Positions 1 to 64,000 of a DNA stretch of 64,000 nucleotides are shown here, in pieces. Location: positions 10,429 to 74,428 of the forward strand of contig CAYUTQ010000004.1 of assembly GCA_964447805.1 (NCBI GenBank). Direction: 5' to 3'. Source of the DNA: an uncultured Clostridia bacterium. Lineage in GTDB: Bacteria > Bacillota > Clostridia > Tissierellales > DATGTQ01. The translations under genes were made by a program, and so were the position numbers. Position 1 is the first letter of the stretch. The number at the start of each line of letters is the position of its first letter. Below the pieces are notes generated by a model. It was not told where the DNA came from, did no database searches, and was given only the letters and a program-made list of their open reading frames with translations.

Positions 1-395
1 TCCTGCAAAGGAACCTGCCTTAATGTGTAAATTGCTATTTTTACAGGCTTGGAAGGAAAAGTAAAAACAAAGATTTCTTTGGGTATAAGGTAGAATTTGT
101 TATGACAACAGATGAAAGGATTATTACATCAGTAAGAACAGCCCATGGAGCATATATAGTCAGATGAGTTTAGAGAAAAATATAAAAAACGAGCCTCTAT
201 TGAGGGTAAAAATGCTGAAATTAAAAGGTTTCACGGGCTATGTTGTGCTAAAGGGTATGGCCTAAAAAGTGTGTCTAAACAAGCAAAATTAGCTGCTATA
301 GCAGTTAATTTAAAGAGGATAGCGGCAATAGTATCCTCTTTTCCAGTTAATTTTATCCAAAATATTCTTGTTTTTAGAATGGCATTTGGATTTTA
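1..395 (+). pseudogene. IS1182/IS5-type DDE transposase C-terminal remnant (frameshifted, truncated by window edge)
   Basis: Shifting-frame translation gives GYKVEFVMTTDERIITSVRTAHGAY and IEGKNAEIKRFHGLCCAKGYGLKSVSKQAKLAAIAVNLKRIAAI, which is the conserved C-terminal block of this transposase type. Stops interrupt it. A hairpin AGACCACT-n5-AGTGGTCT follows at 424-444. Confidence 0.45.
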
Positions 396-724
396 AGGTT
401 TATAAATTAATGTACAAAGAAAAAGACCACTTTTTCAGTGGTCTCGAACGGTTTGAATTAAGTAAAATTAAATCCTCTTTTATATAAATATAGTACTTTC
501 TTAAGGATAGATTCGTGGCAAATGCAGATTTAGTCTTTGTAACTTTCTAAATTGTTTATGTACACCCTTAATTATATTTATAGTATACATTTAGAGTAAC
601 TTCTAATATAATGTAAGCTACTTTGTTTTTAAGTATATAAATCATATATAATGAATACAAGGTGAAATACTAATCAAAATTTGTGAGATAATATAGTTAA
701 GTAATTGTATAGGAGGAGACAAAT

Positions 725-1567
725 ATGATAGAGTTAGGGAAAATACAAGAGTTAAAGGTAATAAAAATAACATCACAAGGAGCATATTTAAATGAAAAAG
801 ATAAAAGAGAAAGTAAGGATATTTTTATAAGTAAAAAAGATTTGCCAGAAAAAATATCAGAAGGAGATATGATAAAAGTTTTTGTATATAGAGATGAGAA
901 AGAAAAAGTTGTAGCTACAAAGAATAAACCTTATTTATCTGTTGGAGAATTAGGTTTCCTTAAAGTAGCTGAAACTACGAAAATAGGGGCATTTATGCAT
1001 TGGGGTTTAGATAAGGATTTATTTTTACCTTTTAGTGAACAAATTGGAAAAGTAGAAAGAGGTAGAAAATACTTAGTGGGGGTTTATATAGATAAAACTA
1101 ATAGATTATGTGCTACTATGAAAATTAAAAACCTTTTAAGTAGTGATTCACCATATAAAAAAGATGATATAGTTAAGGGCACTATTTATAGTATAAATAG
1201 AGATATTGGTGCTTTTGTGGCAGTTGATAATAAATATGATGCATTAATCCCTAGGAATGAATTATTTGGTGCTTATAGAATAGGAGATACTATTGATGCA
1301 AGAATTACAAAGGTAAGGGATGATGGGAAATTAAATTTAAGTCTTAGAAAAAAGGCATATAAGCAGATGGATAAGGATGCACGAGTTATTTTAAATAAAT
1401 TACAAAAAAAAGGTGGCCAATTAGAATTAAATGATTATAGTCCACCATCAAAAATTCGAGAAGAATTAGATATGAGTAAAGGAGCTTTCAAACGGGCAAT
1501 AGGGAAGTTGTTGAAAGAAGAACAAATTGAATTTATAAAAGAAGGTATTAAATTAAAAAGAATATAA
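725..1567 (+). CDS. S1 RNA-binding domain protein, CvfB/YitL family
   Basis: 280-aa ORF preceded by AGGAGG RBS. It has repeated S1-like OB-fold segments (GxxxxGxV..I...GAFV) and a basic C-terminal winged-helix-like tail, typical of CvfB/YitL. Confidence 0.7.
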   Translation: MIELGKIQELKVIKITSQGAYLNEKDKRESKDIFISKKDLPEKISEGDMIKVFVYRDEKEKVVATKNKPYLSVGELGFLKVAETTKIGAFMHWGLDKDLFLPFSEQIGKVERGRKYLVGVYIDKTNRLCATMKIKNLLSSDSPYKKDDIVKGTIYSINRDIGAFVAVDNKYDALIPRNELFGAYRIGDTIDARITKVRDDGKLNLSLRKKAYKQMDKDARVILNKLQKKGGQLELNDYSPPSKIREELDMSKGAFKRAIGKLLKEEQIEFIKEGIKLKRI

Positions 1568-1593
1568 AAATCAACGAAAAAGGTTGAGTTATT

Positions 1594-3933
1594 ATGAAAA
1601 ATGAAATTAAAATATCTGTTAGAAATTTAATAGAGTTTGTTTTAAGGACTGGAGATATAGATACAACTTTTATAAGCAACAGTAGAGCAGTAGAAGGTAC
1701 TAAAGCCCATAGAAAAATTCAAAATTCTTATGGGGAAAATTATCAATCAGAAGTTGCTTTAAAACATAGTTTTTCTTATGAAGGATTTTCAATAACCATT
1801 GAAGGTAGAGCTGATGGTATTTTAATAGAAAATGAAAAAAATATTATTGATGAAATAAAATCTACTACTAAGGATTTAGACACTATAGAAGAAGATTATA
1901 ATGAACTTCATTGGGCACAAGGAAAATGTTATGGTTATATTTATTGTATAGAAAAAGATTTAGAAGAAATAGATGTTCAATTGACTTATTATGAGTTAGA
2001 TTCACAGGATACAAAAATTTTTAGAAAGAATTTTTCTAAAAGTGAGTTAGAAAAATTTTATTATGATTTAATTGATAAATATTTGATATGGGTTGACTAT
2101 ATTTTAAATTGGAATAAAATAAGAGATTTATCAATAGAAAAAATGGATTTTCCCTTTGAAAGTTATAGAAAAGGTCAAAGAGAAATGTCCATTGCTGTTT
2201 ATAAAACTATTCTTCATGAGAAGAACTTATTTGTACAAGCTCCAACAGGAATAGGGAAAACTGTTTCTGTTCTTTTTCCAACTATTAAATCTATAAGAGA
2301 AGGTTTAGCTTCCAAGATTTTTTATTTGACGGCTAAAACTATTACGAGACAAGCAGCATTAAATTGCGTATATGATATGAGAAATCAAGGCTTAAGGTTA
2401 AAGTCTATGGTTATAACGGCAAAAGAAAAAATTTGCTTAAATGAAGAAGTAGATTGTAATCCAGAGAAGTGTCCTTATGCAAAAGGACATTTTGATAGAG
2501 TAAATCAAGCTGTATTAGATGTGCTTCAAAATAAAGATACAATAACTAGAGAAACAATAGAATATTATGCTACAAAATATAAAGTTTGTCCTTTTGAATT
2601 GTCATTAGATATTAGCATTTTTGCTGATTTAATTATATGTGATTATAATTATGTCTTTGATCCTAGAGTATCTTTGAAGAGATTTTTTGAAGAAAATAAT
2701 GAGGACTATGTCTTTCTTATTGACGAAGCACATAATTTAGTAGATAGGGCAAGAGGTATGTATTCAGCAGAGTTGACAAAAGAACCAATTTTAGAATATA
2801 GAAAGTATTTTAAAGAAAAAAATACAAAGTTATATAGAAGTTTTAATAAAATAAATTCCTTTTTTTTAAAAGCAAAAAAATGGTGTAATGAAGAAGGTGT
2901 TTATGTAAGTAAAAATGAAATAGAAGAATTTTATCCTCTAATTAGAAAAGCTTCAAAAAACTTGGAAGAATGGCTTTTAGAAAATAAAAAAGATCCGGAA
3001 TATAGAGAGATATTAAATATGTATTTTGAACTTTTAGGTTATTTAAGAATAGCAGAATATTATAATGAAACTTATGTAACTTATATAGAACATGATTTAA
3101 AAGATGTGAAGATCAAGCTATTCTGCCTTGATCCTTCCATTGTATTAGGAGAAGTTTTGAAAAATGCAAGAGGATCTATATTTTTTTCGGGAACTCTTAC
3201 ACCTTTAGATTATTTCAAAGAAATTTTAGGTGGAAATAAAAAGGATTACACAATGAGACTTTCTTCTCCATTTGATAGAGAAAATTTATGTTTGTTAATA
3301 ACTAATGAGATATCTACAAGATATAGGGATAGACCCAAGAGTTATCCACAAATAGTTAAGTATATTGAGAAAATTGTTGAAAAGAAACAAGGAAATTATT
3401 TTGTGTTTTTTCCTTCTTATAAATATATGATGGAGGTTTATGAAATATTTAAGGAGCAGAATACTAATTATAATACTATAATTCAAGAATTTTTTATGGA
3501 TGAGAAATCTAGAGAAAAATTTATTAAAAGCTTTGAAGAGAAGGATAATTTAATAGGTTTTGCAGTATTAGGTGGAATATTTTCAGAAGGAATAGACTTA
3601 ATTGGGGACAATCTTATTGGTGCCATAATTGTAGGAGTAGGACTTCCACAATTATGTTTTGAGAGAAATATTATTATGGATTATTTTAAAGAAAAAAATG
3701 GCTTTGGCTACCAATATGCTTACATGTATCCAGGTATGAATAAGGTATTGCAAGCTGCTGGTAGAGTAATAAGAACTGAGGAAGACAAAGGTATTATATT
3801 ATTGATTGATGATAGATTTTTATCTTATAGATATTTAAGACTATTTCCTAAGGAATGGAAAGGTTTTGAGAGAGTAAGTAGTGTGGAAGTATTGGGAAGA
3901 AGTTTAGATAAATTTTGGGAGAGAAAGTTTTGA
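1594..3933 (+). CDS. PD-(D/E)XK nuclease domain fused to an XPD/DinG (Rad3-type, Fe-S) superfamily 2 DNA helicase
   Basis: The N-terminus has EGRADGIL...IIDEIKS...QGKCYGYIY, a D..(D/E)xK plus QxxxY nuclease motif set. It is followed by Walker A APTGIGKT, a four-Cys cluster (CLNEEVDCNPEKCPYAKGH...CPFE), DEAH box (IDEAHNL) and a helicase C-terminal block (QAAGRVIR). Confidence 0.75.
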   Translation: MKNEIKISVRNLIEFVLRTGDIDTTFISNSRAVEGTKAHRKIQNSYGENYQSEVALKHSFSYEGFSITIEGRADGILIENEKNIIDEIKSTTKDLDTIEEDYNELHWAQGKCYGYIYCIEKDLEEIDVQLTYYELDSQDTKIFRKNFSKSELEKFYYDLIDKYLIWVDYILNWNKIRDLSIEKMDFPFESYRKGQREMSIAVYKTILHEKNLFVQAPTGIGKTVSVLFPTIKSIREGLASKIFYLTAKTITRQAALNCVYDMRNQGLRLKSMVITAKEKICLNEEVDCNPEKCPYAKGHFDRVNQAVLDVLQNKDTITRETIEYYATKYKVCPFELSLDISIFADLIICDYNYVFDPRVSLKRFFEENNEDYVFLIDEAHNLVDRARGMYSAELTKEPILEYRKYFKEKNTKLYRSFNKINSFFLKAKKWCNEEGVYVSKNEIEEFYPLIRKASKNLEEWLLENKKDPEYREILNMYFELLGYLRIAEYYNETYVTYIEHDLKDVKIKLFCLDPSIVLGEVLKNARGSIFFSGTLTPLDYFKEILGGNKKDYTMRLSSPFDRENLCLLITNEISTRYRDRPKSYPQIVKYIEKIVEKKQGNYFVFFPSYKYMMEVYEIFKEQNTNYNTIIQEFFMDEKSREKFIKSFEEKDNLIGFAVLGGIFSEGIDLIGDNLIGAIIVGVGLPQLCFERNIIMDYFKEKNGFGYQYAYMYPGMNKVLQAAGRVIRTEEDKGIILLIDDRFLSYRYLRLFPKEWKGFERVSSVEVLGRSLDKFWERKF

Positions 3934-4060
3934 TTGTATTTTTGAGGAATTAATATGGTAAGAATTAAAAACAATATAAATATTCAGAAAATAATGCAAA
4001 TGATACCATATATTTCATAGATATATGGTATCATTTATATTGACATGGTTTTTAAAGAAT

Positions 4061-4164
4061 ATATTATTTCTACTATAGTTCTATTAAAATAATAAAGCAC
4101 AAACAACAATTTATATTCCAATTTACATTCCATATTTACATTCCATAGAATTTGGTTCTATTAT
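4061..4164 (-). CRISPR. Degenerate, inverted mini-CRISPR: two repeat-like units flanking a short spacer-like segment (candidate CreR/CreA-like RNA gene)
   Basis: The minus strand reads ATAATAGAACCAAATTCTATGGAATGTAAAT / ATGGAATGTAAAT / TGGAATATAAAT / TGTTGTTTGTGCTTTATTA / TTTTAATAGAACTATAGTAGAAATAATAT. Both outer units share long blocks with the array repeat CTTTTAATAGAACTACAGTAGAATGTAAAT. Confidence 0.6.
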
Positions 4165-4172
4165 ATCAATAC

Positions 4173-4181
4173 ATTATAGCA
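4173..4181 (-). promoter_or_regulatory. Extended -10 element (TGcTATAAT on minus strand) positioned to transcribe the mini-CRISPR
   Basis: The reverse complement of 4173-4181 is TGCTATAAT, about 8 nt upstream of the first repeat-like unit. The -35 (TTCATT) is weak. Confidence 0.35.
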
Positions 4182-4215
4182 TAGATAATCAATGAAATGA
4201 ATTGGTAAAAGGTGG

Positions 4216-4244
4216 TTGATAAGAGAAAAAAAGTATATTATTAT
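4216..4244 (+). promoter_or_regulatory. Candidate sigma-A promoter of the cas operon (TTGATA-17 bp-TATTAT)
   Basis: TTGATA at 4216-4221 and TATTAT at 4239-4244 with 17-bp spacing, 67 nt upstream of the cas6 ATG. Confidence 0.4.
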
Positions 4245-4310
4245 TTACTTATACACAAACAACATGGCAGAAAACTAAAATTATATAATTTTATGAAAAG
4301 GGGTGAAAAT

Positions 4311-5036
4311 ATGAGATTTAATGTGGAATTATTATTAGAAAATGAAACTATTCCTAAAGATAAAAATAGGATAATTTTATCTTTGATAAAACATAATTTT
4401 AATTCCTACGATAAAGATTATTATTCAAAATTGTATGAAGAAATTCCAAACAAAATGAAAAGTTTTACTTTTGCATTATATATGGGAAATTGTAAATTTT
4501 TAAGGGAAGAAATAGTTATTCCAGAAAAAAAGATAATTTTAAATTTCTCTACTTATGATATAAGGGAAGGAATTGTATTTTACAATGGTTTCTTAAAGAA
4601 TAAAGGATTAGAATATCCAATTAAAAATAATTCTATAAAAGTAAATAGGATAAATTTAAACAGAGAAAAAGTTGTAAAAGGGAATGAAGCAATATATACA
4701 ACTCTTAGTCCTATATCTGTTAGGGAACATTGTGGGGATAATAAAAAAACTTGGTATCATTCATTAAGTAATGTGGATGGACAAGAAGTGTTTATGAGAA
4801 ATTTAAAATATCAATTAAAAGATGAATTTGGAGAAAATAGGATATTAGATATAGAAGAAATAGAATTTGAAGTTTTAGAGAACAAAGAAGTAAAGGTAAA
4901 AAATTATGATATTGAGGTTTTGTCTAATATATGCCATTTAAGAATTAAAGGAAAACCGTATATATTGGATTATCTTTATAAAGCAGGAATAGGAAGTCAA
5001 AGGAGTACAGGCTTTGGAATGGTAGATTTGGTATAG
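4311..5036 (+). CDS. cas6: CRISPR endoribonuclease Cas6 (type I-B)
   Basis: The ATG at 4311 follows AAAGGGGTGA RBS. The C-terminal glycine-rich loop GIGSQRSTGFGMV is typical of Cas6, and this is the first gene of a canonical I-B operon. The ORF-track start at 4212 would overlap the promoter and lacks an RBS. Confidence 0.85.
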   Translation: MRFNVELLLENETIPKDKNRIILSLIKHNFNSYDKDYYSKLYEEIPNKMKSFTFALYMGNCKFLREEIVIPEKKIILNFSTYDIREGIVFYNGFLKNKGLEYPIKNNSIKVNRINLNREKVVKGNEAIYTTLSPISVREHCGDNKKTWYHSLSNVDGQEVFMRNLKYQLKDEFGENRILDIEEIEFEVLENKEVKVKNYDIEVLSNICHLRIKGKPYILDYLYKAGIGSQRSTGFGMVDLV

Positions 5037-5047
5037 GAGGTGAAAAT

Positions 5048-6740
5048 GTGGAAGAGAGAATAAAAATATATTTATCTGATTGGCAATTTAATGCTGGAAT
5101 AGTGGGGCTTTATAATATATTAGAATATGCAGAAGAAGAGGTAACTGTCGGGGATCAATATATAGAAATTGATTTGGAAGTGTTGGAAAATTTTGAGGAA
5201 AAATATTTTAATTACTTTATAGAAAAGTATAAAGAAACTACACCATGGCATAGAATAATATCTTATGAACCAATAATGGAAAGTTATGAAGAGCATAATT
5301 TTGAAAACTTTAATAAAAAAGCTTTAGATTACTTAAATGATTATATAAGGATGGTAAAAGCTTATTTATCTAGAAACAATTATAAGAAAGTATATCCATT
5401 TATAAATAGTGACAAAGATATATTGGCTTTAGAAAGAGAATTAAATACTATTCGTGTTAAGAAAAATGACAAAATAGAAGAAAAGATAGATGATGTAAGA
5501 AGCAGATTTGAAATAATACGTGAGATAATAGATTATTGTAATAGTGAAGATGGAAAGAAATATATAGCGGCAAAGGGGGTTATTTATAATATTATAAATA
5601 ATGGTTGGAATGGTGTATGTTTTCTAAACCAACAAACTAAAGAATACGATGTGTATGAGGATTATAAAAAATATTTTGTTGATACAACCATAGATTATTT
5701 AAAATTAGATAAAGAAAAATTCAAACACAATTGTTTTATTTGTGATAGAAAAATGAAGAATACAGATAATGATTTGAGTTTTTTAAATAAAACAGGATTT
5801 GACGTCAATAAAAAGCCATCACATATTTGGTATTTTACAAATGATGTGGCAATATGTGATTTATGTAAATTTGTATATTCATGTTTACCAGCGGGTTTTG
5901 TATATGCGTATGATAAAGGAATTTTTATAAATAGCAATACATCTGTTGAGGATTTGTTAAAAGCAAATAGGAAACTTAGAGATGATGTACTTAAAAAAGA
6001 TGATGATGTTTATAAATCATTAACATATAGAGCATTAGTGAAGGCTATAAATGAGCAGCATAGTTCTAAAATACAATATGAATTGCAGGATATACAAATA
6101 GTAAGGTATGAAAATGAAAGGTATAGATTTAATATTTTATCAAAAGAAGTTTTGAAGGTAATTAGAGCATCAAAACAGGAACTTAATAGCTTGATGAATA
6201 CTGGTTATAGGGAAGTAAGAAATTATTTTAATATATATGATATTACTATTGATAGACTTTTAAATAATTACAACATGTTTACATTAATTCATAAATTATT
6301 GATGTATAAAATTACTAAATCTCAATCAATAGTTACTTATTATCATATGGGACATATTATGAATTTAATTTTAATAAATGTAAATTATTTGAAAGGGGTG
6401 GAAGATGTGGATAAGGCAAGAGAAAATAAGGAATTAGTGAGAAAAGCCAGAGCATATGGTTATTATTTAAGACAAGAATATCTTGAAAAAGATCGAGATG
6501 CAGATAAAAACAAGATAAGAGGGGTGTCCTATAGATTATTGAATGCACTTAAAACAAGAAATGCGGAAATGTTTATGCACAATATAATCACAAGTTATAT
6601 GTATGTAGGGAAGACAATACCATCTAAAATGACAATGGTATTAGAAAGTGAAGAGGCTTTAGGAAATTTAGGTTATGCTTTTGTTACAGGGTTAAATGGT
6701 GGGAAATATAAACAGGAAAATGAGAATGGAGGAGAAAAGA

Positions 6741-6751
<11 letters not shown>
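5048..6751 (+). CDS. cas8b: Cas8b/Cst1 large subunit (type I-B)
   Basis: 567 aa in the position between cas6 and cas7. It has the CxxC...CxxC zinc-finger pair (CFICDRK...CDLCKFVYSC) usual in Cst1/Cas8b. GTG start after GGAGGTG RBS. Confidence 0.8.
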
Positions 6752-8536
<1,785 letters not shown>

Positions 8537-8538
<2 letters not shown>

Positions 8539-8563
8539 GGCCCTATTTTAATAGGGCTTTATA
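8537..8563 (+). terminator. Stem-loop between cas5 and cas3 (possible attenuator/partial terminator)
   Basis: GCCCTAT-TTTA-ATAGGGC is a 7-bp stem, extendable by wobble/AU pairs. It is followed by only a short T tract (TTTAT). Confidence 0.3.
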
Positions 8564-8584
8564 ATAGTAGAGGGGGATTTGTGT

Positions 8585-10873
8585 ATGAGTGAGAATGAAT
8601 ATATAGCTAAAACTTATCCTGAAGTAGAAACTATTCAGCAACATACTAATAGATTAATAGAAAACTATAATATTTTAAAAAGGATATATCCAGATTTAAA
8701 GGTAGATTGGGATATATTAGAATTGGCTTGTCTTTATCATGATTTAGGGAAGATGAATAAAAAATTCCAAAAAAAATTAGAGGGGAAGAAAGTAGAAGGT
8801 GAAATTCCTCATGGCTTTTTAAGTATTGGATTTTTGGATATTAAAGAATTACGAAAAAAGTATTCAAGGGAGCAAATAAAAGTATTAGTAAATGCAATAG
8901 CTTATCATCATGAAAGAGATTTTAGATTTTCAGAATATGATGGAAAAGTTGCAGAAGAGATAGAAGAAATGAAAAGAGAAGTAGAAAATTTTGATTATGA
9001 CAAAATACCAAATTGTAAGGTGTTTAGATTACCTAGTGCTAGGTATATTGATGGTAGTAGAGTTACAGAAGAAGATGGAGAAGATGTTTTTTATGATTAT
9101 ATACTAGTAAAGGGACTTTTAAATAGAATAGATTATGCATCAAGTGCATATGAAAAAGTGGAACGAGAAAATGATTTTTTAGAAGAAGCATTGGATAATA
9201 TGATGAGGAACTGGAGAAAAGAAAATGAAAATATATCTTGGAATGATTTACAGAAATATATGATACAAAATAGAGATGAAAATGTAATAGTTGTTGCTCA
9301 GACAGGGATGGGGAAAACAGAAGCAGGGCTTTTGTGGATAGGGGATAATAAAGGATTTTTCACATTACCTTTAAAAACAGCAATCAATTCGATATATGAT
9401 AGGGTGAGAATAGGTATAGTTAAAGATAAAATTGGAGAAAGAGTAGGATTGCTTCATTCTGATGCTTTTAGTGAATATATAAAAAGAGAAGATGACAAAA
9501 AAGACAAATTAGAGTTAGAGGAAATAGGGTTAAGTCAATATTATGGAAGAACAAAACAACTGACTATGCCTCTTACAATATGTACTATAGATCAATTATT
9601 TGATTTTATATATAGATATAAAGGTTTTGAGCTAAAACTTGCAACCTTAGCTTATTCAAAAATAATTATAGATGAAATTCAAATGTATTCATCTGATTTA
9701 ATTGCATATCTAGTGTCAGGACTTTTGCATATTACAAAATTAGGAGGAAAATTTGCTATATTAACAGCGACATTTCCACCTTTTATAGGAGATTTATTAG
9801 AAAAAGAAGGGGTAGAATTTGGAAAACCAGAACCTTTTATAGATGAAGATGAAAATAAAATAAGGCATAGTATAAAAGTGAATGATGAAATGATAAATGC
9901 AGATTTTATAATAGAAAAGTATAATAAAAATAAAGTATTGGTGATTTGTAATACAGTGAAGAAAGGGCAAGAATTATATGAAGAAATAAAAGAAAAAAGA
10001 TCAGATTTAGAGGGAAACATTAATTTGTTTCATAGTAATTTTATAAAGAAAGATAGAAGAGATAAAGAAAAAGCAATTCTTGAATTGGGAAAAAAAGATA
10101 ATAAAAAAAATCATGGAATTTGGATATGTACTCAAGTTGCAGAGGCGTCATTAGATATAGATTTTGATGTATTGATAACAGAACTGTCAGATTTAAATGG
10201 GCTATTTCAAAGAATGGGTAGATGTTATAGGAATAGGTCTTTTAATAAAGAGGGATATAATTGCTATGTATTTAATGGTGGAGAAGAAGAATGCACAGGA
10301 GTAGGCTATGTAATAGATAAAGATATATTTAAATTTTCTAAAGAAGCATTAAAAAATATAGATGGGAAAATAAGTGAAGAAGAAAAAATAGAGCTTATAA
10401 ATAATGTATATACAACAGAAAAATTAGAAAAAACTAAATATTATAAAGAAGTTATTAATACATTAAAATATATTGAGAGTTTATATACAAATGAAATGGA
10501 CAAGTCTCAGGCTAAAAAGATGTTTAGAAATATAAATTCAATAACAGTAATTCCAGAAGAAGTATTTAAAAAGAATAGGGATGAAATAGAAAAATGTAAA
10601 GAAATTATAAATGAAAAAAGAAATAAGGATATGACAGAGAAAGAATTAGAAGAGTTTAAAGTTAGGAAAGCTAAAGCAAGATCAAAACTTACGGATTATA
10701 CAGTATCTATACCTTTTTATTTAGTAAATAACAAAAATACACAATATTTTGAAATAAATAAATATGAAAATATTACAATATTTAAATGTAATTATGATAA
10801 GGAACAAGGTTTAACTCCCATAAAAGATTTAGTCGAAGAAAAAGAAAAAGGAAATTGGAATAATATTGTATAA
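8585..10873 (+). CDS. cas3: Cas3 HD nuclease-helicase
   Basis: HD motifs (LYHDLGK, AYHHERD), Walker A AQTGMGKTEA and DExx box IIIDEIQ. ATG at 8585 after AGGGGGA RBS. Confidence 0.9.
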   Translation: MSENEYIAKTYPEVETIQQHTNRLIENYNILKRIYPDLKVDWDILELACLYHDLGKMNKKFQKKLEGKKVEGEIPHGFLSIGFLDIKELRKKYSREQIKVLVNAIAYHHERDFRFSEYDGKVAEEIEEMKREVENFDYDKIPNCKVFRLPSARYIDGSRVTEEDGEDVFYDYILVKGLLNRIDYASSAYEKVERENDFLEEALDNMMRNWRKENENISWNDLQKYMIQNRDENVIVVAQTGMGKTEAGLLWIGDNKGFFTLPLKTAINSIYDRVRIGIVKDKIGERVGLLHSDAFSEYIKREDDKKDKLELEEIGLSQYYGRTKQLTMPLTICTIDQLFDFIYRYKGFELKLATLAYSKIIIDEIQMYSSDLIAYLVSGLLHITKLGGKFAILTATFPPFIGDLLEKEGVEFGKPEPFIDEDENKIRHSIKVNDEMINADFIIEKYNKNKVLVICNTVKKGQELYEEIKEKRSDLEGNINLFHSNFIKKDRRDKEKAILELGKKDNKKNHGIWICTQVAEASLDIDFDVLITELSDLNGLFQRMGRCYRNRSFNKEGYNCYVFNGGEEECTGVGYVIDKDIFKFSKEALKNIDGKISEEEKIELINNVYTTEKLEKTKYYKEVINTLKYIESLYTNEMDKSQAKKMFRNINSITVIPEEVFKKNRDEIEKCKEIINEKRNKDMTEKELEEFKVRKAKARSKLTDYTVSIPFYLVNNKNTQYFEINKYENITIFKCNYDKEQGLTPIKDLVEEKEKGNWNNIV

Positions 10874-10886
10874 AGTGAGTGATACC

Positions 10887-11378
10887 ATGAAGAAGGTAAC
10901 AGGTGTTATGATATATTATTATTTTGTTTGTAAGAGGAAATTGTGGTTATTTTCAAATAATTTAAATATGGAATCTAATAGTCAATTGGTTGGTATAGGA
11001 AAGTTAGTAGATGAAACATCTTATAGTAGGGAAAGAAAACATATATTAATAGATGAAAGTGTAAATATTGATTTTTTAAAGGATTGGAAAATTGTACATG
11101 AAATAAAAAAATCCAGAAAAATGGATGAAGCATCAAAATGGCAATTAAAATATTATATATGGGTTCTCAAAAATAAAGGAGTAGAAATTGAAAAGGGGAT
11201 ATTAGATTATCCCCTTTTAAGAAAGAGAGAAGAAATATTTTTGAAAGAAAAAGATGAAGAAGAATTAAAAAAGATTATAGAAGATATAAAAAGAATAGTA
11301 TCTTCAGAGCTTCCTTCAGATGTTTTGAATAAAGGTATTTGTAAAAAATGTGCTTATTATGAATTTTGCTATATTTAA
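10887..11378 (+). CDS. cas4: Cas4 RecB-like exonuclease (DUF83)
   Basis: An N-terminal Cys (YYFVCKRKLW) plus a C-terminal CKKCAYYEFC Fe-S cluster ligand pattern, in the position between cas3 and cas1. An alternative start at 10866 is possible. Confidence 0.85.
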   Translation: MKKVTGVMIYYYFVCKRKLWLFSNNLNMESNSQLVGIGKLVDETSYSRERKHILIDESVNIDFLKDWKIVHEIKKSRKMDEASKWQLKYYIWVLKNKGVEIEKGILDYPLLRKREEIFLKEKDEEELKKIIEDIKRIVSSELPSDVLNKGICKKCAYYEFCYI

Positions 11379-11390
11379 AGGAGCGAAAAA

Positions 11391-12383
11391 ATGGGTGAAA
11401 CTTTCTATATTTTTAAGGATGGAAATTTGAAAAGGAAAGATAATAATGTGATTATTAAAGGATTAGATGGTCAATACAAGAATCTTAAAGCAGAAGTAAC
11501 TGATGAAATATACCTTTTTGGTGAAATTAGTATGAATACTAAATTACTTAATTTTTTGTCTCAGAAAGATATAACAATGCATGTATTTAATTATTATGGA
11601 TTTTATAGTGGTAGTTTTTATCCTCGGGAATCTAATATTAGTGGATATTTGCTAGTTCAACAAGTAAGATGTTATGACAATATAGGAAAAAGATTAGAGT
11701 TGGCAAAAGAGATATTGAAAACTGCTTTTTATAATATATATAGAAATTTGAGATATTACAATGGAAGAGGAATTGAGTTAAATGAGCCTATGAGAGAAAT
11801 TCAAAGTCTTAGCAATAGGTTGGATTATGGCAATAGTATAAATGAAATCATGGGAGTAGAAGGGAATATTAGGAAAATATATTATTCTACATGGAATGAC
11901 ATAATCAAACAAGATATAAATTTTAAAAAGAGAGTGAAAAGGCCACCAGATAACATGATTAATTCACTAATTTCATTTGTCAATAGTTTGATATACACAA
12001 CTGTGTTAAGTGAAATATATAAAACTCAATTAAATCCTACAATAAGCTATTTACATGAACCTGGAACTAAAAGATTTTCTTTATGTTTAGATATAGCAGA
12101 AATATTTAAGCCTTTAATTGGGGATCGAATGATATTTTCTATGTTAAATAAGAATCAAATTACAGAAGAAGATTTTGAAAGGGAATCAAATTTTTTATAT
12201 ATAAAAGAATTGGGGAAAAAGAAAATTTTGATGGAATATGATACAAGACTTGCCCAAACAATTTATCATAAAGAATTAAAGAGAGATGTATCTTATAGAT
12301 ATTTAATTAGGCTAGAATGCTATAAGTTAATAAAAGATATTATTGGAGAGAAGAAATATGAAGGGTTTAAGATTTGGTGGTGA
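11391..12383 (+). CDS. cas1: Cas1 integrase
   Basis: 330 aa, with the size and position typical of I-B Cas1 and conserved acidic/His-containing C-terminal half. GGAG RBS. Confidence 0.9.
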   Translation: MGETFYIFKDGNLKRKDNNVIIKGLDGQYKNLKAEVTDEIYLFGEISMNTKLLNFLSQKDITMHVFNYYGFYSGSFYPRESNISGYLLVQQVRCYDNIGKRLELAKEILKTAFYNIYRNLRYYNGRGIELNEPMREIQSLSNRLDYGNSINEIMGVEGNIRKIYYSTWNDIIKQDINFKKRVKRPPDNMINSLISFVNSLIYTTVLSEIYKTQLNPTISYLHEPGTKRFSLCLDIAEIFKPLIGDRMIFSMLNKNQITEEDFERESNFLYIKELGKKKILMEYDTRLAQTIYHKELKRDVSYRYLIRLECYKLIKDIIGEKKYEGFKIWW

Positions 12384-12391
12384 TAGGATTT

Positions 12392-12670
12392 ATGTATGTA
12401 ATATTGATGTACGATATTGTTACAGATGAAAAAGGACCTAAAGTTGCAAGAAATACTTTTAAGACATGTAAAAAATATCTAACTCATATACAAAAATCCG
12501 TGTTTGAGGGTAATTTGACAGAATTAGATTTAATGAAATTAGAGGCAGAATTAGATGATTACATTAGAAAAGATAGGGATTCTCTTATTATATTTAAAAG
12601 TAGAAGTGAAAAATGGTTGGAAAAAGAATTTTGTGGAATAGAAGATGATAAGACATCCAATTTTTTTTAA
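12392..12670 (+). CDS. cas2: Cas2
   Basis: Starts MYVILMYDI, the classic Cas2 N-terminal beta strand with catalytic Asp. About 92 aa, immediately after cas1. Confidence 0.85.
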   Translation: MYVILMYDIVTDEKGPKVARNTFKTCKKYLTHIQKSVFEGNLTELDLMKLEAELDDYIRKDRDSLIIFKSRSEKWLEKEFCGIEDDKTSNFF

Positions 12671-12854
12671 TATCACTTTGTCGACCTATAATAATGTAAA
12701 AACTTTGGGACATTGACAATTTTGATGAAATGAATAGTTGAAATATGAAATGTGAGAAATTTATATAATATTTTTATTTTTAAATGGGAATAAATAGTTT
12801 ATAGACAAAAACACATACTAAACAATAGTAGAATCAATGCTTCCAGAGGAAAGG
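12671..12854 (+). promoter_or_regulatory. CRISPR leader (AT-rich, cas2-proximal)
   Basis: A 184-bp AT-rich non-coding stretch between cas2 and repeat 1. The decayed repeat lies at the opposite end of the array, so the leader is here. I could not pin down an exact promoter. Confidence 0.55.
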
Positions 12855-15800
12855 CTTTTAATAGAACTACAGTAGAATGTAAATTTTTTTGTTCCCCCTC
12901 TTTTTTAATTGTTCATTTCCCTTTTAATAGAACTACAGTAGAATGTAAATTTTGCTCTTTTAGATGACTGAATCATGTTGTGAAGTTCCTTTTAATAGAA
13001 CTACAGTAGAATGTAAATAAAATAAATCATAAAAAAGATAAACACGACCTTCCTCACCTTTTAATAGAACTACAGTAGAATGTAAATGAGGTTATGGAGT
13101 ATTGCCAAAAATGGCAATGCTAGCTTTTAATAGAACTACAGTAGAATGTAAATTTAATTTTAATGTCGTTTTTGTTTGCTACTATGTCACTTTTAATAGA
13201 ACTACAGTAGAATGTAAATGTCTTTATTTTTTCTATAGAGCTTCTTGAGTAGTTCCCTTTTAATAGAACTACAGTAGAATGTAAATCTAATAAAGATATA
13301 GTTATGTTTTTTACTCTTTTTTCCTTTTAATAGAACTACAGTAGAATGTAAATAAAAATCCATCAACTTTTAGTTTCTTATTAAATTGTCTTTTAATAGA
13401 ACTACAGTAGAATGTAAATGCATCAGGGGAAAGACCTATTAACTTTAAATTTGTTGCTTTTAATAGAACTACAGTAGAATGTAAATTTCTTCTAGTTCTT
13501 TATCTCCCCATTTTTTGGCTATCTTTTAATAGAACTACAGTAGAATGTAAATACGGTTGACTTGTTTGCAGACAAAATAGAAGTAACACTTTTAATAGAA
13601 CTACAGTAGAATGTAAATTTTTTACTAATGCATTTGAGTTACCTCTTTGACAAACTTTTAATAGAACTACAGTAGAATGTAAATTAGACAAAAAAACACC
13701 TATCATCAATCCTAATATACCTTTTAATAGAACTACAGTAGAATGTAAATTACCAGGTTAAAGGCGGCAGAAAAGTTAGATATTAAAACTTTTAATAGAA
13801 CTACAGTAGAATGTAAATCAGACGTTAGGTACGACGAGGATTTACCTGCAAACTTTTAATAGAACTACAGTAGAATGTAAATCCCCCTTTTTGAACAACT
13901 TGTACATTGTGCAAGTCTCCTTTTAATAGAACTACAGTAGAATGTAAATAGGTCTTCAACAATTCTTCTTATTTCTTCCTTGTAAACTTTTAATAGAACT
14001 ACAGTAGAATGTAAATGTTGCCATCCTTCTTTGGCAACTACGGAAATGTACTTCTTTTAATAGAACTACAGTAGAATGTAAATGATAGAAGGCCATATTT
14101 TCCTGTACCTTTCCTAGGACTTTTAATAGAACTACAGTAGAATGTAAATAATGGAACAGTAGACATTGACAAAGTACAAACAAAACTTTTAATAGAACTA
14201 CAGTAGAATGTAAATTATTATTAATAGTAGGATCTTTATCAGGTGCAATACTTTTAATAGAACTACAGTAGAATGTAAATATTAGTCAACGAAAGTGGCT
14301 GGAAGATGTATATAATTCTTTTAATAGAACTACAGTAGAATGTAAATGTTAATTGGAGAGATAGATGGCCTGAATATTACAAACTTTTAATAGAACTACA
14401 GTAGAATGTAAATTTACAAAAGGGGAGCTATGGCAGGGAAAGTTTTGTTACTTTTAATAGAACTACAGTAGAATGTAAATACCCTCCTGTCCCGCCTTAC
14501 TGCTTCTTGTAGCACTCTTTTAATAGAACTACAGTAGAATGTAAATTTCATCATATTCCACATATTCAGCATCCAGTGAAAATCTTTTAATAGAACTACA
14601 GTAGAATGTAAATTTCCAAATAGCCTTAAATGCAGTTTTTGCTGCTGACTTTTAATAGAACTACAGTAGAATGTAAATGTGAAAATTTATATCTGGCATC
14701 ATGTTGCTTTGTGTCTTTTAATAGAACTACAGTAGAATGTAAATCTAAATTGTCCTCTAAATGCATTTCCGCTGTAAACCTTTTAATAGAACTACAGTAG
14801 AATGTAAATTTAAGTGATGAGTTGGATTTAGCATTACTAGAGAAACTTTTAATAGAACTACAGTAGAATGTAAATATTTCTAACCCCATACTTAATAGCA
14901 CCATCTTCAAACTTTTAATAGAACTACAGTAGAATGTAAATTTCCAAACCCTAGTTGTTACTGACTTAATTGCATTAACTTTTAATAGAACTACAGTAGA
15001 ATGTAAATAAACAAAGATTACCTTTATCACATATTAAAGCTAGTCTTTTAATAGAACTACAGTAGAATGTAAATATATGTCCCTTTGATACCATACAGAA
15101 TCGGGATCGTACTCTTTTAATAGAACTACAGTAGAATGTAAATTAAGTACTTTAATTTTATACAATATGTCGTAAGCTTCTTTTAATAGAACTACAGTAG
15201 AATGTAAATACTCAAATCTAACCCTAACTGCTTTTGTGCTGGAAATACTTTTAATAGAACTACAGTAGAATGTAAATGTAATTATGTTGTACCACGTTAC
15301 TAATAGGAATATTGCTTTTAATAGAACTACAGTAGAATGTAAATTTTGTACTTTTTAGGATACTCTTTTTTAAAGTGCTTTCTTTTAATAGAACTACAGT
15401 AGAATGTAAATTGTAGTTGTATATACAATAGATATATCGTCCCTAATCTTTTAATAGAACTACAGTAGAATGTAAATTTTCTTCTGCTTCAAGCTCTTTA
15501 TTATCAGCATCTACCTTTTAATAGAACTACAGTAGAATGTAAATAATTTATAAATAGCTTGTTGTGCATATTTAAAGTCTTCTTTTAATAGAACTACAGT
15601 AGAATGTAAATTATGTAAGGATGTGGTAAAGTGTTTTATGATAAAGACTTTTAATAGAACTACAGTAGAATGTAAATGAATGGAAAAAAGAAGTAATGAA
15701 AAATGTCAATAAGCTTTTAATAGAACTACAGTAGAATGTAAATTCAGGAAAAGGAATTCACATTATATGCAAAGGATCTCCTTTTAATAGAACTACAGTA

Positions 15801-18800
15801 GAATGTAAATCCTAAATATCTAACATAAGACAAGCTTTATCCCATACTTTTAATAGAACTACAGTAGAATGTAAATTTAAGTGTTGAATTCCTTTCCATA
15901 TGCTTGAAAAAACTTTTAATAGAACTACAGTAGAATGTAAATTTAGTTGAATTGTCGGATAGGGAAATAACATTGTCATACTTTTAATAGAACTACAGTA
16001 GAATGTAAATTTAAATGAAAATGCTTGGCATGCAGGAGATGGAAGACTTTTAATAGAACTACAGTAGAATGTAAATTATATTGAAAATGCTAGATGAGTA
16101 TGCCAAGGCTAACTTTTAATAGAACTACAGTAGAATGTAAATTTTCCTGATGGACTGTATTCTGCATAACTTTCTAGACTTTTAATAGAACTACAGTAGA
16201 ATGTAAATTTTCCATAGCAGAAGAATACACACTCTTCCTTTGTAGACTTTTAATAGAACTACAGTAGAATGTAAATCAAAAATCAACGTATCTAAGCCCA
16301 CTACTACTAATACTTTTAATAGAACTACAGTAGAATGTAAATGAGATTATACCGATTGAGGTAGAGGGGAATTTACAAGCTTTTAATAGAACTACAGTAG
16401 AATGTAAATAGCTTTCAAATACACTGATACTAAAATAATAACTCCCTTTTAATAGAACTACAGTAGAATGTAAATTTAACCGTCCCTGGTAATAGGCCCA
16501 GCCTGGTTTATCTTTTAATAGAACTACAGTAGAATGTAAATTAAAGTAAACCAGCACTTTCAGACCTATTTCCCATTCTTTTAATAGAACTACAGTAGAA
16601 TGTAAATCCATTTCAAAGTATCAATTGTTTGGTCCTTTAATTCCCTTTTAATAGAACTACAGTAGAATGTAAATTATGAAAGCAATAAAATGATTCTCAT
16701 CACCTTCTCCCTTTTAATAGAACTACAGTAGAATGTAAATCCTTCTCACCCTCCTTTGTGGTCGAACTATTATTCTCTTTTAATAGAACTACAGTAGAAT
16801 GTAAATAGGGCATGTGATAATTCTTATAAGCTCCTGCCCCTACTTTTAATAGAACTACAGTAGAATGTAAATTAGTTTTTCCGTCAGCATTCCCTATTGC
16901 GTTCGCTACCTTTTAATAGAACTACAGTAGAATGTAAATTTAAAATTAGAGAAGAATAAAAAATTTGTGTTGAAACTTTTAATAGAACTACAGTAGAATG
17001 TAAATGAATTTAATAATAAAAAATGGACTGTTGGCTTATCCCTTTTAATAGAACTACAGTAGAATGTAAATTAATTTAAATTCTGGTTTAAATTCAAACT
17101 CCTTGCCACTTTTAATAGAACTACAGTAGAATGTAAATATGGTAAAGACACTTAATTATTCTCTTGAGGATATGCTTTTAATAGAACTACAGTAGAATGT
17201 AAATCATACTCTTATGTCGTTCAACCAATTGAAGCCAGCCATCTTTTAATAGAACTACAGTAGAATGTAAATGAGATTATTCCAATTCGTTGGACAGGAA
17301 TACAAACACTTTTAATAGAACTACAGTAGAATGTAAATTCTGATAATTTCTTATAGTGACTTATTACGTCTCCCCCTTTTAATAGAACTACAGTAGAATG
17401 TAAATGATGATACAGCGAAGAATATCAACTGGATTATTACTCTTTTAATAGAACTACAGTAGAATGTAAATTATGAAAGTTGGAAAGAAGGATTATTTAA
17501 AGCTTATTCTTTTAATAGAACTACAGTAGAATGTAAATTAAAATAATGATACGCTCTTGCCTATACTCTCCAGGCTTTTAATAGAACTACAGTAGAATGT
17601 AAATAAGGAAATAAAAATGCAATAGGCAATAATGGTGGAGCTTTTAATAGAACTACAGTAGAATGTAAATGAAATAGCTGCACTTCCTATAAAGAGCACT
17701 ATGAAACTTTTAATAGAACTACAGTAGAATGTAAATTGGGTAAATGATGTAGAAACAGAACTTAGAAAACTTCTTTTAATAGAACTACAGTAGAATGTAA
17801 ATGCAGTTCATAAGGCCATGAAGCTATCAAAAGATATAGCTTTTAATAGAACTACAGTAGAATGTAAATGATACTAAACTGGACATTGCTAGGACCATTC
17901 TTGCTACCTTTTAATAGAACTACAGTAGAATGTAAATATGATTTAATTCTTTTATCTAGTGCATTGTTTATATACTTTTAATAGAACTACAGTAGAATGT
18001 AAATGAGGATAACCCACGAATACAAGCACTCCTGGATAACTTTTAATAGAACTACAGTAGAATGTAAATTTTTGCTGCCTCATCTGCTATAACTTCCTTG
18101 TGTTCCTTTTAATAGAACTACAGTAGAATGTAAATCACTTACAACGTAATAGAACTTTCTTTTTATAACTAACTTTTAATAGAACTACAGTAGAATGTAA
18201 ATCTCATATAACTGTTTTGTAGGTTTCTGAATACGTTCACTTTTAATAGAACTACAGTAGAATGTAAATGTATTAAAAAGACTAATAGAAATATTTACAG
18301 ATGAGCTTTTAATAGAACTACAGTAGAATGTAAATGTCCCATCATGTCTGCATTAGCAAGGCTCATATACCCCTTTTAATAGAACTACAGTAGAATGTAA
18401 ATATTTATGAATTCGTTTTACCAGCCTTAAATGCATTAACTTTTAATAGAACTACAGTAGAATGTAAATAAGAATTATGGGCAGCCAAAACGGTTATAGC
18501 ATCACTTTTAATAGAACTACAGTAGAATGTAAATCAATATTATTTTACATGTTTTAACCTTAGTAGAAAGCTTTTAATAGAACTACAGTAGAATGTAAAT
18601 CAGCCTGGAGAAGATTTTACAGTAGGTGGTACTGTTGCTTTTAATAGAACTACAGTAGAATGTAAATAAGTCTAATAAAGTTTGGAAATGGGGTATGGGT
18701 GGACTTTTAATAGAACTACAGTAGAATGTAAATAAATAAAGCGAAGGAAAGATTGAAAGATTTTCAAAACTTTTAATAGAACTACAGTAGAATGTAAATG

Positions 18801-21800
18801 GATCTAGGTCATATGATGGAGTTTCACTTGCGAGTCTTTTAATAGAACTACAGTAGAATGTAAATTTTTTTATCCTAAGCCTTCTATTTAGTCTGTATTA
18901 AGCTTTTAATAGAACTACAGTAGAATGTAAATATAGAAATAAAATTCACACAAAAATGGATTAAGCTAACCTTTTAATAGAACTACAGTAGAATGTAAAT
19001 AAGTATATCCAAATATTCTAGGATCTAATATATACCATCTTTTAATAGAACTACAGTAGAATGTAAATCATAGATGGAGGGCAGTATCTTCACATCCAGG
19101 TCATCTTTTAATAGAACTACAGTAGAATGTAAATATACACATCTTAATATCAATATACTAAAAGCTATAACTTTTAATAGAACTACAGTAGAATGTAAAT
19201 TGGAGTTGCGGTGGAGCCTTTTTCGAGTTTAGGTGACTTTTAATAGAACTACAGTAGAATGTAAATTACTCTATCAAGTTCTTTAACTTTTTCTTTATAT
19301 GTCTTTTAATAGAACTACAGTAGAATGTAAATTAAGAAATATAAAATCAAATATACTGGGCATAACAGCTTTTAATAGAACTACAGTAGAATGTAAATGC
19401 ATCTTCAACCAATGCCATGACATCAGAAATATCTCTTTTAATAGAACTACAGTAGAATGTAAATATACAGTAACAAAATCATAACAAAATATTGGGAAGA
19501 CTTTTAATAGAACTACAGTAGAATGTAAATTGATGTCGGCCATTTCTTTTGTTTTTCCAGATGAATCTTTTAATAGAACTACAGTAGAATGTAAATAAAA
19601 TTGCTAGAAAAGCATGGTAAAAAAGATAATGACTTTTAATAGAACTACAGTAGAATGTAAATGGATGATATAGATAAGAGTATTGATAAGATTGAGGTCT
19701 TTTAATAGAACTACAGTAGAATGTAAATCTTGATGAAGTATTAGTTGACTTAAGAGGATCTTTCGCTTTTAATAGAACTACAGTAGAATGTAAATACTAC
19801 TAGAGAAAAATTAAACGATACTACTATAAACCTTTTAATAGAACTACAGTAGAATGTAAATTATTTTCTTAGCTGTTTTATCACTTGTTCCAGCTAACTT
19901 TTAATAGAACTACAGTAGAATGTAAATTTGAGTGGACAATCTCCTAACAATACAGGAGGTTCTCTTTTAATAGAACTACAGTAGAATGTAAATTGGATAA
20001 CATGATTAAATTGGACAGGTCTTATTCTCACTTTTAATAGAACTACAGTAGAATGTAAATAATGGCATAGATGGGCATGGTGTAGGTTGGTGTAAAACTT
20101 TTAATAGAACTACAGTAGAATGTAAATGACTCAGCAGAACAGGTATTGATTAGAGGATTAAACTTTTAATAGAACTACAGTAGAATGTAAATAAATTCGA
20201 CTGTATCACAGGAGGATTTCCTTGCCAACTTTTAATAGAACTACAGTAGAATGTAAATATCCACTCCTCATCTTTTATATCTCCTCTTCTTAATCTTTTA
20301 ATAGAACTACAGTAGAATGTAAATTATAAACGACATGCCCAAAATAGCGATTCCAGTTAAGCTTTTAATAGAACTACAGTAGAATGTAAATTATTATCCT
20401 ATCCTCTTTTTCAAATTGCTCATATAACTTTTAATAGAACTACAGTAGAATGTAAATTTAGAAGTCATAAGTAAAAGAATAAAGAAACTGCATAACTTTT
20501 AATAGAACTACAGTAGAATGTAAATTAAACGGGGAGTTTGAAGAAGAACATACCCGCTGGACTTTTAATAGAACTACAGTAGAATGTAAATAGCTATCCA
20601 TTTAGGTTGGATAACAGAAACAGCGTTCTTTTAATAGAACTACAGTAGAATGTAAATAGTTCTCGAACGGTCGGGAAAGTACATCTTGGGGAGCTTTTAA
20701 TAGAACTACAGTAGAATGTAAATTATTAATGCAGGCGGAGGAACTGGTGCAGAGGTTTTACTTTTAATAGAACTACAGTAGAATGTAAATTTTTTATACA
20801 TTAGTTCATAGATGTAATTATATTTAACTTTTAATAGAACTACAGTAGAATGTAAATGTAATTGTAAAGCTTCGTTCTGTGTAAGGAAATTCACTTTTAA
20901 TAGAACTACAGTAGAATGTAAATTAATAGGACCTAATATTCTTCCTACTTTAACTCCATCTTTTAATAGAACTACAGTAGAATGTAAATATATAATCTAA
21001 AATTCCTTTTGTTACAGCTTCTGCAACCTTTTAATAGAACTACAGTAGAATGTAAATAAGGCGGATTATGTTGATAGGATACTCAAGAATAAACTTTTAA
21101 TAGAACTACAGTAGAATGTAAATGTAGTACCTTAGGGAGTGATTAAATGAAAGCGGAGGCTTTTAATAGAACTACAGTAGAATGTAAATAAAGTTAAACT
21201 GTGGATTATAATAAAGCCTTCTTCCCTTTTAATAGAACTACAGTAGAATGTAAATCTTAATTCATCATACTTACTAAAGTCATAAGGAACACCCTTTTAA
21301 TAGAACTACAGTAGAATGTAAATAAAGTTTTATTTGCTGAAGCTGTCACTGCTTCACATACTTTTAATAGAACTACAGTAGAATGTAAATACTGTTGTCT
21401 TGCCACTAAAAGTAGTTCCTTCCATAACTTTTAATAGAACTACAGTAGAATGTAAATTGAGTATGACTCCATTTCTCCAATATGATTAACACAACTTTTA
21501 ATAGAACTACAGTAGAATGTAAATTTTTATGGTGATATGAATTTGAAAAAACGAGAACAAACTTTTAATAGAACTACAGTAGAATGTAAATGTCATTAAT
21601 CTTCTAATCCAGCCTTCTGTATCCATCTTTTAATAGAACTACAGTAGAATGTAAATACTAGAATATGATAAATAAACTTCATCTGTAGGTACCTTTTAAT
21701 AGAACTACAGTAGAATGTAAATCCTAATGCACAAGCATATTCTACTTGTGTTCTAATACTTTTAATAGAACTACAGTAGAATGTAAATATTTTGTTTTTC

Positions 21801-23182
21801 TGCTGTTACATTTTCCAATGATTTACTTTTAATAGAACTACAGTAGAATGTAAATTTGCCTGCTTGTCATCGGGATTGATTTTTACTTTCCCTTTTAATA
21901 GAACTACAGTAGAATGTAAATTATATAGGCGGAAAATCATCAGCAGGGCATGGAAAACTTTTAATAGAACTACAGTAGAATGTAAATATATCTGGATCAT
22001 CTGATAAGGGTTGCGATACAAACTTTTAATAGAACTACAGTAGAATGTAAATGTGACTTGTATAGTTATTATACCCAACCGAATCAACCTTTTAATAGAA
22101 CTACAGTAGAATGTAAATAAAGCTGTCTCTAAACTTTCAAATCTGTCTTCAACTCTTTTAATAGAACTACAGTAGAATGTAAATAAGCAAGATGGATTAA
22201 AGGCTTACAAAGAATCTTTGCTTTTAATAGAACTACAGTAGAATGTAAATCCTTAAATCATTGTACTTCTTCATCTGTGCTTGGGTTCTTTTAATAGAAC
22301 TACAGTAGAATGTAAATACGGGTAAGACTACATTAGTGAATATTTTAAGAGACTTTTAATAGAACTACAGTAGAATGTAAATTATCTCTATATTTCTGTT
22401 TTTCATCTTCTGTAATTTTATCTTTTAATAGAACTACAGTAGAATGTAAATTTAGGTTTGTTGCTGCGTTCAACATTTTAGGTATGACTTTTAATAGAAC
22501 TACAGTAGAATGTAAATTAGTTCTCCCACATGATTTACAAGTTTTTTGCATAACTTTTAATAGAACTACAGTAGAATGTAAATATATCTTCAAGGCTGTT
22601 ATTGATAGCATTTTCTAATCTTTTAATAGAACTACAGTAGAATGTAAATTTCTCTTTTTAATATTCTTCATACTAACTTCTCTTACTTTTAATAGAACTA
22701 CAGTAGAATGTAAATTCATTTTTTACAAACTTTAGTATATTTTTTTCTTTGTCTTTTAATAGAACTACAGTAGAATGTAAATTGAGGTTAGAACGCTTAG
22801 TGAGAAATTTATATTCTTCCTTTTAATAGAACTACAGTAGAATGTAAATAAAAACAACCAATATGCGATACCGTGTCTTTTGTTTTCTTTTAATAGAACT
22901 ACAGTAGAATGTAAATATCAAAAAGATAAAGAAAGCATTAGGATTTGACTTTAGCTTTTAATAGAACTACAGTAGAATGTAAATGAAGGAAGGGGAGCCT
23001 TATATATTTGAAGATGGTAGCTTTTAATAGAACTACAGTAGAATGTAAATGCCTATATTGCGACTACAATAGAATCTCGTGGTGAACTTTTAATAGAACT
23101 ACAGTAGAATATAAATAATTATAATCACCATTCAAAATATATTTAGATATACCTTGTAATAGAACTATCCTAATATGCAGAG
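12855..23182 (+). CRISPR. CRISPR array: 155 conserved 30-bp repeats plus 1 decayed terminal repeat, spacers about 34-39 bp
   Basis: The repeat is CTTTTAATAGAACTACAGTAGAATGTAAAT. I located every repeat start from 12855 to 23087. Repeat 155 (23087-23116) carries one G>A change (..AATATAAAT). The terminal copy at 23153-23182 is CTTGTAATAGAACTATCCTAATATGCAGAG. Confidence 0.97.
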
Positions 23183-23349
23183 TTAGATATAAATGTTATA
23201 TATTTTTACTTATTTTGATGTTTATTGTAATAATATAAGGCGGTTTAACTGGTTTTATATTACAAATATTCAGATAAAAAAGAAGGTTTTAAATATTTGT
23301 TGTTGAATAATATACAATAAGTTCCATTATAAAAGAAAGGTGAAAAAAA

Positions 23350-25197
23350 GTGACTACATCAAAAAGTAGGCAACCAATTAAATTGCTGAAGAGTATAAGC
23401 TTTCCAACATTTCAACTTTATGCAAAGATTAATAATAAAAAATTGGATCCTGAATTAGCACTTAAAATTTCGGTTTTAGAAACTATGTTATGGTTAAGAA
23501 AACGATTTAGAGAACTTGAAATACCAAGTGAAATAATATTGCCAGAACCAGAAGATTATGAAATTGTAAATAAAAATGATTTTAAATCATTTCATATAAA
23601 TGAAGGTTATGTTTTAGATGTTGTGTATATTAAAGAATGTGGTATATGGTCTCTTCGTTTAATAGAATCAGATTTAGGACCAGAACCAGGAAAGCGAAAT
23701 CAAAAAAGAAAACCAGTACCAGGACGACTTTTTCAGACTAATATAGCATTTGCTATATATAATAATCAATTAGAATGTGGATTTAAAACATTATGTTCGG
23801 AACCAGAAGGTACGGATGTACCTTGTGAGGTTTTTAGATTAGCAGTGGTAAAATCAATAGTTAGGAATAAATTATTAGGATTAGAGCAAATTTATCCTAT
23901 TATAGAAGAAGCTCATTATGTAGATAATATAAATAAAATTAGAAAACTAAAAAAATTTATAAATGATAAAAATAGACAAATGCCATTAGTTATAGTAGTT
24001 GAACATATTCCAAAAGTTGATTTATCAAGAATTGAAAATAAATTTTTCAATTCTGATGTAAGGTATCAAGATTTAAAAAATAATATGTTATATAAAGAGT
24101 CAAGCAAAGTCACAAACAATCCAAAGCTTTCTTTTGATGCTAAAGATATTATTAAATACAGAATGGGATATGCACAATTTACAATAATATCAAAAAAAGC
24201 AATAGAAGATTATAATAGGATTATGGGTACAGATTATTCAGTTTCAGAAGGAGATGTTAGAATTGTATATCCTTTGAAATTTGATGACAATTCTGAGTTA
24301 TATAAATTAGATGATATTATTGCTAATAAAGATTATTTCAAGAATTGTTTAGTGGACAAACTTCAAAATTATCCTAAAGGCAAAAATATGGAGTTTGGAA
24401 ATGTAAAATTTTTAAATGAAGCACGGATTATTCAACAAGATCAAATTATTATGAAAAGTAATTCTAAAAAAGAGGCAATAAAGGCAAATGAGATTAAATT
24501 AGAAAGTATTAAACAAATATATGAAGAAAATATAAATAATTTACAAAGAGAATTAGAAGAAAAGAATAATAGAATAGCTAAGTTAAAGCATAAAAATTCC
24601 TTAAAAGAAAAAGAATTAAAAAATATAGATGCAAAATGGCAAAGAAAGATTGAAAAGCAAAAGAATATGTATGATGAGGAAATAATTAGTTTAAATAATA
24701 AAATTAAACGAAAGGAACGATTATTAGAAAGGCCAACAAAACCAGAAGAAGTACCTAGTTGGGTAGAAAAATATTTTTTTGATAAACTTATATTCCATAA
24801 AAGGGCTCAGGAGTTAATAAATAAGACTCCTATATTTGAAATTGATATGGATTTATTATGTGATGCTATTGAATTTTTAGCCTATGAATATCGAAATAAA
24901 GTTTTAGGTTTAATAAGTAAAGAAGAGATGAATGATATTTGTTCAAAAAAGTACGATAGACCTTTTACTGTTGGAACTTCAGGAAACTTAAGTATATATA
25001 AATACCCTAAAGAATATAAGATAAAATATGGAAAGGGTTTTACTGGGAAATCAGTAGAAGTAGCATTAAATATGCATTTAAAAGTAGGGAATGATAATGA
25101 AAATTTATTAAGGATTTATTTCTTCTTTGATAAAACGAATAAGTTAATAATAGTAGGTTCATTACCTAAACATTTACCTACTATTTCATATAAATGA
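23350..25197 (+). CDS. Hypothetical protein, 615 aa, with a central coiled-coil
   Basis: Long uninterrupted ORF with a GTG start after AAAGGTGA RBS. A Lys/Glu heptad-rich segment spans roughly residues 370-460. I recognise no family signature. Confidence 0.65.
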   Translation: MTTSKSRQPIKLLKSISFPTFQLYAKINNKKLDPELALKISVLETMLWLRKRFRELEIPSEIILPEPEDYEIVNKNDFKSFHINEGYVLDVVYIKECGIWSLRLIESDLGPEPGKRNQKRKPVPGRLFQTNIAFAIYNNQLECGFKTLCSEPEGTDVPCEVFRLAVVKSIVRNKLLGLEQIYPIIEEAHYVDNINKIRKLKKFINDKNRQMPLVIVVEHIPKVDLSRIENKFFNSDVRYQDLKNNMLYKESSKVTNNPKLSFDAKDIIKYRMGYAQFTIISKKAIEDYNRIMGTDYSVSEGDVRIVYPLKFDDNSELYKLDDIIANKDYFKNCLVDKLQNYPKGKNMEFGNVKFLNEARIIQQDQIIMKSNSKKEAIKANEIKLESIKQIYEENINNLQRELEEKNNRIAKLKHKNSLKEKELKNIDAKWQRKIEKQKNMYDEEIISLNNKIKRKERLLERPTKPEEVPSWVEKYFFDKLIFHKRAQELINKTPIFEIDMDLLCDAIEFLAYEYRNKVLGLISKEEMNDICSKKYDRPFTVGTSGNLSIYKYPKEYKIKYGKGFTGKSVEVALNMHLKVGNDNENLLRIYFFFDKTNKLIIVGSLPKHLPTISYK

Positions 25198-25299
25198 AAA
25201 TATTACAACAATAGCTTAAAGTATAAAAAATATTTTTATACATATTTTTATACATTTTTTATTATATGTTATAATAATTATATAAAACTAAATATAAAA

Positions 25300-25500
25300 C
25301 AATTAGGTTCTATTATATAGATTAAAAAGGGAAATTAGTGAAAAGCTAATACAGCCCCGCTACTGTAAGTGGGAACGAAATCAATAAAGATCCACCAGAT
25401 TTATTCTGGGAAGGTATTGAAAGTAGGATGAACCGCAAGTCAGGAGACCTGCCTATTTTGTATATAAGTAAGCCTTCGGTGGGAAGGAATTACTTTCTAT
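25300..25500 (+). promoter_or_regulatory. Cobalamin (B12) riboswitch
   Basis: AAAAGGGAAATTAGTGAAAAGCTAATACAGCCCCGCTACTGTAAG matches the conserved core including the B12 box (GCCCCGCnACTGT). AAGTCAGGAGACCTGCC is the usual 3' element. It lies upstream of corrinoid/cobalt transport genes. Confidence 0.8.
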
Positions 25501-25524
25501 TATTGTGTGATGAAAGTTGGAAAA

Positions 25525-25557
25525 AATCCCTGAGCCAAAAGGCTTAGGGATTTTTTA
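25525..25557 (+). terminator. Riboswitch expression-platform intrinsic terminator
   Basis: AATCCCTGAGCC-AAAA-GGCTTAGGGATT stem (one G-U) followed by TTTTTT, just before the first gene of the operon. Confidence 0.75.
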
Positions 25558-25577
25558 GATGGATTGGAGATAATAGA

Positions 25578-26573
25578 ATGGATGTAATGAAGGGAAAAAA
25601 CAAGAATTTGATTTTAACAATATTAATTTTTTTAAGTATATTTAGCTTTTTTATAAGCATTGGGAATGGTGCAGTTAAAATATCATTTAAAGAAATAGTG
25701 CAAGCAATTTTTTTAGAAAGAGATACAGTTAATTATCAAGTAATATGGAATGTAAGACTTCCTAGAACCATAGTAGCTGGACTTGTAGGAATATGTTTTT
25801 CGCTTTCAGGTGCTATATTACAAGGGATTATGAGAAATTCCTTAGCTAGTCCTGGTATTATAGGGGTATCTTCTGGGGGAGGATTTATAGCCTTAATAAT
25901 ATTAATATTATTTCCTGAATATTATTATTTAGTTCCAGTAGGAGCTTTTATTGGATCTCTTTTGGCAACAATATTTATTTATTGTTTGGCTTGGAAAGAT
26001 GGAATACTTCCGACAAGGCTTATATTAGCAGGAGTTGCAATGTCTTCTTTGTTAAATGCAGGAATAAATGCTTTAATGACATTTTTTCCAGATAGGGTTG
26101 CTGGTGTAATAGGTTTTATGGTGGGTGGTCTTTCGGCAACTACATGGGATCAAGTGTATATGTTGTTTCCTTATGCAGTCATTGGAATTATTTTAGTTAT
26201 GTTTTTGCCTGAAAAATTGAATATTTTAATGTTAGGAGATGAAGTAGCTACTGGACTTGGACTTAATGTAGAAAGGACTAGGTTTGTATTTATTATTCTT
26301 TCTTCTCTTTTGGCAGGAAGTGCAGTTAGTGTTGTAGGATTATTAGGATTTGTAGGGCTTATAATACCTCATATGGCTAGAATTTTTATAGGTTCAGATT
26401 ATAATTATTTATTTCCCGGGTGTATTTTTTTAGGAAGTTCTATAGTTATGTTATGTGATACTTTTGCTAGAGTATTGTTTGCACCTATGGAAATACCTGT
26501 AGGTATAATAATGTCTATCTTAGGTGCTCCATTTTTCTTATACTTACTTAGGAAAAAGGAGAGTGCTAAATAA
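25578..26573 (+). CDS. FecCD-family ABC permease (BtuC-like corrinoid/iron-complex importer)
   Basis: 331 aa and polytopic. FecCD signatures are present (RLPRTIVAGLVG..LSGAILQG, GLIIPHMAR). Confidence 0.85.
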   Translation: MDVMKGKNKNLILTILIFLSIFSFFISIGNGAVKISFKEIVQAIFLERDTVNYQVIWNVRLPRTIVAGLVGICFSLSGAILQGIMRNSLASPGIIGVSSGGGFIALIILILFPEYYYLVPVGAFIGSLLATIFIYCLAWKDGILPTRLILAGVAMSSLLNAGINALMTFFPDRVAGVIGFMVGGLSATTWDQVYMLFPYAVIGIILVMFLPEKLNILMLGDEVATGLGLNVERTRFVFIILSSLLAGSAVSVVGLLGFVGLIIPHMARIFIGSDYNYLFPGCIFLGSSIVMLCDTFARVLFAPMEIPVGIIMSILGAPFFLYLLRKKESAK

Positions 26574-27352
26574 TGGGGATTGAATTGAAAAATATTTGTG
26601 TAAATTATGGAGAAAAGAAAATTATAAAAGATGTGAGTTTTAAGATAAAAAATGGACAGGTAGTAACTATAATTGGTCCTAATGGTTCTGGTAAATCCAC
26701 ACTTATTAAAGTTATGTCCAGATGTTTAAAACCAATAAAAGGTAAGGTTTATTTAGATGGGGAGAATATTAATGATATTAATACTAAAGAAGTAGCTAAA
26801 AAAATGGCAATATTACCACAAGTTAAAATTGTACCATATGACATAACTGTGGAGGAATTAGTTTCTTATGGACGATATCCTCATTTGGATTTTAAACAGA
26901 AATTAAAAAATGAAGATAAGGAAATAATAAATTGGGCCATAAAAAAAACAGGACTTCAAAAATTAAGAAAGAGATTTGTCTCAACTCTTTCAGGAGGAGA
27001 AAGGCAAAGAACATGGATTGCTATGTCATTGGCTCAAAAACCTAAAATTTTGCTTCTTGATGAGCCTACTACTTTTCTTGATATATCTTATCAAATAGAA
27101 GTGTTGGAATTGATAAAAGAATTAAATGAAACATTAAATATTACTGTTGTAATGGTTCTTCATGATTTAAATCAAGCTGCTAGATATTCGGACAAACTAT
27201 TTGTTTTAAAAGAAGGTATATTATCTAAAATAGGTTGTCCAAAAGAAGTAATAAATGAATATTTGCTTAAGGATGTCTTTGGAATAAAAGCAAATGTATA
27301 TAATGATAAAATAAATAACTGCCCTTATTTTATTCCTAAAAAGTTAAACTAA
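26573..27352 (+). CDS. ABC ATPase (BtuD/FepC-like) of the importer
   Basis: Walker A GPNGSGKST, signature LSGGERQR and Walker B LLLDEPT. Start overlaps the permease stop. Confidence 0.85.
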   Translation: MGIELKNICVNYGEKKIIKDVSFKIKNGQVVTIIGPNGSGKSTLIKVMSRCLKPIKGKVYLDGENINDINTKEVAKKMAILPQVKIVPYDITVEELVSYGRYPHLDFKQKLKNEDKEIINWAIKKTGLQKLRKRFVSTLSGGERQRTWIAMSLAQKPKILLLDEPTTFLDISYQIEVLELIKELNETLNITVVMVLHDLNQAARYSDKLFVLKEGILSKIGCPKEVINEYLLKDVFGIKANVYNDKINNCPYFIPKKLN

Positions 27353-27365
27353 AAAATATATAGGT

Positions 27366-28211
27366 GTGATGAAATTGATAGAAATAAAAGGAGTTACAAA
27401 AAAGTTTAATAGCTTCACTGCTGTAGATAATGTAACTTTAAAAATTCAAGATGGAGAATTTATTGGATTACTTGGTCCTAATGGAGCTGGGAAAACTACT
27501 TTGATTAAAATGCTTACTGGTCTTTTAAAGCCAACTTTAGGAGAAATTTATATAGACAATGAAAAGGTAAGTAGAAATAATATGAATATGAAAAGAAAAA
27601 TAGGAATAGTTCCTCAATATACTAATTTGGATAGTGAGTTGACAACTTATGAAAATTTAGTATTTGCAGCTAAATTATTTAAAATTAAAAAATATAATAG
27701 AAAAGTAGAAGAATTATTAAATTTTATGGAATTAGAACAACATAGCAATAAAAAAGCTCAGAATCTTTCAGGAGGATTACAAAGAAGAGTAATGATAGCT
27801 AAATCTCTTATTAATAATCCACAAATTATTTTTTTAGATGAGCCAACAGTAGGTATTGATTTGAATGGTAGGAGAAAAATATGGGATATATTAAAGACTA
27901 TGAAATCCATGGGAAAGACTATTATATTGACTACACATTATATTGAGGAAGCTGATTATCTTTGTGAGGAAGTTTGTTTTATAAATGAGGGGAAAATATT
28001 TACAAAAGATACTCCTAAAAATTTAAAAGATGCTTTAGGGTCTTATACTGTAGAATATTTTGATGATGAGCTAAAAACTAATTATGTATTTTTTGAAAAT
28101 AAAAATAAAGCTATGGAATATGTTTCAAATATAGGTATTGATAATTATACCCTTAGAGGGATTACTCTAGAAGATGTGTTTTATAATTTTACAAATAGGA
28201 AGGTAAAATAA
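27366..28211 (+). CDS. ABC-2-type (exporter-class) ATPase
   Basis: Walker A GPNGAGKTT, signature LSGGLQRR and Walker B IFLDEPT. Paired with an ABC-2 permease downstream. Confidence 0.8.
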   Translation: MMKLIEIKGVTKKFNSFTAVDNVTLKIQDGEFIGLLGPNGAGKTTLIKMLTGLLKPTLGEIYIDNEKVSRNNMNMKRKIGIVPQYTNLDSELTTYENLVFAAKLFKIKKYNRKVEELLNFMELEQHSNKKAQNLSGGLQRRVMIAKSLINNPQIIFLDEPTVGIDLNGRRKIWDILKTMKSMGKTIILTTHYIEEADYLCEEVCFINEGKIFTKDTPKNLKDALGSYTVEYFDDELKTNYVFFENKNKAMEYVSNIGIDNYTLRGITLEDVFYNFTNRKVK

Positions 28212-28212
28212 T

Positions 28213-28944
28213 ATGGAAGTATTTACAATACTTTGGCGAGAATTTATATTTTTTAAAAGAAGATTTTCTAAAATTACAGCTTCAGCAATTATGACTCCTC
28301 TTTTATATCTTATAGCATTTGGGTGGGGGCTTGGGAAAGATATAATTATAGAAGGGGCAACTTATATGCATTTTGTAATACCAGGTGTAATTGCTCTCTC
28401 TACTATGAACACAAGTTTTAATGCTGTAGCTATAAGAGTCAATATTTCAAAATTATATGAAAGAAGTTTTGAATATTATTTAACGTCTCCAGTAAATATG
28501 TATCTACTTGCATTAGGGCATATACTTGCAGGGACATTGAGAGGTATGTATTCTGCTGGCTTGATATTGCTTGTTTCTTTTATATTTGGTATAAAGATAA
28601 AAATTGATTTATATTTTATATTAATATGTTTCTTAAATAGTTTTTTATTTGCAGCATTTGGATATGGTGCAGCTCTTTCTATAGATTCTCATTATGATAT
28701 GAGTAGATTTACTACTTATGTGTTGACTCCCATGTCATTTTTATGTGGCACATTTTTTTCATTAAAGAATTTACCTATTGCAGCTGAAAAATTTATAGGA
28801 ATTTTACCTCTTTCTCATACTTCTATTTCTTTAAGAAATATTGTATTGAAAGGGGAATTTAATCATATGTCTTTGGTAGTTTTGTCAGTTTATGCTATAG
28901 TATTTTATTTTTGGGGTGTAGCTATGAGTTATAGAGAAATGTAA
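28213..28944 (+). CDS. ABC-2 family permease
   Basis: 243 aa with about six predicted hydrophobic helices, translationally adjacent to the ATPase. Confidence 0.75.
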   Translation: MEVFTILWREFIFFKRRFSKITASAIMTPLLYLIAFGWGLGKDIIIEGATYMHFVIPGVIALSTMNTSFNAVAIRVNISKLYERSFEYYLTSPVNMYLLALGHILAGTLRGMYSAGLILLVSFIFGIKIKIDLYFILICFLNSFLFAAFGYGAALSIDSHYDMSRFTTYVLTPMSFLCGTFFSLKNLPIAAEKFIGILPLSHTSISLRNIVLKGEFNHMSLVVLSVYAIVFYFWGVAMSYREM

Positions 28945-28968
28945 TTTAAAAAAAGGAGTGTTGTTTAA

Positions 28969-29967
28969 ATGAAAAAATCAAAAATATTAATTTTAATGTT
29001 AATTGTAACATTAACTTTACCATTATTTACAGGATGTAATAATCAAAAAAAGGAGTTTGTTTCTAAAGATAAAGGAGTAAAACATGAACATGGTATACAA
29101 ATAGATGAGGATACGGTAACTTTTACAGATGCAAGGGATAAAAAGGTTATATTAGATAAAAACCCTGAAAGGGTAGTATGTTTATTTAATTCGTATTTAG
29201 ATATTTGGTGTAAATGTGGAGGCAAAGTTGTAGGGAAAGTAGAAGAAGCAGAAGAAAAACCAATAGAAGGTTCTGAAGGTGCTGAAATTGTAGGAAGCCC
29301 TGGAGAACCAAGTATAGAGAAAATTATAGCTTTGAAACCAGATTTAGTTATAATAACTGCTAATTTTAGCAAACAGTTAAAGGCAGCAGAAATGTTAGAA
29401 CAAAATGATATTAAAGTTATTGCATTGGATAATCAGTATAAAGAAAATTATTTTGAGACTGTAAGACTTTTTACAGCATTGACAGATAGAGATGATTTAT
29501 ATGAAAAATATGAAGGAGAAGTGAAAAAGGCTATAAATGATGTAATCGACAAAGCACCAAAAGATAAGGATTATAAGGTTTTGATTATTTTTGCTAGTGC
29601 AAAAAGTATAAAAGTTAAAGATTCTAATTCAATGGTTGGTGAAATGCTTAAAGATTTAAATACAGTAAATATATCTGATGCAAGTGAAGGTGACTCTAAA
29701 AATATTAAGGAATTTAGTATGGAAAAAATAATAAAGGAAGATCCAGATTTTATATTTGTACAAACCATGGGAAGTGATAAAGAAAAAATAAAGGAAAGAT
29801 TGAAGAAGGATGTAGAATCAAATTCAGCTTGGAATTCATTGACTGCTGTGAAAAATGATAGGTATATAATACTTCCTAAAGATTTATATTTGTACAAACC
29901 TAATGATAGGTATGGAGAAGCTTACGAAGGATTAGCTAAGATTTTATATCCTGAAGTATTTAAATAA
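28969..29967 (+). CDS. Periplasmic-binding-protein type 2 lipoprotein (BtuF-like substrate-binding protein)
   Basis: Signal peptide with lipobox LFTGC. Has the RVVCL....KPDLVI pattern of Peripla_BP_2 binding proteins. Confidence 0.8.
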   Translation: MKKSKILILMLIVTLTLPLFTGCNNQKKEFVSKDKGVKHEHGIQIDEDTVTFTDARDKKVILDKNPERVVCLFNSYLDIWCKCGGKVVGKVEEAEEKPIEGSEGAEIVGSPGEPSIEKIIALKPDLVIITANFSKQLKAAEMLEQNDIKVIALDNQYKENYFETVRLFTALTDRDDLYEKYEGEVKKAINDVIDKAPKDKDYKVLIIFASAKSIKVKDSNSMVGEMLKDLNTVNISDASEGDSKNIKEFSMEKIIKEDPDFIFVQTMGSDKEKIKERLKKDVESNSAWNSLTAVKNDRYIILPKDLYLYKPNDRYGEAYEGLAKILYPEVFK

Positions 29968-29981
29968 AGTAGAAAGGTTAG

Positions 29982-30722
29982 GTGATATTTATGAATAATA
30001 AAATAATGTTTTTTTGGGTACTAATATTATTAATTAGTTTTGTCCCGACTGAATCGCATGCTATGCACATAATGGAAGGATTTTTGCCAGTAGGTTGGTC
30101 AATTTTTTGGTTTATAGTGACTATTCCATTTTTAGTTGTAGGTATTAGAAGAGTTAATAAAATAATGAAGGAGGATACAAATAGAAAGATTTTATTAGGT
30201 TTGGCAGGAGGATTTGTATTTGTATTATCAGCTCTAAAAATACCTTCAGTAACAGGTAGTTGTTCTCATCCTACTGGAGTAGGATTAGGCGCAATTTTAT
30301 TTGGTCCTACTACTATGACTGTTGTTGGAATAATAGTATTATTATTTCAAGCTTTGTTACTTGCTCATGGAGGCTTAACTACATTAGGAGCAAATACTTT
30401 TTCTATGGCTGTTGTAGGTCCTTTAGTTTCTTATGGAATATTTAAGGCTTTAAAAAAGAAAGATGGAAGTAATTCTTTTGCAGTATTTTTATCAGCGTGT
30501 TTAGGAGATTTAATGACATATGTAGTTACATCTGTTCAATTATCATTGGCATTTCCAGATTCAGCAACTGGTTTTGCAGGTTCTATGGGGAAATTTTTAA
30601 GTGTATTTGCAGTAACTCAAATTCCATTAGCAATAGTAGAAGGAATTTTAACAGTAATTATATATAATTTATTATTAGAGTACAATCAGAAGGGAGTGTT
30701 AGGGAGTGAAAACATCAAGTAA
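29982..30722 (+). CDS. cbiM: Cobalt ECF transporter substrate component CbiM
   Basis: A signal-like N-terminus followed by the [11 protein letters not shown] motif characteristic of CbiM. An alternative start at 29991 is possible. Confidence 0.85.
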
Positions 30723-30996
30723 AAATGTTTTGCTTTTAGTATTGGCAATTGTAATTATAATTGTGCCATTAATATTTATGAAAGATTCGGAATTTGAAGG
30801 CTCTGATGATCAAGCAGAAGATGTAATAGGCCAAATAGATCCAGACTATAAACCTTGGTTTGAGAATCTTTGGGAACCACCAAGTGGTGAAATAGAAAGT
30901 TTATTGTTTTCTGTTCAAGTAGCTATTGGTGCAGGAATTATAGGATATATACTTGGACTTATGAAAGGGAAGAAACAAGTTGCTAATAATAGATAA
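30706..30996 (+). CDS. cbiN: Cobalt transport protein CbiN
   Basis: 96 aa with two TM segments flanking an acidic loop, in the position after cbiM. Confidence 0.8.
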
Positions 30997-31660
30997 GTAT
31001 GCATATACTAATAAATTGACAGATTTTAATTCTATGGCAAAGTTTTTATTTGCCATAGGAACTCTTATTATAGTTATATGGATAAATAATATATATGTTG
31101 ATTTATTGATGTTTGGAATTATGTTTGTAATGACTACATTTATAGCCCAAATACCAGTAAGAGTATATTTGAAACTTTATATTTTGCCAGGTATTTTTCT
31201 TTTATTTAGTATAATACCTATTCTTATAAATGTGGGGAAAACAGATATATTTCTTTATTCTATAAAGATTGGCAGGAGATATTTTGGTATAGGAAATGAC
31301 ACAATAAATACGTCTTTAATTACTGCTTTTCGTGCCCTAGCTTGTATTTCTTCAACTTATTTTTTAGCTTTAACTACACCTATTAATCAACTTATCAAAA
31401 TATTTAAAGGACTAAAAATACCTAATTCTATGATAGAGTTATTAATATTAATTTACAGATTTATATTTATTTTTTTGGAAGAGGGTAAGGAAATATATAT
31501 GGCTCAAGAAATGAAATTTGGTTATTACGGAACAAAAAATAGTTTTAAATCTTTTGCTCTTCTTGTAAAATGTTTGTTTATAAGAGTATTATTGCGTTAT
31601 GAAGACATGATAATAGCTTTAGAAAGTAAATTATATAATGGGGAATTTAAAATTGGGTGA
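30980..31660 (+). CDS. cbiQ: ECF transporter transmembrane component CbiQ
   Basis: 226-aa polytopic protein with a CbiQ/EcfT-type C-terminal region (ALESKLY), between cbiN and cbiO. Confidence 0.8.
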   Translation: MLIIDKYAYTNKLTDFNSMAKFLFAIGTLIIVIWINNIYVDLLMFGIMFVMTTFIAQIPVRVYLKLYILPGIFLLFSIIPILINVGKTDIFLYSIKIGRRYFGIGNDTINTSLITAFRALACISSTYFLALTTPINQLIKIFKGLKIPNSMIELLILIYRFIFIFLEEGKEIYMAQEMKFGYYGTKNSFKSFALLVKCLFIRVLLRYEDMIIALESKLYNGEFKIG

Positions 31661-32487
31661 TGAGTGTGCTTAAGACAGAAAGATTAACCTATTTATATGA
31701 GGATGATACTATTGCACTAGAAGACATAAATGTAGATTTTAGTAAAGGAAAAAGAATTGGAATAATTGGAGAAAATGGATCTGGAAAATCTACTCTTTTT
31801 TTAAATTTGATAGGAATACTAAGGCCTAAAAAAGGGAAAGTGATATTTAATGAAAAGCCTATAAAATATAATAAGAGATTTTTGAGAGAATATAGAAAAA
31901 GAGTAAATATAGTATTTCAAGATCCTGATAAACAAATATTTTATTCTAATGTTTATGATGATGTGGCATTTGCTTTGAGGAATTTAGGATATGAGGAAGA
32001 AGAGGTTTCTATAAAAGTAGAGAATGCTTTAGCAAAGGTAGGAGCAACAGAATTTAAGAAAAAACCTGTTCATTTTCTCAGTTACGGCCAAAAGAAAAGG
32101 ATAGCAATAGCAAGTATATTAGCTATGGATGGAGAAATAGTTCTTTTTGATGAACCTACAAGTGGTTTGGATCCTTTTATGACAAAAGAAATGGTAAAGA
32201 TACTTAAAAATATTAGTAAAGAAAAAACAATAGTAATATCTAGTCATGATATGGATTTAATATATGAGATTTGTGATTATGTATATGTATTAAATAAAGG
32301 TAAAATCATAAAAGATGGATTGGTTGAAGAAGTATTTTGTCAAGAAAAAATTATTAAAAAGGCAGGCTTAAATCAACCGTGGCTTGTAAAACTTCACAAA
32401 AATTTAGGTATACCTTTATTTAGAAATGAAGAAGAATTTTATAAGTATTGGAGAGATAAAAATGGATTTAGCATTAATCGGAGTTAA
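31657..32487 (+). CDS. cbiO: ECF transporter ATPase CbiO
   Basis: Walker A GENGSGKST, signature YGQKKR and Walker B VLFDEPTSGLD. Confidence 0.85.
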   Translation: MMSVLKTERLTYLYEDDTIALEDINVDFSKGKRIGIIGENGSGKSTLFLNLIGILRPKKGKVIFNEKPIKYNKRFLREYRKRVNIVFQDPDKQIFYSNVYDDVAFALRNLGYEEEEVSIKVENALAKVGATEFKKKPVHFLSYGQKKRIAIASILAMDGEIVLFDEPTSGLDPFMTKEMVKILKNISKEKTIVISSHDMDLIYEICDYVYVLNKGKIIKDGLVEEVFCQEKIIKKAGLNQPWLVKLHKNLGIPLFRNEEEFYKYWRDKNGFSINRS

Positions 32488-32690
32488 TTACAATATATTC
32501 CCTATTGAAAGCAGAAAGAAAGTTTTTTTACTGAATTTATGCGAATAGAAATTTCTAATATATTGTTAGATAAATTTATAAATGAAGTTGTGATCTTTTC
32601 TACTTGTAATAGGAGTGAAATATATATAGTTAGTGAAAATATAGAAGATACTATTAAGACTAATTATGAAGTATTAAAGGCTATTAAATA
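32462..32690 (+). pseudogene. hemA: Glutamyl-tRNA reductase (hemA) N-terminal remnant, frameshifted and truncated
   Basis: MDLALIGVNYNIFPIESRKKVF then a frame change in a T7 run, continuing FTEFMRIEISNILLDKFINEVVIFSTCNRSEIYIVSENIED (the STCNRxEiY active-site block). It stops after about 75 codons, whereas intact HemA is about 400 aa. Confidence 0.7.
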
Positions 32691-32732
32691 AGATTGCAGG
32701 TTTTTAACTTTAGATGAAAAGAGGCTTATGGG

Positions 32733-33512
32733 ATGAAGAATGGTATACTTGTAGTTAGCTTTGGAACAACTTATGAAGAAGCTAGAAAATTATGCATAGA
32801 GAGTATAGAAAATAAAATCAGAAATGAATTTAAAGATTTTGAAGTAAGGAGAGCCTTTACATCAAATATGGTTATTAAGAAACTTAAGGAAAGAGATAAT
32901 TTATATATAGATACAGTAGAAGAGGCACTGGAGAAATTTGAAAAAGAAGGTTTTGAGGAAGTATATATTCAGTCCTTACATATAATACCGGGACACGAAT
33001 ATGAGAAAATTGCTATTCAAGTAGATAAGTATAATGAAAAGAATAGTTTTAATGTTTTGAAACTGAGTCAGCCTTTACTTTATAATAATGATGATTATTA
33101 TAGAGTTATAGAGGTATTAGATAAAGAAATAAGCACATTAAATAAAAATAAAGGTTTAATATTAATGGGGCATGGAACGGATCATAAAGCAAATGAATGT
33201 TATAGAATATTTGAAGAAAGGCTAAGGAATAAGGGATTTGAAAATGTATATATGGGGACAGTTGAAGGTTATCAACCTATTGATGAAATCATTCCTTTAT
33301 TGAAAAAAAATGAGATAAAAAAAGTAAAGTTACAACCTTTTATGTTAGTAGCAGGAGATCATGTATTAAATGATATGGTAGGAGATGAACATTCTTGGAA
33401 GGCGAAATTGGAAGAGGAAGGTTTTGAGGTAGAGGCAGAAATTAAGGGATTAGGTGAAAAAGCAAAGTTTCAGGAGATATTTATAAATAATTTAAGAAAA
33501 TCTTTTGTTTAA
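32733..33512 (+). CDS. cbiK: Sirohydrochlorin cobaltochelatase CbiK (anaerobic pathway)
   Basis: 259 aa. ILVVSFGTTY at the N-terminus and GHGTDH in the second half are typical of CbiK. Confidence 0.8.
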   Translation: MKNGILVVSFGTTYEEARKLCIESIENKIRNEFKDFEVRRAFTSNMVIKKLKERDNLYIDTVEEALEKFEKEGFEEVYIQSLHIIPGHEYEKIAIQVDKYNEKNSFNVLKLSQPLLYNNDDYYRVIEVLDKEISTLNKNKGLILMGHGTDHKANECYRIFEERLRNKGFENVYMGTVEGYQPIDEIIPLLKKNEIKKVKLQPFMLVAGDHVLNDMVGDEHSWKAKLEEEGFEVEAEIKGLGEKAKFQEIFINNLRKSFV

Positions 33513-33624
33513 AATAATATTTACTTTATATTAATGAGTATGATATATAATTATATATGACAAATTTTAAAGGGGATTAACTTCCCCTATTTTTATCGAA
33601 AAAATACTTATCTAGGAGGAAATT

Positions 33625-34983
33625 ATGGGAAGAAGAAGAAAAAGAAAGCCAATAATTGAAATGAAAATAGAACAAGTGGTTTTCCCTAATAAAGGAGTAG
33701 GTACTTATGAAGGTAATAAAGTAATAGTTAAAGGTGGAATAGTAGGGCAAATAGTGAAAGTAATATTAACTCGGAGAAAAAAAGATTATTATCAAGGGAA
33801 GATACTTGAAATTATAGAAAGGGCACCTGTAGAAAGAGATTCATCATGTCCTCACTTTAATAAATGTGGAGGGTGTATGTATCAAACATTAGACTATGAT
33901 GAAGAGTTAAATATAAAAGAGGAATTAGTAAAGGAATTGTTTAAAGAAGCTGGATTGAAAAGTGTAAATTTTTTAGGTATTGAATCTAGTCCTAGAAAAA
34001 ATGAATATAGAAATAAGATGGAATTTACTTTTGGTGATGAGGGTAAGAACTTATCTTTGGGACTTCACCAAAGAGGTAAATTTTATGAAATAGTAGGAGT
34101 TGAACACTGTAATATAGTAGATGAAGATTTTAGGAAAATTCGTGGAGAGGTAATAGAATATTTTAGAAAAAAAGATATTTCTCATTATAATAAAAAAAAT
34201 CATATAGGTATATTGAGACATTTAGTTGTTAGAAAGGCATTATCAACAGGAGAGATACTAGTAAATTTGGTAACCAGTTCCCAAGGAGAATTGGAGTTAG
34301 AGGAATTAATAGATAGATTAAATATTTTAAAATTAAATGGGAGAATAGTTGGCTTTCTTCATACTATTAATGATGGTCTTGCAGATGCAGTTAATGTAGA
34401 TAAATTAGAAATATTATATGGAAGAGATTATTTAGTAGAGAAAATATTGGGATTAAAGTTTAAAATATCTCCTTTTTCTTTTTTTCAAACAAATACTTTT
34501 GGAGCGGAAAAATTATATTCAATGGTTAGAGAATTTTCAGGAGATATTGATAATAAAGTAGTATTTGACTTATATTCAGGCACAGGTACTATTTCTATAA
34601 TAATGGCACCATTAGCTAAGAAGGTAGTAGGAATAGAAATAATAGAAGAAGCAGTAAACATGGCAAAGGAAAATGCAAAGTTAAATGGATTAGAAAATGT
34701 AGAATTTATAGCTGGTGATGTGTTAAAAGAAGTAGATAAATTGAGAGAAAAGCCAGATTTAATAATTATAGATCCTCCAAGAGAAGGAATAAATCCTAAG
34801 GCAATAGGAAAAATAATTGATTTTAATCCAGATAAATTTGTTTATGTTTCTTGCAATCCTGTGACATTAGTAAGAGATTTGAAAGAATTTGAAAATAAAG
34901 GATATAAAGTGGAAAAAGTTAAATGCATGGACATGTTTCCAAGAACGACACACGTTGAAGTAATCGTGAAACTAGAAAGATAA
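33625..34983 (+). CDS. rlmD: 23S rRNA (uracil-C5)-methyltransferase, RlmD/RumA family
   Basis: N-terminal TRAM-like domain, Fe-S cluster Cys set (CPHFNKCGGCMYQ ... C), SAM-binding DLYSGTGT and catalytic-end motif VSCNP. Confidence 0.85.
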   Translation: MGRRRKRKPIIEMKIEQVVFPNKGVGTYEGNKVIVKGGIVGQIVKVILTRRKKDYYQGKILEIIERAPVERDSSCPHFNKCGGCMYQTLDYDEELNIKEELVKELFKEAGLKSVNFLGIESSPRKNEYRNKMEFTFGDEGKNLSLGLHQRGKFYEIVGVEHCNIVDEDFRKIRGEVIEYFRKKDISHYNKKNHIGILRHLVVRKALSTGEILVNLVTSSQGELELEELIDRLNILKLNGRIVGFLHTINDGLADAVNVDKLEILYGRDYLVEKILGLKFKISPFSFFQTNTFGAEKLYSMVREFSGDIDNKVVFDLYSGTGTISIIMAPLAKKVVGIEIIEEAVNMAKENAKLNGLENVEFIAGDVLKEVDKLREKPDLIIIDPPREGINPKAIGKIIDFNPDKFVYVSCNPVTLVRDLKEFENKGYKVEKVKCMDMFPRTTHVEVIVKLER

Positions 34984-35993
34984 TAAAATATAGTAATAGC
35001 AAGAGTTTGAGCCATTGAATGTGTGGATGACATTTGATGGTTTTTGTATGTGGAAACATATCCACTTGATTTTTTAATCAGTGGTGATGAACTGCACTTC
35101 AAAGACTGGAAGACCACAAGTAAGGGAATTTGACAAATTTAGTAAGAAGATTAATCAAAATAATCAGGTAAACAAAGAAGAAAGACTAGAAATACAGTTT
35201 GAATTAGGAATAGTGATGGAACAGATGGTGGATTATTATGATTAAATAAATAGGAGCAGTAACATAGATTAAGGAAAAGTTACTGATTTGATGTTAATAT
35301 GAATATTCTAAGATTAAAGTCTTCAGACAGAGCTAAGGGTTTTAATGTTGGCGTATTTTGTAGAAATGAATAGGTAAAATAATCTTTATATTTAGTAAAT
35401 GATGGAATCATAGGTTAAGAAAACATGGAGTATGCTATAAAATTAAAGTATGTTATCTCTTAAATTGTTACGGTGTATTTATGTATGTAATAAATAATAA
35501 TAGATTTTTTGAAAATCTAAGATAAATATTCTATAAATTTATTCTAAAAAAATTTTTTAGAGACTGACATAAGGAATATAAATGAGGAGAAGTCCATAGA
35601 AAGGATGCATTTAATGCTGCTTAAGATGATATTGCTAATAATTATTTGATCAAGGATTGTTATCATGTTTTACTTGACAAAATAATTATTAGCAATTTAA
35701 GAAAACTATAAAATTAATCAGATAAAATTATTCAGAGGTCTATGTCACGTATGTTTGACTACCTAGAATTAGACATTTTAAATATTTTGACTCCATTTTA
35801 CTGATAATAGTTTATAGGATTGAATAACTATTTAAAAGTGTTAAAGTATAAGATAGATTTGTTAGAGTATGGTTTTATTATTGTACGTTACGCAAATTAA
35901 CCATTATGAAAAAACACGTTTCTTGCAGGATACCCTCCAACACCCTCTACTGAAACTACTTGGCAATTTAAATTTTGTATGGAGGGATGTTCT

Positions 35994-36155
35994 ATGACAT
36001 TTGGAAAGAAAATAAGAGAAGCAAGAAAACAGAACGGATTGTCTCAAGAGGAATTGGCAAAAAGATTATTCGTATCAAGAACTGCGATAATAAAATGGGA
36101 ACCCTATAAGGGAATGCCGGATATTGAAAATTTAAAAATGATTTCTAGACTCTAA
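35994..36155 (+). pseudogene. Truncated XRE-family HTH regulator (53 aa, cut off by an IS remnant)
   Basis: FGKKIREARKQNGLSQEELAKRLFVSRTAIIKWE is a canonical Cro/C1 HTH. The ORF ends abruptly where the ISL3-like sequence begins. Confidence 0.55.
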
Positions 36156-36159
36156 CAAT

Positions 36160-36993
36160 CTATAAATTTTTGTATTTGTAGTACCAGCTTTAACTATTTT
36201 CTTAATTGAAGACAATGGTTTATTATTTATTTCTTTTTCGATCTTTTTTACTTCAGCTTTTATTTCTACATTTGCTTTTAAATGATTCATTAAAAACTTC
36301 TTGCAGTAATCCGTAAGATTCTTTAATAAATGAAATCTATCACTGACTTGAATTGCTCCTGGATGAGAATTTTAAATGGAATTAGAATATGTAATAGAGC
36401 CATTTCGTGAAACTACCTTAAGATTTGGAAATGTCTTCCAGGTAACTATATCATTATATTCCCTAGAGTTAAGCATATCAACAACTCTATGAGTATCTAT
36501 ATCAATCATAACTGTTCCATAGGTTTCACGCTTTTTTATTGCAAAATAATCAATATACCTTTTTTATATTATTCTTATTAATACTTATCATTATTTTTTA
36601 AGAAATTGCAAATAGTACTTTTTCCTATGCTCGAAATTCTAGTATTTATCATCTTCACATCTGATATAGAGCTAACGTTTTGAGATATATTAATTGCTTC
36701 ATTTTGTAAACGGCTAGTCTTTTTATATTTAAACTCAATAAAATCAAAAGTTTAGGTAAATGTTGTATGCTTACAATCCTTGTTTACACAGAACATCTTT
36801 CTATTGCTTACTGTATAGTCAGATCTTGAAAGTTCCTTTTATAATGTGAATGTACTTTAGTAGAATGAGTATTGCAATATGGACATATAGCATATTCACG
36901 TACTGACCTTACATTTATATAAATATTATCATTTAAGATAGAATAATCAACATATTCTAGATTTTCATCTAATAGTTTAATAAGTTCTTTCAT
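36160..36993 (-). pseudogene. ISL3-family transposase, degraded (multiple frameshifts/stops)
   Basis: The N-terminal zf-ISL3 piece is intact (36808-36993: CPYCNTHSTKVHSHYKRNFQDL). Downstream minus-strand frames give fragments such as DRFHLLKNLTDY, interrupted by stops. Confidence 0.65.
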
Positions 36994-37019
36994 ATAAAAA
37001 TCTTGTGAAGAGTATAATA

Positions 37020-37530
37020 AATCAGAGGTTTTAAATATAGTAGATAGAAAGTTTAATGATAAAAAAACTAGAAGTAGCAGTAAGTGATCTGACCTATGTT
37101 AGGGTAAAAAATAAATGGAATTATATATGTACTCTAATAGACCTTCATAATAGAGAGAGAATCTATTATTCATTTGGAAGAAATAAAGGTGTTAGTTTAA
37201 TGGAGAGAGTTCTTTTGAGCTATAGATATTCTTTAAGAGATATAAAAGCATTTCATTCAGATGGTGTTAGAAAATATGATAATAAAAAAAGAAGATGTAC
37301 TACAAAACTTTAAAAATTGAAGACTAAGTAGAAAAGGAAATCCTTATAACAATGCTGTAAGTGAAGTCATAAATAAAATATTAAAACAAAATTGATATAT
37401 AAGAACTCATTTAAAGCTTTGGAGAAATTGAAATGGGACTATCGAAATATATTTATTGGTACAACAATATTAGAACTCACGGAGTTTTAGATCATATAAC
37501 TTTCCTGGAATATAGAAAAACAATCAGCTA
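37020..37530 (+). pseudogene. IS3-family transposase (integrase-core) remnant
   Basis: VSDLTYVRVKNKWNYICTLIDLHNRE...FHSDGV is a decayed rve domain (normally DxTY...W.Y......D...R...HSD.G). The C-terminal NPYNNAVSE...YNN.R.H block appears in shifted frames. Confidence 0.6.
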
Positions 37531-38214
37531 GAATAAATAATAATATGATATTGAGAATAATTTTGTATAAAAAAGTTATCATTCTACAGGAAAATTTTAA
37601 TTTTGCTAAAATATTTAATAACTTAAGTAAAAAAATGTCGCAACATGTTGAAAATCCAGGTAAATATCTTGTTGATATAAATGACAGTATAATACATAAT
37701 TAATATAAAGATATTATTACTAATTTTATAAAAATCAGTTGCTTAAATTGTAAAAGAAAAATAAGAGAAATATTGGATTGACATAATACATTAAAGATAA
37801 GATGAGATTTTAATGACTAGAAAGTGTTACTGTGAAGATTCAAATGAAGCAAATATTCTGTTGACGATGTTAATTAACTTATCTACAAGGCTATATAATT
37901 AGGCATAAATTTTTAGAAGAAATTTTAATAGGCAAGATGTTTTTAAATGATTGAAGCACAGAATAATAAGGTAAAAGGTCCAAAATTAGATAAATTAATG
38001 TTATTAAAAGTTAATTGACGTTCATACAAGGGCTTTCGGATCCTTAACATAATATTAGGTCGTACTTATATTATTTAACATAGAGAGGCGAAAACCCTTT
38101 TTGAAAATAGAGATATTTTAGAGTTATAAGAAAAAGTCACTGTTTATATTATAGTGATTCCAAGTGTTAGGAGTTATGATTAACGCTATTATCATGTTAA
38201 AGGAGGTGAACAAA

Positions 38215-38306
38215 ATGAGTAAAAAAGAAAAAAACCTTCAATAGTAAAAGTGAAAGTTTCAGAAGGTCCTTCTGGAGCTTCTGGTACATGCCATTGTAGT
38301 AACTAA
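38215..38306 (+). CDS. Candidate RiPP precursor peptide, split by a frame change in an A-run (MSKKEK[K/N]-PSIVKVKVSEGPSGASGTCHCSN)
   Basis: A strong RBS AAGGAGGTG lies 6 nt before ATG 38215. The zero frame stops after 9 codons (TAG 38242). The -1 frame from CCT 38235 runs to TAA 38304-38306 and ends in GTCHCSN. A stem-loop follows, and radical SAM maturase genes lie directly downstream. Confidence 0.5.
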
Positions 38307-38309
38307 TCT

Positions 38310-38341
38310 GAAGAGGGCAATATTATATTGCTCTCTTCTTT
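38310..38341 (+). terminator. Stem-loop after the precursor ORF (attenuator-type, weak T tract)
   Basis: GAAGAGGGCAATA (38310-38322) pairs with TATTGCTCTCTTC (38326-38338), 13 bp with one G-U. It is followed by TTT. Confidence 0.4.
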
Positions 38342-38529
38342 ATAAAATGAGTATAGGTAATAACTTTATACACAAAATTTAAAGGAGATCAATAGGATGA
38401 TATTTCCGGTGTACTCTGGGGATATTGATATAAAAGTTAGCGGTGAGGCTTTATAGCATGCCCTTAAAACAAAGTAAAGTGACACTCTAGGACTTTTGAG
38501 AGTGTACTAATATAAATAGGGGGGAATTT

Positions 38530-39756
38530 ATGTTAGGATTTTCAAATAAGATAATAATTCTCAAAGATAAAATTAAAATTAAAATTAAAAATAGTTGTGA
38601 TTTTTATGATATTAATGATGAGATGTATGATTACTTGAAAAGATTATATGAAAGTGGTTTTAAAGAATTTAATTGTGAAAAAGATGTAGATCAATTTTTG
38701 ATTGATGAAAATATTGTTATAACGGTAAATTCAAACAATAAATATAATCCGTTTGTAAAAAAGCAAAAACATATTCAAACAGAATTAAATAGAGTATTTA
38801 TTCAAGTTACTGAGCAATGTAATTTAAGATGCAAACACTGTTATGTTGAATCGTGTCCGAGCAAAACAACGAAATTAACGAAAAAAGATATAATTCAATT
38901 CGTAGAAAAAGCTATTGAGGTTGGTATAACCCAAGTTGATTTTACTGGCGGGGAAATTTTTATGGAAGATTATATTTTTGAATTATTGGAATATTTATCT
39001 CAGAAGCCAGTAACAGTAACTTTATTCTCAAATCTAACAATTTTAAATGAAAAACAAATTTTAAAATTGAAGAAGTATAGTTGCTTAAGAGATATAATCA
39101 CAAGTATCGATTATAATACACCTGAAAAGCACAATGCTTTTAGAGGTGGGAAAAATGCATACCAAAAAACACAAAATAACATTAAGTTGTTATTAGATTC
39201 TGGAATAAAAGTAAAAGTTAATACCATGGTTATGGATGACAATCACCAAGATGTAGTTGAAATATTTAAAGGTTTTACGGCTAAAGGTATTATATGTAAT
39301 TTAGATAACATAATTCCTGAAGAAAGAATGAGAACTAAAAAAGAAATAAATGAGAATGTTAAAAAGAATGCGTTGGTTATTTCAACAATAATGAACTGTT
39401 TCCAAGAGAAAAAAGAAATATGTATAAAAAATATAGAGACATTTAACAAGGAAATATCAGGAGAGTTTTGTGGTGTAGGAAAATCTATGATTTATATTAC
39501 GGCATATGGTGACGTAACATTATGTCCAAGCCTTACTGAAGGCTTCAAATTAGGAACTATATATGATAAGGATCTATCAAACATTGTAGATAACTTGAAG
39601 AAATTTAATAAACTTAGTTGTGAAAAAAGTGATTGCGAATTTATTGAAAAATGTACTGGTGGATGCAGAGCAAGAGCAATGAGATATTTAGGAGGAATAA
39701 CGAACCCTGATCCTGTAGCTTGTATTAAGTTTGGAGTTGATAAGTATGAAAATTAA
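38530..39756 (+). CDS. Radical SAM/SPASM peptide maturase with N-terminal RRE-like extension
   Basis: CNLRCKHC (CxxxCxxC), and C-terminal SPASM Cys motifs (CGVGKS..YGDVTLCPS; CEKSDCEFIEKCTGGCRARA). About 90 aa precede the rSAM core. Confidence 0.85.
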   Translation: MLGFSNKIIILKDKIKIKIKNSCDFYDINDEMYDYLKRLYESGFKEFNCEKDVDQFLIDENIVITVNSNNKYNPFVKKQKHIQTELNRVFIQVTEQCNLRCKHCYVESCPSKTTKLTKKDIIQFVEKAIEVGITQVDFTGGEIFMEDYIFELLEYLSQKPVTVTLFSNLTILNEKQILKLKKYSCLRDIITSIDYNTPEKHNAFRGGKNAYQKTQNNIKLLLDSGIKVKVNTMVMDDNHQDVVEIFKGFTAKGIICNLDNIIPEERMRTKKEINENVKKNALVISTIMNCFQEKKEICIKNIETFNKEISGEFCGVGKSMIYITAYGDVTLCPSLTEGFKLGTIYDKDLSNIVDNLKKFNKLSCEKSDCEFIEKCTGGCRARAMRYLGGITNPDPVACIKFGVDKYEN

Positions 39757-39790
39757 GAGAAATTTTTTATAAAAAATAATAGGAGATGAA

Positions 39791-39955
39791 ATGTTAATTA
39801 TAAATATGTCTACTGGAGAAATATTTGAATTGAGTAAAGAGTATATTGATGTAATTGAAAAAATATATAGTGGGATAAATATTGATAATGAATGTGAGAG
39901 TAATTTGGTTAAGGAGCTTGAGATGGAAGGGGTAATTAATCTTGAATATTGTTGA
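39791..39955 (+). CDS. PqqD-like small peptide-chaperone (RRE) protein, 54 aa
   Basis: AGGAG RBS. The sequence MLIINMSTGEIFELSKEYIDVIEKIYSGINID...LVKELEMEGVI fits the PqqD pattern (xxG.i..Ln......w.l..G...........L..L...G.I). It is not in the supplied ORF track because it is short. Confidence 0.55.
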   Translation: MLIINMSTGEIFELSKEYIDVIEKIYSGINIDNECESNLVKELEMEGVINLEYC

Positions 39956-41096
39956 TAAGCTAAAAAAAATAAACGAATATTCTTTTTTCGCAGATTATCA
40001 TCCTAGTAATTTTATTAGAAGAATAGCATACAAAGCGTTTACTAAAAATGTAAGACCAACTGAACCAAGTTTTGTATCTTGGAACTTAGTGAATGAATGT
40101 AATTTAAACTGCTTTTTCTGTAGTGCTGATGCGAATAAAAAGAAATCCAAAGAACTTGATTATGAAAGTTGTATGAAAATAGTTGACTATTTAATCCAAA
40201 ATAAAGTCTCATATATACAGCTCTTAGGGGGAGAACCTACCCTTCATTCTAGATATCTAGATATTATTGAAAAATTAATTTATTCCAATATATTCGTCGA
40301 ATTAGTAACAAACGGGAGCGGAATTGACTCTGATGCAGCTGAACGATTTTCGAAAATGCCTAAGGAATTTTTAAGAATAAAGGTGAGTTTGGATTCATCA
40401 GATAAAATTATTAATGACAAGCAGAGAGGAAAAAATAGCTTTCAATATGCTACCAATGCTATAAGTCTCTTATCAGATCGAGGCATTATCAATTTGAGAG
40501 TTCAAATGGTGGTGACAAATTTTAACAAGGATAATATTTTTGAAATGTATAAATATCTACATAAATATAATCTAAATTCATTTGGAATAACTATGCTACT
40601 CCCAACGGGAAGAGGTAAGGAATTTGAACCTCCTGAAATAGATCACAATATACTTGATCAAATTTTAGCGATGATTGATTATTATGATGATAAAAAGAAA
40701 ATTAAGCTGGAGAAATTTCATTTTGGTTATATCCAAAACATTATGAAGGAAGAGAGTATTTGCTATGGGGAAATAGATGAAAAAACCTCAAATTTAATAT
40801 TTAAGATTAAATGTAGCACTGGAATAGTTAAAATGAACATTGACTCTAATGGAGATGTATATCCTTGTGATTATCTTAGATTTCCTGAATTTAAAATGGG
40901 CAATATATTAACAGACACTCATGATGAGATATGGAATAATAAAAAATTCTTAGAATTGGTAAATCTTAACAGAAATGATAAGAAAGAATGTAGCTCTTGT
41001 AAGCATAAAAAGTGTTGTACAGGTTGTACAGGGCTTGCTTATGAAAAATATAGAGACATTAGGAGAAAAGACCCAAACTGTAAGATTGTAAATTAG
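39942..41096 (+). CDS. Radical SAM/SPASM peptide maturase (second)
   Basis: CNLNCFFC cluster motif. The SPASM region has SNGDVYPCDY and CSSCKHKKCCTGCTG. Confidence 0.85.
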   Translation: MNIVDKLKKINEYSFFADYHPSNFIRRIAYKAFTKNVRPTEPSFVSWNLVNECNLNCFFCSADANKKKSKELDYESCMKIVDYLIQNKVSYIQLLGGEPTLHSRYLDIIEKLIYSNIFVELVTNGSGIDSDAAERFSKMPKEFLRIKVSLDSSDKIINDKQRGKNSFQYATNAISLLSDRGIINLRVQMVVTNFNKDNIFEMYKYLHKYNLNSFGITMLLPTGRGKEFEPPEIDHNILDQILAMIDYYDDKKKIKLEKFHFGYIQNIMKEESICYGEIDEKTSNLIFKIKCSTGIVKMNIDSNGDVYPCDYLRFPEFKMGNILTDTHDEIWNNKKFLELVNLNRNDKKECSSCKHKKCCTGCTGLAYEKYRDIRRKDPNCKIVN

Positions 41097-41116
41097 AAGG
41101 AAAAGAGGTATACGGA

Positions 41117-41941
41117 ATGTTATACAATAATTTTGAAGAAGCAACTGTAGAGATTGAAAGCAGTATAATCGAGAAAATTGATTTTGAAAAATTAATAAAT
41201 GACTGCATTAAAATGGGATTTAATAAGTGTATTATTCATATTGAAGAGGAGAAAAAAATGAAACAAATAAATAAATATCTTCTCAAATATAACAGTGAAA
41301 TTGAGTTTTATGTTTATCAGGATAGGCTGTTAAATAAGCAAGAAAATCAAGAAGTATTCTATATGAGTGAGCAATTAAAGGAGGATCCACATATAAATGA
41401 GATATTTATCTATAACTTAGATTTCAATAAAGATAACTCCATAGAAGGTATGCTGGATTTTTTCAAGGAAAAAGAAGAAATCTTAGAAAGATATGAATAC
41501 ATTATTATTAAAATTTTTTTTGTTAAGAAGATCTTAATTAATATGAAACAGTTTAATGATGCATTACAGAAAATTCCGAGAAGTGTAAAAATATATTATG
41601 AATCAAGTTTTATTCCAACACAAACTTGTATTGAACATCCGTGTAATATATATTTATGCTCTGGGGCAAATTGCCATACAGTAAAAAGTAAGTTTCCAAG
41701 AGAACTTTATATTGATGAAAGTGGAAGTATTATTCCGTATGGAATTAAAAATAAGGAATTAACAGTTGGGAATATTTTAAAAGAATCATTAGCGTTAAAT
41801 CTCGAAAAATATAATAAATCTCCTGCTCATAATAAATTCATTGAAAATTGTAGATATATCAGAGCTGAATATCTTACAATTTGGTCATTTTCTTTTTTCC
41901 CATTTGGAGGTATTGTAAATGTCATATCAGAAAAATCTTAA
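41117..41941 (+). CDS. Hypothetical protein with Cys-rich SPASM/twitch-like C-terminal segment but no CxxxCxxC
   Basis: 274 aa with AAGAGG RBS. Contains CIEHPCNIYLCSGANCH and DESGSIIPYG (resembling the SPASM G-x-x-PC context). Its end overlaps the next rSAM gene. Confidence 0.6.
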   Translation: MLYNNFEEATVEIESSIIEKIDFEKLINDCIKMGFNKCIIHIEEEKKMKQINKYLLKYNSEIEFYVYQDRLLNKQENQEVFYMSEQLKEDPHINEIFIYNLDFNKDNSIEGMLDFFKEKEEILERYEYIIIKIFFVKKILINMKQFNDALQKIPRSVKIYYESSFIPTQTCIEHPCNIYLCSGANCHTVKSKFPRELYIDESGSIIPYGIKNKELTVGNILKESLALNLEKYNKSPAHNKFIENCRYIRAEYLTIWSFSFFPFGGIVNVISEKS

Positions 41942-42788
41942 CATTTATGTAAGTAATATTTGCAATTTAAATTGTAAATATTGTTATAGAGAAAAGAGCA
42001 AGCATAATATTAAAAAAACTCATTCAGAACAAATATTAGAAAAACTTAATGAATTTAAAGAAAAAGGGATAGAATCCATTCATTTTACTGGAGGAGAACC
42101 TTTATTGTGGCCAGAGCTTTTAGAAACATTAAGAGATGTAAAAAAATTTGGATTTATGACTAACATTACAACTAATTGTACAATTGAAATACCTGAAGAA
42201 CTTATTAAATTAGTTGATAAATTTATTCTAAGTATAGATGGACTGCAAAATACAATGAGAGTTCATAGAGGAATTCAGGATTTTCATATCATTGAAAAAA
42301 ATTTAAATAAACTTATGAAGAATAACAGCTGTATAGACTTAAATGTAGTTGTAAGTAACCATAATTTGGATGTATTTCATTCAGAAATATTCAAAATTAT
42401 AGAAAAATATATGCTTAAAGACAATATAGGAAAGGTTACAATATTATGCGTATATAGTAAAGATTTAAAATTTAAGCTAGAAAATGGTGATATCCTAACA
42501 TTTAACAAGAATGTGCAAAAACTTATAGAATTATTAGGGTATAAAATTAATATTCAAAATAATATTTTCTCTAAAAATAAATTTTTAGAATTATTAGACA
42601 TAGGTGCATTTAAATTTCCTATTTGGTTCGATATAACAGAAAAGGTGTTTTACACTAGCATAAAGAATAAATATAATACCTTAGATGATTTATTTGATAA
42701 TTACAATGATGATAGTCAGAAATTAATTGAAAATCTTTTAAGCCATAATAATGACTATCTAGATCCAATTGGAGGAGCTATAGAATGA
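41919..42788 (+). CDS. Radical SAM enzyme (third; no SPASM domain)
   Basis: CNLNCKYC near the N-terminus, GGEPLL SAM-binding motif, 289 aa. GGAGG RBS. Confidence 0.8.
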   Translation: MSYQKNLNIYVSNICNLNCKYCYREKSKHNIKKTHSEQILEKLNEFKEKGIESIHFTGGEPLLWPELLETLRDVKKFGFMTNITTNCTIEIPEELIKLVDKFILSIDGLQNTMRVHRGIQDFHIIEKNLNKLMKNNSCIDLNVVVSNHNLDVFHSEIFKIIEKYMLKDNIGKVTILCVYSKDLKFKLENGDILTFNKNVQKLIELLGYKINIQNNIFSKNKFLELLDIGAFKFPIWFDITEKVFYTSIKNKYNTLDDLFDNYNDDSQKLIENLLSHNNDYLDPIGGAIE

Positions 42789-43717
42789 ATATTGTTCAGA
42801 TAAAGAATTGTAGTAAAAAATATAATAAAAATGAATTTTTCAGTATAGAAAATATTGATTTAAAAATCGGGAAAGGTGAGATAGTTGGACTTATCGGACC
42901 TAATGGAGCCGGTAAGACAACACTTATAAAAACTTTAAGCGGACTTTTAAAACCAACAGAATATGAAGAATTTAAAATCTTAGGAGATGATATCTATAAA
43001 GGAAAAATGAAAGTCCCTAAGGTTGGCTTGGTTTTGAATTCAAACCAGATGTATGATGGCTTAACTGTTATGGAAAATATTCAATTTTTCTTGAAAATGC
43101 ACAAAATAAAGAAAAACAAAGATGAAATTATGAGCCTGCTAAAAAGGTTTAATCTGCAAGGTCGAGAAAGTTCCCTAGTTAATAGTTTATCCACTGGAAT
43201 GAAGCAGAAGCTTAACATAATAAGAATTGTTCTATTAGAGGTTCAATTTTTAATACTGGACGAACCTACAAGTGGGTTGGATCCTGTATCTAAATCAGAT
43301 GTTCACAATCTGTTATATACACTTTCTAAAGAAATGAATATAACTATTTTAATAAGTTCGCATATTATGAATGAGGTTCAAAGACTTTGCACCAGAGTTG
43401 TGTTCCTTAATAAGGGGCAGATCATAAAAGATAACAATATGGACGATATTTTTAAGGAATTCCATAAGGATGTTATAGAGCTTAGGATATCTAAAGATGA
43501 GACCAAAGAAATGGATAAGAGGCTTAGAGATTACGGCATAAAGAAATACATTATTTGGAGTCAGAATGATAACAGCACTGCCTTAATAATGGAGAAGATA
43601 GCACGTAAGGAGACTTTTATTTCAAAGCTTCAAATAAGTTCGTTCAATGAAAGACCTGTACAATTAGAAGATGTATTTTTCTATGAATTGTATAAGGATA
43701 GATTGGAGGGAAACTAA
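42785..43717 (+). CDS. ABC-2-type transporter ATPase (export/immunity)
   Basis: Walker A GPNGAGKTT, signature LSTGMKQK and Walker B LILDEPTSGLD. Confidence 0.85.
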   Translation: MNIVQIKNCSKKYNKNEFFSIENIDLKIGKGEIVGLIGPNGAGKTTLIKTLSGLLKPTEYEEFKILGDDIYKGKMKVPKVGLVLNSNQMYDGLTVMENIQFFLKMHKIKKNKDEIMSLLKRFNLQGRESSLVNSLSTGMKQKLNIIRIVLLEVQFLILDEPTSGLDPVSKSDVHNLLYTLSKEMNITILISSHIMNEVQRLCTRVVFLNKGQIIKDNNMDDIFKEFHKDVIELRISKDETKEMDKRLRDYGIKKYIIWSQNDNSTALIMEKIARKETFISKLQISSFNERPVQLEDVFFYELYKDRLEGN

Positions 43718-44434
43718 ATGCTTATATACCTTATGTTAAAAAGTCTTCTTCGAAATAAGTGGAACATGGTTAAATTATTTTTAATCTCCCCTGTAAATGC
43801 TGTTCTTCCAGTAATCTTATTAAGTGGTGTAATAGGCACAAATATAGATAAAACCATAATTCTAAAGATTTGCTTGTGGTCATGTTTTTATTTTACTATA
43901 TTCGAGATAATCTCAAGGAGGATGGAATTTTTTGGGAGTGAGAAAATTCAGGATGTGTTACTTTCGAGAATTAGCTTACATAAATATAATTTCTATCAGA
44001 CAGTTGCGGTAAATATTTTATATATTCCATCGCTTCTTATAACACTGTATCTTTATGATTTTATATTCCATTTGAATATTGATTTTATATTTGCAATTAT
44101 TTGTGCTTTCTTTGTTTTTATCAATAATGTAATTGTGAGCAACATCATGCTTGCCGTTCACTTAAAAACCCAAAACTATTTCAATAGGTTCAACTTTGGA
44201 ATGGATATTATCTATATAATAAGTGGTGTATTATACCCTATAAGTATACTTCCAAGATTTCTAAGAGGAGTTTCACAGCTTATACCAATAACCCATGTTA
44301 TTAGTTTCTCTGAAGGAAATGTTTCTCATATAGAAATAGCAATTTTGGTTTTTTTAATTATGATGGCGTTTGCATTATGGAACACAGAAAAAAGCATAAA
44401 GAAGTACATTTTATCAGGAGGATTCTATGGGTAG
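43718..44434 (+). CDS. ABC-2 family permease
   Basis: 238 aa with multiple hydrophobic helices, abutting the ATPase stop. Confidence 0.7.
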   Translation: MLIYLMLKSLLRNKWNMVKLFLISPVNAVLPVILLSGVIGTNIDKTIILKICLWSCFYFTIFEIISRRMEFFGSEKIQDVLLSRISLHKYNFYQTVAVNILYIPSLLITLYLYDFIFHLNIDFIFAIICAFFVFINNVIVSNIMLAVHLKTQNYFNRFNFGMDIIYIISGVLYPISILPRFLRGVSQLIPITHVISFSEGNVSHIEIAILVFLIMMAFALWNTEKSIKKYILSGGFYG

Positions 44435-45185
44435 CATTATATTGAAGAATGTATTTTTTTATAAAAGAAACTGGAAAGAATTGTTGTTAAACACATTAAG
44501 AATCTATCTAAGTGTGATTCCTTTCTATTACTTCGCTCTATCACAATCAAGGGGAGCAGAAAGCATAAGGTTTACTTTATTAACTTTAATTATTGCAGGA
44601 ATAATAAGCAATACGGTTATTGCAGCAAACTACGAACTTTACCAAGAGATTATTAGCGAAAAAATGATAAATTTTAGGATTGCTAATATTAAAATAACGG
44701 AGTATATTTTTGCTCAAACGATTTTTTATTTTTTCATTTATCTAAGCCAATATATTCTGGTTTTAATTGTGATGAATATCTATGGAATTATTGATGTGAA
44801 AGTTTCAATATATACCATAATAAATACAGTACTATTTATGGGAATAATAGTTGTTATATCAGCGATTATAAGCGGCATTCTAGCAGCATTTACTCTTAAA
44901 ACAAAGAGGTTTGCCTACAGCTCCATAATGATGAGTGTTATATTGATATTCTCTGCATGTTATATGCCTTACAGATTGATGAACTCTGGTTTTAAAGGAG
45001 TAGCTCTTTTATCACCATTCACATATATAATAAATATTTTTAGAAGTGCATTTGATGTTGAAAGTTTGATTTTTCCAATTGGAATAATATATCTGATACT
45101 GATTATTCAAATTTTAGTTTTGGGATTTATATTGGTGAGAATATTATGTAGATATTTTAATGAATTGATAAACAACACTATATAA
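44427..45185 (+). CDS. ABC-2 family permease (second)
   Basis: 252 aa and polytopic. It overlaps the previous permease by 8 nt. Confidence 0.7.
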   Translation: MGSIILKNVFFYKRNWKELLLNTLRIYLSVIPFYYFALSQSRGAESIRFTLLTLIIAGIISNTVIAANYELYQEIISEKMINFRIANIKITEYIFAQTIFYFFIYLSQYILVLIVMNIYGIIDVKVSIYTIINTVLFMGIIVVISAIISGILAAFTLKTKRFAYSSIMMSVILIFSACYMPYRLMNSGFKGVALLSPFTYIINIFRSAFDVESLIFPIGIIYLILIIQILVLGFILVRILCRYFNELINNTI

Positions 45186-45229
45186 CTTCGAAGAGAGAGT
45201 AGGATTATATTAACAACCAAATAATACTA

Positions 45230-45770
45230 ACACTCTTATAAGGGGTACAGCCCACATATATGTAAAAATTGGCCATGTGATGGGGTGATTCTCCAAAAGC
45301 ATTCATTATTTAAATTTCAAAGCTAGATTTAAAAAAATTTGTTATTTAATAAATGTTATGCAAAGTGCCTATAAAATATGGTAGTCACCTTGCATGTTTT
45401 ACCCAGGATAAATTAATAAATTAACACTTTTAGGTAATAATTGTTTTAATGCAAAAAAACATGTACCCTAAAATTAGGAAGGTGAATTTTGTAGCACGAA
45501 AAGCGAAAAAAGTTAGAAGAGCTTTAAAAAAATTTGATGAGAGTGAAATAGATTTTTATTACTAGAAAGTGATATAATAATTAATGAATTAATAAAAAAA
45601 GGGTAAGTCTTTGTTAACGAAAAAAGTAATGAAATCTCAGCAGCGAAGGATTTACTGAAGATAAAAGATACAGTAGTAACATGTATGCATTAAATACTCA
45701 GAAACCTACAGTAGAAGAAGTAATAATAAGGTATAAAGGAAACTATGTAGGTGCATTAAAGGGTAACATC
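45230..45770 (+). pseudogene. Scattered transposase debris (ISAs1-like fragments)
   Basis: Short frame pieces such as NEISAAKDLLKIKDTVVT and ...GNYVGALKGN resemble ISAs1-family blocks, but they are broken by stops and out of order. Confidence 0.3.
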
Positions 45771-47200
45771 ATGTCTAAATATTCATTTGAATTTAAGTTA
45801 AGAGTAGTTAAAGAATAAATGGAGGGAGAAACTGGTGGTTACAAGTCTGTAGCTAAGAAATATGATGTAATAAATCATGGCTTGATTAGATATTGGGTTA
45901 ATGATTATAAAAAGTATGGAGAAGAGGGACTAAAAAGAAAGTCTACAAAAACTTTTTACTCTGGAGAATTTAAGCTTCGTGTATTACAATATAGGTAATA
46001 CCATAATTGCTCTTACAAAGAAGCTGCTAACCACTTTGTCAATTAGCAATCAGGCTACGATTGCTAATTGACAAAGGAAGTACTTAGATGAAGGCTTCGA
46101 AGGGCTTAATAAGTCGATTGGGAGGCCTAGTACTATGTCTGAAAATAAGAAGGAAAAAGATACTTTAAATCTCACGAAAAGTGAAAAAGAGGAACTAATA
46201 GAATTAAGAGAAGAAAATGAATTTTTGAGAGCGAGCTTGGCATATGAAAAAAAGTTAAAAGCCTTAATCCAAGAAAGAGAGCAAAAACAAGGAAAAGACA
46301 AAAGTAATAATGAAATTAAGGCAGAGGTTTCCTTCAATCAAATTGAAAATCTGGCTTAAGATATCTAACTTACCTAAGAGTTCATTTTATGAGTGGGTAC
46401 AAAAAATAGAAACAGTTAACAAAGAAGAATTAGAATTGACTAATGTTATAAAAAATATATTTGAAGAGTCTAATGAAACTTATGGATACAGAAGAATTGC
46501 TATTGCTTTAAAACAAAGGGTTTTAAGGTCAATCACAAAAGAGTATATAGAATTATGAGAGAAAATGATTTGAAGTACATAAAATTTTCCAGAAGATCTA
46601 GAGGCTATAGTTCTTTCAAAGGTGAAGTTGGAAGAATAGCGGAGAATAAGTTAAATAGGCAGTTCCAGGTAACAGCCCCTAATAAAGTATGGGTTACAGA
46701 TGTAACTGAATTTAAAATTCAAGGTAGCAATAAAAAACTTTATCTATCACCTATTATGGATCCTTTTAATAGTGAAATAATTTCTTTTAATCTATCTACA
46801 GCTCCTACGATGAAATTTACCACAGATGTCTTAGATGATGCTCTTAAAAAGCTTCCTAAGAAGCATCAATTAACAATTCACTCTGACCAAGGCTTCCATT
46901 ATCAGCATGTTCAATGGGTGAAAAGATTAAAAAATAGAAATATTGAACAAAGTATGTCTAGAAGAGGAAATTGTATAGATAACTCTCCAATGGAAGACTT
47001 CTTCGGGTTATTGAAACAAAAAATGTACTATGGAGAAAAATTCACATCAATTAATCAGTTGAAGAAAAACATTACAGGATATATTAACTGGTATAATAAC
47101 AAAAGAATAAAAGAAAAATTAAACGGCCTGTCACCTATTGAGTATAGGCAACAAGCCGAATAATTAATATTATCCGAAAGTTCGGATTAAAGGGTTCACA
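45771..47200 (+). mobile_element. IS3-family (IS150-like) element, transposase pseudogenised in orfA, orfB integrase core largely intact
   Basis: orfA MSKYSFEFKLRVVKE*MEGETGGYKSVAKKYDV...YSGEFKLRVLQYR* has in-frame stops. Leucine-zipper-like pieces lie at 46135-46558. The rve core at 46555-47163 has W.TD.T...HSDQG...GNCIDNSPME. The sequence ends ...GGGTTCACA at 47200 (the IS3 ...CA terminus). Confidence 0.7.
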
Positions 47201-47226
47201 TCATAACATCTATGATTTTAAATCAT

Positions 47227-47424
47227 TTATAGTTTTACTATATTTTCAGCTTGATTACCACGAGTGCCTTTTTCAACATTAAAACTTACACGATCACCTT
47301 CGTCTAAAGTTTTAAATCCATCAGATTGAATTTGTGAAAAATGAGCAAAAACATCCTCACTATTTTCTGTTGTAATAAATCCGTATCCTTTATCTGCGTT
47401 AAACCATTTTACTGTACCTGTCAT
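47227..47424 (-). CDS. cspA: Cold-shock protein (CspA family)
   Basis: [17 protein letters not shown]...DVFAHFSQI contains the RNP1/RNP2 motifs. 65 aa. Confidence 0.95.
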
Positions 47425-48290
47425 ATTATGGTACCTCCATTATTTTTTATTTCTGTAATTTATGGAAATAAAAAATTCACATAAAATTACAGATTATACT
47501 TAGTTCCAATTTATAATCTCTAATTTTATGTGAATCAAAATTCTAAACATATTAAACTTGAAAATTAAATATAAAACTAATATAAATTTAATTATACACT
47601 ATAAAGGATTTTTATGCAACCCTAAATATTTAATAATTTGATTCTAAGTGAAAAAACATTAAAATCTTATCACTAAAGGTGTTGCTATTCCATGTTATTA
47701 GAGGGGAAATAGATTTAATTATTGAGCTTTGTGATAAAAATAAAAAGATGTTTAAATGATAGGAGACAATACATTTGTAACAAGAAAAAATAAAAAAGGA
47801 AAGACCTCTGAAATAGAAGGAATCTTTCCTTATGAAAACAATTATAACAGAAGAGATGAGATTTTGTTAAAGGGTAGCTGAATATGCAATTAAACATGAT
47901 AATAATGCTAAAGTGGCTAGAAGATATCACACTAAATGTAGTGAGCAATATAGTGGTAGAAATGATAAGCAAAAAATATGGTAGAATTACTATTAGAACT
48001 TCAGAAATATATTCTGCCACCAAGTGGGTTCTATATACTTATGACATCTTTATTGTCACCTCAAGGCATGTGGAGTGCATAGCGTTGATACAAAAGAAAA
48101 TGTCCTAACATAAAAAACTCTTGCTTTTTTAAATAATCTCTTGCCTTTGCTATAAAAAACATCTGCTTCTTCCATAAAATCCACTTAGATTTTAGTTAAA
48201 TAAATCATGGAAACTCATCTTATATCCTATGAAAATTGAAACTAAGAACTGGATTCAGAACACAAGGGGACTGTCCCCTTGTGTTCTGAT

Positions 48291-49091
48291 TTATAAATGT
48301 TCTATGACTTCTTTCATAGTATATAAACCTGGTTTTTTATCTTTTAAAAATAGAGCTGCCTTACATCCTCCATTAGCAAAGCATTGCCAATTGTGGGCAT
48401 GGTGGGTGATCTCTAATCTTTCTCCCATAAGTCCAAACATAACTGTATGACTACTAGATATATCACCTGCCCTTAAAGAATGATATGTTATTTTATCCTT
48501 TTCTCGTGGACTATTACCATATCTTCCAAATTGAGCTAATTCCTTTAATTCTTTATTAAAGGTGTGAGCTAAAATTTCTCCAATTTCTAAAGCAGTCCCA
48601 CTTGGTGCGTCTGTTTTATATCTATCATGCATTTCTATTATTTCAATATCAGACATATTACCTATGGTTTTAGCTGTAATTTCTATTAATTTATACATAA
48701 GATTTACTACCATAGAAGTATTACTTGCTAAAACTACTGGTATTTCCTTTGATATTTCCTCTATTCTGTTTAGTTGATCTTCTGAAAAACCTGTAGTTCC
48801 ACAAACTACTGATTTTTTATTTTTTAATGCAGCCTCAAATACACACATAGATGTTTCTGCATCTGTAAAATCAATAATACAATCACATTTATCTATAACA
48901 GAATTTAAATTATCTACAACCTTGCAACCTATACTTTTGCCTAAGTTTGAAACTATACCAACATCTTGTCCTGTGTAATCTCTTTCTTTTGGTGCTAATG
49001 CTGCTATAAGTTCTATATCTTTGTTATTATAACAAGATTTGACCACAAGGCTTCCCATCTTTCCTCTTGGTCCAGTGACTATTATTTTCAT
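48291..49091 (-). CDS. dapB: 4-hydroxy-tetrahydrodipicolinate reductase
   Basis: 266 aa. N-terminal Rossmann MKIIVTGPRGKMG and the DapB C-terminal block (E..H..K.DAPSGTA...H.R.GD..G.H.V.F) are present. Confidence 0.85.
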   Translation of the reverse strand: MKIIVTGPRGKMGSLVVKSCYNNKDIELIAALAPKERDYTGQDVGIVSNLGKSIGCKVVDNLNSVIDKCDCIIDFTDAETSMCVFEAALKNKKSVVCGTTGFSEDQLNRIEEISKEIPVVLASNTSMVVNLMYKLIEITAKTIGNMSDIEIIEMHDRYKTDAPSGTALEIGEILAHTFNKELKELAQFGRYGNSPREKDKITYHSLRAGDISSSHTVMFGLMGERLEITHHAHNWQCFANGGCKAALFLKDKKPGLYTMKEVIEHL

Positions 49092-49685
49092 AATATCAAC
49101 TCCTATTATTGTATTATTTTTAACTTAACACATAAGAGTAATGAGGTCAATAAAAAGGATACTATCCAATTTCCCTTTTAATTATTTCTACTATTGATAG
49201 TACAATACTATTCATAGGGAATTTCTTTTTTTGTGGATTAAGTAATTACATTATTAAATGTAGGATTGTTCTCTATATTTTTGTCCTACAATTATTTTAC
49301 ACTAAGAAAAACACTGGATATTAAATAAGTGGGACTTATTTTTTATGTTCAAGATAGGCGGACAAATAAATTTTTAATATTGCATTTAAGTCTTGAAAAT
49401 TGAAGACTTAGAAAAGAATGAATTGTAAATGCGTATTGAACTTAAATAAGGAGAATGGCTATTTTATGGGGTTGTATTAATTTTGACGATTAGAGGTAGT
49501 GTAGTATAATTTAAGTGAAATATCAGAAATTTCAAACAAGACAATATTTGCAATTTTTAACATATTAAATTTATCTAACTCTTATGCAAAAGGACATGTA
49601 TGTGTTGTAGAAGAGTTATTATGTGAAAGAGAAGAATTTGATTTTTAAATAGTTCTTCTCTTTTAATAAAAATAAGGGGGGGATT

Positions 49686-49919
49686 TTGGTGGAAAACTTG
49701 AAGTGGGAAGGAAATAGCAAAATGATGTATGGAACTATTTTGAAAGCAACACCAGAGTTGTTACAGGGAGGTATTAAAAGACTTGTAGCATCTTGGGTTG
49801 AAAAGCATGAAGTAGATGTAGTGACAGAGGATATGGTTTTTGAAGTATTAGATGATATAGCACCAAGTGAAGCTAGAGACAAGATTGGGCCTATATTGGA
49901 AACTATGAGAAGTAAATAA
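49686..49919 (+). CDS. Small PCP_red-like domain protein (77 aa)
   Basis: A G-rich RBS (GGGGGGG) precedes it. The W..E......L...P......I...V......E.....VT.EMV pattern resembles the small PCP-reductase-type domain often found next to Fe-S/flavin reductases. Confidence 0.45.
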   Translation: MVENLKWEGNSKMMYGTILKATPELLQGGIKRLVASWVEKHEVDVVTEDMVFEVLDDIAPSEARDKIGPILETMRSK

Positions 49920-49934
49920 TAAGGAGGGATTTTT

Positions 49935-51659
49935 GTGGATACTATTAGAATCAATATAGGGGGAAATGGAGAAATAATAAAGGAAAGAAATGTAGTTGCA
50001 CATATAGATCCAAAACTATGTGTGAACTGTGGAAGATGTAGAAGAATATGTCCTACTGAGTCTATAGAAGAACTCCAGCGAATAATATGTAGGCAATGTC
50101 CAGATTGTGCAGAGAGTGAAATAATGTTCCATAACGATGCAAAGGAATATGCTCACGAACACACTTGCTCAATTGCTTGCCCATTGGGAACTGTTCCTGA
50201 AGGATATGTAAATTTAATAGCTGAAGGGAAATTTGAAGAGGCTTATGAGGTTATTAGAGAATTAAACCCATTGCCATCAGTATGCAGTAGGATATGTCAT
50301 AAACCTTGTGAAGATGAATGCAAGAGGGGACTTTTGATTGATAACCCAATAAATATAAGAGGGTTAAAGCGATTTATAATGGATAAATATGGTGATAAAG
50401 AACTAAAGTTTAATAATAAATATGATATAAAAGTAGCTGTAGTTGGTGCAGGCCCTGCAGGGCTTACAGCAGCTTTTGATTTAGCTAAAAAGGGATATAA
50501 GGTGACTATATTTGAATCTTCTCCAGAACCTGGTGGAATGATGAGAAAAGGTATACCATCTTTTAGATTAGATAAAGATATTTTGCGAGAAGAAATAAGA
50601 ACACTAGAAGATGCAGGGATAGAGATTAAATACAATATGACTGTAGGAAAGAATCCAACTATTGAAGATTTGATTGATGATGATTATGAAGCAGTTTTAT
50701 TGGCTGTCGGAGCTCAAAAGGGAACTAAGCTTCCTATAGAAAAAAATTATGCAGAAATGGTATATGATGCTGTAAGCCTTATGGAAAATGTAAATGCTGA
50801 AACTCCAGTGGATATAGGAGAAAAAGCTGTTATCATAGGAGCTGGTTCAGTAGCAGTAGATACAGCTAGAGCACTTCTAAGACTTGGAGTTAAGGAAGCT
50901 ACTTGTGTATGTATAGAAGATGATAATACTATACCAGCACCTTGTGGAGAAGTAGAAGAAGCAAAAGAAGAAGGGGTTAAATTCATAACTAGTGCTGCAC
51001 CTACTAAGATAAAGGCAGAATGGATAACTGTAAATGGTGTGGAATTCAAGAAAGTAGACAGAATAGAAAGGGATTCTTGCGGTAGACTTAAACCTATAAT
51101 GATAGATGATGATACTTTTGAATTGGAATGCGATATGGTAGTATTTGCTACTGGTCAAGTGCCAGATACAAAAATACTTATGGAAAATTCAAGCATTGAA
51201 TTTGATAGAGCAGGAAGGCCTATATTTGATGAAGACACTATGATGACTAATATGGATAAGGTATTTGTAGCAGGGGATTTAACAGTGGCAAGAGGTTCTG
51301 TAACTGATGCTATGGCTTCAGGAAGAAAAGCAGCTCTTGAAATTGATAATATGATTATGGAAAGAAAATTGGAAAGCAAGATAGATCATGAACTAAAGAC
51401 TGCACCTATAAAGGAAATGATTTATCCTGTAAGACTTGAAAAATTGTATACACAAAAGATGCCAAAGTCTAAAGAAATGGATTTTGGAGAGGTAGAATTG
51501 GGATTTAATGAAAAACAAGCAATTAAAGAAGCAAGAAGATGTATGAAATGTGGATATGAACATGTAGTTGAGGATACTTGTATAGGTTGTGGTGCTTGTA
51601 CAAATGTTTGTCTTGAAAATGCTATATCATTAGTAAAAGTAGAAAGAGAGGAGGAATAA
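49935..51659 (+). CDS. GltD-like NAD(P)H-dependent FAD oxidoreductase flanked by 4Fe-4S ferredoxin domains
   Basis: N-terminal CVNCGRCRRICP, central VAVVGAGPAGLTAAFDLAKKGYKVTIFE...GG (the glutamate-synthase small-subunit-type dinucleotide fold), and C-terminal CIGCGACTNVC. Confidence 0.8.
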   Translation: MDTIRINIGGNGEIIKERNVVAHIDPKLCVNCGRCRRICPTESIEELQRIICRQCPDCAESEIMFHNDAKEYAHEHTCSIACPLGTVPEGYVNLIAEGKFEEAYEVIRELNPLPSVCSRICHKPCEDECKRGLLIDNPINIRGLKRFIMDKYGDKELKFNNKYDIKVAVVGAGPAGLTAAFDLAKKGYKVTIFESSPEPGGMMRKGIPSFRLDKDILREEIRTLEDAGIEIKYNMTVGKNPTIEDLIDDDYEAVLLAVGAQKGTKLPIEKNYAEMVYDAVSLMENVNAETPVDIGEKAVIIGAGSVAVDTARALLRLGVKEATCVCIEDDNTIPAPCGEVEEAKEEGVKFITSAAPTKIKAEWITVNGVEFKKVDRIERDSCGRLKPIMIDDDTFELECDMVVFATGQVPDTKILMENSSIEFDRAGRPIFDEDTMMTNMDKVFVAGDLTVARGSVTDAMASGRKAALEIDNMIMERKLESKIDHELKTAPIKEMIYPVRLEKLYTQKMPKSKEMDFGEVELGFNEKQAIKEARRCMKCGYEHVVEDTCIGCGACTNVCLENAISLVKVEREEE

Positions 51660-51661
51660 TA

Positions 51662-52837
51662 ATGAAGACTATTGAGAGAGATGTAATTGTTGTAGGCGCA
51701 GGTCCTGGTGGCTCAACAGCAGCTTCCTATTTGGCAAAGGCTGGAGTAGATGTTTTGCTTTTAGATAAAGAAAAGTTTCCTAGGGATAAGCCTTGTGCAG
51801 ATGCTCAAAGTGGTAGGACTATGATTCATGTAAAGGAATTAGGGGCATTAGAAGAGTTAGCTAGTGTAGGAAGTCCTATAAAAGGTATTTTATTTTCCTC
51901 TCCAAATTATGACCATGTATTTGTAAATATACCAGATGGAGCTGGATTTATAACTCCAAGATGGATATTTGATAATTTGATGAGAAAAACTGCAGAAAGA
52001 CATGGGGCGGAAGTATTAGAAAATTGTTGGGTTTATGATGTGATAAAAGAGGATGGCTATGTAAAGGGTGTAAAAGCTAAGTACCAAGGCGAATATGTAG
52101 AATTTCGTTCAAAGCTTGTTATAGGTGCAGATGGTTCACATTCAATGGTAGCTAAAGCAATAGATATGTTCCCAGAGGAACCAGAGAATGTAACTCCAGC
52201 CCTTAGAACATATTTTACAGGAGTGGAGCTTAGCCCAGAAGCTCAAAATGAAGGGTATATTGAATTTCATTTTGATAAAAGGGTTGCACCAGGATACATC
52301 TGGATATTTCCATCTGGAAAAAATGGCATGAGCGAAGGATTTTGTAATGTAGGACTAGGTATTACAAATAGAGATTTATATCAAGATATTTCTCTTGAAG
52401 ATAGATTTTATGATTGGGTCGAAGGAAGCTCTTATGGGGAGAGAATTAATAGGGCTAAACAAGTAGCACCTTGGAAGGGCTGGAGAGTTCCATGTGCAGC
52501 TCAAAGGATGAATAACTATGATAACGGTGTAATGCTAATAGGTGATGCTGGAAGTACAGTTATTCCTCTAATAGATGAAGGAGTATCTGCTGCTTGTGAT
52601 AGTGCTTATTTTGCTGCAGAAACTGCTATGAAAGCTTTAGAGGCCAAAGACTATTCAGCTAATTTCTTAAAGAGCTATAAAGAAAAATTTGATGAGGCTT
52701 ATGATGATAGAGTAAAGACAATAAAAATAGTTGAAGCAAGTATAGTAGATCCAGAAGTTATGAATAAAATAGTTTATCTACTTAATAACAATGAAGAATT
52801 CAGAAAAAAGGCATTTATGAAGATGTTTAGAGGATAA
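51662..52837 (+). CDS. Geranylgeranyl-reductase-family FAD-dependent oxidoreductase
   Basis: VIVVGAGPGGSTAASYLAKAGVDVLLLDKEKFPRDKPC and GDAG are hallmarks of the GGR/FixC-like family. Confidence 0.7.
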   Translation: MKTIERDVIVVGAGPGGSTAASYLAKAGVDVLLLDKEKFPRDKPCADAQSGRTMIHVKELGALEELASVGSPIKGILFSSPNYDHVFVNIPDGAGFITPRWIFDNLMRKTAERHGAEVLENCWVYDVIKEDGYVKGVKAKYQGEYVEFRSKLVIGADGSHSMVAKAIDMFPEEPENVTPALRTYFTGVELSPEAQNEGYIEFHFDKRVAPGYIWIFPSGKNGMSEGFCNVGLGITNRDLYQDISLEDRFYDWVEGSSYGERINRAKQVAPWKGWRVPCAAQRMNNYDNGVMLIGDAGSTVIPLIDEGVSAACDSAYFAAETAMKALEAKDYSANFLKSYKEKFDEAYDDRVKTIKIVEASIVDPEVMNKIVYLLNNNEEFRKKAFMKMFRG

Positions 52838-53043
52838 TATACTTTCAAGATAGGTTAACAGTAAAAACATCTTCAAGCCATTAAATATCATAGTTATAGA
52901 TAAAATGTATGTAAATCCTATTCAAGGGTGATTAAATACAATCTCTAGATTTAGGGATTGTATTTTCTTTGACATTAAAATTTTATGTTATAGGATAAAA
53001 ATAAGAATATTTGTAATTTTCCTTAAAAATAGGGAGGGATAGT

Positions 53044-54588
53044 ATGGCAAAGTATAAAGATTCTTATGATGCAATCATTATAGGCTCCAGTCTTGGTGGC
53101 CTTTCTGCTGGTCTTCAGCTAGGGATGGCAGGGAAAAAGGTTCTCATCCTAGAACAGCACAATCTACCAGGTGGCTTAGCTACTAGTTTTGTAAGAGGGC
53201 CTTATGAATTTGAGGCAACCCTTCATGAATTACAAAGTGTAGGAACTGAAAAGCATCCAAGAAAAGTTAGAAAGTTTATGGATGAGGCTGGAGTGGAAGT
53301 AGAATGGCTTCAAGTGCCAGAAGCTTATAGAGTTATATTACCTAATGAAGATATTGACGTAGTTATGCCTTATGGCATAGAAAACATGATTGATGTAGTA
53401 GAAAAAGAAGTACCAGGAACTAGAGAAAAAATGACTGAACTAATGAGAGTTTGTAAGGAAGTAACAGATAGTGTTAACTATTTTGGTGAAATAGGAGGAG
53501 CAGACAAATTAAGCAAGAGAGAAATATTAAAGAATCATGAAGCTTTTGTGAAAACTACAGGATATAGTGCACAGGAGGTAATAGATACTTTTGAACTTCC
53601 TGAAAGAGCAATCCATATTATTTCACCATATTGGATCTATGTAGGAGTACCACTAAGTAGGCTTTCATTTACAGTATGGGCTTATTTAATGGCAGACTAT
53701 TTTGAAGGTGGAGCTGTAGTTTGTAGAAACAACTCCCATGCAATAAGTGTAGCAATGGATAAGAGAGTTAGAGAATTAGGAGGACAGATTGAATATAGGA
53801 CTAGAGTAGATAAAATATTGGTTGAAGACAACAAAGTTGTTGGAGTTAGAACAGAAGATGGAGATGTGATAAAATCTGACTACGTTATTTCAGGTTCCTA
53901 TCCAAACAAGGTATATACCAAGATGATTGAACCACTAGATGTAGTTCCTAAAGAGGCTATAAAGCTTACTAATGCTAGGAACATAGGGGTTACAGCTTTT
54001 GTTGTATATCTTGCACTAAAGGGAACACCTGAAGAGCTAAAACTAAATGATTATAGCTATTTTGTTGGAAGTACCATGGATACAGATGAAATATGGGAAA
54101 ACTATAAGACAATAGATCCACCAAAATATATAACTACTATAGTTTTGAACAATGCAGATAGTAAATGTTTCCCTGAAGGAACAACAGAGATGAGCATCAC
54201 TTGTCTTCCTAAACCTGATGGTTGGCTAGATGTAAAACCAGAAGAGTATCATGATCTAAAGAGAAGAATTGCTAAATCTATGATTAAAATGATGGGAGAT
54301 TCCATAGGAGTAAATTTATTTGATCATATTGAAGAGATAGAAATAGCTGCTCCTCCTACTATAGCTAGATATACTGGCTCTTGGAATGGTTCTGTATATG
54401 GATATGAACACCAAGTTTGGGATTCTATAATAGCCAGGATAGCTACAGAGAGGGAAGAAAGATATATAAAAGGATTAGAATTTGCAGGAGCACATGCTTC
54501 CATAGGTAATGGATATGCACCAAATATTACTTCAGGAAGGAAAGCTGCTGGCGAAATACTAAAAGATATGAGAGAAAAGGAGGCATAG
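53044..54588 (+). CDS. Phytoene-desaturase (CrtI)-like NAD(P)/FAD-dependent oxidoreductase
   Basis: DAIIIGSSLGGLSAGLQLGMAGKKVLILEQHNLPGG at the N-terminus, about 514 aa, with the C-terminal FAG..A..G.G motif of amine-oxidase/CrtI-fold enzymes. Confidence 0.7.
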   Translation: MAKYKDSYDAIIIGSSLGGLSAGLQLGMAGKKVLILEQHNLPGGLATSFVRGPYEFEATLHELQSVGTEKHPRKVRKFMDEAGVEVEWLQVPEAYRVILPNEDIDVVMPYGIENMIDVVEKEVPGTREKMTELMRVCKEVTDSVNYFGEIGGADKLSKREILKNHEAFVKTTGYSAQEVIDTFELPERAIHIISPYWIYVGVPLSRLSFTVWAYLMADYFEGGAVVCRNNSHAISVAMDKRVRELGGQIEYRTRVDKILVEDNKVVGVRTEDGDVIKSDYVISGSYPNKVYTKMIEPLDVVPKEAIKLTNARNIGVTAFVVYLALKGTPEELKLNDYSYFVGSTMDTDEIWENYKTIDPPKYITTIVLNNADSKCFPEGTTEMSITCLPKPDGWLDVKPEEYHDLKRRIAKSMIKMMGDSIGVNLFDHIEEIEIAAPPTIARYTGSWNGSVYGYEHQVWDSIIARIATEREERYIKGLEFAGAHASIGNGYAPNITSGRKAAGEILKDMREKEA

Positions 54589-54591
54589 TTC

Positions 54592-55776
54592 ATGGTGAAG
54601 GTTAGAGGATATTTCAAAGATATAAAAGGGACCGATAGAATAATTAAGATGAGAAAGCAAAAAATTGCTGAAGCTCCAGCTACACCAATGACTTATGATC
54701 CAATAAAAGAACTTGCCAATGAACTACATCCTAGTGAGCTTAATTTAAAGATAGATAGTATAGTAGATGAAACTCCTAGTACAAAGACCTATAGATTTGT
54801 AAAAAATAATGGTCCAGATATTCCATATTTTCAAGCAGGACAATACATTAGTTTCAAGTTAAATATAGGAGATTCTTTTGTTACAAGGCCATATACCATA
54901 TCTTCAGCTCCATATGAAACCTTGGGCAATAATCCATATGTAGAGGTTACTATAAAGAAGAAACCAGGAGGACTTGTATCAGAGTATATCTTTAAAAATT
55001 GGAAGGTAGGCTCTGTAGTTACAGCTAAAATGCCACTAGGGCATTTTTACTATGAGCCACTAAGAGATGCAAAGAATGTAGTGGCATTGGCTGGAGGATC
55101 TGGAATAACACCTTTTAGATCCATGGCTAAAGAAATAGCAAATGGGAAATTGGATATGAATTTAACCATACTATATGGCAGCAGATTCAAAGATGACATT
55201 ATATTCTATGAAGAGTTAGAAAAATTGGCAAAGGAAAACAGCAAAAATATAAAAGTTGTAAATATATTAAGTGATGAAGAGGATTGGGATGGAGAAAAAG
55301 GGTTTATAAATGCAGAAATCATCAAAAAATATTCCGATCCTAAAAACACCACATATTATGTATGCGGACCAGGAGCTATGTACAAATTTATGGACATAGA
55401 AATAGCTAAACTCAATGTTCCAACAAAGAGGTATAGAAAAGAAGTATGTGGAGAGGATCCAAATATTTATCAAAGAGAAGATTTTCCTGAAAAAGCAAAG
55501 GGCAAGGTTTACAAGATAAAAGTAAATATAGGATGCGAAACCATTGAAATACCTGGAAATTCTAAAGAGACAGTATTAGTAGCTTTAGAAAGAGCTGGTA
55601 TTAAACATGACTCCAACTGTAGGTCTGGAGAATGTGGTTTTTGTAGAGCCAAACTTGAAAGTGGGAAAGTTTATATAAATAAAACCAATGATGGAAGAAG
55701 AAAAGCAGACATAAAATATGGATATTTCCATCCATGCTCTTCTTATCCTATATCGGATTTAGAGATAAGACTATAA
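54592..55776 (+). CDS. Ferredoxin-NAD(P)+ reductase-like flavoprotein with C-terminal plant-type 2Fe-2S domain
   Basis: FAD motif RPYTISS, NAD(P) motif GGSGITPF and the 2Fe-2S ligand pattern CRSGECGFC...C. Confidence 0.8.
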   Translation: MVKVRGYFKDIKGTDRIIKMRKQKIAEAPATPMTYDPIKELANELHPSELNLKIDSIVDETPSTKTYRFVKNNGPDIPYFQAGQYISFKLNIGDSFVTRPYTISSAPYETLGNNPYVEVTIKKKPGGLVSEYIFKNWKVGSVVTAKMPLGHFYYEPLRDAKNVVALAGGSGITPFRSMAKEIANGKLDMNLTILYGSRFKDDIIFYEELEKLAKENSKNIKVVNILSDEEDWDGEKGFINAEIIKKYSDPKNTTYYVCGPGAMYKFMDIEIAKLNVPTKRYRKEVCGEDPNIYQREDFPEKAKGKVYKIKVNIGCETIEIPGNSKETVLVALERAGIKHDSNCRSGECGFCRAKLESGKVYINKTNDGRRKADIKYGYFHPCSSYPISDLEIRL

Positions 55777-55928
55777 CCAACCATAGGGTGCTTTGCTAAA
55801 GGTCACACTCCGTGGTGGATTTTCACATATTATCTGAGACTGTAAAATATTTTGTGTGTAAGTTAAATAACAAAACTCCTTTTTGGTAAGAACTAATAAT
55901 AAAAATAAAACCAGAAAGGAGTTTTGTT

Positions 55929-56156
55929 ATGGCTACTATTGATAAAGAAATTTTAAGGGAAATGCTTAAAGAAAATAATCTTACAAATGTAAATGATTTG
56001 CATAACTATTTAAAAGATTTGTTTAATATAAGAGCTAAAAAATGCTATGAGAAGTGTGGAATTGAGGTAGAAGGAATTTTGAAAGATGAAATATTTAAAT
56101 ATGGAAAGTATTATGATGAAATAATAATGTCAGCTTTCAATAAATATGGGGAATAA
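55929..56156 (+). pseudogene. Chimeric leftover ORF (IS256-type transposase N-terminus joined to an acetyltransferase-like C-terminus)
   Basis: MATIDKEILREMLKENNLTNVNDLHNYLKDLF resembles the start of IS256-family transposases. GILKDEIFKYGKYYDEIIMS resembles the C-terminal strand region of GNAT enzymes. Only 75 aa in total. Confidence 0.3.
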
Positions 56157-56566
56157 AAACAGTATACTTAAATTATTTACATAGCCAAAGACGGTGAATG
56201 TAAGGATATTTAAATGACAAAAAACTTTTGGTAGGAAGGAACTTAAGAAATTAAGTTCTAATACTAAAACAAGAGTTTATTTTTTTGAATTCAGTACATT
56301 CATTGAAACAGGATAGCTTAAATTTAAATCATGGATGAAACATTGGTTTTCACTGTATTATGATAAACCAATTCTATGCAATATTTTGTATGGAAAGAAA
56401 AGAAATTTAGAGAAACCTAATATATAGATGAATTAAATCAAGAAGGTGATACTTCTTGAGTAGGTTTTGTAGAACAAAATGAGAAAAATAATTAAATTAT
56501 ATTGGACACTATTGACTTTTCATCCGTTATATAAGTGAAAGCACCAATCGAAGAGGTGGTATATTA

Positions 56567-57109
56567 GTGAATATTTATTTGGCTTATAAAAAATATAATA
56601 AAGATTTTATTGCATATGCAAAATCTATTAGTTTCAACAAACATCAAGCTTTTGATTTAGTACAAGAAGCTTATGTATCTGCTATAGAAAGAGAAGAAAT
56701 ATTCGATAATATGAATGAATATCAAATTAGGAGTTGGTTTTTTACAACAATAAAGAATGAGAATATTGATAATATAAGAAAACAAAGGAGATTAACTTAT
56801 TTTGAAAATGAAGGAACATTTGATATTTTTAATGAAATTGAAGATTTTGAAGAGGAGATAACTATAATAAATACAGGAAAGCTTATATTTGATGAAAAAC
56901 TTGACTATGAAAAATTTAATGAAAAGGTTAAATTTATAGTTAATTATGGAGTTATTGAGGTTCCTGAGGATAATATAGGCATAGTTAAAGATAAGGTAAG
57001 AGAAAATTATGGAAAGATTACAGTAGAAAAAAAAGTTGAAGATTTGGATATTGAAGATATTGAAAATGAAGATATACTTTATAGTAATATAGGAGAATTA
57101 GAGTTGTAA
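56567..57109 (+). CDS. Sigma-70 region-2-like protein lacking region 4, with an acidic C-terminal domain
   Basis: Residues about 10-75 (FIAYAKSISFNKHQAFDLVQEAYVSAIE....W.FTTIKNENIDNIRKQRR) follow the ECF sigma region 2 pattern. The remaining 100 aa are Glu/Asp-rich with no HTH. GTG start after GAGGTGG RBS. Confidence 0.5.
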   Translation: MNIYLAYKKYNKDFIAYAKSISFNKHQAFDLVQEAYVSAIEREEIFDNMNEYQIRSWFFTTIKNENIDNIRKQRRLTYFENEGTFDIFNEIEDFEEEITIINTGKLIFDEKLDYEKFNEKVKFIVNYGVIEVPEDNIGIVKDKVRENYGKITVEKKVEDLDIEDIENEDILYSNIGELEL

Positions 57110-57283
57110 AGGTATTTGGAAATTAAAAATGTTCACGTTGACAAAGTAAGTACCTTAAACAGTGAATCAAACTTAGTGTTCTTTAAAATATTATTTACTG
57201 CCTTTGATGTTATGCTAGGATAGAATATTTTTGGTGATATTGCAGATAGATGGTAAGAAATAACAATAAGTTACTGGTGTTTT

Positions 57284-57330
57284 CCCTGTGTTAATGTAGA
57301 TAATGCTACATTAGCACAGGGATTTTTTTT
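57284..57330 (+). terminator. Strong intrinsic terminator
   Basis: CCCTGTGTTAATGTAG-ATAATG-CTACATTAGCACAGGG (16-bp stem, one mismatch) followed by T8. Confidence 0.8.
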
Positions 57331-57526
57331 GTATTACAGAAGAAAGGAGCAAAAATATAAAAGGTAAAAGGTCTCCTGGGCCTCATTGAGAAAACAGGAA
57401 TATTAAGTTATAATAATATTGTCGGATATAGAATAAAAATGTAAAAAAATAGGAATGCTAATAATTTTTTAAAATTGAATCATAATAAATACATATGTAA
57501 AGTAGCAATATATGAGGAGGAAAAAG

Positions 57527-58141
57527 ATGGGGACTAGAAAATCAAATAGTTTACAATACAGTGCTGGTGCTGTAAGTAAGGGATTTTGGTTTCAAGAATT
57601 TAAAAAATATAATTATTTATTAAACAAAGGACTTAAAGATGCAGAAATAAAAAAAATGCAAGAAGAAGAAAATATATTATTAGCTCCATCAAAAGATTAT
57701 GGGAAGAAAATGATAAATGAAGTATCTAAACGGACCAAAGCATTACCTAAAGAAATATGTACTATGTTTGGTAGCTTACCAGTTTCAGATCAGAAAATAT
57801 TGAATATATTAGGAATAATGATGACAGATAGATTATTTTTTGAATACATGTATGAAGTATATAGAGAAAAAATTATAACAGGTAATTTAGAATTTGATAA
57901 TAGTGATACAAGAATATTTCTTAAAAACAAATCTGAACAAAGTGAAAAAGTTTCAAATTTCACATCACAGACTAAGAAAAGATTAGCAGGTGCCTATAAA
58001 ACATATCTAAAAGAAGCAAATCTTATCGTAGAAGAAAACAATTCATTAATAGTAAAAAAACCTATTTTGGATGTTAATTTAGAAGAAGAGATGAAAAATA
58101 AAAAATTATATCCTTATTTAAGAGTTTTTTTGGGGGAATAA
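57527..58141 (+). CDS. brxA: BREX protein BrxA (DUF1819)
   Basis: ATG after GAGGAGG RBS. About 204 aa, first gene of a brxA-brxB-brxC-pglX order. The N-terminal YSAG....G motif is typical of DUF1819. Confidence 0.7.
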   Translation: MGTRKSNSLQYSAGAVSKGFWFQEFKKYNYLLNKGLKDAEIKKMQEEENILLAPSKDYGKKMINEVSKRTKALPKEICTMFGSLPVSDQKILNILGIMMTDRLFFEYMYEVYREKIITGNLEFDNSDTRIFLKNKSEQSEKVSNFTSQTKKRLAGAYKTYLKEANLIVEENNSLIVKKPILDVNLEEEMKNKKLYPYLRVFLGE

Positions 58142-58142
58142 T

Positions 58143-58721
58143 ATGAAGACATTAGATGAGAAATTAAGAGAAATTGAAAAAGTAATAAGTGATGAAAATT
58201 TTATAAAAAATAAAGGTCTAAGTAATGAAGTAGGCTATTATATTTTTGATTATCCAGCTGAAGAGGAACTAAAAGTAAGGAACTACCTGGAAGGTTTAAA
58301 GAAAAAAAATGAAGAAAAGCCTCAAGGGTATGAATTAAAAATATATGATTTATATGATATTATGATTGATTTAATAGAAGAAGAGGGCTTGTTGGAAAGT
58401 TGTATAGAAATGGAAGAAGTTGATGGCATGGATTACTTAATAAGCTCTGTATATGATTTGCTTAGAATGGATTATGATGATAACTATTTTAATACTTATA
58501 TAGAAGAAAATACACCTGATAATTCAGTTGTATTTATTACAGGAGTAGGGAAAATTTATCCCTTTTTAAGATCTCATGGAATTTTAAATAAACTTCTTCT
58601 AGTATTTGATAAGGCTCCAGTAGTACTCTTTTATCCAGGAAAATATGATGGCCAAAGTTTAATGTTATTTTCGGAATTTAAAGATGAAAATTACTATAGA
58701 GCATTTCCACTTATAAGATAG
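58143..58721 (+). CDS. brxB: BREX protein BrxB (DUF1788)
   Basis: 192 aa. The GYYIFDYPAEEELKVR motif matches the conserved DUF1788 N-terminal block. Confidence 0.7.
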   Translation: MKTLDEKLREIEKVISDENFIKNKGLSNEVGYYIFDYPAEEELKVRNYLEGLKKKNEEKPQGYELKIYDLYDIMIDLIEEEGLLESCIEMEEVDGMDYLISSVYDLLRMDYDDNYFNTYIEENTPDNSVVFITGVGKIYPFLRSHGILNKLLLVFDKAPVVLFYPGKYDGQSLMLFSEFKDENYYRAFPLIR

Positions 58722-58734
58722 GGGGTATAAGAAT

Positions 58735-61700
58735 ATGAAGATAAAAGATATGTTTGAAAAACCAATTAATAGAGATATACAAGGTGTTATTAAAGTAGGA
58801 CAAGCTAATGAAGAAAATATCAAACAAGAATTAGAAGAATATGTAGTAACTAGAGAATTACAAAAGCATTTTAGAGATTTTTTTAGTAATTATAAAAAAG
58901 GAATAGTAGGTAATACGGACAAAATGGGAGTTTGGATATCTGGCTTTTTTGGTAGTGGTAAATCACATTTCTTAAAGATACTATCATATTTATTAGAAAA
59001 TCGTGAAGTAGAAGGCAAAAAAGCACTTGATTATTTTTTAGATGACGAAAAGATAAAAGATCCTATGGTAGTGGCAGATATGAAACTTGCATGCAATACT
59101 CCTACAGATGTTATTTTATTTAATATAGATTCTAAAAGTAAATCTGCAGGAACTAAAGGAAAAGATAGCATATTAAATGTATTTTTAAGAGTGTTTAATG
59201 AAATGCAAGGGTTTAGTACAGATCTTCATTTAGCAGATTTAGAAAGGCAATTAACAGAAGATGGAATATATGAGGATTTTAAAAATAGATATGAAGAAAT
59301 CCACAATTTAAATTGGATAGAAAATCGTCATAAATTTAAATTTCACAAAGATAAAGTAGTAAAGATTTTAGCAGATATAGATTTTATGAGCGAAGAGTCA
59401 GCAAGAGATTGGAGTAGAAGCACAACAATACCTTATGAGATAAGTATAGAAAGATTTTCACAACTAGTGAAAGAATACTTAGATAGCAAAGGTGAAAATC
59501 ATCATATAGTATTTTTAGTAGACGAGATGGGACAGTATATAGGTGAAAACACTGACTTAATGCTCAATTTACAAACTATAACAGAAGATTTAGGAACAGC
59601 TTGTCATGGGAAAGCATGGATTGTAGTAACAAGTCAGCAAGACATAGATGCTATAACAGAAGTAAAAGGAAGAGATTTTTCAAAAATTCAAGGTAGATTT
59701 GATACAAGACTCAATCTAACATCTGCTAATGTTGATGAAGTGATTAAGCTTCGTATATTAGAAAAAACAGAGACAGCTAATGAAACTTTAGGTGTTTTGT
59801 ATGAAAATAATGAAACTATAATTAAAAATTTAATTATATTCAATGATGGTATAGAGAAAAAACTTTATGAGAACAAAGAGGATTTTTGTGAAGTATATCC
59901 CTTTATACCATATCAATTTAATTTACTTGGTAGTGTACTTACATCTATAAGACAGCATGGAGCCAGTGGCAAACATCTTTCAGAAGGAGAACGTTCCATG
60001 TTAGCTCTTTTTAAAGAAAGTGCAGAAAAAATAATGGATAAAGAAGATGGAGAAATAGTTCCATTTAATATATTCTATGATGGATTGGACAAATTTTTAG
60101 ATCATAGTCATTCAGCAGTAATAACTAATGCCTTAGGAAATAAGTATATAAATCCAAGTAGAGAAGAGGATAATTTCAATGTAAATGTATTGAAGACCTT
60201 GTTTTTAATTAAATATGTAAAAGAGATAAAAGCTAATTTGGAAAATATCACTACTCTTATGGTATCAAATATACATGAAGATAGAATTGAACTTAAAGAT
60301 AAGGTAGAAAAAGCATTGAATATTTTAGTTGGACAAACATTAGTACAAAAAAATGGAGATTTGTATATATTTTTAACTAATGAAGAACAAGAAATAAATA
60401 GGGAAATTGAGAGACAACATATTGAAACTCAAGCTATTACAAAGAAAATATCAGAAAATATATATGCAGGAATTCTTTCAGAAGATAGAGTTAGATACAA
60501 TAAGTTTGGTAAAGGGTATAATTTTGGATTTAATAGATTTGTAGATGGAGAACCATATAGGTTTAGTCAATCTTTTGACATAGGAATAGATATAATAACT
60601 CCTAACTCAGAGAAAAATGGAATAGAAAGTACTCTAAGGATGAATAGTCAAAGAGAAAATAAAATTTATGTGGATTTACCAAATGACAAGGCTTTTATAG
60701 ATGAAATTAAAACGGAGATGAAGATAGAAAAATATATACAAGTGTCTAATTCGAGCAATATACCAAAGCTGGAAGAGATAAAGGCTTTAAAGCGTGTAGA
60801 AATGAAAGAGCATCGAGATAGAGGAAAACTATTTTTAGAAGAAGCTTTAAAAGAAGCAGACTTTTATTTGAATGGAGATAAACTGAAACTTAAGAGTAAG
60901 GATTTTAAATTTAACGTACAGGAAAGTTTAGAAAAATTAATAGAAATTGTATATCATAAATTAGATTATATAGACACTCCTATGGATGAATCGGATATTA
61001 GGAAATTATTTAAAAATAGGGATGGTAAAAACATACAATTAGGTGTTTTTGAAACTCCTAATGTCAATGCAATAAGAGAAGTATTAGACTATATAAAACT
61101 GAGAACTAAAAATCATAGTAAAATATCCCTTAAAGAAATAAAAGATAGATTTTTAAAAGCACCTTATGGCTTTTTAGATGTAGATATAGAATGGATAATA
61201 GCAAAAATATTTTTAGATGGAAATATAAGTTTTACTCTATATGGAGAAACTGTATCTTTATTAAATGAAACAGAGGATAAAATAATAAATTATATAACTA
61301 AGAAACAGTATATGGAAAAATTATTAATAGAAGAAAAAGAAGTAGTAGCTCCAAAGTATATAAAAAGTTTGAAGAATATATATACTGTACTATTTGGTGG
61401 AGAAATACAATCGGAAGATACAGATATGATGGTAAAAATATTTAATGAAAAGGCTGGAAATCTTATAAGTGAATTAAACACATTAAAAGAAAATTATAAC
61501 AGAGGCAAGTATCCTGGAAAAATAGTAATAGAAGAAGGAATTAATCTAATTAATAAAACAAGAGGTATGTCAGATTCTATAGATGTATTTAAATATCTAA
61601 ATAAAAATGAAGATTGTTATTTAGATTTTGAAGAAGACTATCAACCAATAAAATCTTTCTTTAAAGGGGAACAAAAAAGTATATGGGGAAAAACCCAACA

Positions 61701-62313
61701 TTATATATCCATATATGATGAAAGCAAGTCTTATATAGTAAATGAAGAAATAGAAGAAATTATAGAAAATATGAAAAATATAATATCTATGTCCAATCCT
61801 TATAATAAAATAAAAGATTTGCCAGAATTAAATAGTAGATTTTTGAATTTATATAATGATATTTTAGATAAGGAGTTAAAACCTGTCAAAGTAGAAATTA
61901 GACAAGTAGAAGATAGAATTGTGGAAGAATTAGAAAAAACAGGTTTAGAAGATAAATTTGGATATAAGTATAGAAATAGTTTTAGTAATCTTATTAAAAG
62001 AGCTGAATCATGTAATAATGTTGCAAAGGTAAATGGTTTTAAAATAGAAGCAGAAACTTTAAAAGAGAGATATTTAAAAGAAATATCCAAGGAAGTTGAC
62101 GAAGTAGGGCCACCTAAATCTGATGACGGGGAAAATGAAGGAGGAGTAAAGCCGCCAGTTGTAAGACGTAAATATATTAGTATAAAAGATGTTAATCCAT
62201 CAAATTCATGGAGCATAGAGAATGAGGAAGATTTAAATAGATATTTAAAAGATTTAAAAGAGAGACTGGAAAAAGAATTAGAAGAAAACACCATTTTGAA
62301 TATTGAGTTTTAG
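58735..62313 (+). CDS. brxC: BREX ATPase BrxC/PglY
   Basis: 1192 aa. The P-loop context GFFGSGKSHFLKILSYLL and Walker B VFLVDEMGQY match the size and motifs of BrxC. Confidence 0.85.
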   Translation: MKIKDMFEKPINRDIQGVIKVGQANEENIKQELEEYVVTRELQKHFRDFFSNYKKGIVGNTDKMGVWISGFFGSGKSHFLKILSYLLENREVEGKKALDYFLDDEKIKDPMVVADMKLACNTPTDVILFNIDSKSKSAGTKGKDSILNVFLRVFNEMQGFSTDLHLADLERQLTEDGIYEDFKNRYEEIHNLNWIENRHKFKFHKDKVVKILADIDFMSEESARDWSRSTTIPYEISIERFSQLVKEYLDSKGENHHIVFLVDEMGQYIGENTDLMLNLQTITEDLGTACHGKAWIVVTSQQDIDAITEVKGRDFSKIQGRFDTRLNLTSANVDEVIKLRILEKTETANETLGVLYENNETIIKNLIIFNDGIEKKLYENKEDFCEVYPFIPYQFNLLGSVLTSIRQHGASGKHLSEGERSMLALFKESAEKIMDKEDGEIVPFNIFYDGLDKFLDHSHSAVITNALGNKYINPSREEDNFNVNVLKTLFLIKYVKEIKANLENITTLMVSNIHEDRIELKDKVEKALNILVGQTLVQKNGDLYIFLTNEEQEINREIERQHIETQAITKKISENIYAGILSEDRVRYNKFGKGYNFGFNRFVDGEPYRFSQSFDIGIDIITPNSEKNGIESTLRMNSQRENKIYVDLPNDKAFIDEIKTEMKIEKYIQVSNSSNIPKLEEIKALKRVEMKEHRDRGKLFLEEALKEADFYLNGDKLKLKSKDFKFNVQESLEKLIEIVYHKLDYIDTPMDESDIRKLFKNRDGKNIQLGVFETPNVNAIREVLDYIKLRTKNHSKISLKEIKDRFLKAPYGFLDVDIEWIIAKIFLDGNISFTLYGETVSLLNETEDKIINYITKKQYMEKLLIEEKEVVAPKYIKSLKNIYTVLFGGEIQSEDTDMMVKIFNEKAGNLISELNTLKENYNRGKYPGKIVIEEGINLINKTRGMSDSIDVFKYLNKNEDCYLDFEEDYQPIKSFFKGEQKSIWGKTQHYISIYDESKSYIVNEEIEEIIENMKNIISMSNPYNKIKDLPELNSRFLNLYNDILDKELKPVKVEIRQVEDRIVEELEKTGLEDKFGYKYRNSFSNLIKRAESCNNVAKVNGFKIEAETLKERYLKEISKEVDEVGPPKSDDGENEGGVKPPVVRRKYISIKDVNPSNSWSIENEEDLNRYLKDLKERLEKELEENTILNIEF

Positions 62314-62323
62314 GAGGCTAACA

Positions 62324-64000
62324 ATGGATAAGACAGCACTTAAAAATTTTGCTATATATTCAAGAGAAAAACTCATAAAAGATATAAAAAATAAAGCTAT
62401 ATTGATAGGTATAACAGAAAAAGGTATAAATACTCCTCTTCCTGAATCTACTGAAGATATGAAAGCTTTTGATATAGGAGAGGTAGAAACTTATAAAATA
62501 TATGGAGAAGATGTAAGAAAGTATGAAAAATTAGTAAAAGAATTAAAAAAAAGAGAAGAAGAATCAGATTATAAAACAGCATACAAAACATTAGTAGAAG
62601 AGGTAGCCTATACTTGGTTCAATAGAATAATTGCCATAAGATTTATGGAAGTAAATAATTATATGCCAGATAAAATGAGAGTATTATCTTCAGGAAAAGA
62701 AGGAGTGCGAGAACCAGAATTTGTAACTTATTATAGAGAAACAGATATAGGAATAACAGAAGAAGAATTTGAAAAATTAGACAAACTAAAACTAGATGGT
62801 AGTACAAAAGTAATGGAAGAATTATTCCAATTTATGTTTATAAAACAATGCAATGCCTTAAATAAAAACCTACCAGAACTATTTGAAAAGACAGATGACT
62901 ATGCAGAACTACTTCTAAATATATCTTATACTGATCCAGAAGGAGTAGTATATAAATTAATAGAAGATATAGGAGAAGAACCATTTGATATAGAGGAAAC
63001 TGGGCAGATAGAGATAATAGGGTGGTTGTATCAATATTATAATGAAGTACCTAGAGATAGAGTTATAAATATATATAAAGGAAATGTCAAAAAAGAAGAT
63101 ATACCAGCAGCTACACAATTATTTACAACTCAATGGGTCGTAAAGTATATGGTAGAAAACTCTTTAGGCAAATATTGGCTTGAGAGAAATCCAGGTAGTA
63201 AAATAAGAAAAAATATGAAATATTTAATGTCAGGAGAGATAGGACATGTAGATGAAAAAGTTTCTCCAGAAGATATAAAGGTTTTTGACAATGCAATGGG
63301 AAGTGGACATATTCTTATATATGTTTTTGAAATATTGATGCAAATATATTTAGAAGAAGGATATATGGAAAGAGATGCAGCAGAGAGTATAATAGAAAAT
63401 AATTTATATGGTTTAGATGTAGATAGGAGAGCATACCAATTAGCATATTTTGCTTTAATGATGAAAGGCAGACAATATAGTAGAAGAATATTAAATAAAA
63501 ATATAAAAAATAACCTTAGAGTATTTGAAGACAGTATAGATATAGATGAAGACCATTTAGATTATATGGGCATATCTATGGCTGAAAATGATAAAAAGAA
63601 AGCTATGAAAGATATGGAATATTTAATAAAAGAATTTGATAATGCTAAAGAAATAGGTTCCACACTAAAACTTGAAGAAGTAGATATAGAGCTTCTAAGA
63701 AAGTTCGTAGAAGATACAGAAGTTGAAGGACAAATTACTTTTGATGAGACAAATATAGAAAAAACAAAGGAAAAATTAAGTCATATATTGGATATATCAG
63801 AAATGCTTAATAGTAAGTATGACATAATGATAACTAATCCACCTTATTTAAATAAGATGTCTAGTAAACTCAAAAAATATGTTGGGGATAATTATCCAGA
63901 TTATAAGAGAGATTTATTTTCAGTATTTATATACAATAATGTGGAGATGTGTAAACCAGGTGGATATTCTGCATATATGACACCATTTGTATGGATGTTT
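62324..64000 (+). CDS. pglX: BREX adenine-specific DNA methyltransferase PglX (partial, continues beyond the window)
   Basis: ATG after AGGAGG RBS. The frame is open to the window end. It has the N-terminal PglX block (AYTWFNRIIAIRFME), SAM motif DNAMGSGHIL and catalytic ITNPPY at about 63833-63850. It is absent from the ORF track because no stop lies in the window. Confidence 0.85.
   Translation, partial: MDKTALKNFAIYSREKLIKDIKNKAILIGITEKGINTPLPESTEDMKAFDIGEVETYKIYGEDVRKYEKLVKELKKREEESDYKTAYKTLVEEVAYTWFNRIIAIRFMEVNNYMPDKMRVLSSGKEGVREPEFVTYYRETDIGITEEEFEKLDKLKLDGSTKVMEELFQFMFIKQCNALNKNLPELFEKTDDYAELLLNISYTDPEGVVYKLIEDIGEEPFDIEETGQIEIIGWLYQYYNEVPRDRVINIYKGNVKKEDIPAATQLFTTQWVVKYMVENSLGKYWLERNPGSKIRKNMKYLMSGEIGHVDEKVSPEDIKVFDNAMGSGHILIYVFEILMQIYLEEGYMERDAAESIIENNLYGLDVDRRAYQLAYFALMMKGRQYSRRILNKNIKNNLRVFEDSIDIDEDHLDYMGISMAENDKKKAMKDMEYLIKEFDNAKEIGSTLKLEEVDIELLRKFVEDTEVEGQITFDETNIEKTKEKLSHILDISEMLNSKYDIMITNPPYLNKMSSKLKKYVGDNYPDYKRDLFSVFIYNNVEMCKPGGYSAYMTPFVWMF

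Follow-up and report, generated by a model that had tools for sequence, protein, structure and literature searches.

Type I-B elements of the CreA and CreR kind are known from the haloarchaea Haloarcula hispanica and Halobacterium hubeiense (Li, 2021; Cheng et al., 2021, PMC8501985; Liu, 2023, 10.1101/2023.03.10.532045). They are built as psiR1-psiS-psiR2, with an 8-nt 5' handle, a ~22-nt 3' handle and PAM-adjacent pairing at guide positions 1-5 and 7-11. The Cascade that they guide represses a promoter without cleavage and senses crRNA load and anti-CRISPR proteins. Mutagenesis of I-B CreA showed that changes at positions 6 and 12 are tolerated, whereas positions 1-5 and 7-11 are required (Cheng et al., 2021, PMC8501985). 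In haloarchaea, the element is sited between cas6 and cas8 and coupled with an RNA toxin; its targets, beside a TTC PAM, are the archaeal BRE/TATA promoters Pcas8 and PcreT. Other I-B mini-arrays, located upstream of cas6 in Clostridium perfringens and Fusobacterium, target the cas6 upstream region beside an I-B PAM; their spacers are shorter than array spacers and tolerate sixth-position mismatches (Shmakov et al., 2023, 10.1101/2023.03.03.530964). Also described are the I-F1 mini-array of Pseudomonas aeruginosa YL84 and the I-E and V-A CreR elements, which are sited between cas3 and cas8; repression of the Cascade operon promoter by an I-F1 mini-array has been validated by reporter. In the II-A system of Streptococcus pyogenes, the natural guide tracr-L represses its own cas promoter through an 11-bp match.

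We identified a complete type I-B locus on the + strand of the window (the whole 64-kb stretch of DNA analysed; G+C content 28%). Cas6 homologues place this locus among Tissierellales-like Bacillota, the best named Cas6 relatives (85% identical) being those of Anaerosalibacter massiliensis ND1 and of a Clostridiaceae MAG. The 377-bp gap between a helicase gene and cas6 contains an element that is probably a CreR-type regulatory mini-array, i.e., a Cas-regulating crRNA-like gene, of type I-B (Table 1). It shares with the haloarchaeal elements the architecture, both handles and the pairing positions and, by analogy, would likewise repress without cleavage and respond to crRNA load and anti-CRISPR proteins. 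Unlike them, it is found upstream of cas6 and has a bacterial sigma-A type target promoter, a CCA PAM and no toxin; the whole operon including cas6 is under its putative control. Subtype, position upstream of cas6, PAM-adjacent target before cas6, short spacer and tolerance of sixth-position mismatches are as in the C. perfringens and Fusobacterium I-B mini-arrays, from which it differs in its Tissierellales-like lineage, repeat family and tripled handle, and in that a scan of IMG/VR found no phage-borne copy. A short spacer, mismatches at positions 6 and 12 and a target in the Cascade operon promoter are points of likeness with the I-F1 and I-E/V-A elements, although those belong to other subtypes with other PAMs and Cas6 enzymes. 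The likeness to tracr-L lies in the 11-bp match of a natural guide to its own cas promoter, but tracr-L works with Cas9 in the manner of a single guide, and neither Cascade nor a 6-nt periodicity is involved.

The preliminary description of this DNA implied that such an element was new. This is not the case, because Shmakov et al. (2023) already present the layout and Cheng et al. (2021) the pairing rule (positions 1-5 and 7-11). The class was described in 2021-2023 (CreR/CreA, regulatory mini-arrays), and the element in the window is a further member. The I-B mini-arrays of Shmakov et al. (2023) and the window element both rest on prediction. Neither the Tissierellales-like lineage nor its repeat family is mentioned in the main text of Shmakov et al. 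(2023) or in the Cheng and Liu papers.

Table 1. Features of the putative regulatory element, its target and the type I-B locus (window coordinates).
Feature	Position	Strand	Remarks
Rad3/DinG-type helicase gene	1594-3933		upstream of cas6
Terminator	3997-4037	-	predicted; 17-bp hairpin, then U-tract; bidirectional with upstream helicase gene
psiR2 TTTTAATAGAACTATAGTAGAAATAATAT	4089-4061	-	first ~22 nt of repeat kept: 3' handle and Cas6 site
psiS, spacer-like guide (18-19 nt) TGTTGTTTGTGCTTTATT(A)	4108-4090	-	seed is positions 1-11
Third copy of repeat 3' end TGGAATATAAAT	4120-4109	-	extra tandem TGG+handle unit; adjoins spacer
Second copy of repeat 3' end ATGGAATGTAAAT	4133-4121	-	extra tandem TGG+handle unit
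psiR1 ATAATAGAACCAAATTCTATGGAATGTAAAT	4164-4134	-	degenerate repeat; CCA..TGG stem; 3' end GAATGTAAAT intact, source of 5' handle
Extended -10 TGcTATAAT	4181-4173	-	mini-array promoter; predicted start ~4166
cas operon promoter candidate TTGATA-17-TATTAT	4216-4244	+	TTGATA 4216-4221, TATTAT 4239-4244
Target (protospacer)	4246-4264	-	positions 1-11 (4264-4254) exact; 14, 16, 18, 19 also match
PAM 5'-CCA	4267-4265	-	directly precedes protospacer
cas6	4311-5036	+	ATG at 4311
cas8b	5048-6751	+	
cas7	6696-7622	+	
cas5	7609-8538	+	
cas3	8579-10873	+	
cas4	10866-11378	+	
cas1	11391-12383	+	
cas2	12374-12670	+	
Operon cas6-cas8b-cas7-cas5-cas3-cas4-cas1-cas2	4311-12670	+	type I-B, intact; putatively regulated
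CRISPR array	12855-23116	+	155 repeats CTTTTAATAGAACTACAGTAGAATGTAAAT, 154 spacers of 34-39 nt

The sequences and coordinates given in the preliminary description for the mini-array, target and promoter were all reproduced base for base; its count of 155 array spacers is that of the repeats. As in CreR elements, two degenerate repeat-like sequences flank a spacer-like segment, here ~150 nt upstream of cas6. The 8-nt handle AT(G/A)TAAAT directly adjoins the spacer. Compared with the 30-nt array repeat, psiR2 has six mismatches, five of them within the last 7 nt; it agrees with 23 of the first 24 repeat nucleotides and decays beyond, as it does in all related loci. The hairpin TAGAA/TTCTA described for psiR1 is present in the window, but it is specific to this locus, and the feature found family-wide is a CCA-N(4-10)-TGG stem. 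Folding energies of the repeats are indistinguishable from those of shuffled sequences; hairpins in the repeat contribute next to no energy, the psiR folds are weak as well, and the array repeat has essentially no structure. No family was matched in an Rfam search of positions 3800-4400.

The seed TGTTGTTTGTG occurs exactly twice in the 64 kb (0.04 occurrences expected), at 4108-4098 in the guide and at 4264-4254 in the target, both on the minus strand. Thus, the 11-nt match after CCA that had been reported is confirmed as a single recurrence. When CCN and the seed are required and position 6 is left free, one site is found in the window, at the cas promoter (0.00 expected). Over the 180-nt region from mini-array to cas6, a match flanked by CCN and with no more than one mismatch arose in 0.35% of the trials with permuted seeds. 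Guide and target match at 15 of 19 positions, 11 of them contiguous, and the guide is 18-19 nt long versus 34-39 nt for the array spacers. As in CreR elements, complementarity of this extent and length is predicted to be insufficient for interference. The guide has minus-strand sequence and pairs with the + (non-template) strand. Weak partial matches of array spacers within the window were considered as self-targets and rejected, as they have no seed or PAM.

The array supplies information on the PAM. Spacer 72 (17605-17640) has a perfect protospacer in GenBank MZ417522.1 with the 5' flank CCA, and one IMG/VR variant of this target has a CAA flank. Near-matches of spacer 23 (3-6 mismatches) fall in terminase genes of phiCT9441A and of ten IMG/VR contigs, with flanks CCA (seven) or CCG (four). 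The proposed use of array protospacers to derive the PAM thus returns CCA or CCG, and CCA stands. The experimental PAM of the C. difficile I-B system is CCW/YCN (PMC4556805, PMC8406132), and the array-protospacer flanks, the 26 CCN-flanked promoter targets found in the comparative survey below and this PAM agree. A match to Funu2 was discarded as not a real protospacer (five mismatches including position 1, flank GCA). Three leader-proximal spacers had no viral match when every sixth base was wild-carded, and comparison of the second half of the array with cultured phages gave nothing usable as a protospacer.

The TTGATA-17-TATTAT promoter proposed upstream of the target was recovered, with a gap of 9 nt to the 11-nt match. 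The mini-array promoter and the cas promoter stand back to back. The protospacer covers approximately +1 to +14 of the predicted cas transcript, or ~+1 to +17 with the PAM. A promoter scan returned 12 promoter-like hits versus 4.8 expected. Because AT-rich DNA gives many such hits, assignment of the cas promoter rests on comparative alignment rather than on the scan. In 14 related loci the target is near cas6 and downstream of a promoter, with TTGA(C/T)A-17-TAnnnT upstream at a spacing of exactly 17 nt; the distance from the end of the -10 element to guide position 11 is 5-23 nt in these loci, and 28 nt in L013. In four related loci the PAM is instead 3-9 nt upstream of the -35 element. The window has the layout with the target downstream of the -10. 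A second + strand candidate, TTGACA-16-TATTAT at 4040-4067, scores better and could also drive cas6.

For comparison we gathered loci with a Cas6 profile, 69 from genomes and 62 from metagenomes, and searched for the handle-like GAATGTAAAT, 14-32 nt and then TTTAATAGAAC on the strand opposite to cas6. Mini-arrays were identified in 29 of the 76 loci with Cas6 of at least 44% identity and at least 300 nt of upstream sequence; 27 are non-redundant, the window included. These 27 have in common an upstream TATAAT-like box, a psiR1 whose 3' end is intact, a short spacer (17-30 nt), a psiR2 in which ~22 nt are kept and the last 7-8 nt lost and, often, a terminator. In 26 of 27 related loci the TATAAT-like hexamer is at the corresponding site ahead of psiR1 (exact TATAAT in 12); on its own this conservation is weak evidence, as the AT-rich background is high. 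The psiR1 stem is CCA/TGG in 17 loci, CTA/TAG in four and ACA/TGT in one, the array repeat having CTA..TAG. These changes are compensatory and fit a Cas6 site that has been retained.

Targets were sought with the first 11 spacer nucleotides in the region from mini-array to cas6, with no PAM demanded. A same-strand match with at most two mismatches is present in 26 of the 27 loci, and CC precedes all 26 (CCA 21, CCT four, CCC one). Under a strict rule (CCN plus exact positions 1-5 and 7-11), cognate pairs were found in 25 of 27 loci versus 0.23 loci from permuted seeds; the exceptions are L022, which is without a target, and L006, which has two mismatches. The seeds fall into 19 classes, and none of 666 cross-class seed/locus pairs match. 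The preliminary description had held that repeat-like units without conserved or co-varying seed and target in orthologous I-B loci would indicate merely a decayed array; the related loci show the opposite.

In type I Cascade, every sixth crRNA base is flipped out. The distribution of mismatches among these loci has the same period. Only one of 260 comparisons at positions 1-5 and 7-11 is a mismatch, as against 13 of 26 at position 6, 18 of 26 at position 12 and 14 of 24 at position 18; matching decays gradually past position 13. The mismatch profile at positions 6, 12 and 18 therefore reveals selection for Cascade-type pairing, not shared ancestry of duplicated segments. An informative relative is L075, in which the first 18 nt of the guide are the same as in the window; it has a single handle and a 25-nt spacer, and within the seed its target departs from its guide only at position 6. 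In L013, L079, L080, L082 and L083, pairing spans nearly the whole of a short guide, which suggests that guide shortness, and not mismatches alone, prevents self-cleavage. At the level of sequence, the co-variation, the mismatches at 6, 12 and 18 and the PAM of the system's own array support the reading of the element as a CreR-like autoregulator, and the window element shows all CreR features that can be tested in this way.

The triple TGG+handle unit occurs in the window alone and is missing from the other 26 mini-arrays. A separate Logan assembly of run DRR027590 shows 100% identity across positions 4060-4313, so the tripling did not arise as an error in a single assembly. Whereas the seed comes after the third copy, it is the first that borders on the conserved, normally looped CCA..TGG stem; a Cas6 cut there, 25 nt upstream of the seed, might produce an RNA with a seed that does not fit the promoter. 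Guide registers after copies 1 and 2 have no CCN-flanked target in the window; their match is the element's own DNA alone, preceded by TCT. The register directly after the third copy is the only one of the three with a PAM-flanked target. Cutting of the RNA may take place at all three sites, its production may be less efficient, or it may be impaired. We consider it unlikely, though it is the alternative that survives best, that the window carries a disabled or weakened copy of the same regulatory family, in which triplication has displaced the Cas6 cut from the seed so that little or no guide is made and cas genes are largely derepressed. The uniqueness of the triplication among 27 mini-arrays, the stem at the first copy only and the spacer of 18-19 nt, at the short end of the family's 17-30 nt, would fit such a copy. 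Against it, the seed (11/11), PAM, promoter, -10 element and terminator are all intact, and this intactness argues against long-standing decay. Each extra unit also has the full cut-site context TGGA/AT(G/A)TAAAT (the slash marks the cut), and the third-copy variant GAATATAAAT is present in the terminal repeat of the array as well. As the array repeat is essentially unstructured and every copy has the full context, sequence-based cutting at each copy is plausible. That the tripled cassette is itself functional and no mere neutral product of slippage, with three alternative Cas6 cut sites or Cas5 handle registers, is a tentative idea to which we give slightly less credence still.

The 43 nt between the PAM and the cas6 ATG contain no RBS or ORF except those of cas6, and thus lack the toxin gene of a CreTA module. 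Since there is no toxin gene under the targeted promoter in the window, the element is assigned to the CreR type rather than to CreTA. The situation is different in eight relatives (L001, L002, L006, L013, L015, L018, L050 and L087). There, the target is 170-270 nt from cas6, and the interval behind it holds, in order, a strong RBS (GGAGGTG), a tiny ORF (11-29 codons) with a hydrophobic product, and a terminator. Examples of the ORF products are MYFYLLIFILINKITISLYIDVFL (L006), MYFLLLFTLIRKVTISLYIGLSL (L015) and MYSLIVYFLALLFTLLPKVKAYLYIDISL (L087). As judged from sequence features, this arrangement is the layout of a CRISPR-repressed toxin. These eight loci make it conceivable that the window element serves as CreA, the antitoxin partner in a CreTA addiction module, with toxin repression and not the cas operon as its main task; such a role is very improbable, as the cas operon is the sole transcription unit under the targeted promoter in the window.

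Even less credible is the view that a second divergent array, or an old self-targeting spacer, has decayed here and left a remnant whose promoter match is a functionless coincidence. It would be in keeping with the frequency of arrays that flank I-B loci, with the degeneracy of both repeats and with a spacer of half the usual length. However, a chance match is expected at 0.04 per 64 kb and at 0.0035 in the intergenic region with a PAM. Moreover, architecture, strand, short spacer and cognate PAM-flanked target are kept in 25 of the 27 loci, with co-variation of guide and target and a 6-nt period in the mismatches. A canonical second CRISPR array was rejected because the repeats diverge from one another and from the array repeat, the spacer is 18-19 versus 34-39 nt, and it matches the cas promoter. 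Also rejected was a viral anti-CRISPR mini-array (Cracr), as the element is located between the chromosomal helicase gene and cas6. A scan of IMG/VR for handle plus seed, as in a phage mimic of the guide, gave 15 hits, none with psiR1/psiR2 flanks; these are thus chance matches. Equally hard to credit is a scaRNA-like guide that mainly regulates genes elsewhere in trans, with the cas promoter secondary: seed-only pairing over 10-11 nt could have other genomic targets and the search covered 64 kb, but the cas promoter is the only CCN-plus-seed site in the window and the relatives' cognate sites all precede cas6 or an adjacent small ORF.

The mini-array thus very probably makes a guide RNA that would direct the system's own Cascade to the cas promoter and throttle cas expression. 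We infer the steps from experimentally characterised members of the CreR/CreA class; the same mechanism has been demonstrated for I-B CreA, I-E/V-A CreR and I-F1 mini-arrays. A transcript of ~130-170 nt, from ~4166 to the terminator, would be cut by Cas6 in psiR1 and psiR2 to give an RNA whose 18-19 nt guide is flanked by an 8-nt AT(G/A)TAAAT 5' handle and a ~22-nt 3' handle. The promoter-matching guide RNA would begin ATATAAAT-TGTTG and would load into a shortened Cascade with ~three Cas7 subunits fewer. This complex would recognise CCA and pair with the + strand at 4254-4264, forming an R-loop of 11 bp, possibly somewhat longer, that is predicted to be too short for Cas3 licensing. Cascade bound over ~+1 to +17 would occlude RNA polymerase and block the whole cas operon. 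Array crRNAs and the mini-array RNA would be competitors for the Cas proteins. The resulting negative feedback would be relieved once these crRNAs (154 spacers) or anti-CRISPR proteins draw Cas proteins off.

In summary, this locus would add an uncultured Tissierellales-like lineage to those in which a degenerate mini-CRISPR lets Cascade regulate its own expression, and the family provides a purely sequence-based evolutionary read-out of the pairing rules: positions 1-5 and 7-11 pair, 6, 12 and 18 are free, and the PAM is CCN. For annotation, the ~370-bp "empty" region upstream of cas6 in such loci is worth scanning for mini-arrays. For users of the I-B system of the window, deletion or mutation of the mini-array should raise Cas expression. 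If the tripled cassette is functional, only the last cut or register would give the promoter-matching guide, with a leakier repression set-point or a Cas6/Cas5 sponge as the result, in a genome that has to load an unusually large crRNA pool from 154 spacers. Handle copy number would, if this is true, be a new way of tuning CRISPR autoregulation. In some relatives it is the cas operon that lies under the guide, in others a tiny hydrophobic ORF; together they form a natural series for the interconversion of CreTA guard and CreR autoregulator.

In eight related type I-B loci, a tiny ORF, hydrophobic and 11-29 codons long, lies between the target of the mini-array guide and cas6. Downstream of the PAM-flanked target, each locus has a strong RBS, the tiny ORF, a hairpin terminator and then cas6, and the encoded peptides have in common the motif K-x-x-I-S-L-Y-I-D. 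This arrangement looks like a guard of the CreTA (CRISPR-repressed toxin-antitoxin) type, with the tiny ORF as a candidate small membrane-peptide toxin. The window lacks this arrangement of RBS, tiny ORF and terminator. There, the PAM and seed coincide in part with a four-codon mini-ORF on the cas strand, ATGGCAGAAAACTAA, which lacks a Shine-Dalgarno sequence and is probably meaningless.

The top-scoring sigma-70-like match in the region overlaps psiR2, the second degenerate repeat of the mini-array, on the opposite strand and is directed through the mini-array toward cas6. The relatives do not have it. Transcription from this candidate promoter could run antisense to the mini-array and continue as read-through, which bound Cascade would also stop.

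The mini-array and the main array have in common a G-to-A handle variant, GAATATAAAT, present in the terminal repeat of the latter and in the third handle copy of the former. All 36 nt of spacer 72 of the main array match a protospacer, flanked by a CCA PAM, in a 24.9 kb GenBank record that is labeled 'UNVERIFIED: Mycolicibacterium phage J1' and classified under Microviridae. Such a host seems implausible for a spacer of a Tissierellales-like genome with 28% G+C. A relative in IMG/VR carries the same protospacer flanked by CAA in place of CCA, a possible PAM escape.

Coordinates of features in the window and in comparison loci
Feature	Location	Strand	Remark
Tiny ORF	L006, L087, L015, L013, L002, L018, L001, L050		between target and cas6
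cas6 start, tiny-ORF loci	4001 in L001-L050; 1501 in L087
Mini-ORF	window 4264-4278	+ (cas strand)
TTGACA-16-TATTAT	window 4040-4067	+	11/12 match
Terminal repeat, main array	window 23087-23116
Third handle copy, mini-array	window 4109-4118
Spacer 72	window 17605-17640
Protospacer, CCA	MZ417522.1 6600-6636 (L132)
Protospacer, CAA	L151 4870-4898
Same-strand mini-array	L023 ~3260-3340; L031 ~860-940	+	upstream of cas6

Two relatives (L023 and L031) have a mini-array on the cas6 strand, with a full-length 32-nt spacer, replacing the divergent short-spacer form; its order is GAATGTAAAT, 32 nt, (T/C)TTAATAGAAC. Nearly the entire short spacer (18-22 guide positions) pairs with the promoter in five loci (L013, L079, L080, L082 and L083), with mismatches confined to position 6, position 18 or the extreme end. 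In these loci it is presumably the short guide, rather than mismatches, that prevents self-cleavage.

Follow-up and report, generated by a model that had tools for sequence, protein, structure and literature searches.

This locus raises the question of why the gene for a short peptide, at the head of an operon of radical-SAM enzymes, breaks off exactly at a slippery A_AAA_AAC heptamer and continues in another reading frame. From the 64-kb stretch of DNA in which it lies (the window), three readings had been put forward: a homopolymer assembly error, a slipped-strand switch or inactivating mutation, and translational recoding that limits precursor output. Comparison with related loci showed that a single nucleotide present in all relatives has been deleted from the gene, which is interrupted as a result, and that a ribosome using its only good start reaches a stop after 9 codons. 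The likely explanation is that the homopolymer truly lost a base and the precursor was inactivated, in a cluster that may be decaying.

The precursor gene and its operon

The layout of the gene is as originally predicted: a Shine-Dalgarno sequence serves the ATG at 38215, from which the 0 frame reads ATG AGT AAA AAA GAA AAA AAC CTT CAA TAG, encoding MSKKEKNLQ before it stops at 38242, and the Cys-containing C-terminal part lies in the -1 frame, as translation confirmed. The -1 frame is open from 38223, reads KRKKPSIVKVKVSEGPSGASGTCHCSN and ends at the stop codon 38304-38306; its C-terminal motif GTCHCSN is encoded at 38283-38303, in a C-terminal region containing the core (...SEGPSGASGTCHCSN). 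The junction does contain A_AAA_AAC: the A7 run is followed by CC, and the heptamer AAAAAAC at 38229-38235 is in the 0 frame. The GTG at 38250 is the sole start codon of the -1 frame and, again as predicted, a poorer one, with no Shine-Dalgarno sequence ahead of it. The features of the precursor region are as follows:

38200-38208, + strand: Shine-Dalgarno sequence AAGGAGGTG, 6 nt 5' of ATG 38215
38215-38244, + strand: truncated 0-frame reading, MSKKEKNLQ then TAG at 38242-38244 (by translation)
38228-38234, + strand: A7 homopolymer, site of the 1-nt deletion relative to the A8 of the closest relatives (by locus alignment)
38235-38306, + strand: remaining precursor sequence, shifted into the -1 frame, PSIVKVKVSEGPSGASGTCHCSN and its stop, Cys-containing (by translation; motif conserved in family peptides)
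38310-38338, + strand: 13-bp hairpin, then UUUAU, directly 3' of the precursor stop (dG -17.6 kcal/mol, z -5.5)

The stretch GGAGGTGAACAAAATG around the Shine-Dalgarno sequence is identical in all aligned loci (7/7), and a six-frame motif search of the 64-kb window for a second precursor copy gave a single match, this gene itself. The hairpin at 38310-38338 looks like a terminator or attenuator. All relatives keep it, L001 and L092 with A-U in place of a G.U pair, and it went uncalled in the consensus terminator scan.

The precursor gene heads an operon that continues with a radical SAM (rSAM)/SPASM enzyme, a small ORF, a second rSAM/SPASM enzyme, a 274-aa protein, a third rSAM enzyme, and an ABC ATPase with two permeases, a layout which we read from the sequence as that of a gene cluster whose product is a ribosomally made peptide modified by radical-SAM enzymes (RiPP):

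38530-39756, + strand: radical SAM/SPASM enzyme 1 (rSAM1), 408 aa (Pfam and NCBIfam matches)
39746-39955, + strand: small conserved ORF, 69 aa in Tissierella relatives (by comparison with relatives)
39942-41096, + strand: radical SAM/SPASM enzyme 2, 384 aa (best NCBIfam match the mycofactocin maturase model, 159 bits against a cut-off of 265)
41117-41941, + strand: 274-aa protein with no family assignment (conserved in Tissierella-type clusters; no Pfam or NCBIfam match)
41919-42788, + strand: radical SAM enzyme 3, 289 aa, lacking a SPASM domain (Pfam and NCBIfam)
42785-45185, + strand: ABC transporter, with the ATPase at 42785-43717 and ABC-2 permeases at 43718-44434 and 44427-45185 (Pfam and NCBIfam)

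The cluster shares several traits with the sactipeptide systems (SkfA/SkfB, subtilosin AlbA) and with mycofactocin (MftA/B/C), i.e. rSAM/SPASM genes directly preceded by one for a short precursor, the C-terminal core of which contains Cys, a possible PqqD-like small partner, and an ABC exporter. It differs from them in having three rSAM enzymes, in a precursor motif that matches no model, and in its NCBIfam scores, which for all named maturase families (SkfB, AlbA, StsB, MftC, PapB and others) were far below the cut-offs. With regard to rSAM1, the scores were 90.8 against an equivalog cut-off of 300 for SkfB, 93.4 against 850 for AlbA and 108.7 against 625 for StsB; SkfB is also the nearest solved structure by sequence, and a class-level relationship of rSAM1 to the sactipeptide maturases is possible. 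A mycofactocin system was considered and is not supported, as judged both by the sub-cut-off score of enzyme 2 against the mycofactocin maturase model (TIGR03962) and by the CHCSN ending of the precursor, the C-terminal motif of the mycofactocin precursor being Gly-Val-Tyr. The small ORF is possibly a PqqD-like leader-recognition protein, judging from where it lies, how long it is and its resemblance to the lasso-peptide RRE TbiB1, the only match in a profile search of PDB sequences, which fell short of significance (E 0.81); Pfam and NCBIfam gave none.

Elsewhere in the window, a very long CRISPR array at 12855-23116 holds 155 copies of the 30-nt repeat CTTTTAATAGAACTACAGTAGAATGTAAAT with a period of ~66 nt, which explains a 10-kb stretch without long ORFs; a Cas2-like ORF (12374-12670) lies directly before it, and the large ORFs at 713-12383 are presumably cas genes. 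Between this array and a cobalamin riboswitch at 25288-25470 (Rfam RF00174, 114 bits) there is a 615-aa ORF (23350-25197) with a long coiled-coil-like Lys/Glu-rich segment, and downstream of the riboswitch an operon runs into cobalt-transport-like genes (29982-32487) and a CbiK-like gene. The RiPP cluster itself is flanked by integrase-core (rve) transposase fragments at 37056-37313 and 46310-47163, and an 85-aa rve fragment is common to the window and the Tissierella praeacuta loci. A stretch of ~1.1 kb at 45727-46860, probably an IS-related insertion, is present in the window and missing from the close relative L089.

The A-run and the precursor in related genomes

The original prediction had proposed to compare the length of the A-run in related strains, and the aligned loci fell into three groups, with an intact gene in both groups of relatives:

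L084, L089 and L088 (runs SRR4096353 and SRR8552800, and T. praeacuta GCA_900128955.1): 98.9-99.2% identity to the window; G-A8-CC; intact
L001 and L092 (sister lineage): ~93% identity to the window; GAT AAA AAA CC (GATAAAAAA); intact
Window and L085-L087 (window lineage): 100% identity; G-A7-CC; frameshifted

Among the aligned loci A7 is thus confined to the window lineage, and all five close relatives (5/5) are single-frame. The ancestral-type gene reads ATG AGT AAA AAA GAA AAA AAA CCT... and has 30 codons for amino acids, and the A8 loci encode the uninterrupted 30-aa peptide MSKKEKKPSIVKVKVSEGPSGASGTCHCSN, exactly as predicted from the joined pieces. The expectation that one extra A would restore the gene is therefore borne out, down to the product: a peptide recovered by profile search (P0098) matches MSKKEKKPSIVKVKVSEGPSGASGTCHCSN exactly, and another (P0122) is the product of this gene with the start placed at an ATG further upstream. 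Because the joined pieces give exactly the peptide found intact in relatives, we regard the two pieces as one conserved gene, beyond chance. In the sister lineage the run is an A6 interrupted by T, which means that A8 arose by a recent T-to-A change (Asp to Glu). No gene is annotated at the precursor position in L088, the T. praeacuta reference locus, which carries the A8 allele, and a scan of JGI metagenomes for the locus with any tract length gave no match.

The window's A7 was found again in three Logan assemblies (DRR027590, DRR027586 and DRR027578), which match the window at 100% identity over 7.2, 7.0 and 4.9 kb, respectively, and the exact window rSAM1 protein was found on six contigs. 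These three runs probably represent one population, and perhaps the window's own reads; their independence is that of assemblies and read sets rather than of strains. It is conceivable that the strain truly has A8 and that one A was missed in sequencing or assembly: a lone base is at stake, in an 8-nt homopolymer, the classic error site, the closest relatives have A8, and a systematic undercall would recur in every run, A7 being known from consensus assemblies. We nevertheless consider this unlikely. The same A7 in three separate per-run assemblies makes the homopolymer assembly error of the original prediction an improbable source, and the remaining A/T runs of 8 (2/2) and of 7 (12/12) are equal in length between the window and L089 over the ~11.3 kb aligned. 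No large gene looks split, either in the cluster or elsewhere in the window. Over the same ~11.3 kb there are five 1-nt indels relative to L089, four of them at A/T runs of at least 5. Those other than the precursor deletion (36244, 45512, 45526 and 45594) lie in stretches without large intact ORFs, and the ~6.5 kb of intact large genes are free of indels despite containing 80 of the 133 A/T runs of at least 5; the chance of this pattern is ~(53/133)^4 = 2.5% for four homopolymer events. The absence of indels from intact large genes suggests real mutations filtered by selection, rather than random homopolymer miscalls.

Two further lesions in the same operon are substitutions, and so cannot be explained by homopolymer sequencing error. 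The small ORF has a premature stop, Y9* (TAA at 39770-39772, TAT in relatives), and rSAM1 carries G265E (codon 39322-39324) at a position where all 15 other aligned homologues, down to 33% identity, have Gly (15/15). With L001 as outgroup for assigning changes to branches, both were derived in the window lineage, as was an in-frame gain of a 6-nt AAAATT repeat at 38568-38573 near the 5' end of rSAM1 (KIKIKIK vs KIKIK of T. praeacuta and L001), itself another slippage-type length change. The first 15 residues of the small ORF align with those of a 29%-identical homologue in L002 (MKIKRNFLYKIIGDE vs MRIEKNYIFTKIDNE), and because they are conserved there, the upstream ATG is taken as the real start and the stop as lying inside the ORF; an AGGAG stands 5 nt before ATG 39791, from which a 54-aa remnant may be made. 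A nonsense mutation of the substitution type together with G265E fits real decay, and makes a genuine frameshift likelier, and likewise a cluster that the window strain has ceased to maintain. The derived non-synonymous and synonymous coding changes number 7:4 on the window branch and 7:8 on the T. praeacuta branch, an excess on the window branch too small for significance, and the other seven cluster genes are intact. Taken together the whole cluster looks to be losing function in the window strain, and may be decaying.

Remoter relatives place the precursor in a wider family. A protein search with rSAM1 identified a 90%-identical relative (P0001) in L001, where an uninterrupted 32-codon gene stands at the same place (MSKKDKKPSIVKVKVADSPGPPGQSGTCHCSN), and a 41%-identical relative in L002/L003, where the peptide is MESLTVDKDSSEELVIEKVSIEEVVDTALIADGTCHCSN. 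A six-frame scan of genome-collection loci found the peptides ...SFACASGTCHCSA (L005 and L007) and ...DGSCHCSN (L009) beside first-enzyme homologues. In all of these loci, i.e. L001, L002/L003, L005, L007 and L009, a peptide ending in G[TS]CHCS[NA] lies 29-535 nt upstream of an rSAM1 homologue. Among the matches listed from a scan of species-representative genomes by rSAM1 alignment, identity was at most 43% (full-length at most 36%), all being remote relatives. The precursors of the family are located as follows:

Window: 38215-38306
L001: 749-847
L002: 5346-5465
L005: ~1355-1459
L007: ~5294-5398
L009: ~3450-3540

A profile of these peptides recovered 17 distinct peptides from a large protein collection, one of them on ~202 contigs. 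The C-terminal Cys-His-Cys motif is present in 15 of the 17 (G[TS]CHC in 14, GICHC in one), each a single ORF, and the other two (P0109 and P0110) have aberrant C-termini without it. A leader motif, KP[ST]I[STV]V, also recurs in several family peptides; in the window it is located immediately 3' of the break. Family peptides are 29-39 aa long and, in line with rSAM/SPASM precursors, are short ORFs by the maturases with a conserved core motif. No Pfam or NCBIfam model matches the precursor peptide, and a literature search with motif strings of G[TS]CHCS[NA] gave irrelevant matches only, so that a RiPP precursor family with this ending and three radical-SAM enzymes is apparently uncharacterised. 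In P0109 (L090:88-192, L091:382-486) the 3' end diverges from ...SFACASGTCHCSA to ...SFTCSRLGYLEIL, and a 602-aa ORF lies 3' of it in L090; there may have been an insertion into the core-coding region. We had considered P0109 as a recurrence of the precursor frameshift and rejected it, as the 3' end is replaced, not simply frameshifted.

Programmed frameshifting, re-initiation and switching

A deliberately low level of precursor could in principle result from -1 frameshifting programmed at A_AAA_AAC, or from transcriptional slippage programmed on A7. The junction offers a legitimate X_XXY_YYZ heptamer in the right (0) frame, and the slip product, MSKKEKNPSIV..., is one residue off wild type. 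However, taking one A out of GAA AAA AAA CCT necessarily gives GAA AAA AAC CT, and the heptamer at the split is thus not independent evidence for recoding. AAAAAAC is also at chance frequency, with 40 occurrences in the window vs 39.4 +/- 5.4 expected from shuffles, and we interpret A_AAA_AAC as a by-product of the deletion, not a selected signal. Furthermore, the two-frame layout is not conserved: each of the five close relatives, like every recovered family peptide with the motif, uses one frame. Uninterrupted homologues with no conserved slippery site had been named beforehand as an argument against programmed recoding, and they are what we found in close relatives and family alike. A stimulator at functional spacing, either a downstream hairpin or pseudoknot at ~5-9 nt or an upstream SD-like sequence, is lacking, the nearest SD being that used for initiation, which ends 20 nt upstream of the heptamer. 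Maturation enzymes normally require an excess of their RiPP precursor, which does not favour a device for limiting precursor output, and at seven nucleotides the A-run is shorter than the runs of at least 9 on which efficient RNA-polymerase slippage reportedly usually occurs. The only hairpin within the coding region was examined as a candidate stimulator and rejected, since ~23 nt separate its start from the heptamer and L001 does not have it; it arises from the GPSGASG codon repeat.

Known frameshift sites put the heptamer in perspective. Sharma et al. 2014 (PMC4066793) found A_AAA_AAC to be of low efficiency in E. coli, albeit among the motifs with >0.10% frameshifting without stimulators, and proven in an IS element cluster. 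A certain amount of incidental slippage can thus be expected at the window's junction, with no sign of selection for it. One parallel is insA-insB' of IS1 (Escoubas et al. 1991, as cited in PMC4066793), where the same heptamer is used in the same register with no obvious stimulator. The resemblance is confined to the heptamer: in IS1 the two-frame layout and the motif are reportedly conserved among family members and yield a needed fusion protein, whereas here the layout occurs in one lineage only and the relatives make the same product from a single frame. The dnaX and IS3-type sites (A_AAA_AAG, flanked by an SD on the 5' side and a hairpin on the 3' side) likewise have an X_XXY_YYZ heptamer of A, but the window's heptamer ends in C (inefficient in E. 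coli), neither SD nor hairpin lies at the canonical spacing, and there is no conservation. Recoding that limits precursor output, as originally suggested, is not supported by the uninterrupted genes of the relatives, and we regard it as highly improbable.

A core peptide could also be expressed from GTG 38250 as MKVSEGPSGASGTCHCSN, for instance by re-initiation after the stop at 38242. This GTG is only 5 nt past the 0-frame stop (38242-38244) and is in frame with the core, but the missing Shine-Dalgarno sequence counts against it, as does the nature of the product, which would lack both the leader motif KP[ST]I[STV]V, presumably needed for recognition, and the K-rich N-terminus. Such expression seems to us extremely improbable.

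The A7/A8 tract might alternatively be a reversible contingency switch, which toggles the peptide by slipped-strand mispairing and has been caught in the OFF state in the window strain. As in phase-variable homopolymer contingency genes, the tract is 5'-proximal within the coding region, its length determines on or off, and the alleles differ between close strains, A7 vs A8 toggling the frame between lineages that are ~1% diverged. While a frame-toggling length polymorphism is thus present, a conserved and unusually long tract is not: in the sister lineage the run is interrupted (GATAAAAAA), and A8 is commonplace in this 28% G+C genome, with 11 A8 and four T8 runs in 64 kb (runs of length 7-8 number 50 for A and 25 for T). 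Compared with contingency genes, the tract is short, unremarkable for the genome and not conserved, and no heterogeneity is seen among the consensus assemblies: the three runs all assemble as A7, each allele is tied to its own substitution haplotype, and there is no sign of switching within a lineage. The further lesions in the cluster also suggest permanent loss. We therefore think a reversible switch very unlikely; of the two possibilities that the original prediction had named together, inactivation is upheld by the intact A8 gene of close relatives, and a slipped-strand switch is not, as the tract is not conserved. That the tract is a working on/off or dimmer device of any sort, be it a slipped-strand switch between strains or cells or -1 ribosomal or RNA-polymerase slippage supplying trace precursor, is very doubtful indeed.

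Probable inactivation of the precursor in the window lineage

Our preferred reading is thus that in a T. praeacuta-like strain the precursor gene for a radical-SAM-modified peptide lost one A of its A8 run, strand slippage during replication being the probable cause of the shortening to A7. Ribosomes starting at ATG 38215 would then stop after nine codons, and neither the leader motif nor the Cys-His-Cys core would be made, which would leave the maturation enzymes without substrate. The cluster would be silent or nearly so, and may since have been accumulating further damage. Trace restoration by incidental -1 ribosomal or RNA-polymerase slippage would be physically possible, with no sign of selection for it. 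The lesion has the properties expected of a pseudogene, in that an intact close orthologue differs from it by an indel at the break and that it is reproducible across three assemblies. It agrees with homopolymer-indel frameshift pseudogenes in the loss of a single base from an A8 run, a stop three codons later, intact close orthologues and more lesions in the operon, and there is no essential difference from the usual cases, other than the unusual target, a 30-codon RiPP precursor.

The phenomenon is therefore an already known one, a homopolymer frameshift pseudogene, and the frameshift, as a routine loss-of-function mutation, is of little weight in itself. It does illustrate that, where a genome is A-rich, finding a slippery heptamer at the point where an ORF breaks is no evidence of recoding. 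The peptide family is of more interest than the frameshift, but is a separate matter from it. RiPP precursors of ~30 codons often go uncalled by annotation pipelines, and genome-mining pipelines would score the window cluster as precursor-less, whereas the intact version of the precursor, the one suited to chemical work in preference to the window strain, is present in a sequenced isolate genome, that of T. praeacuta GCA_900128955.1.
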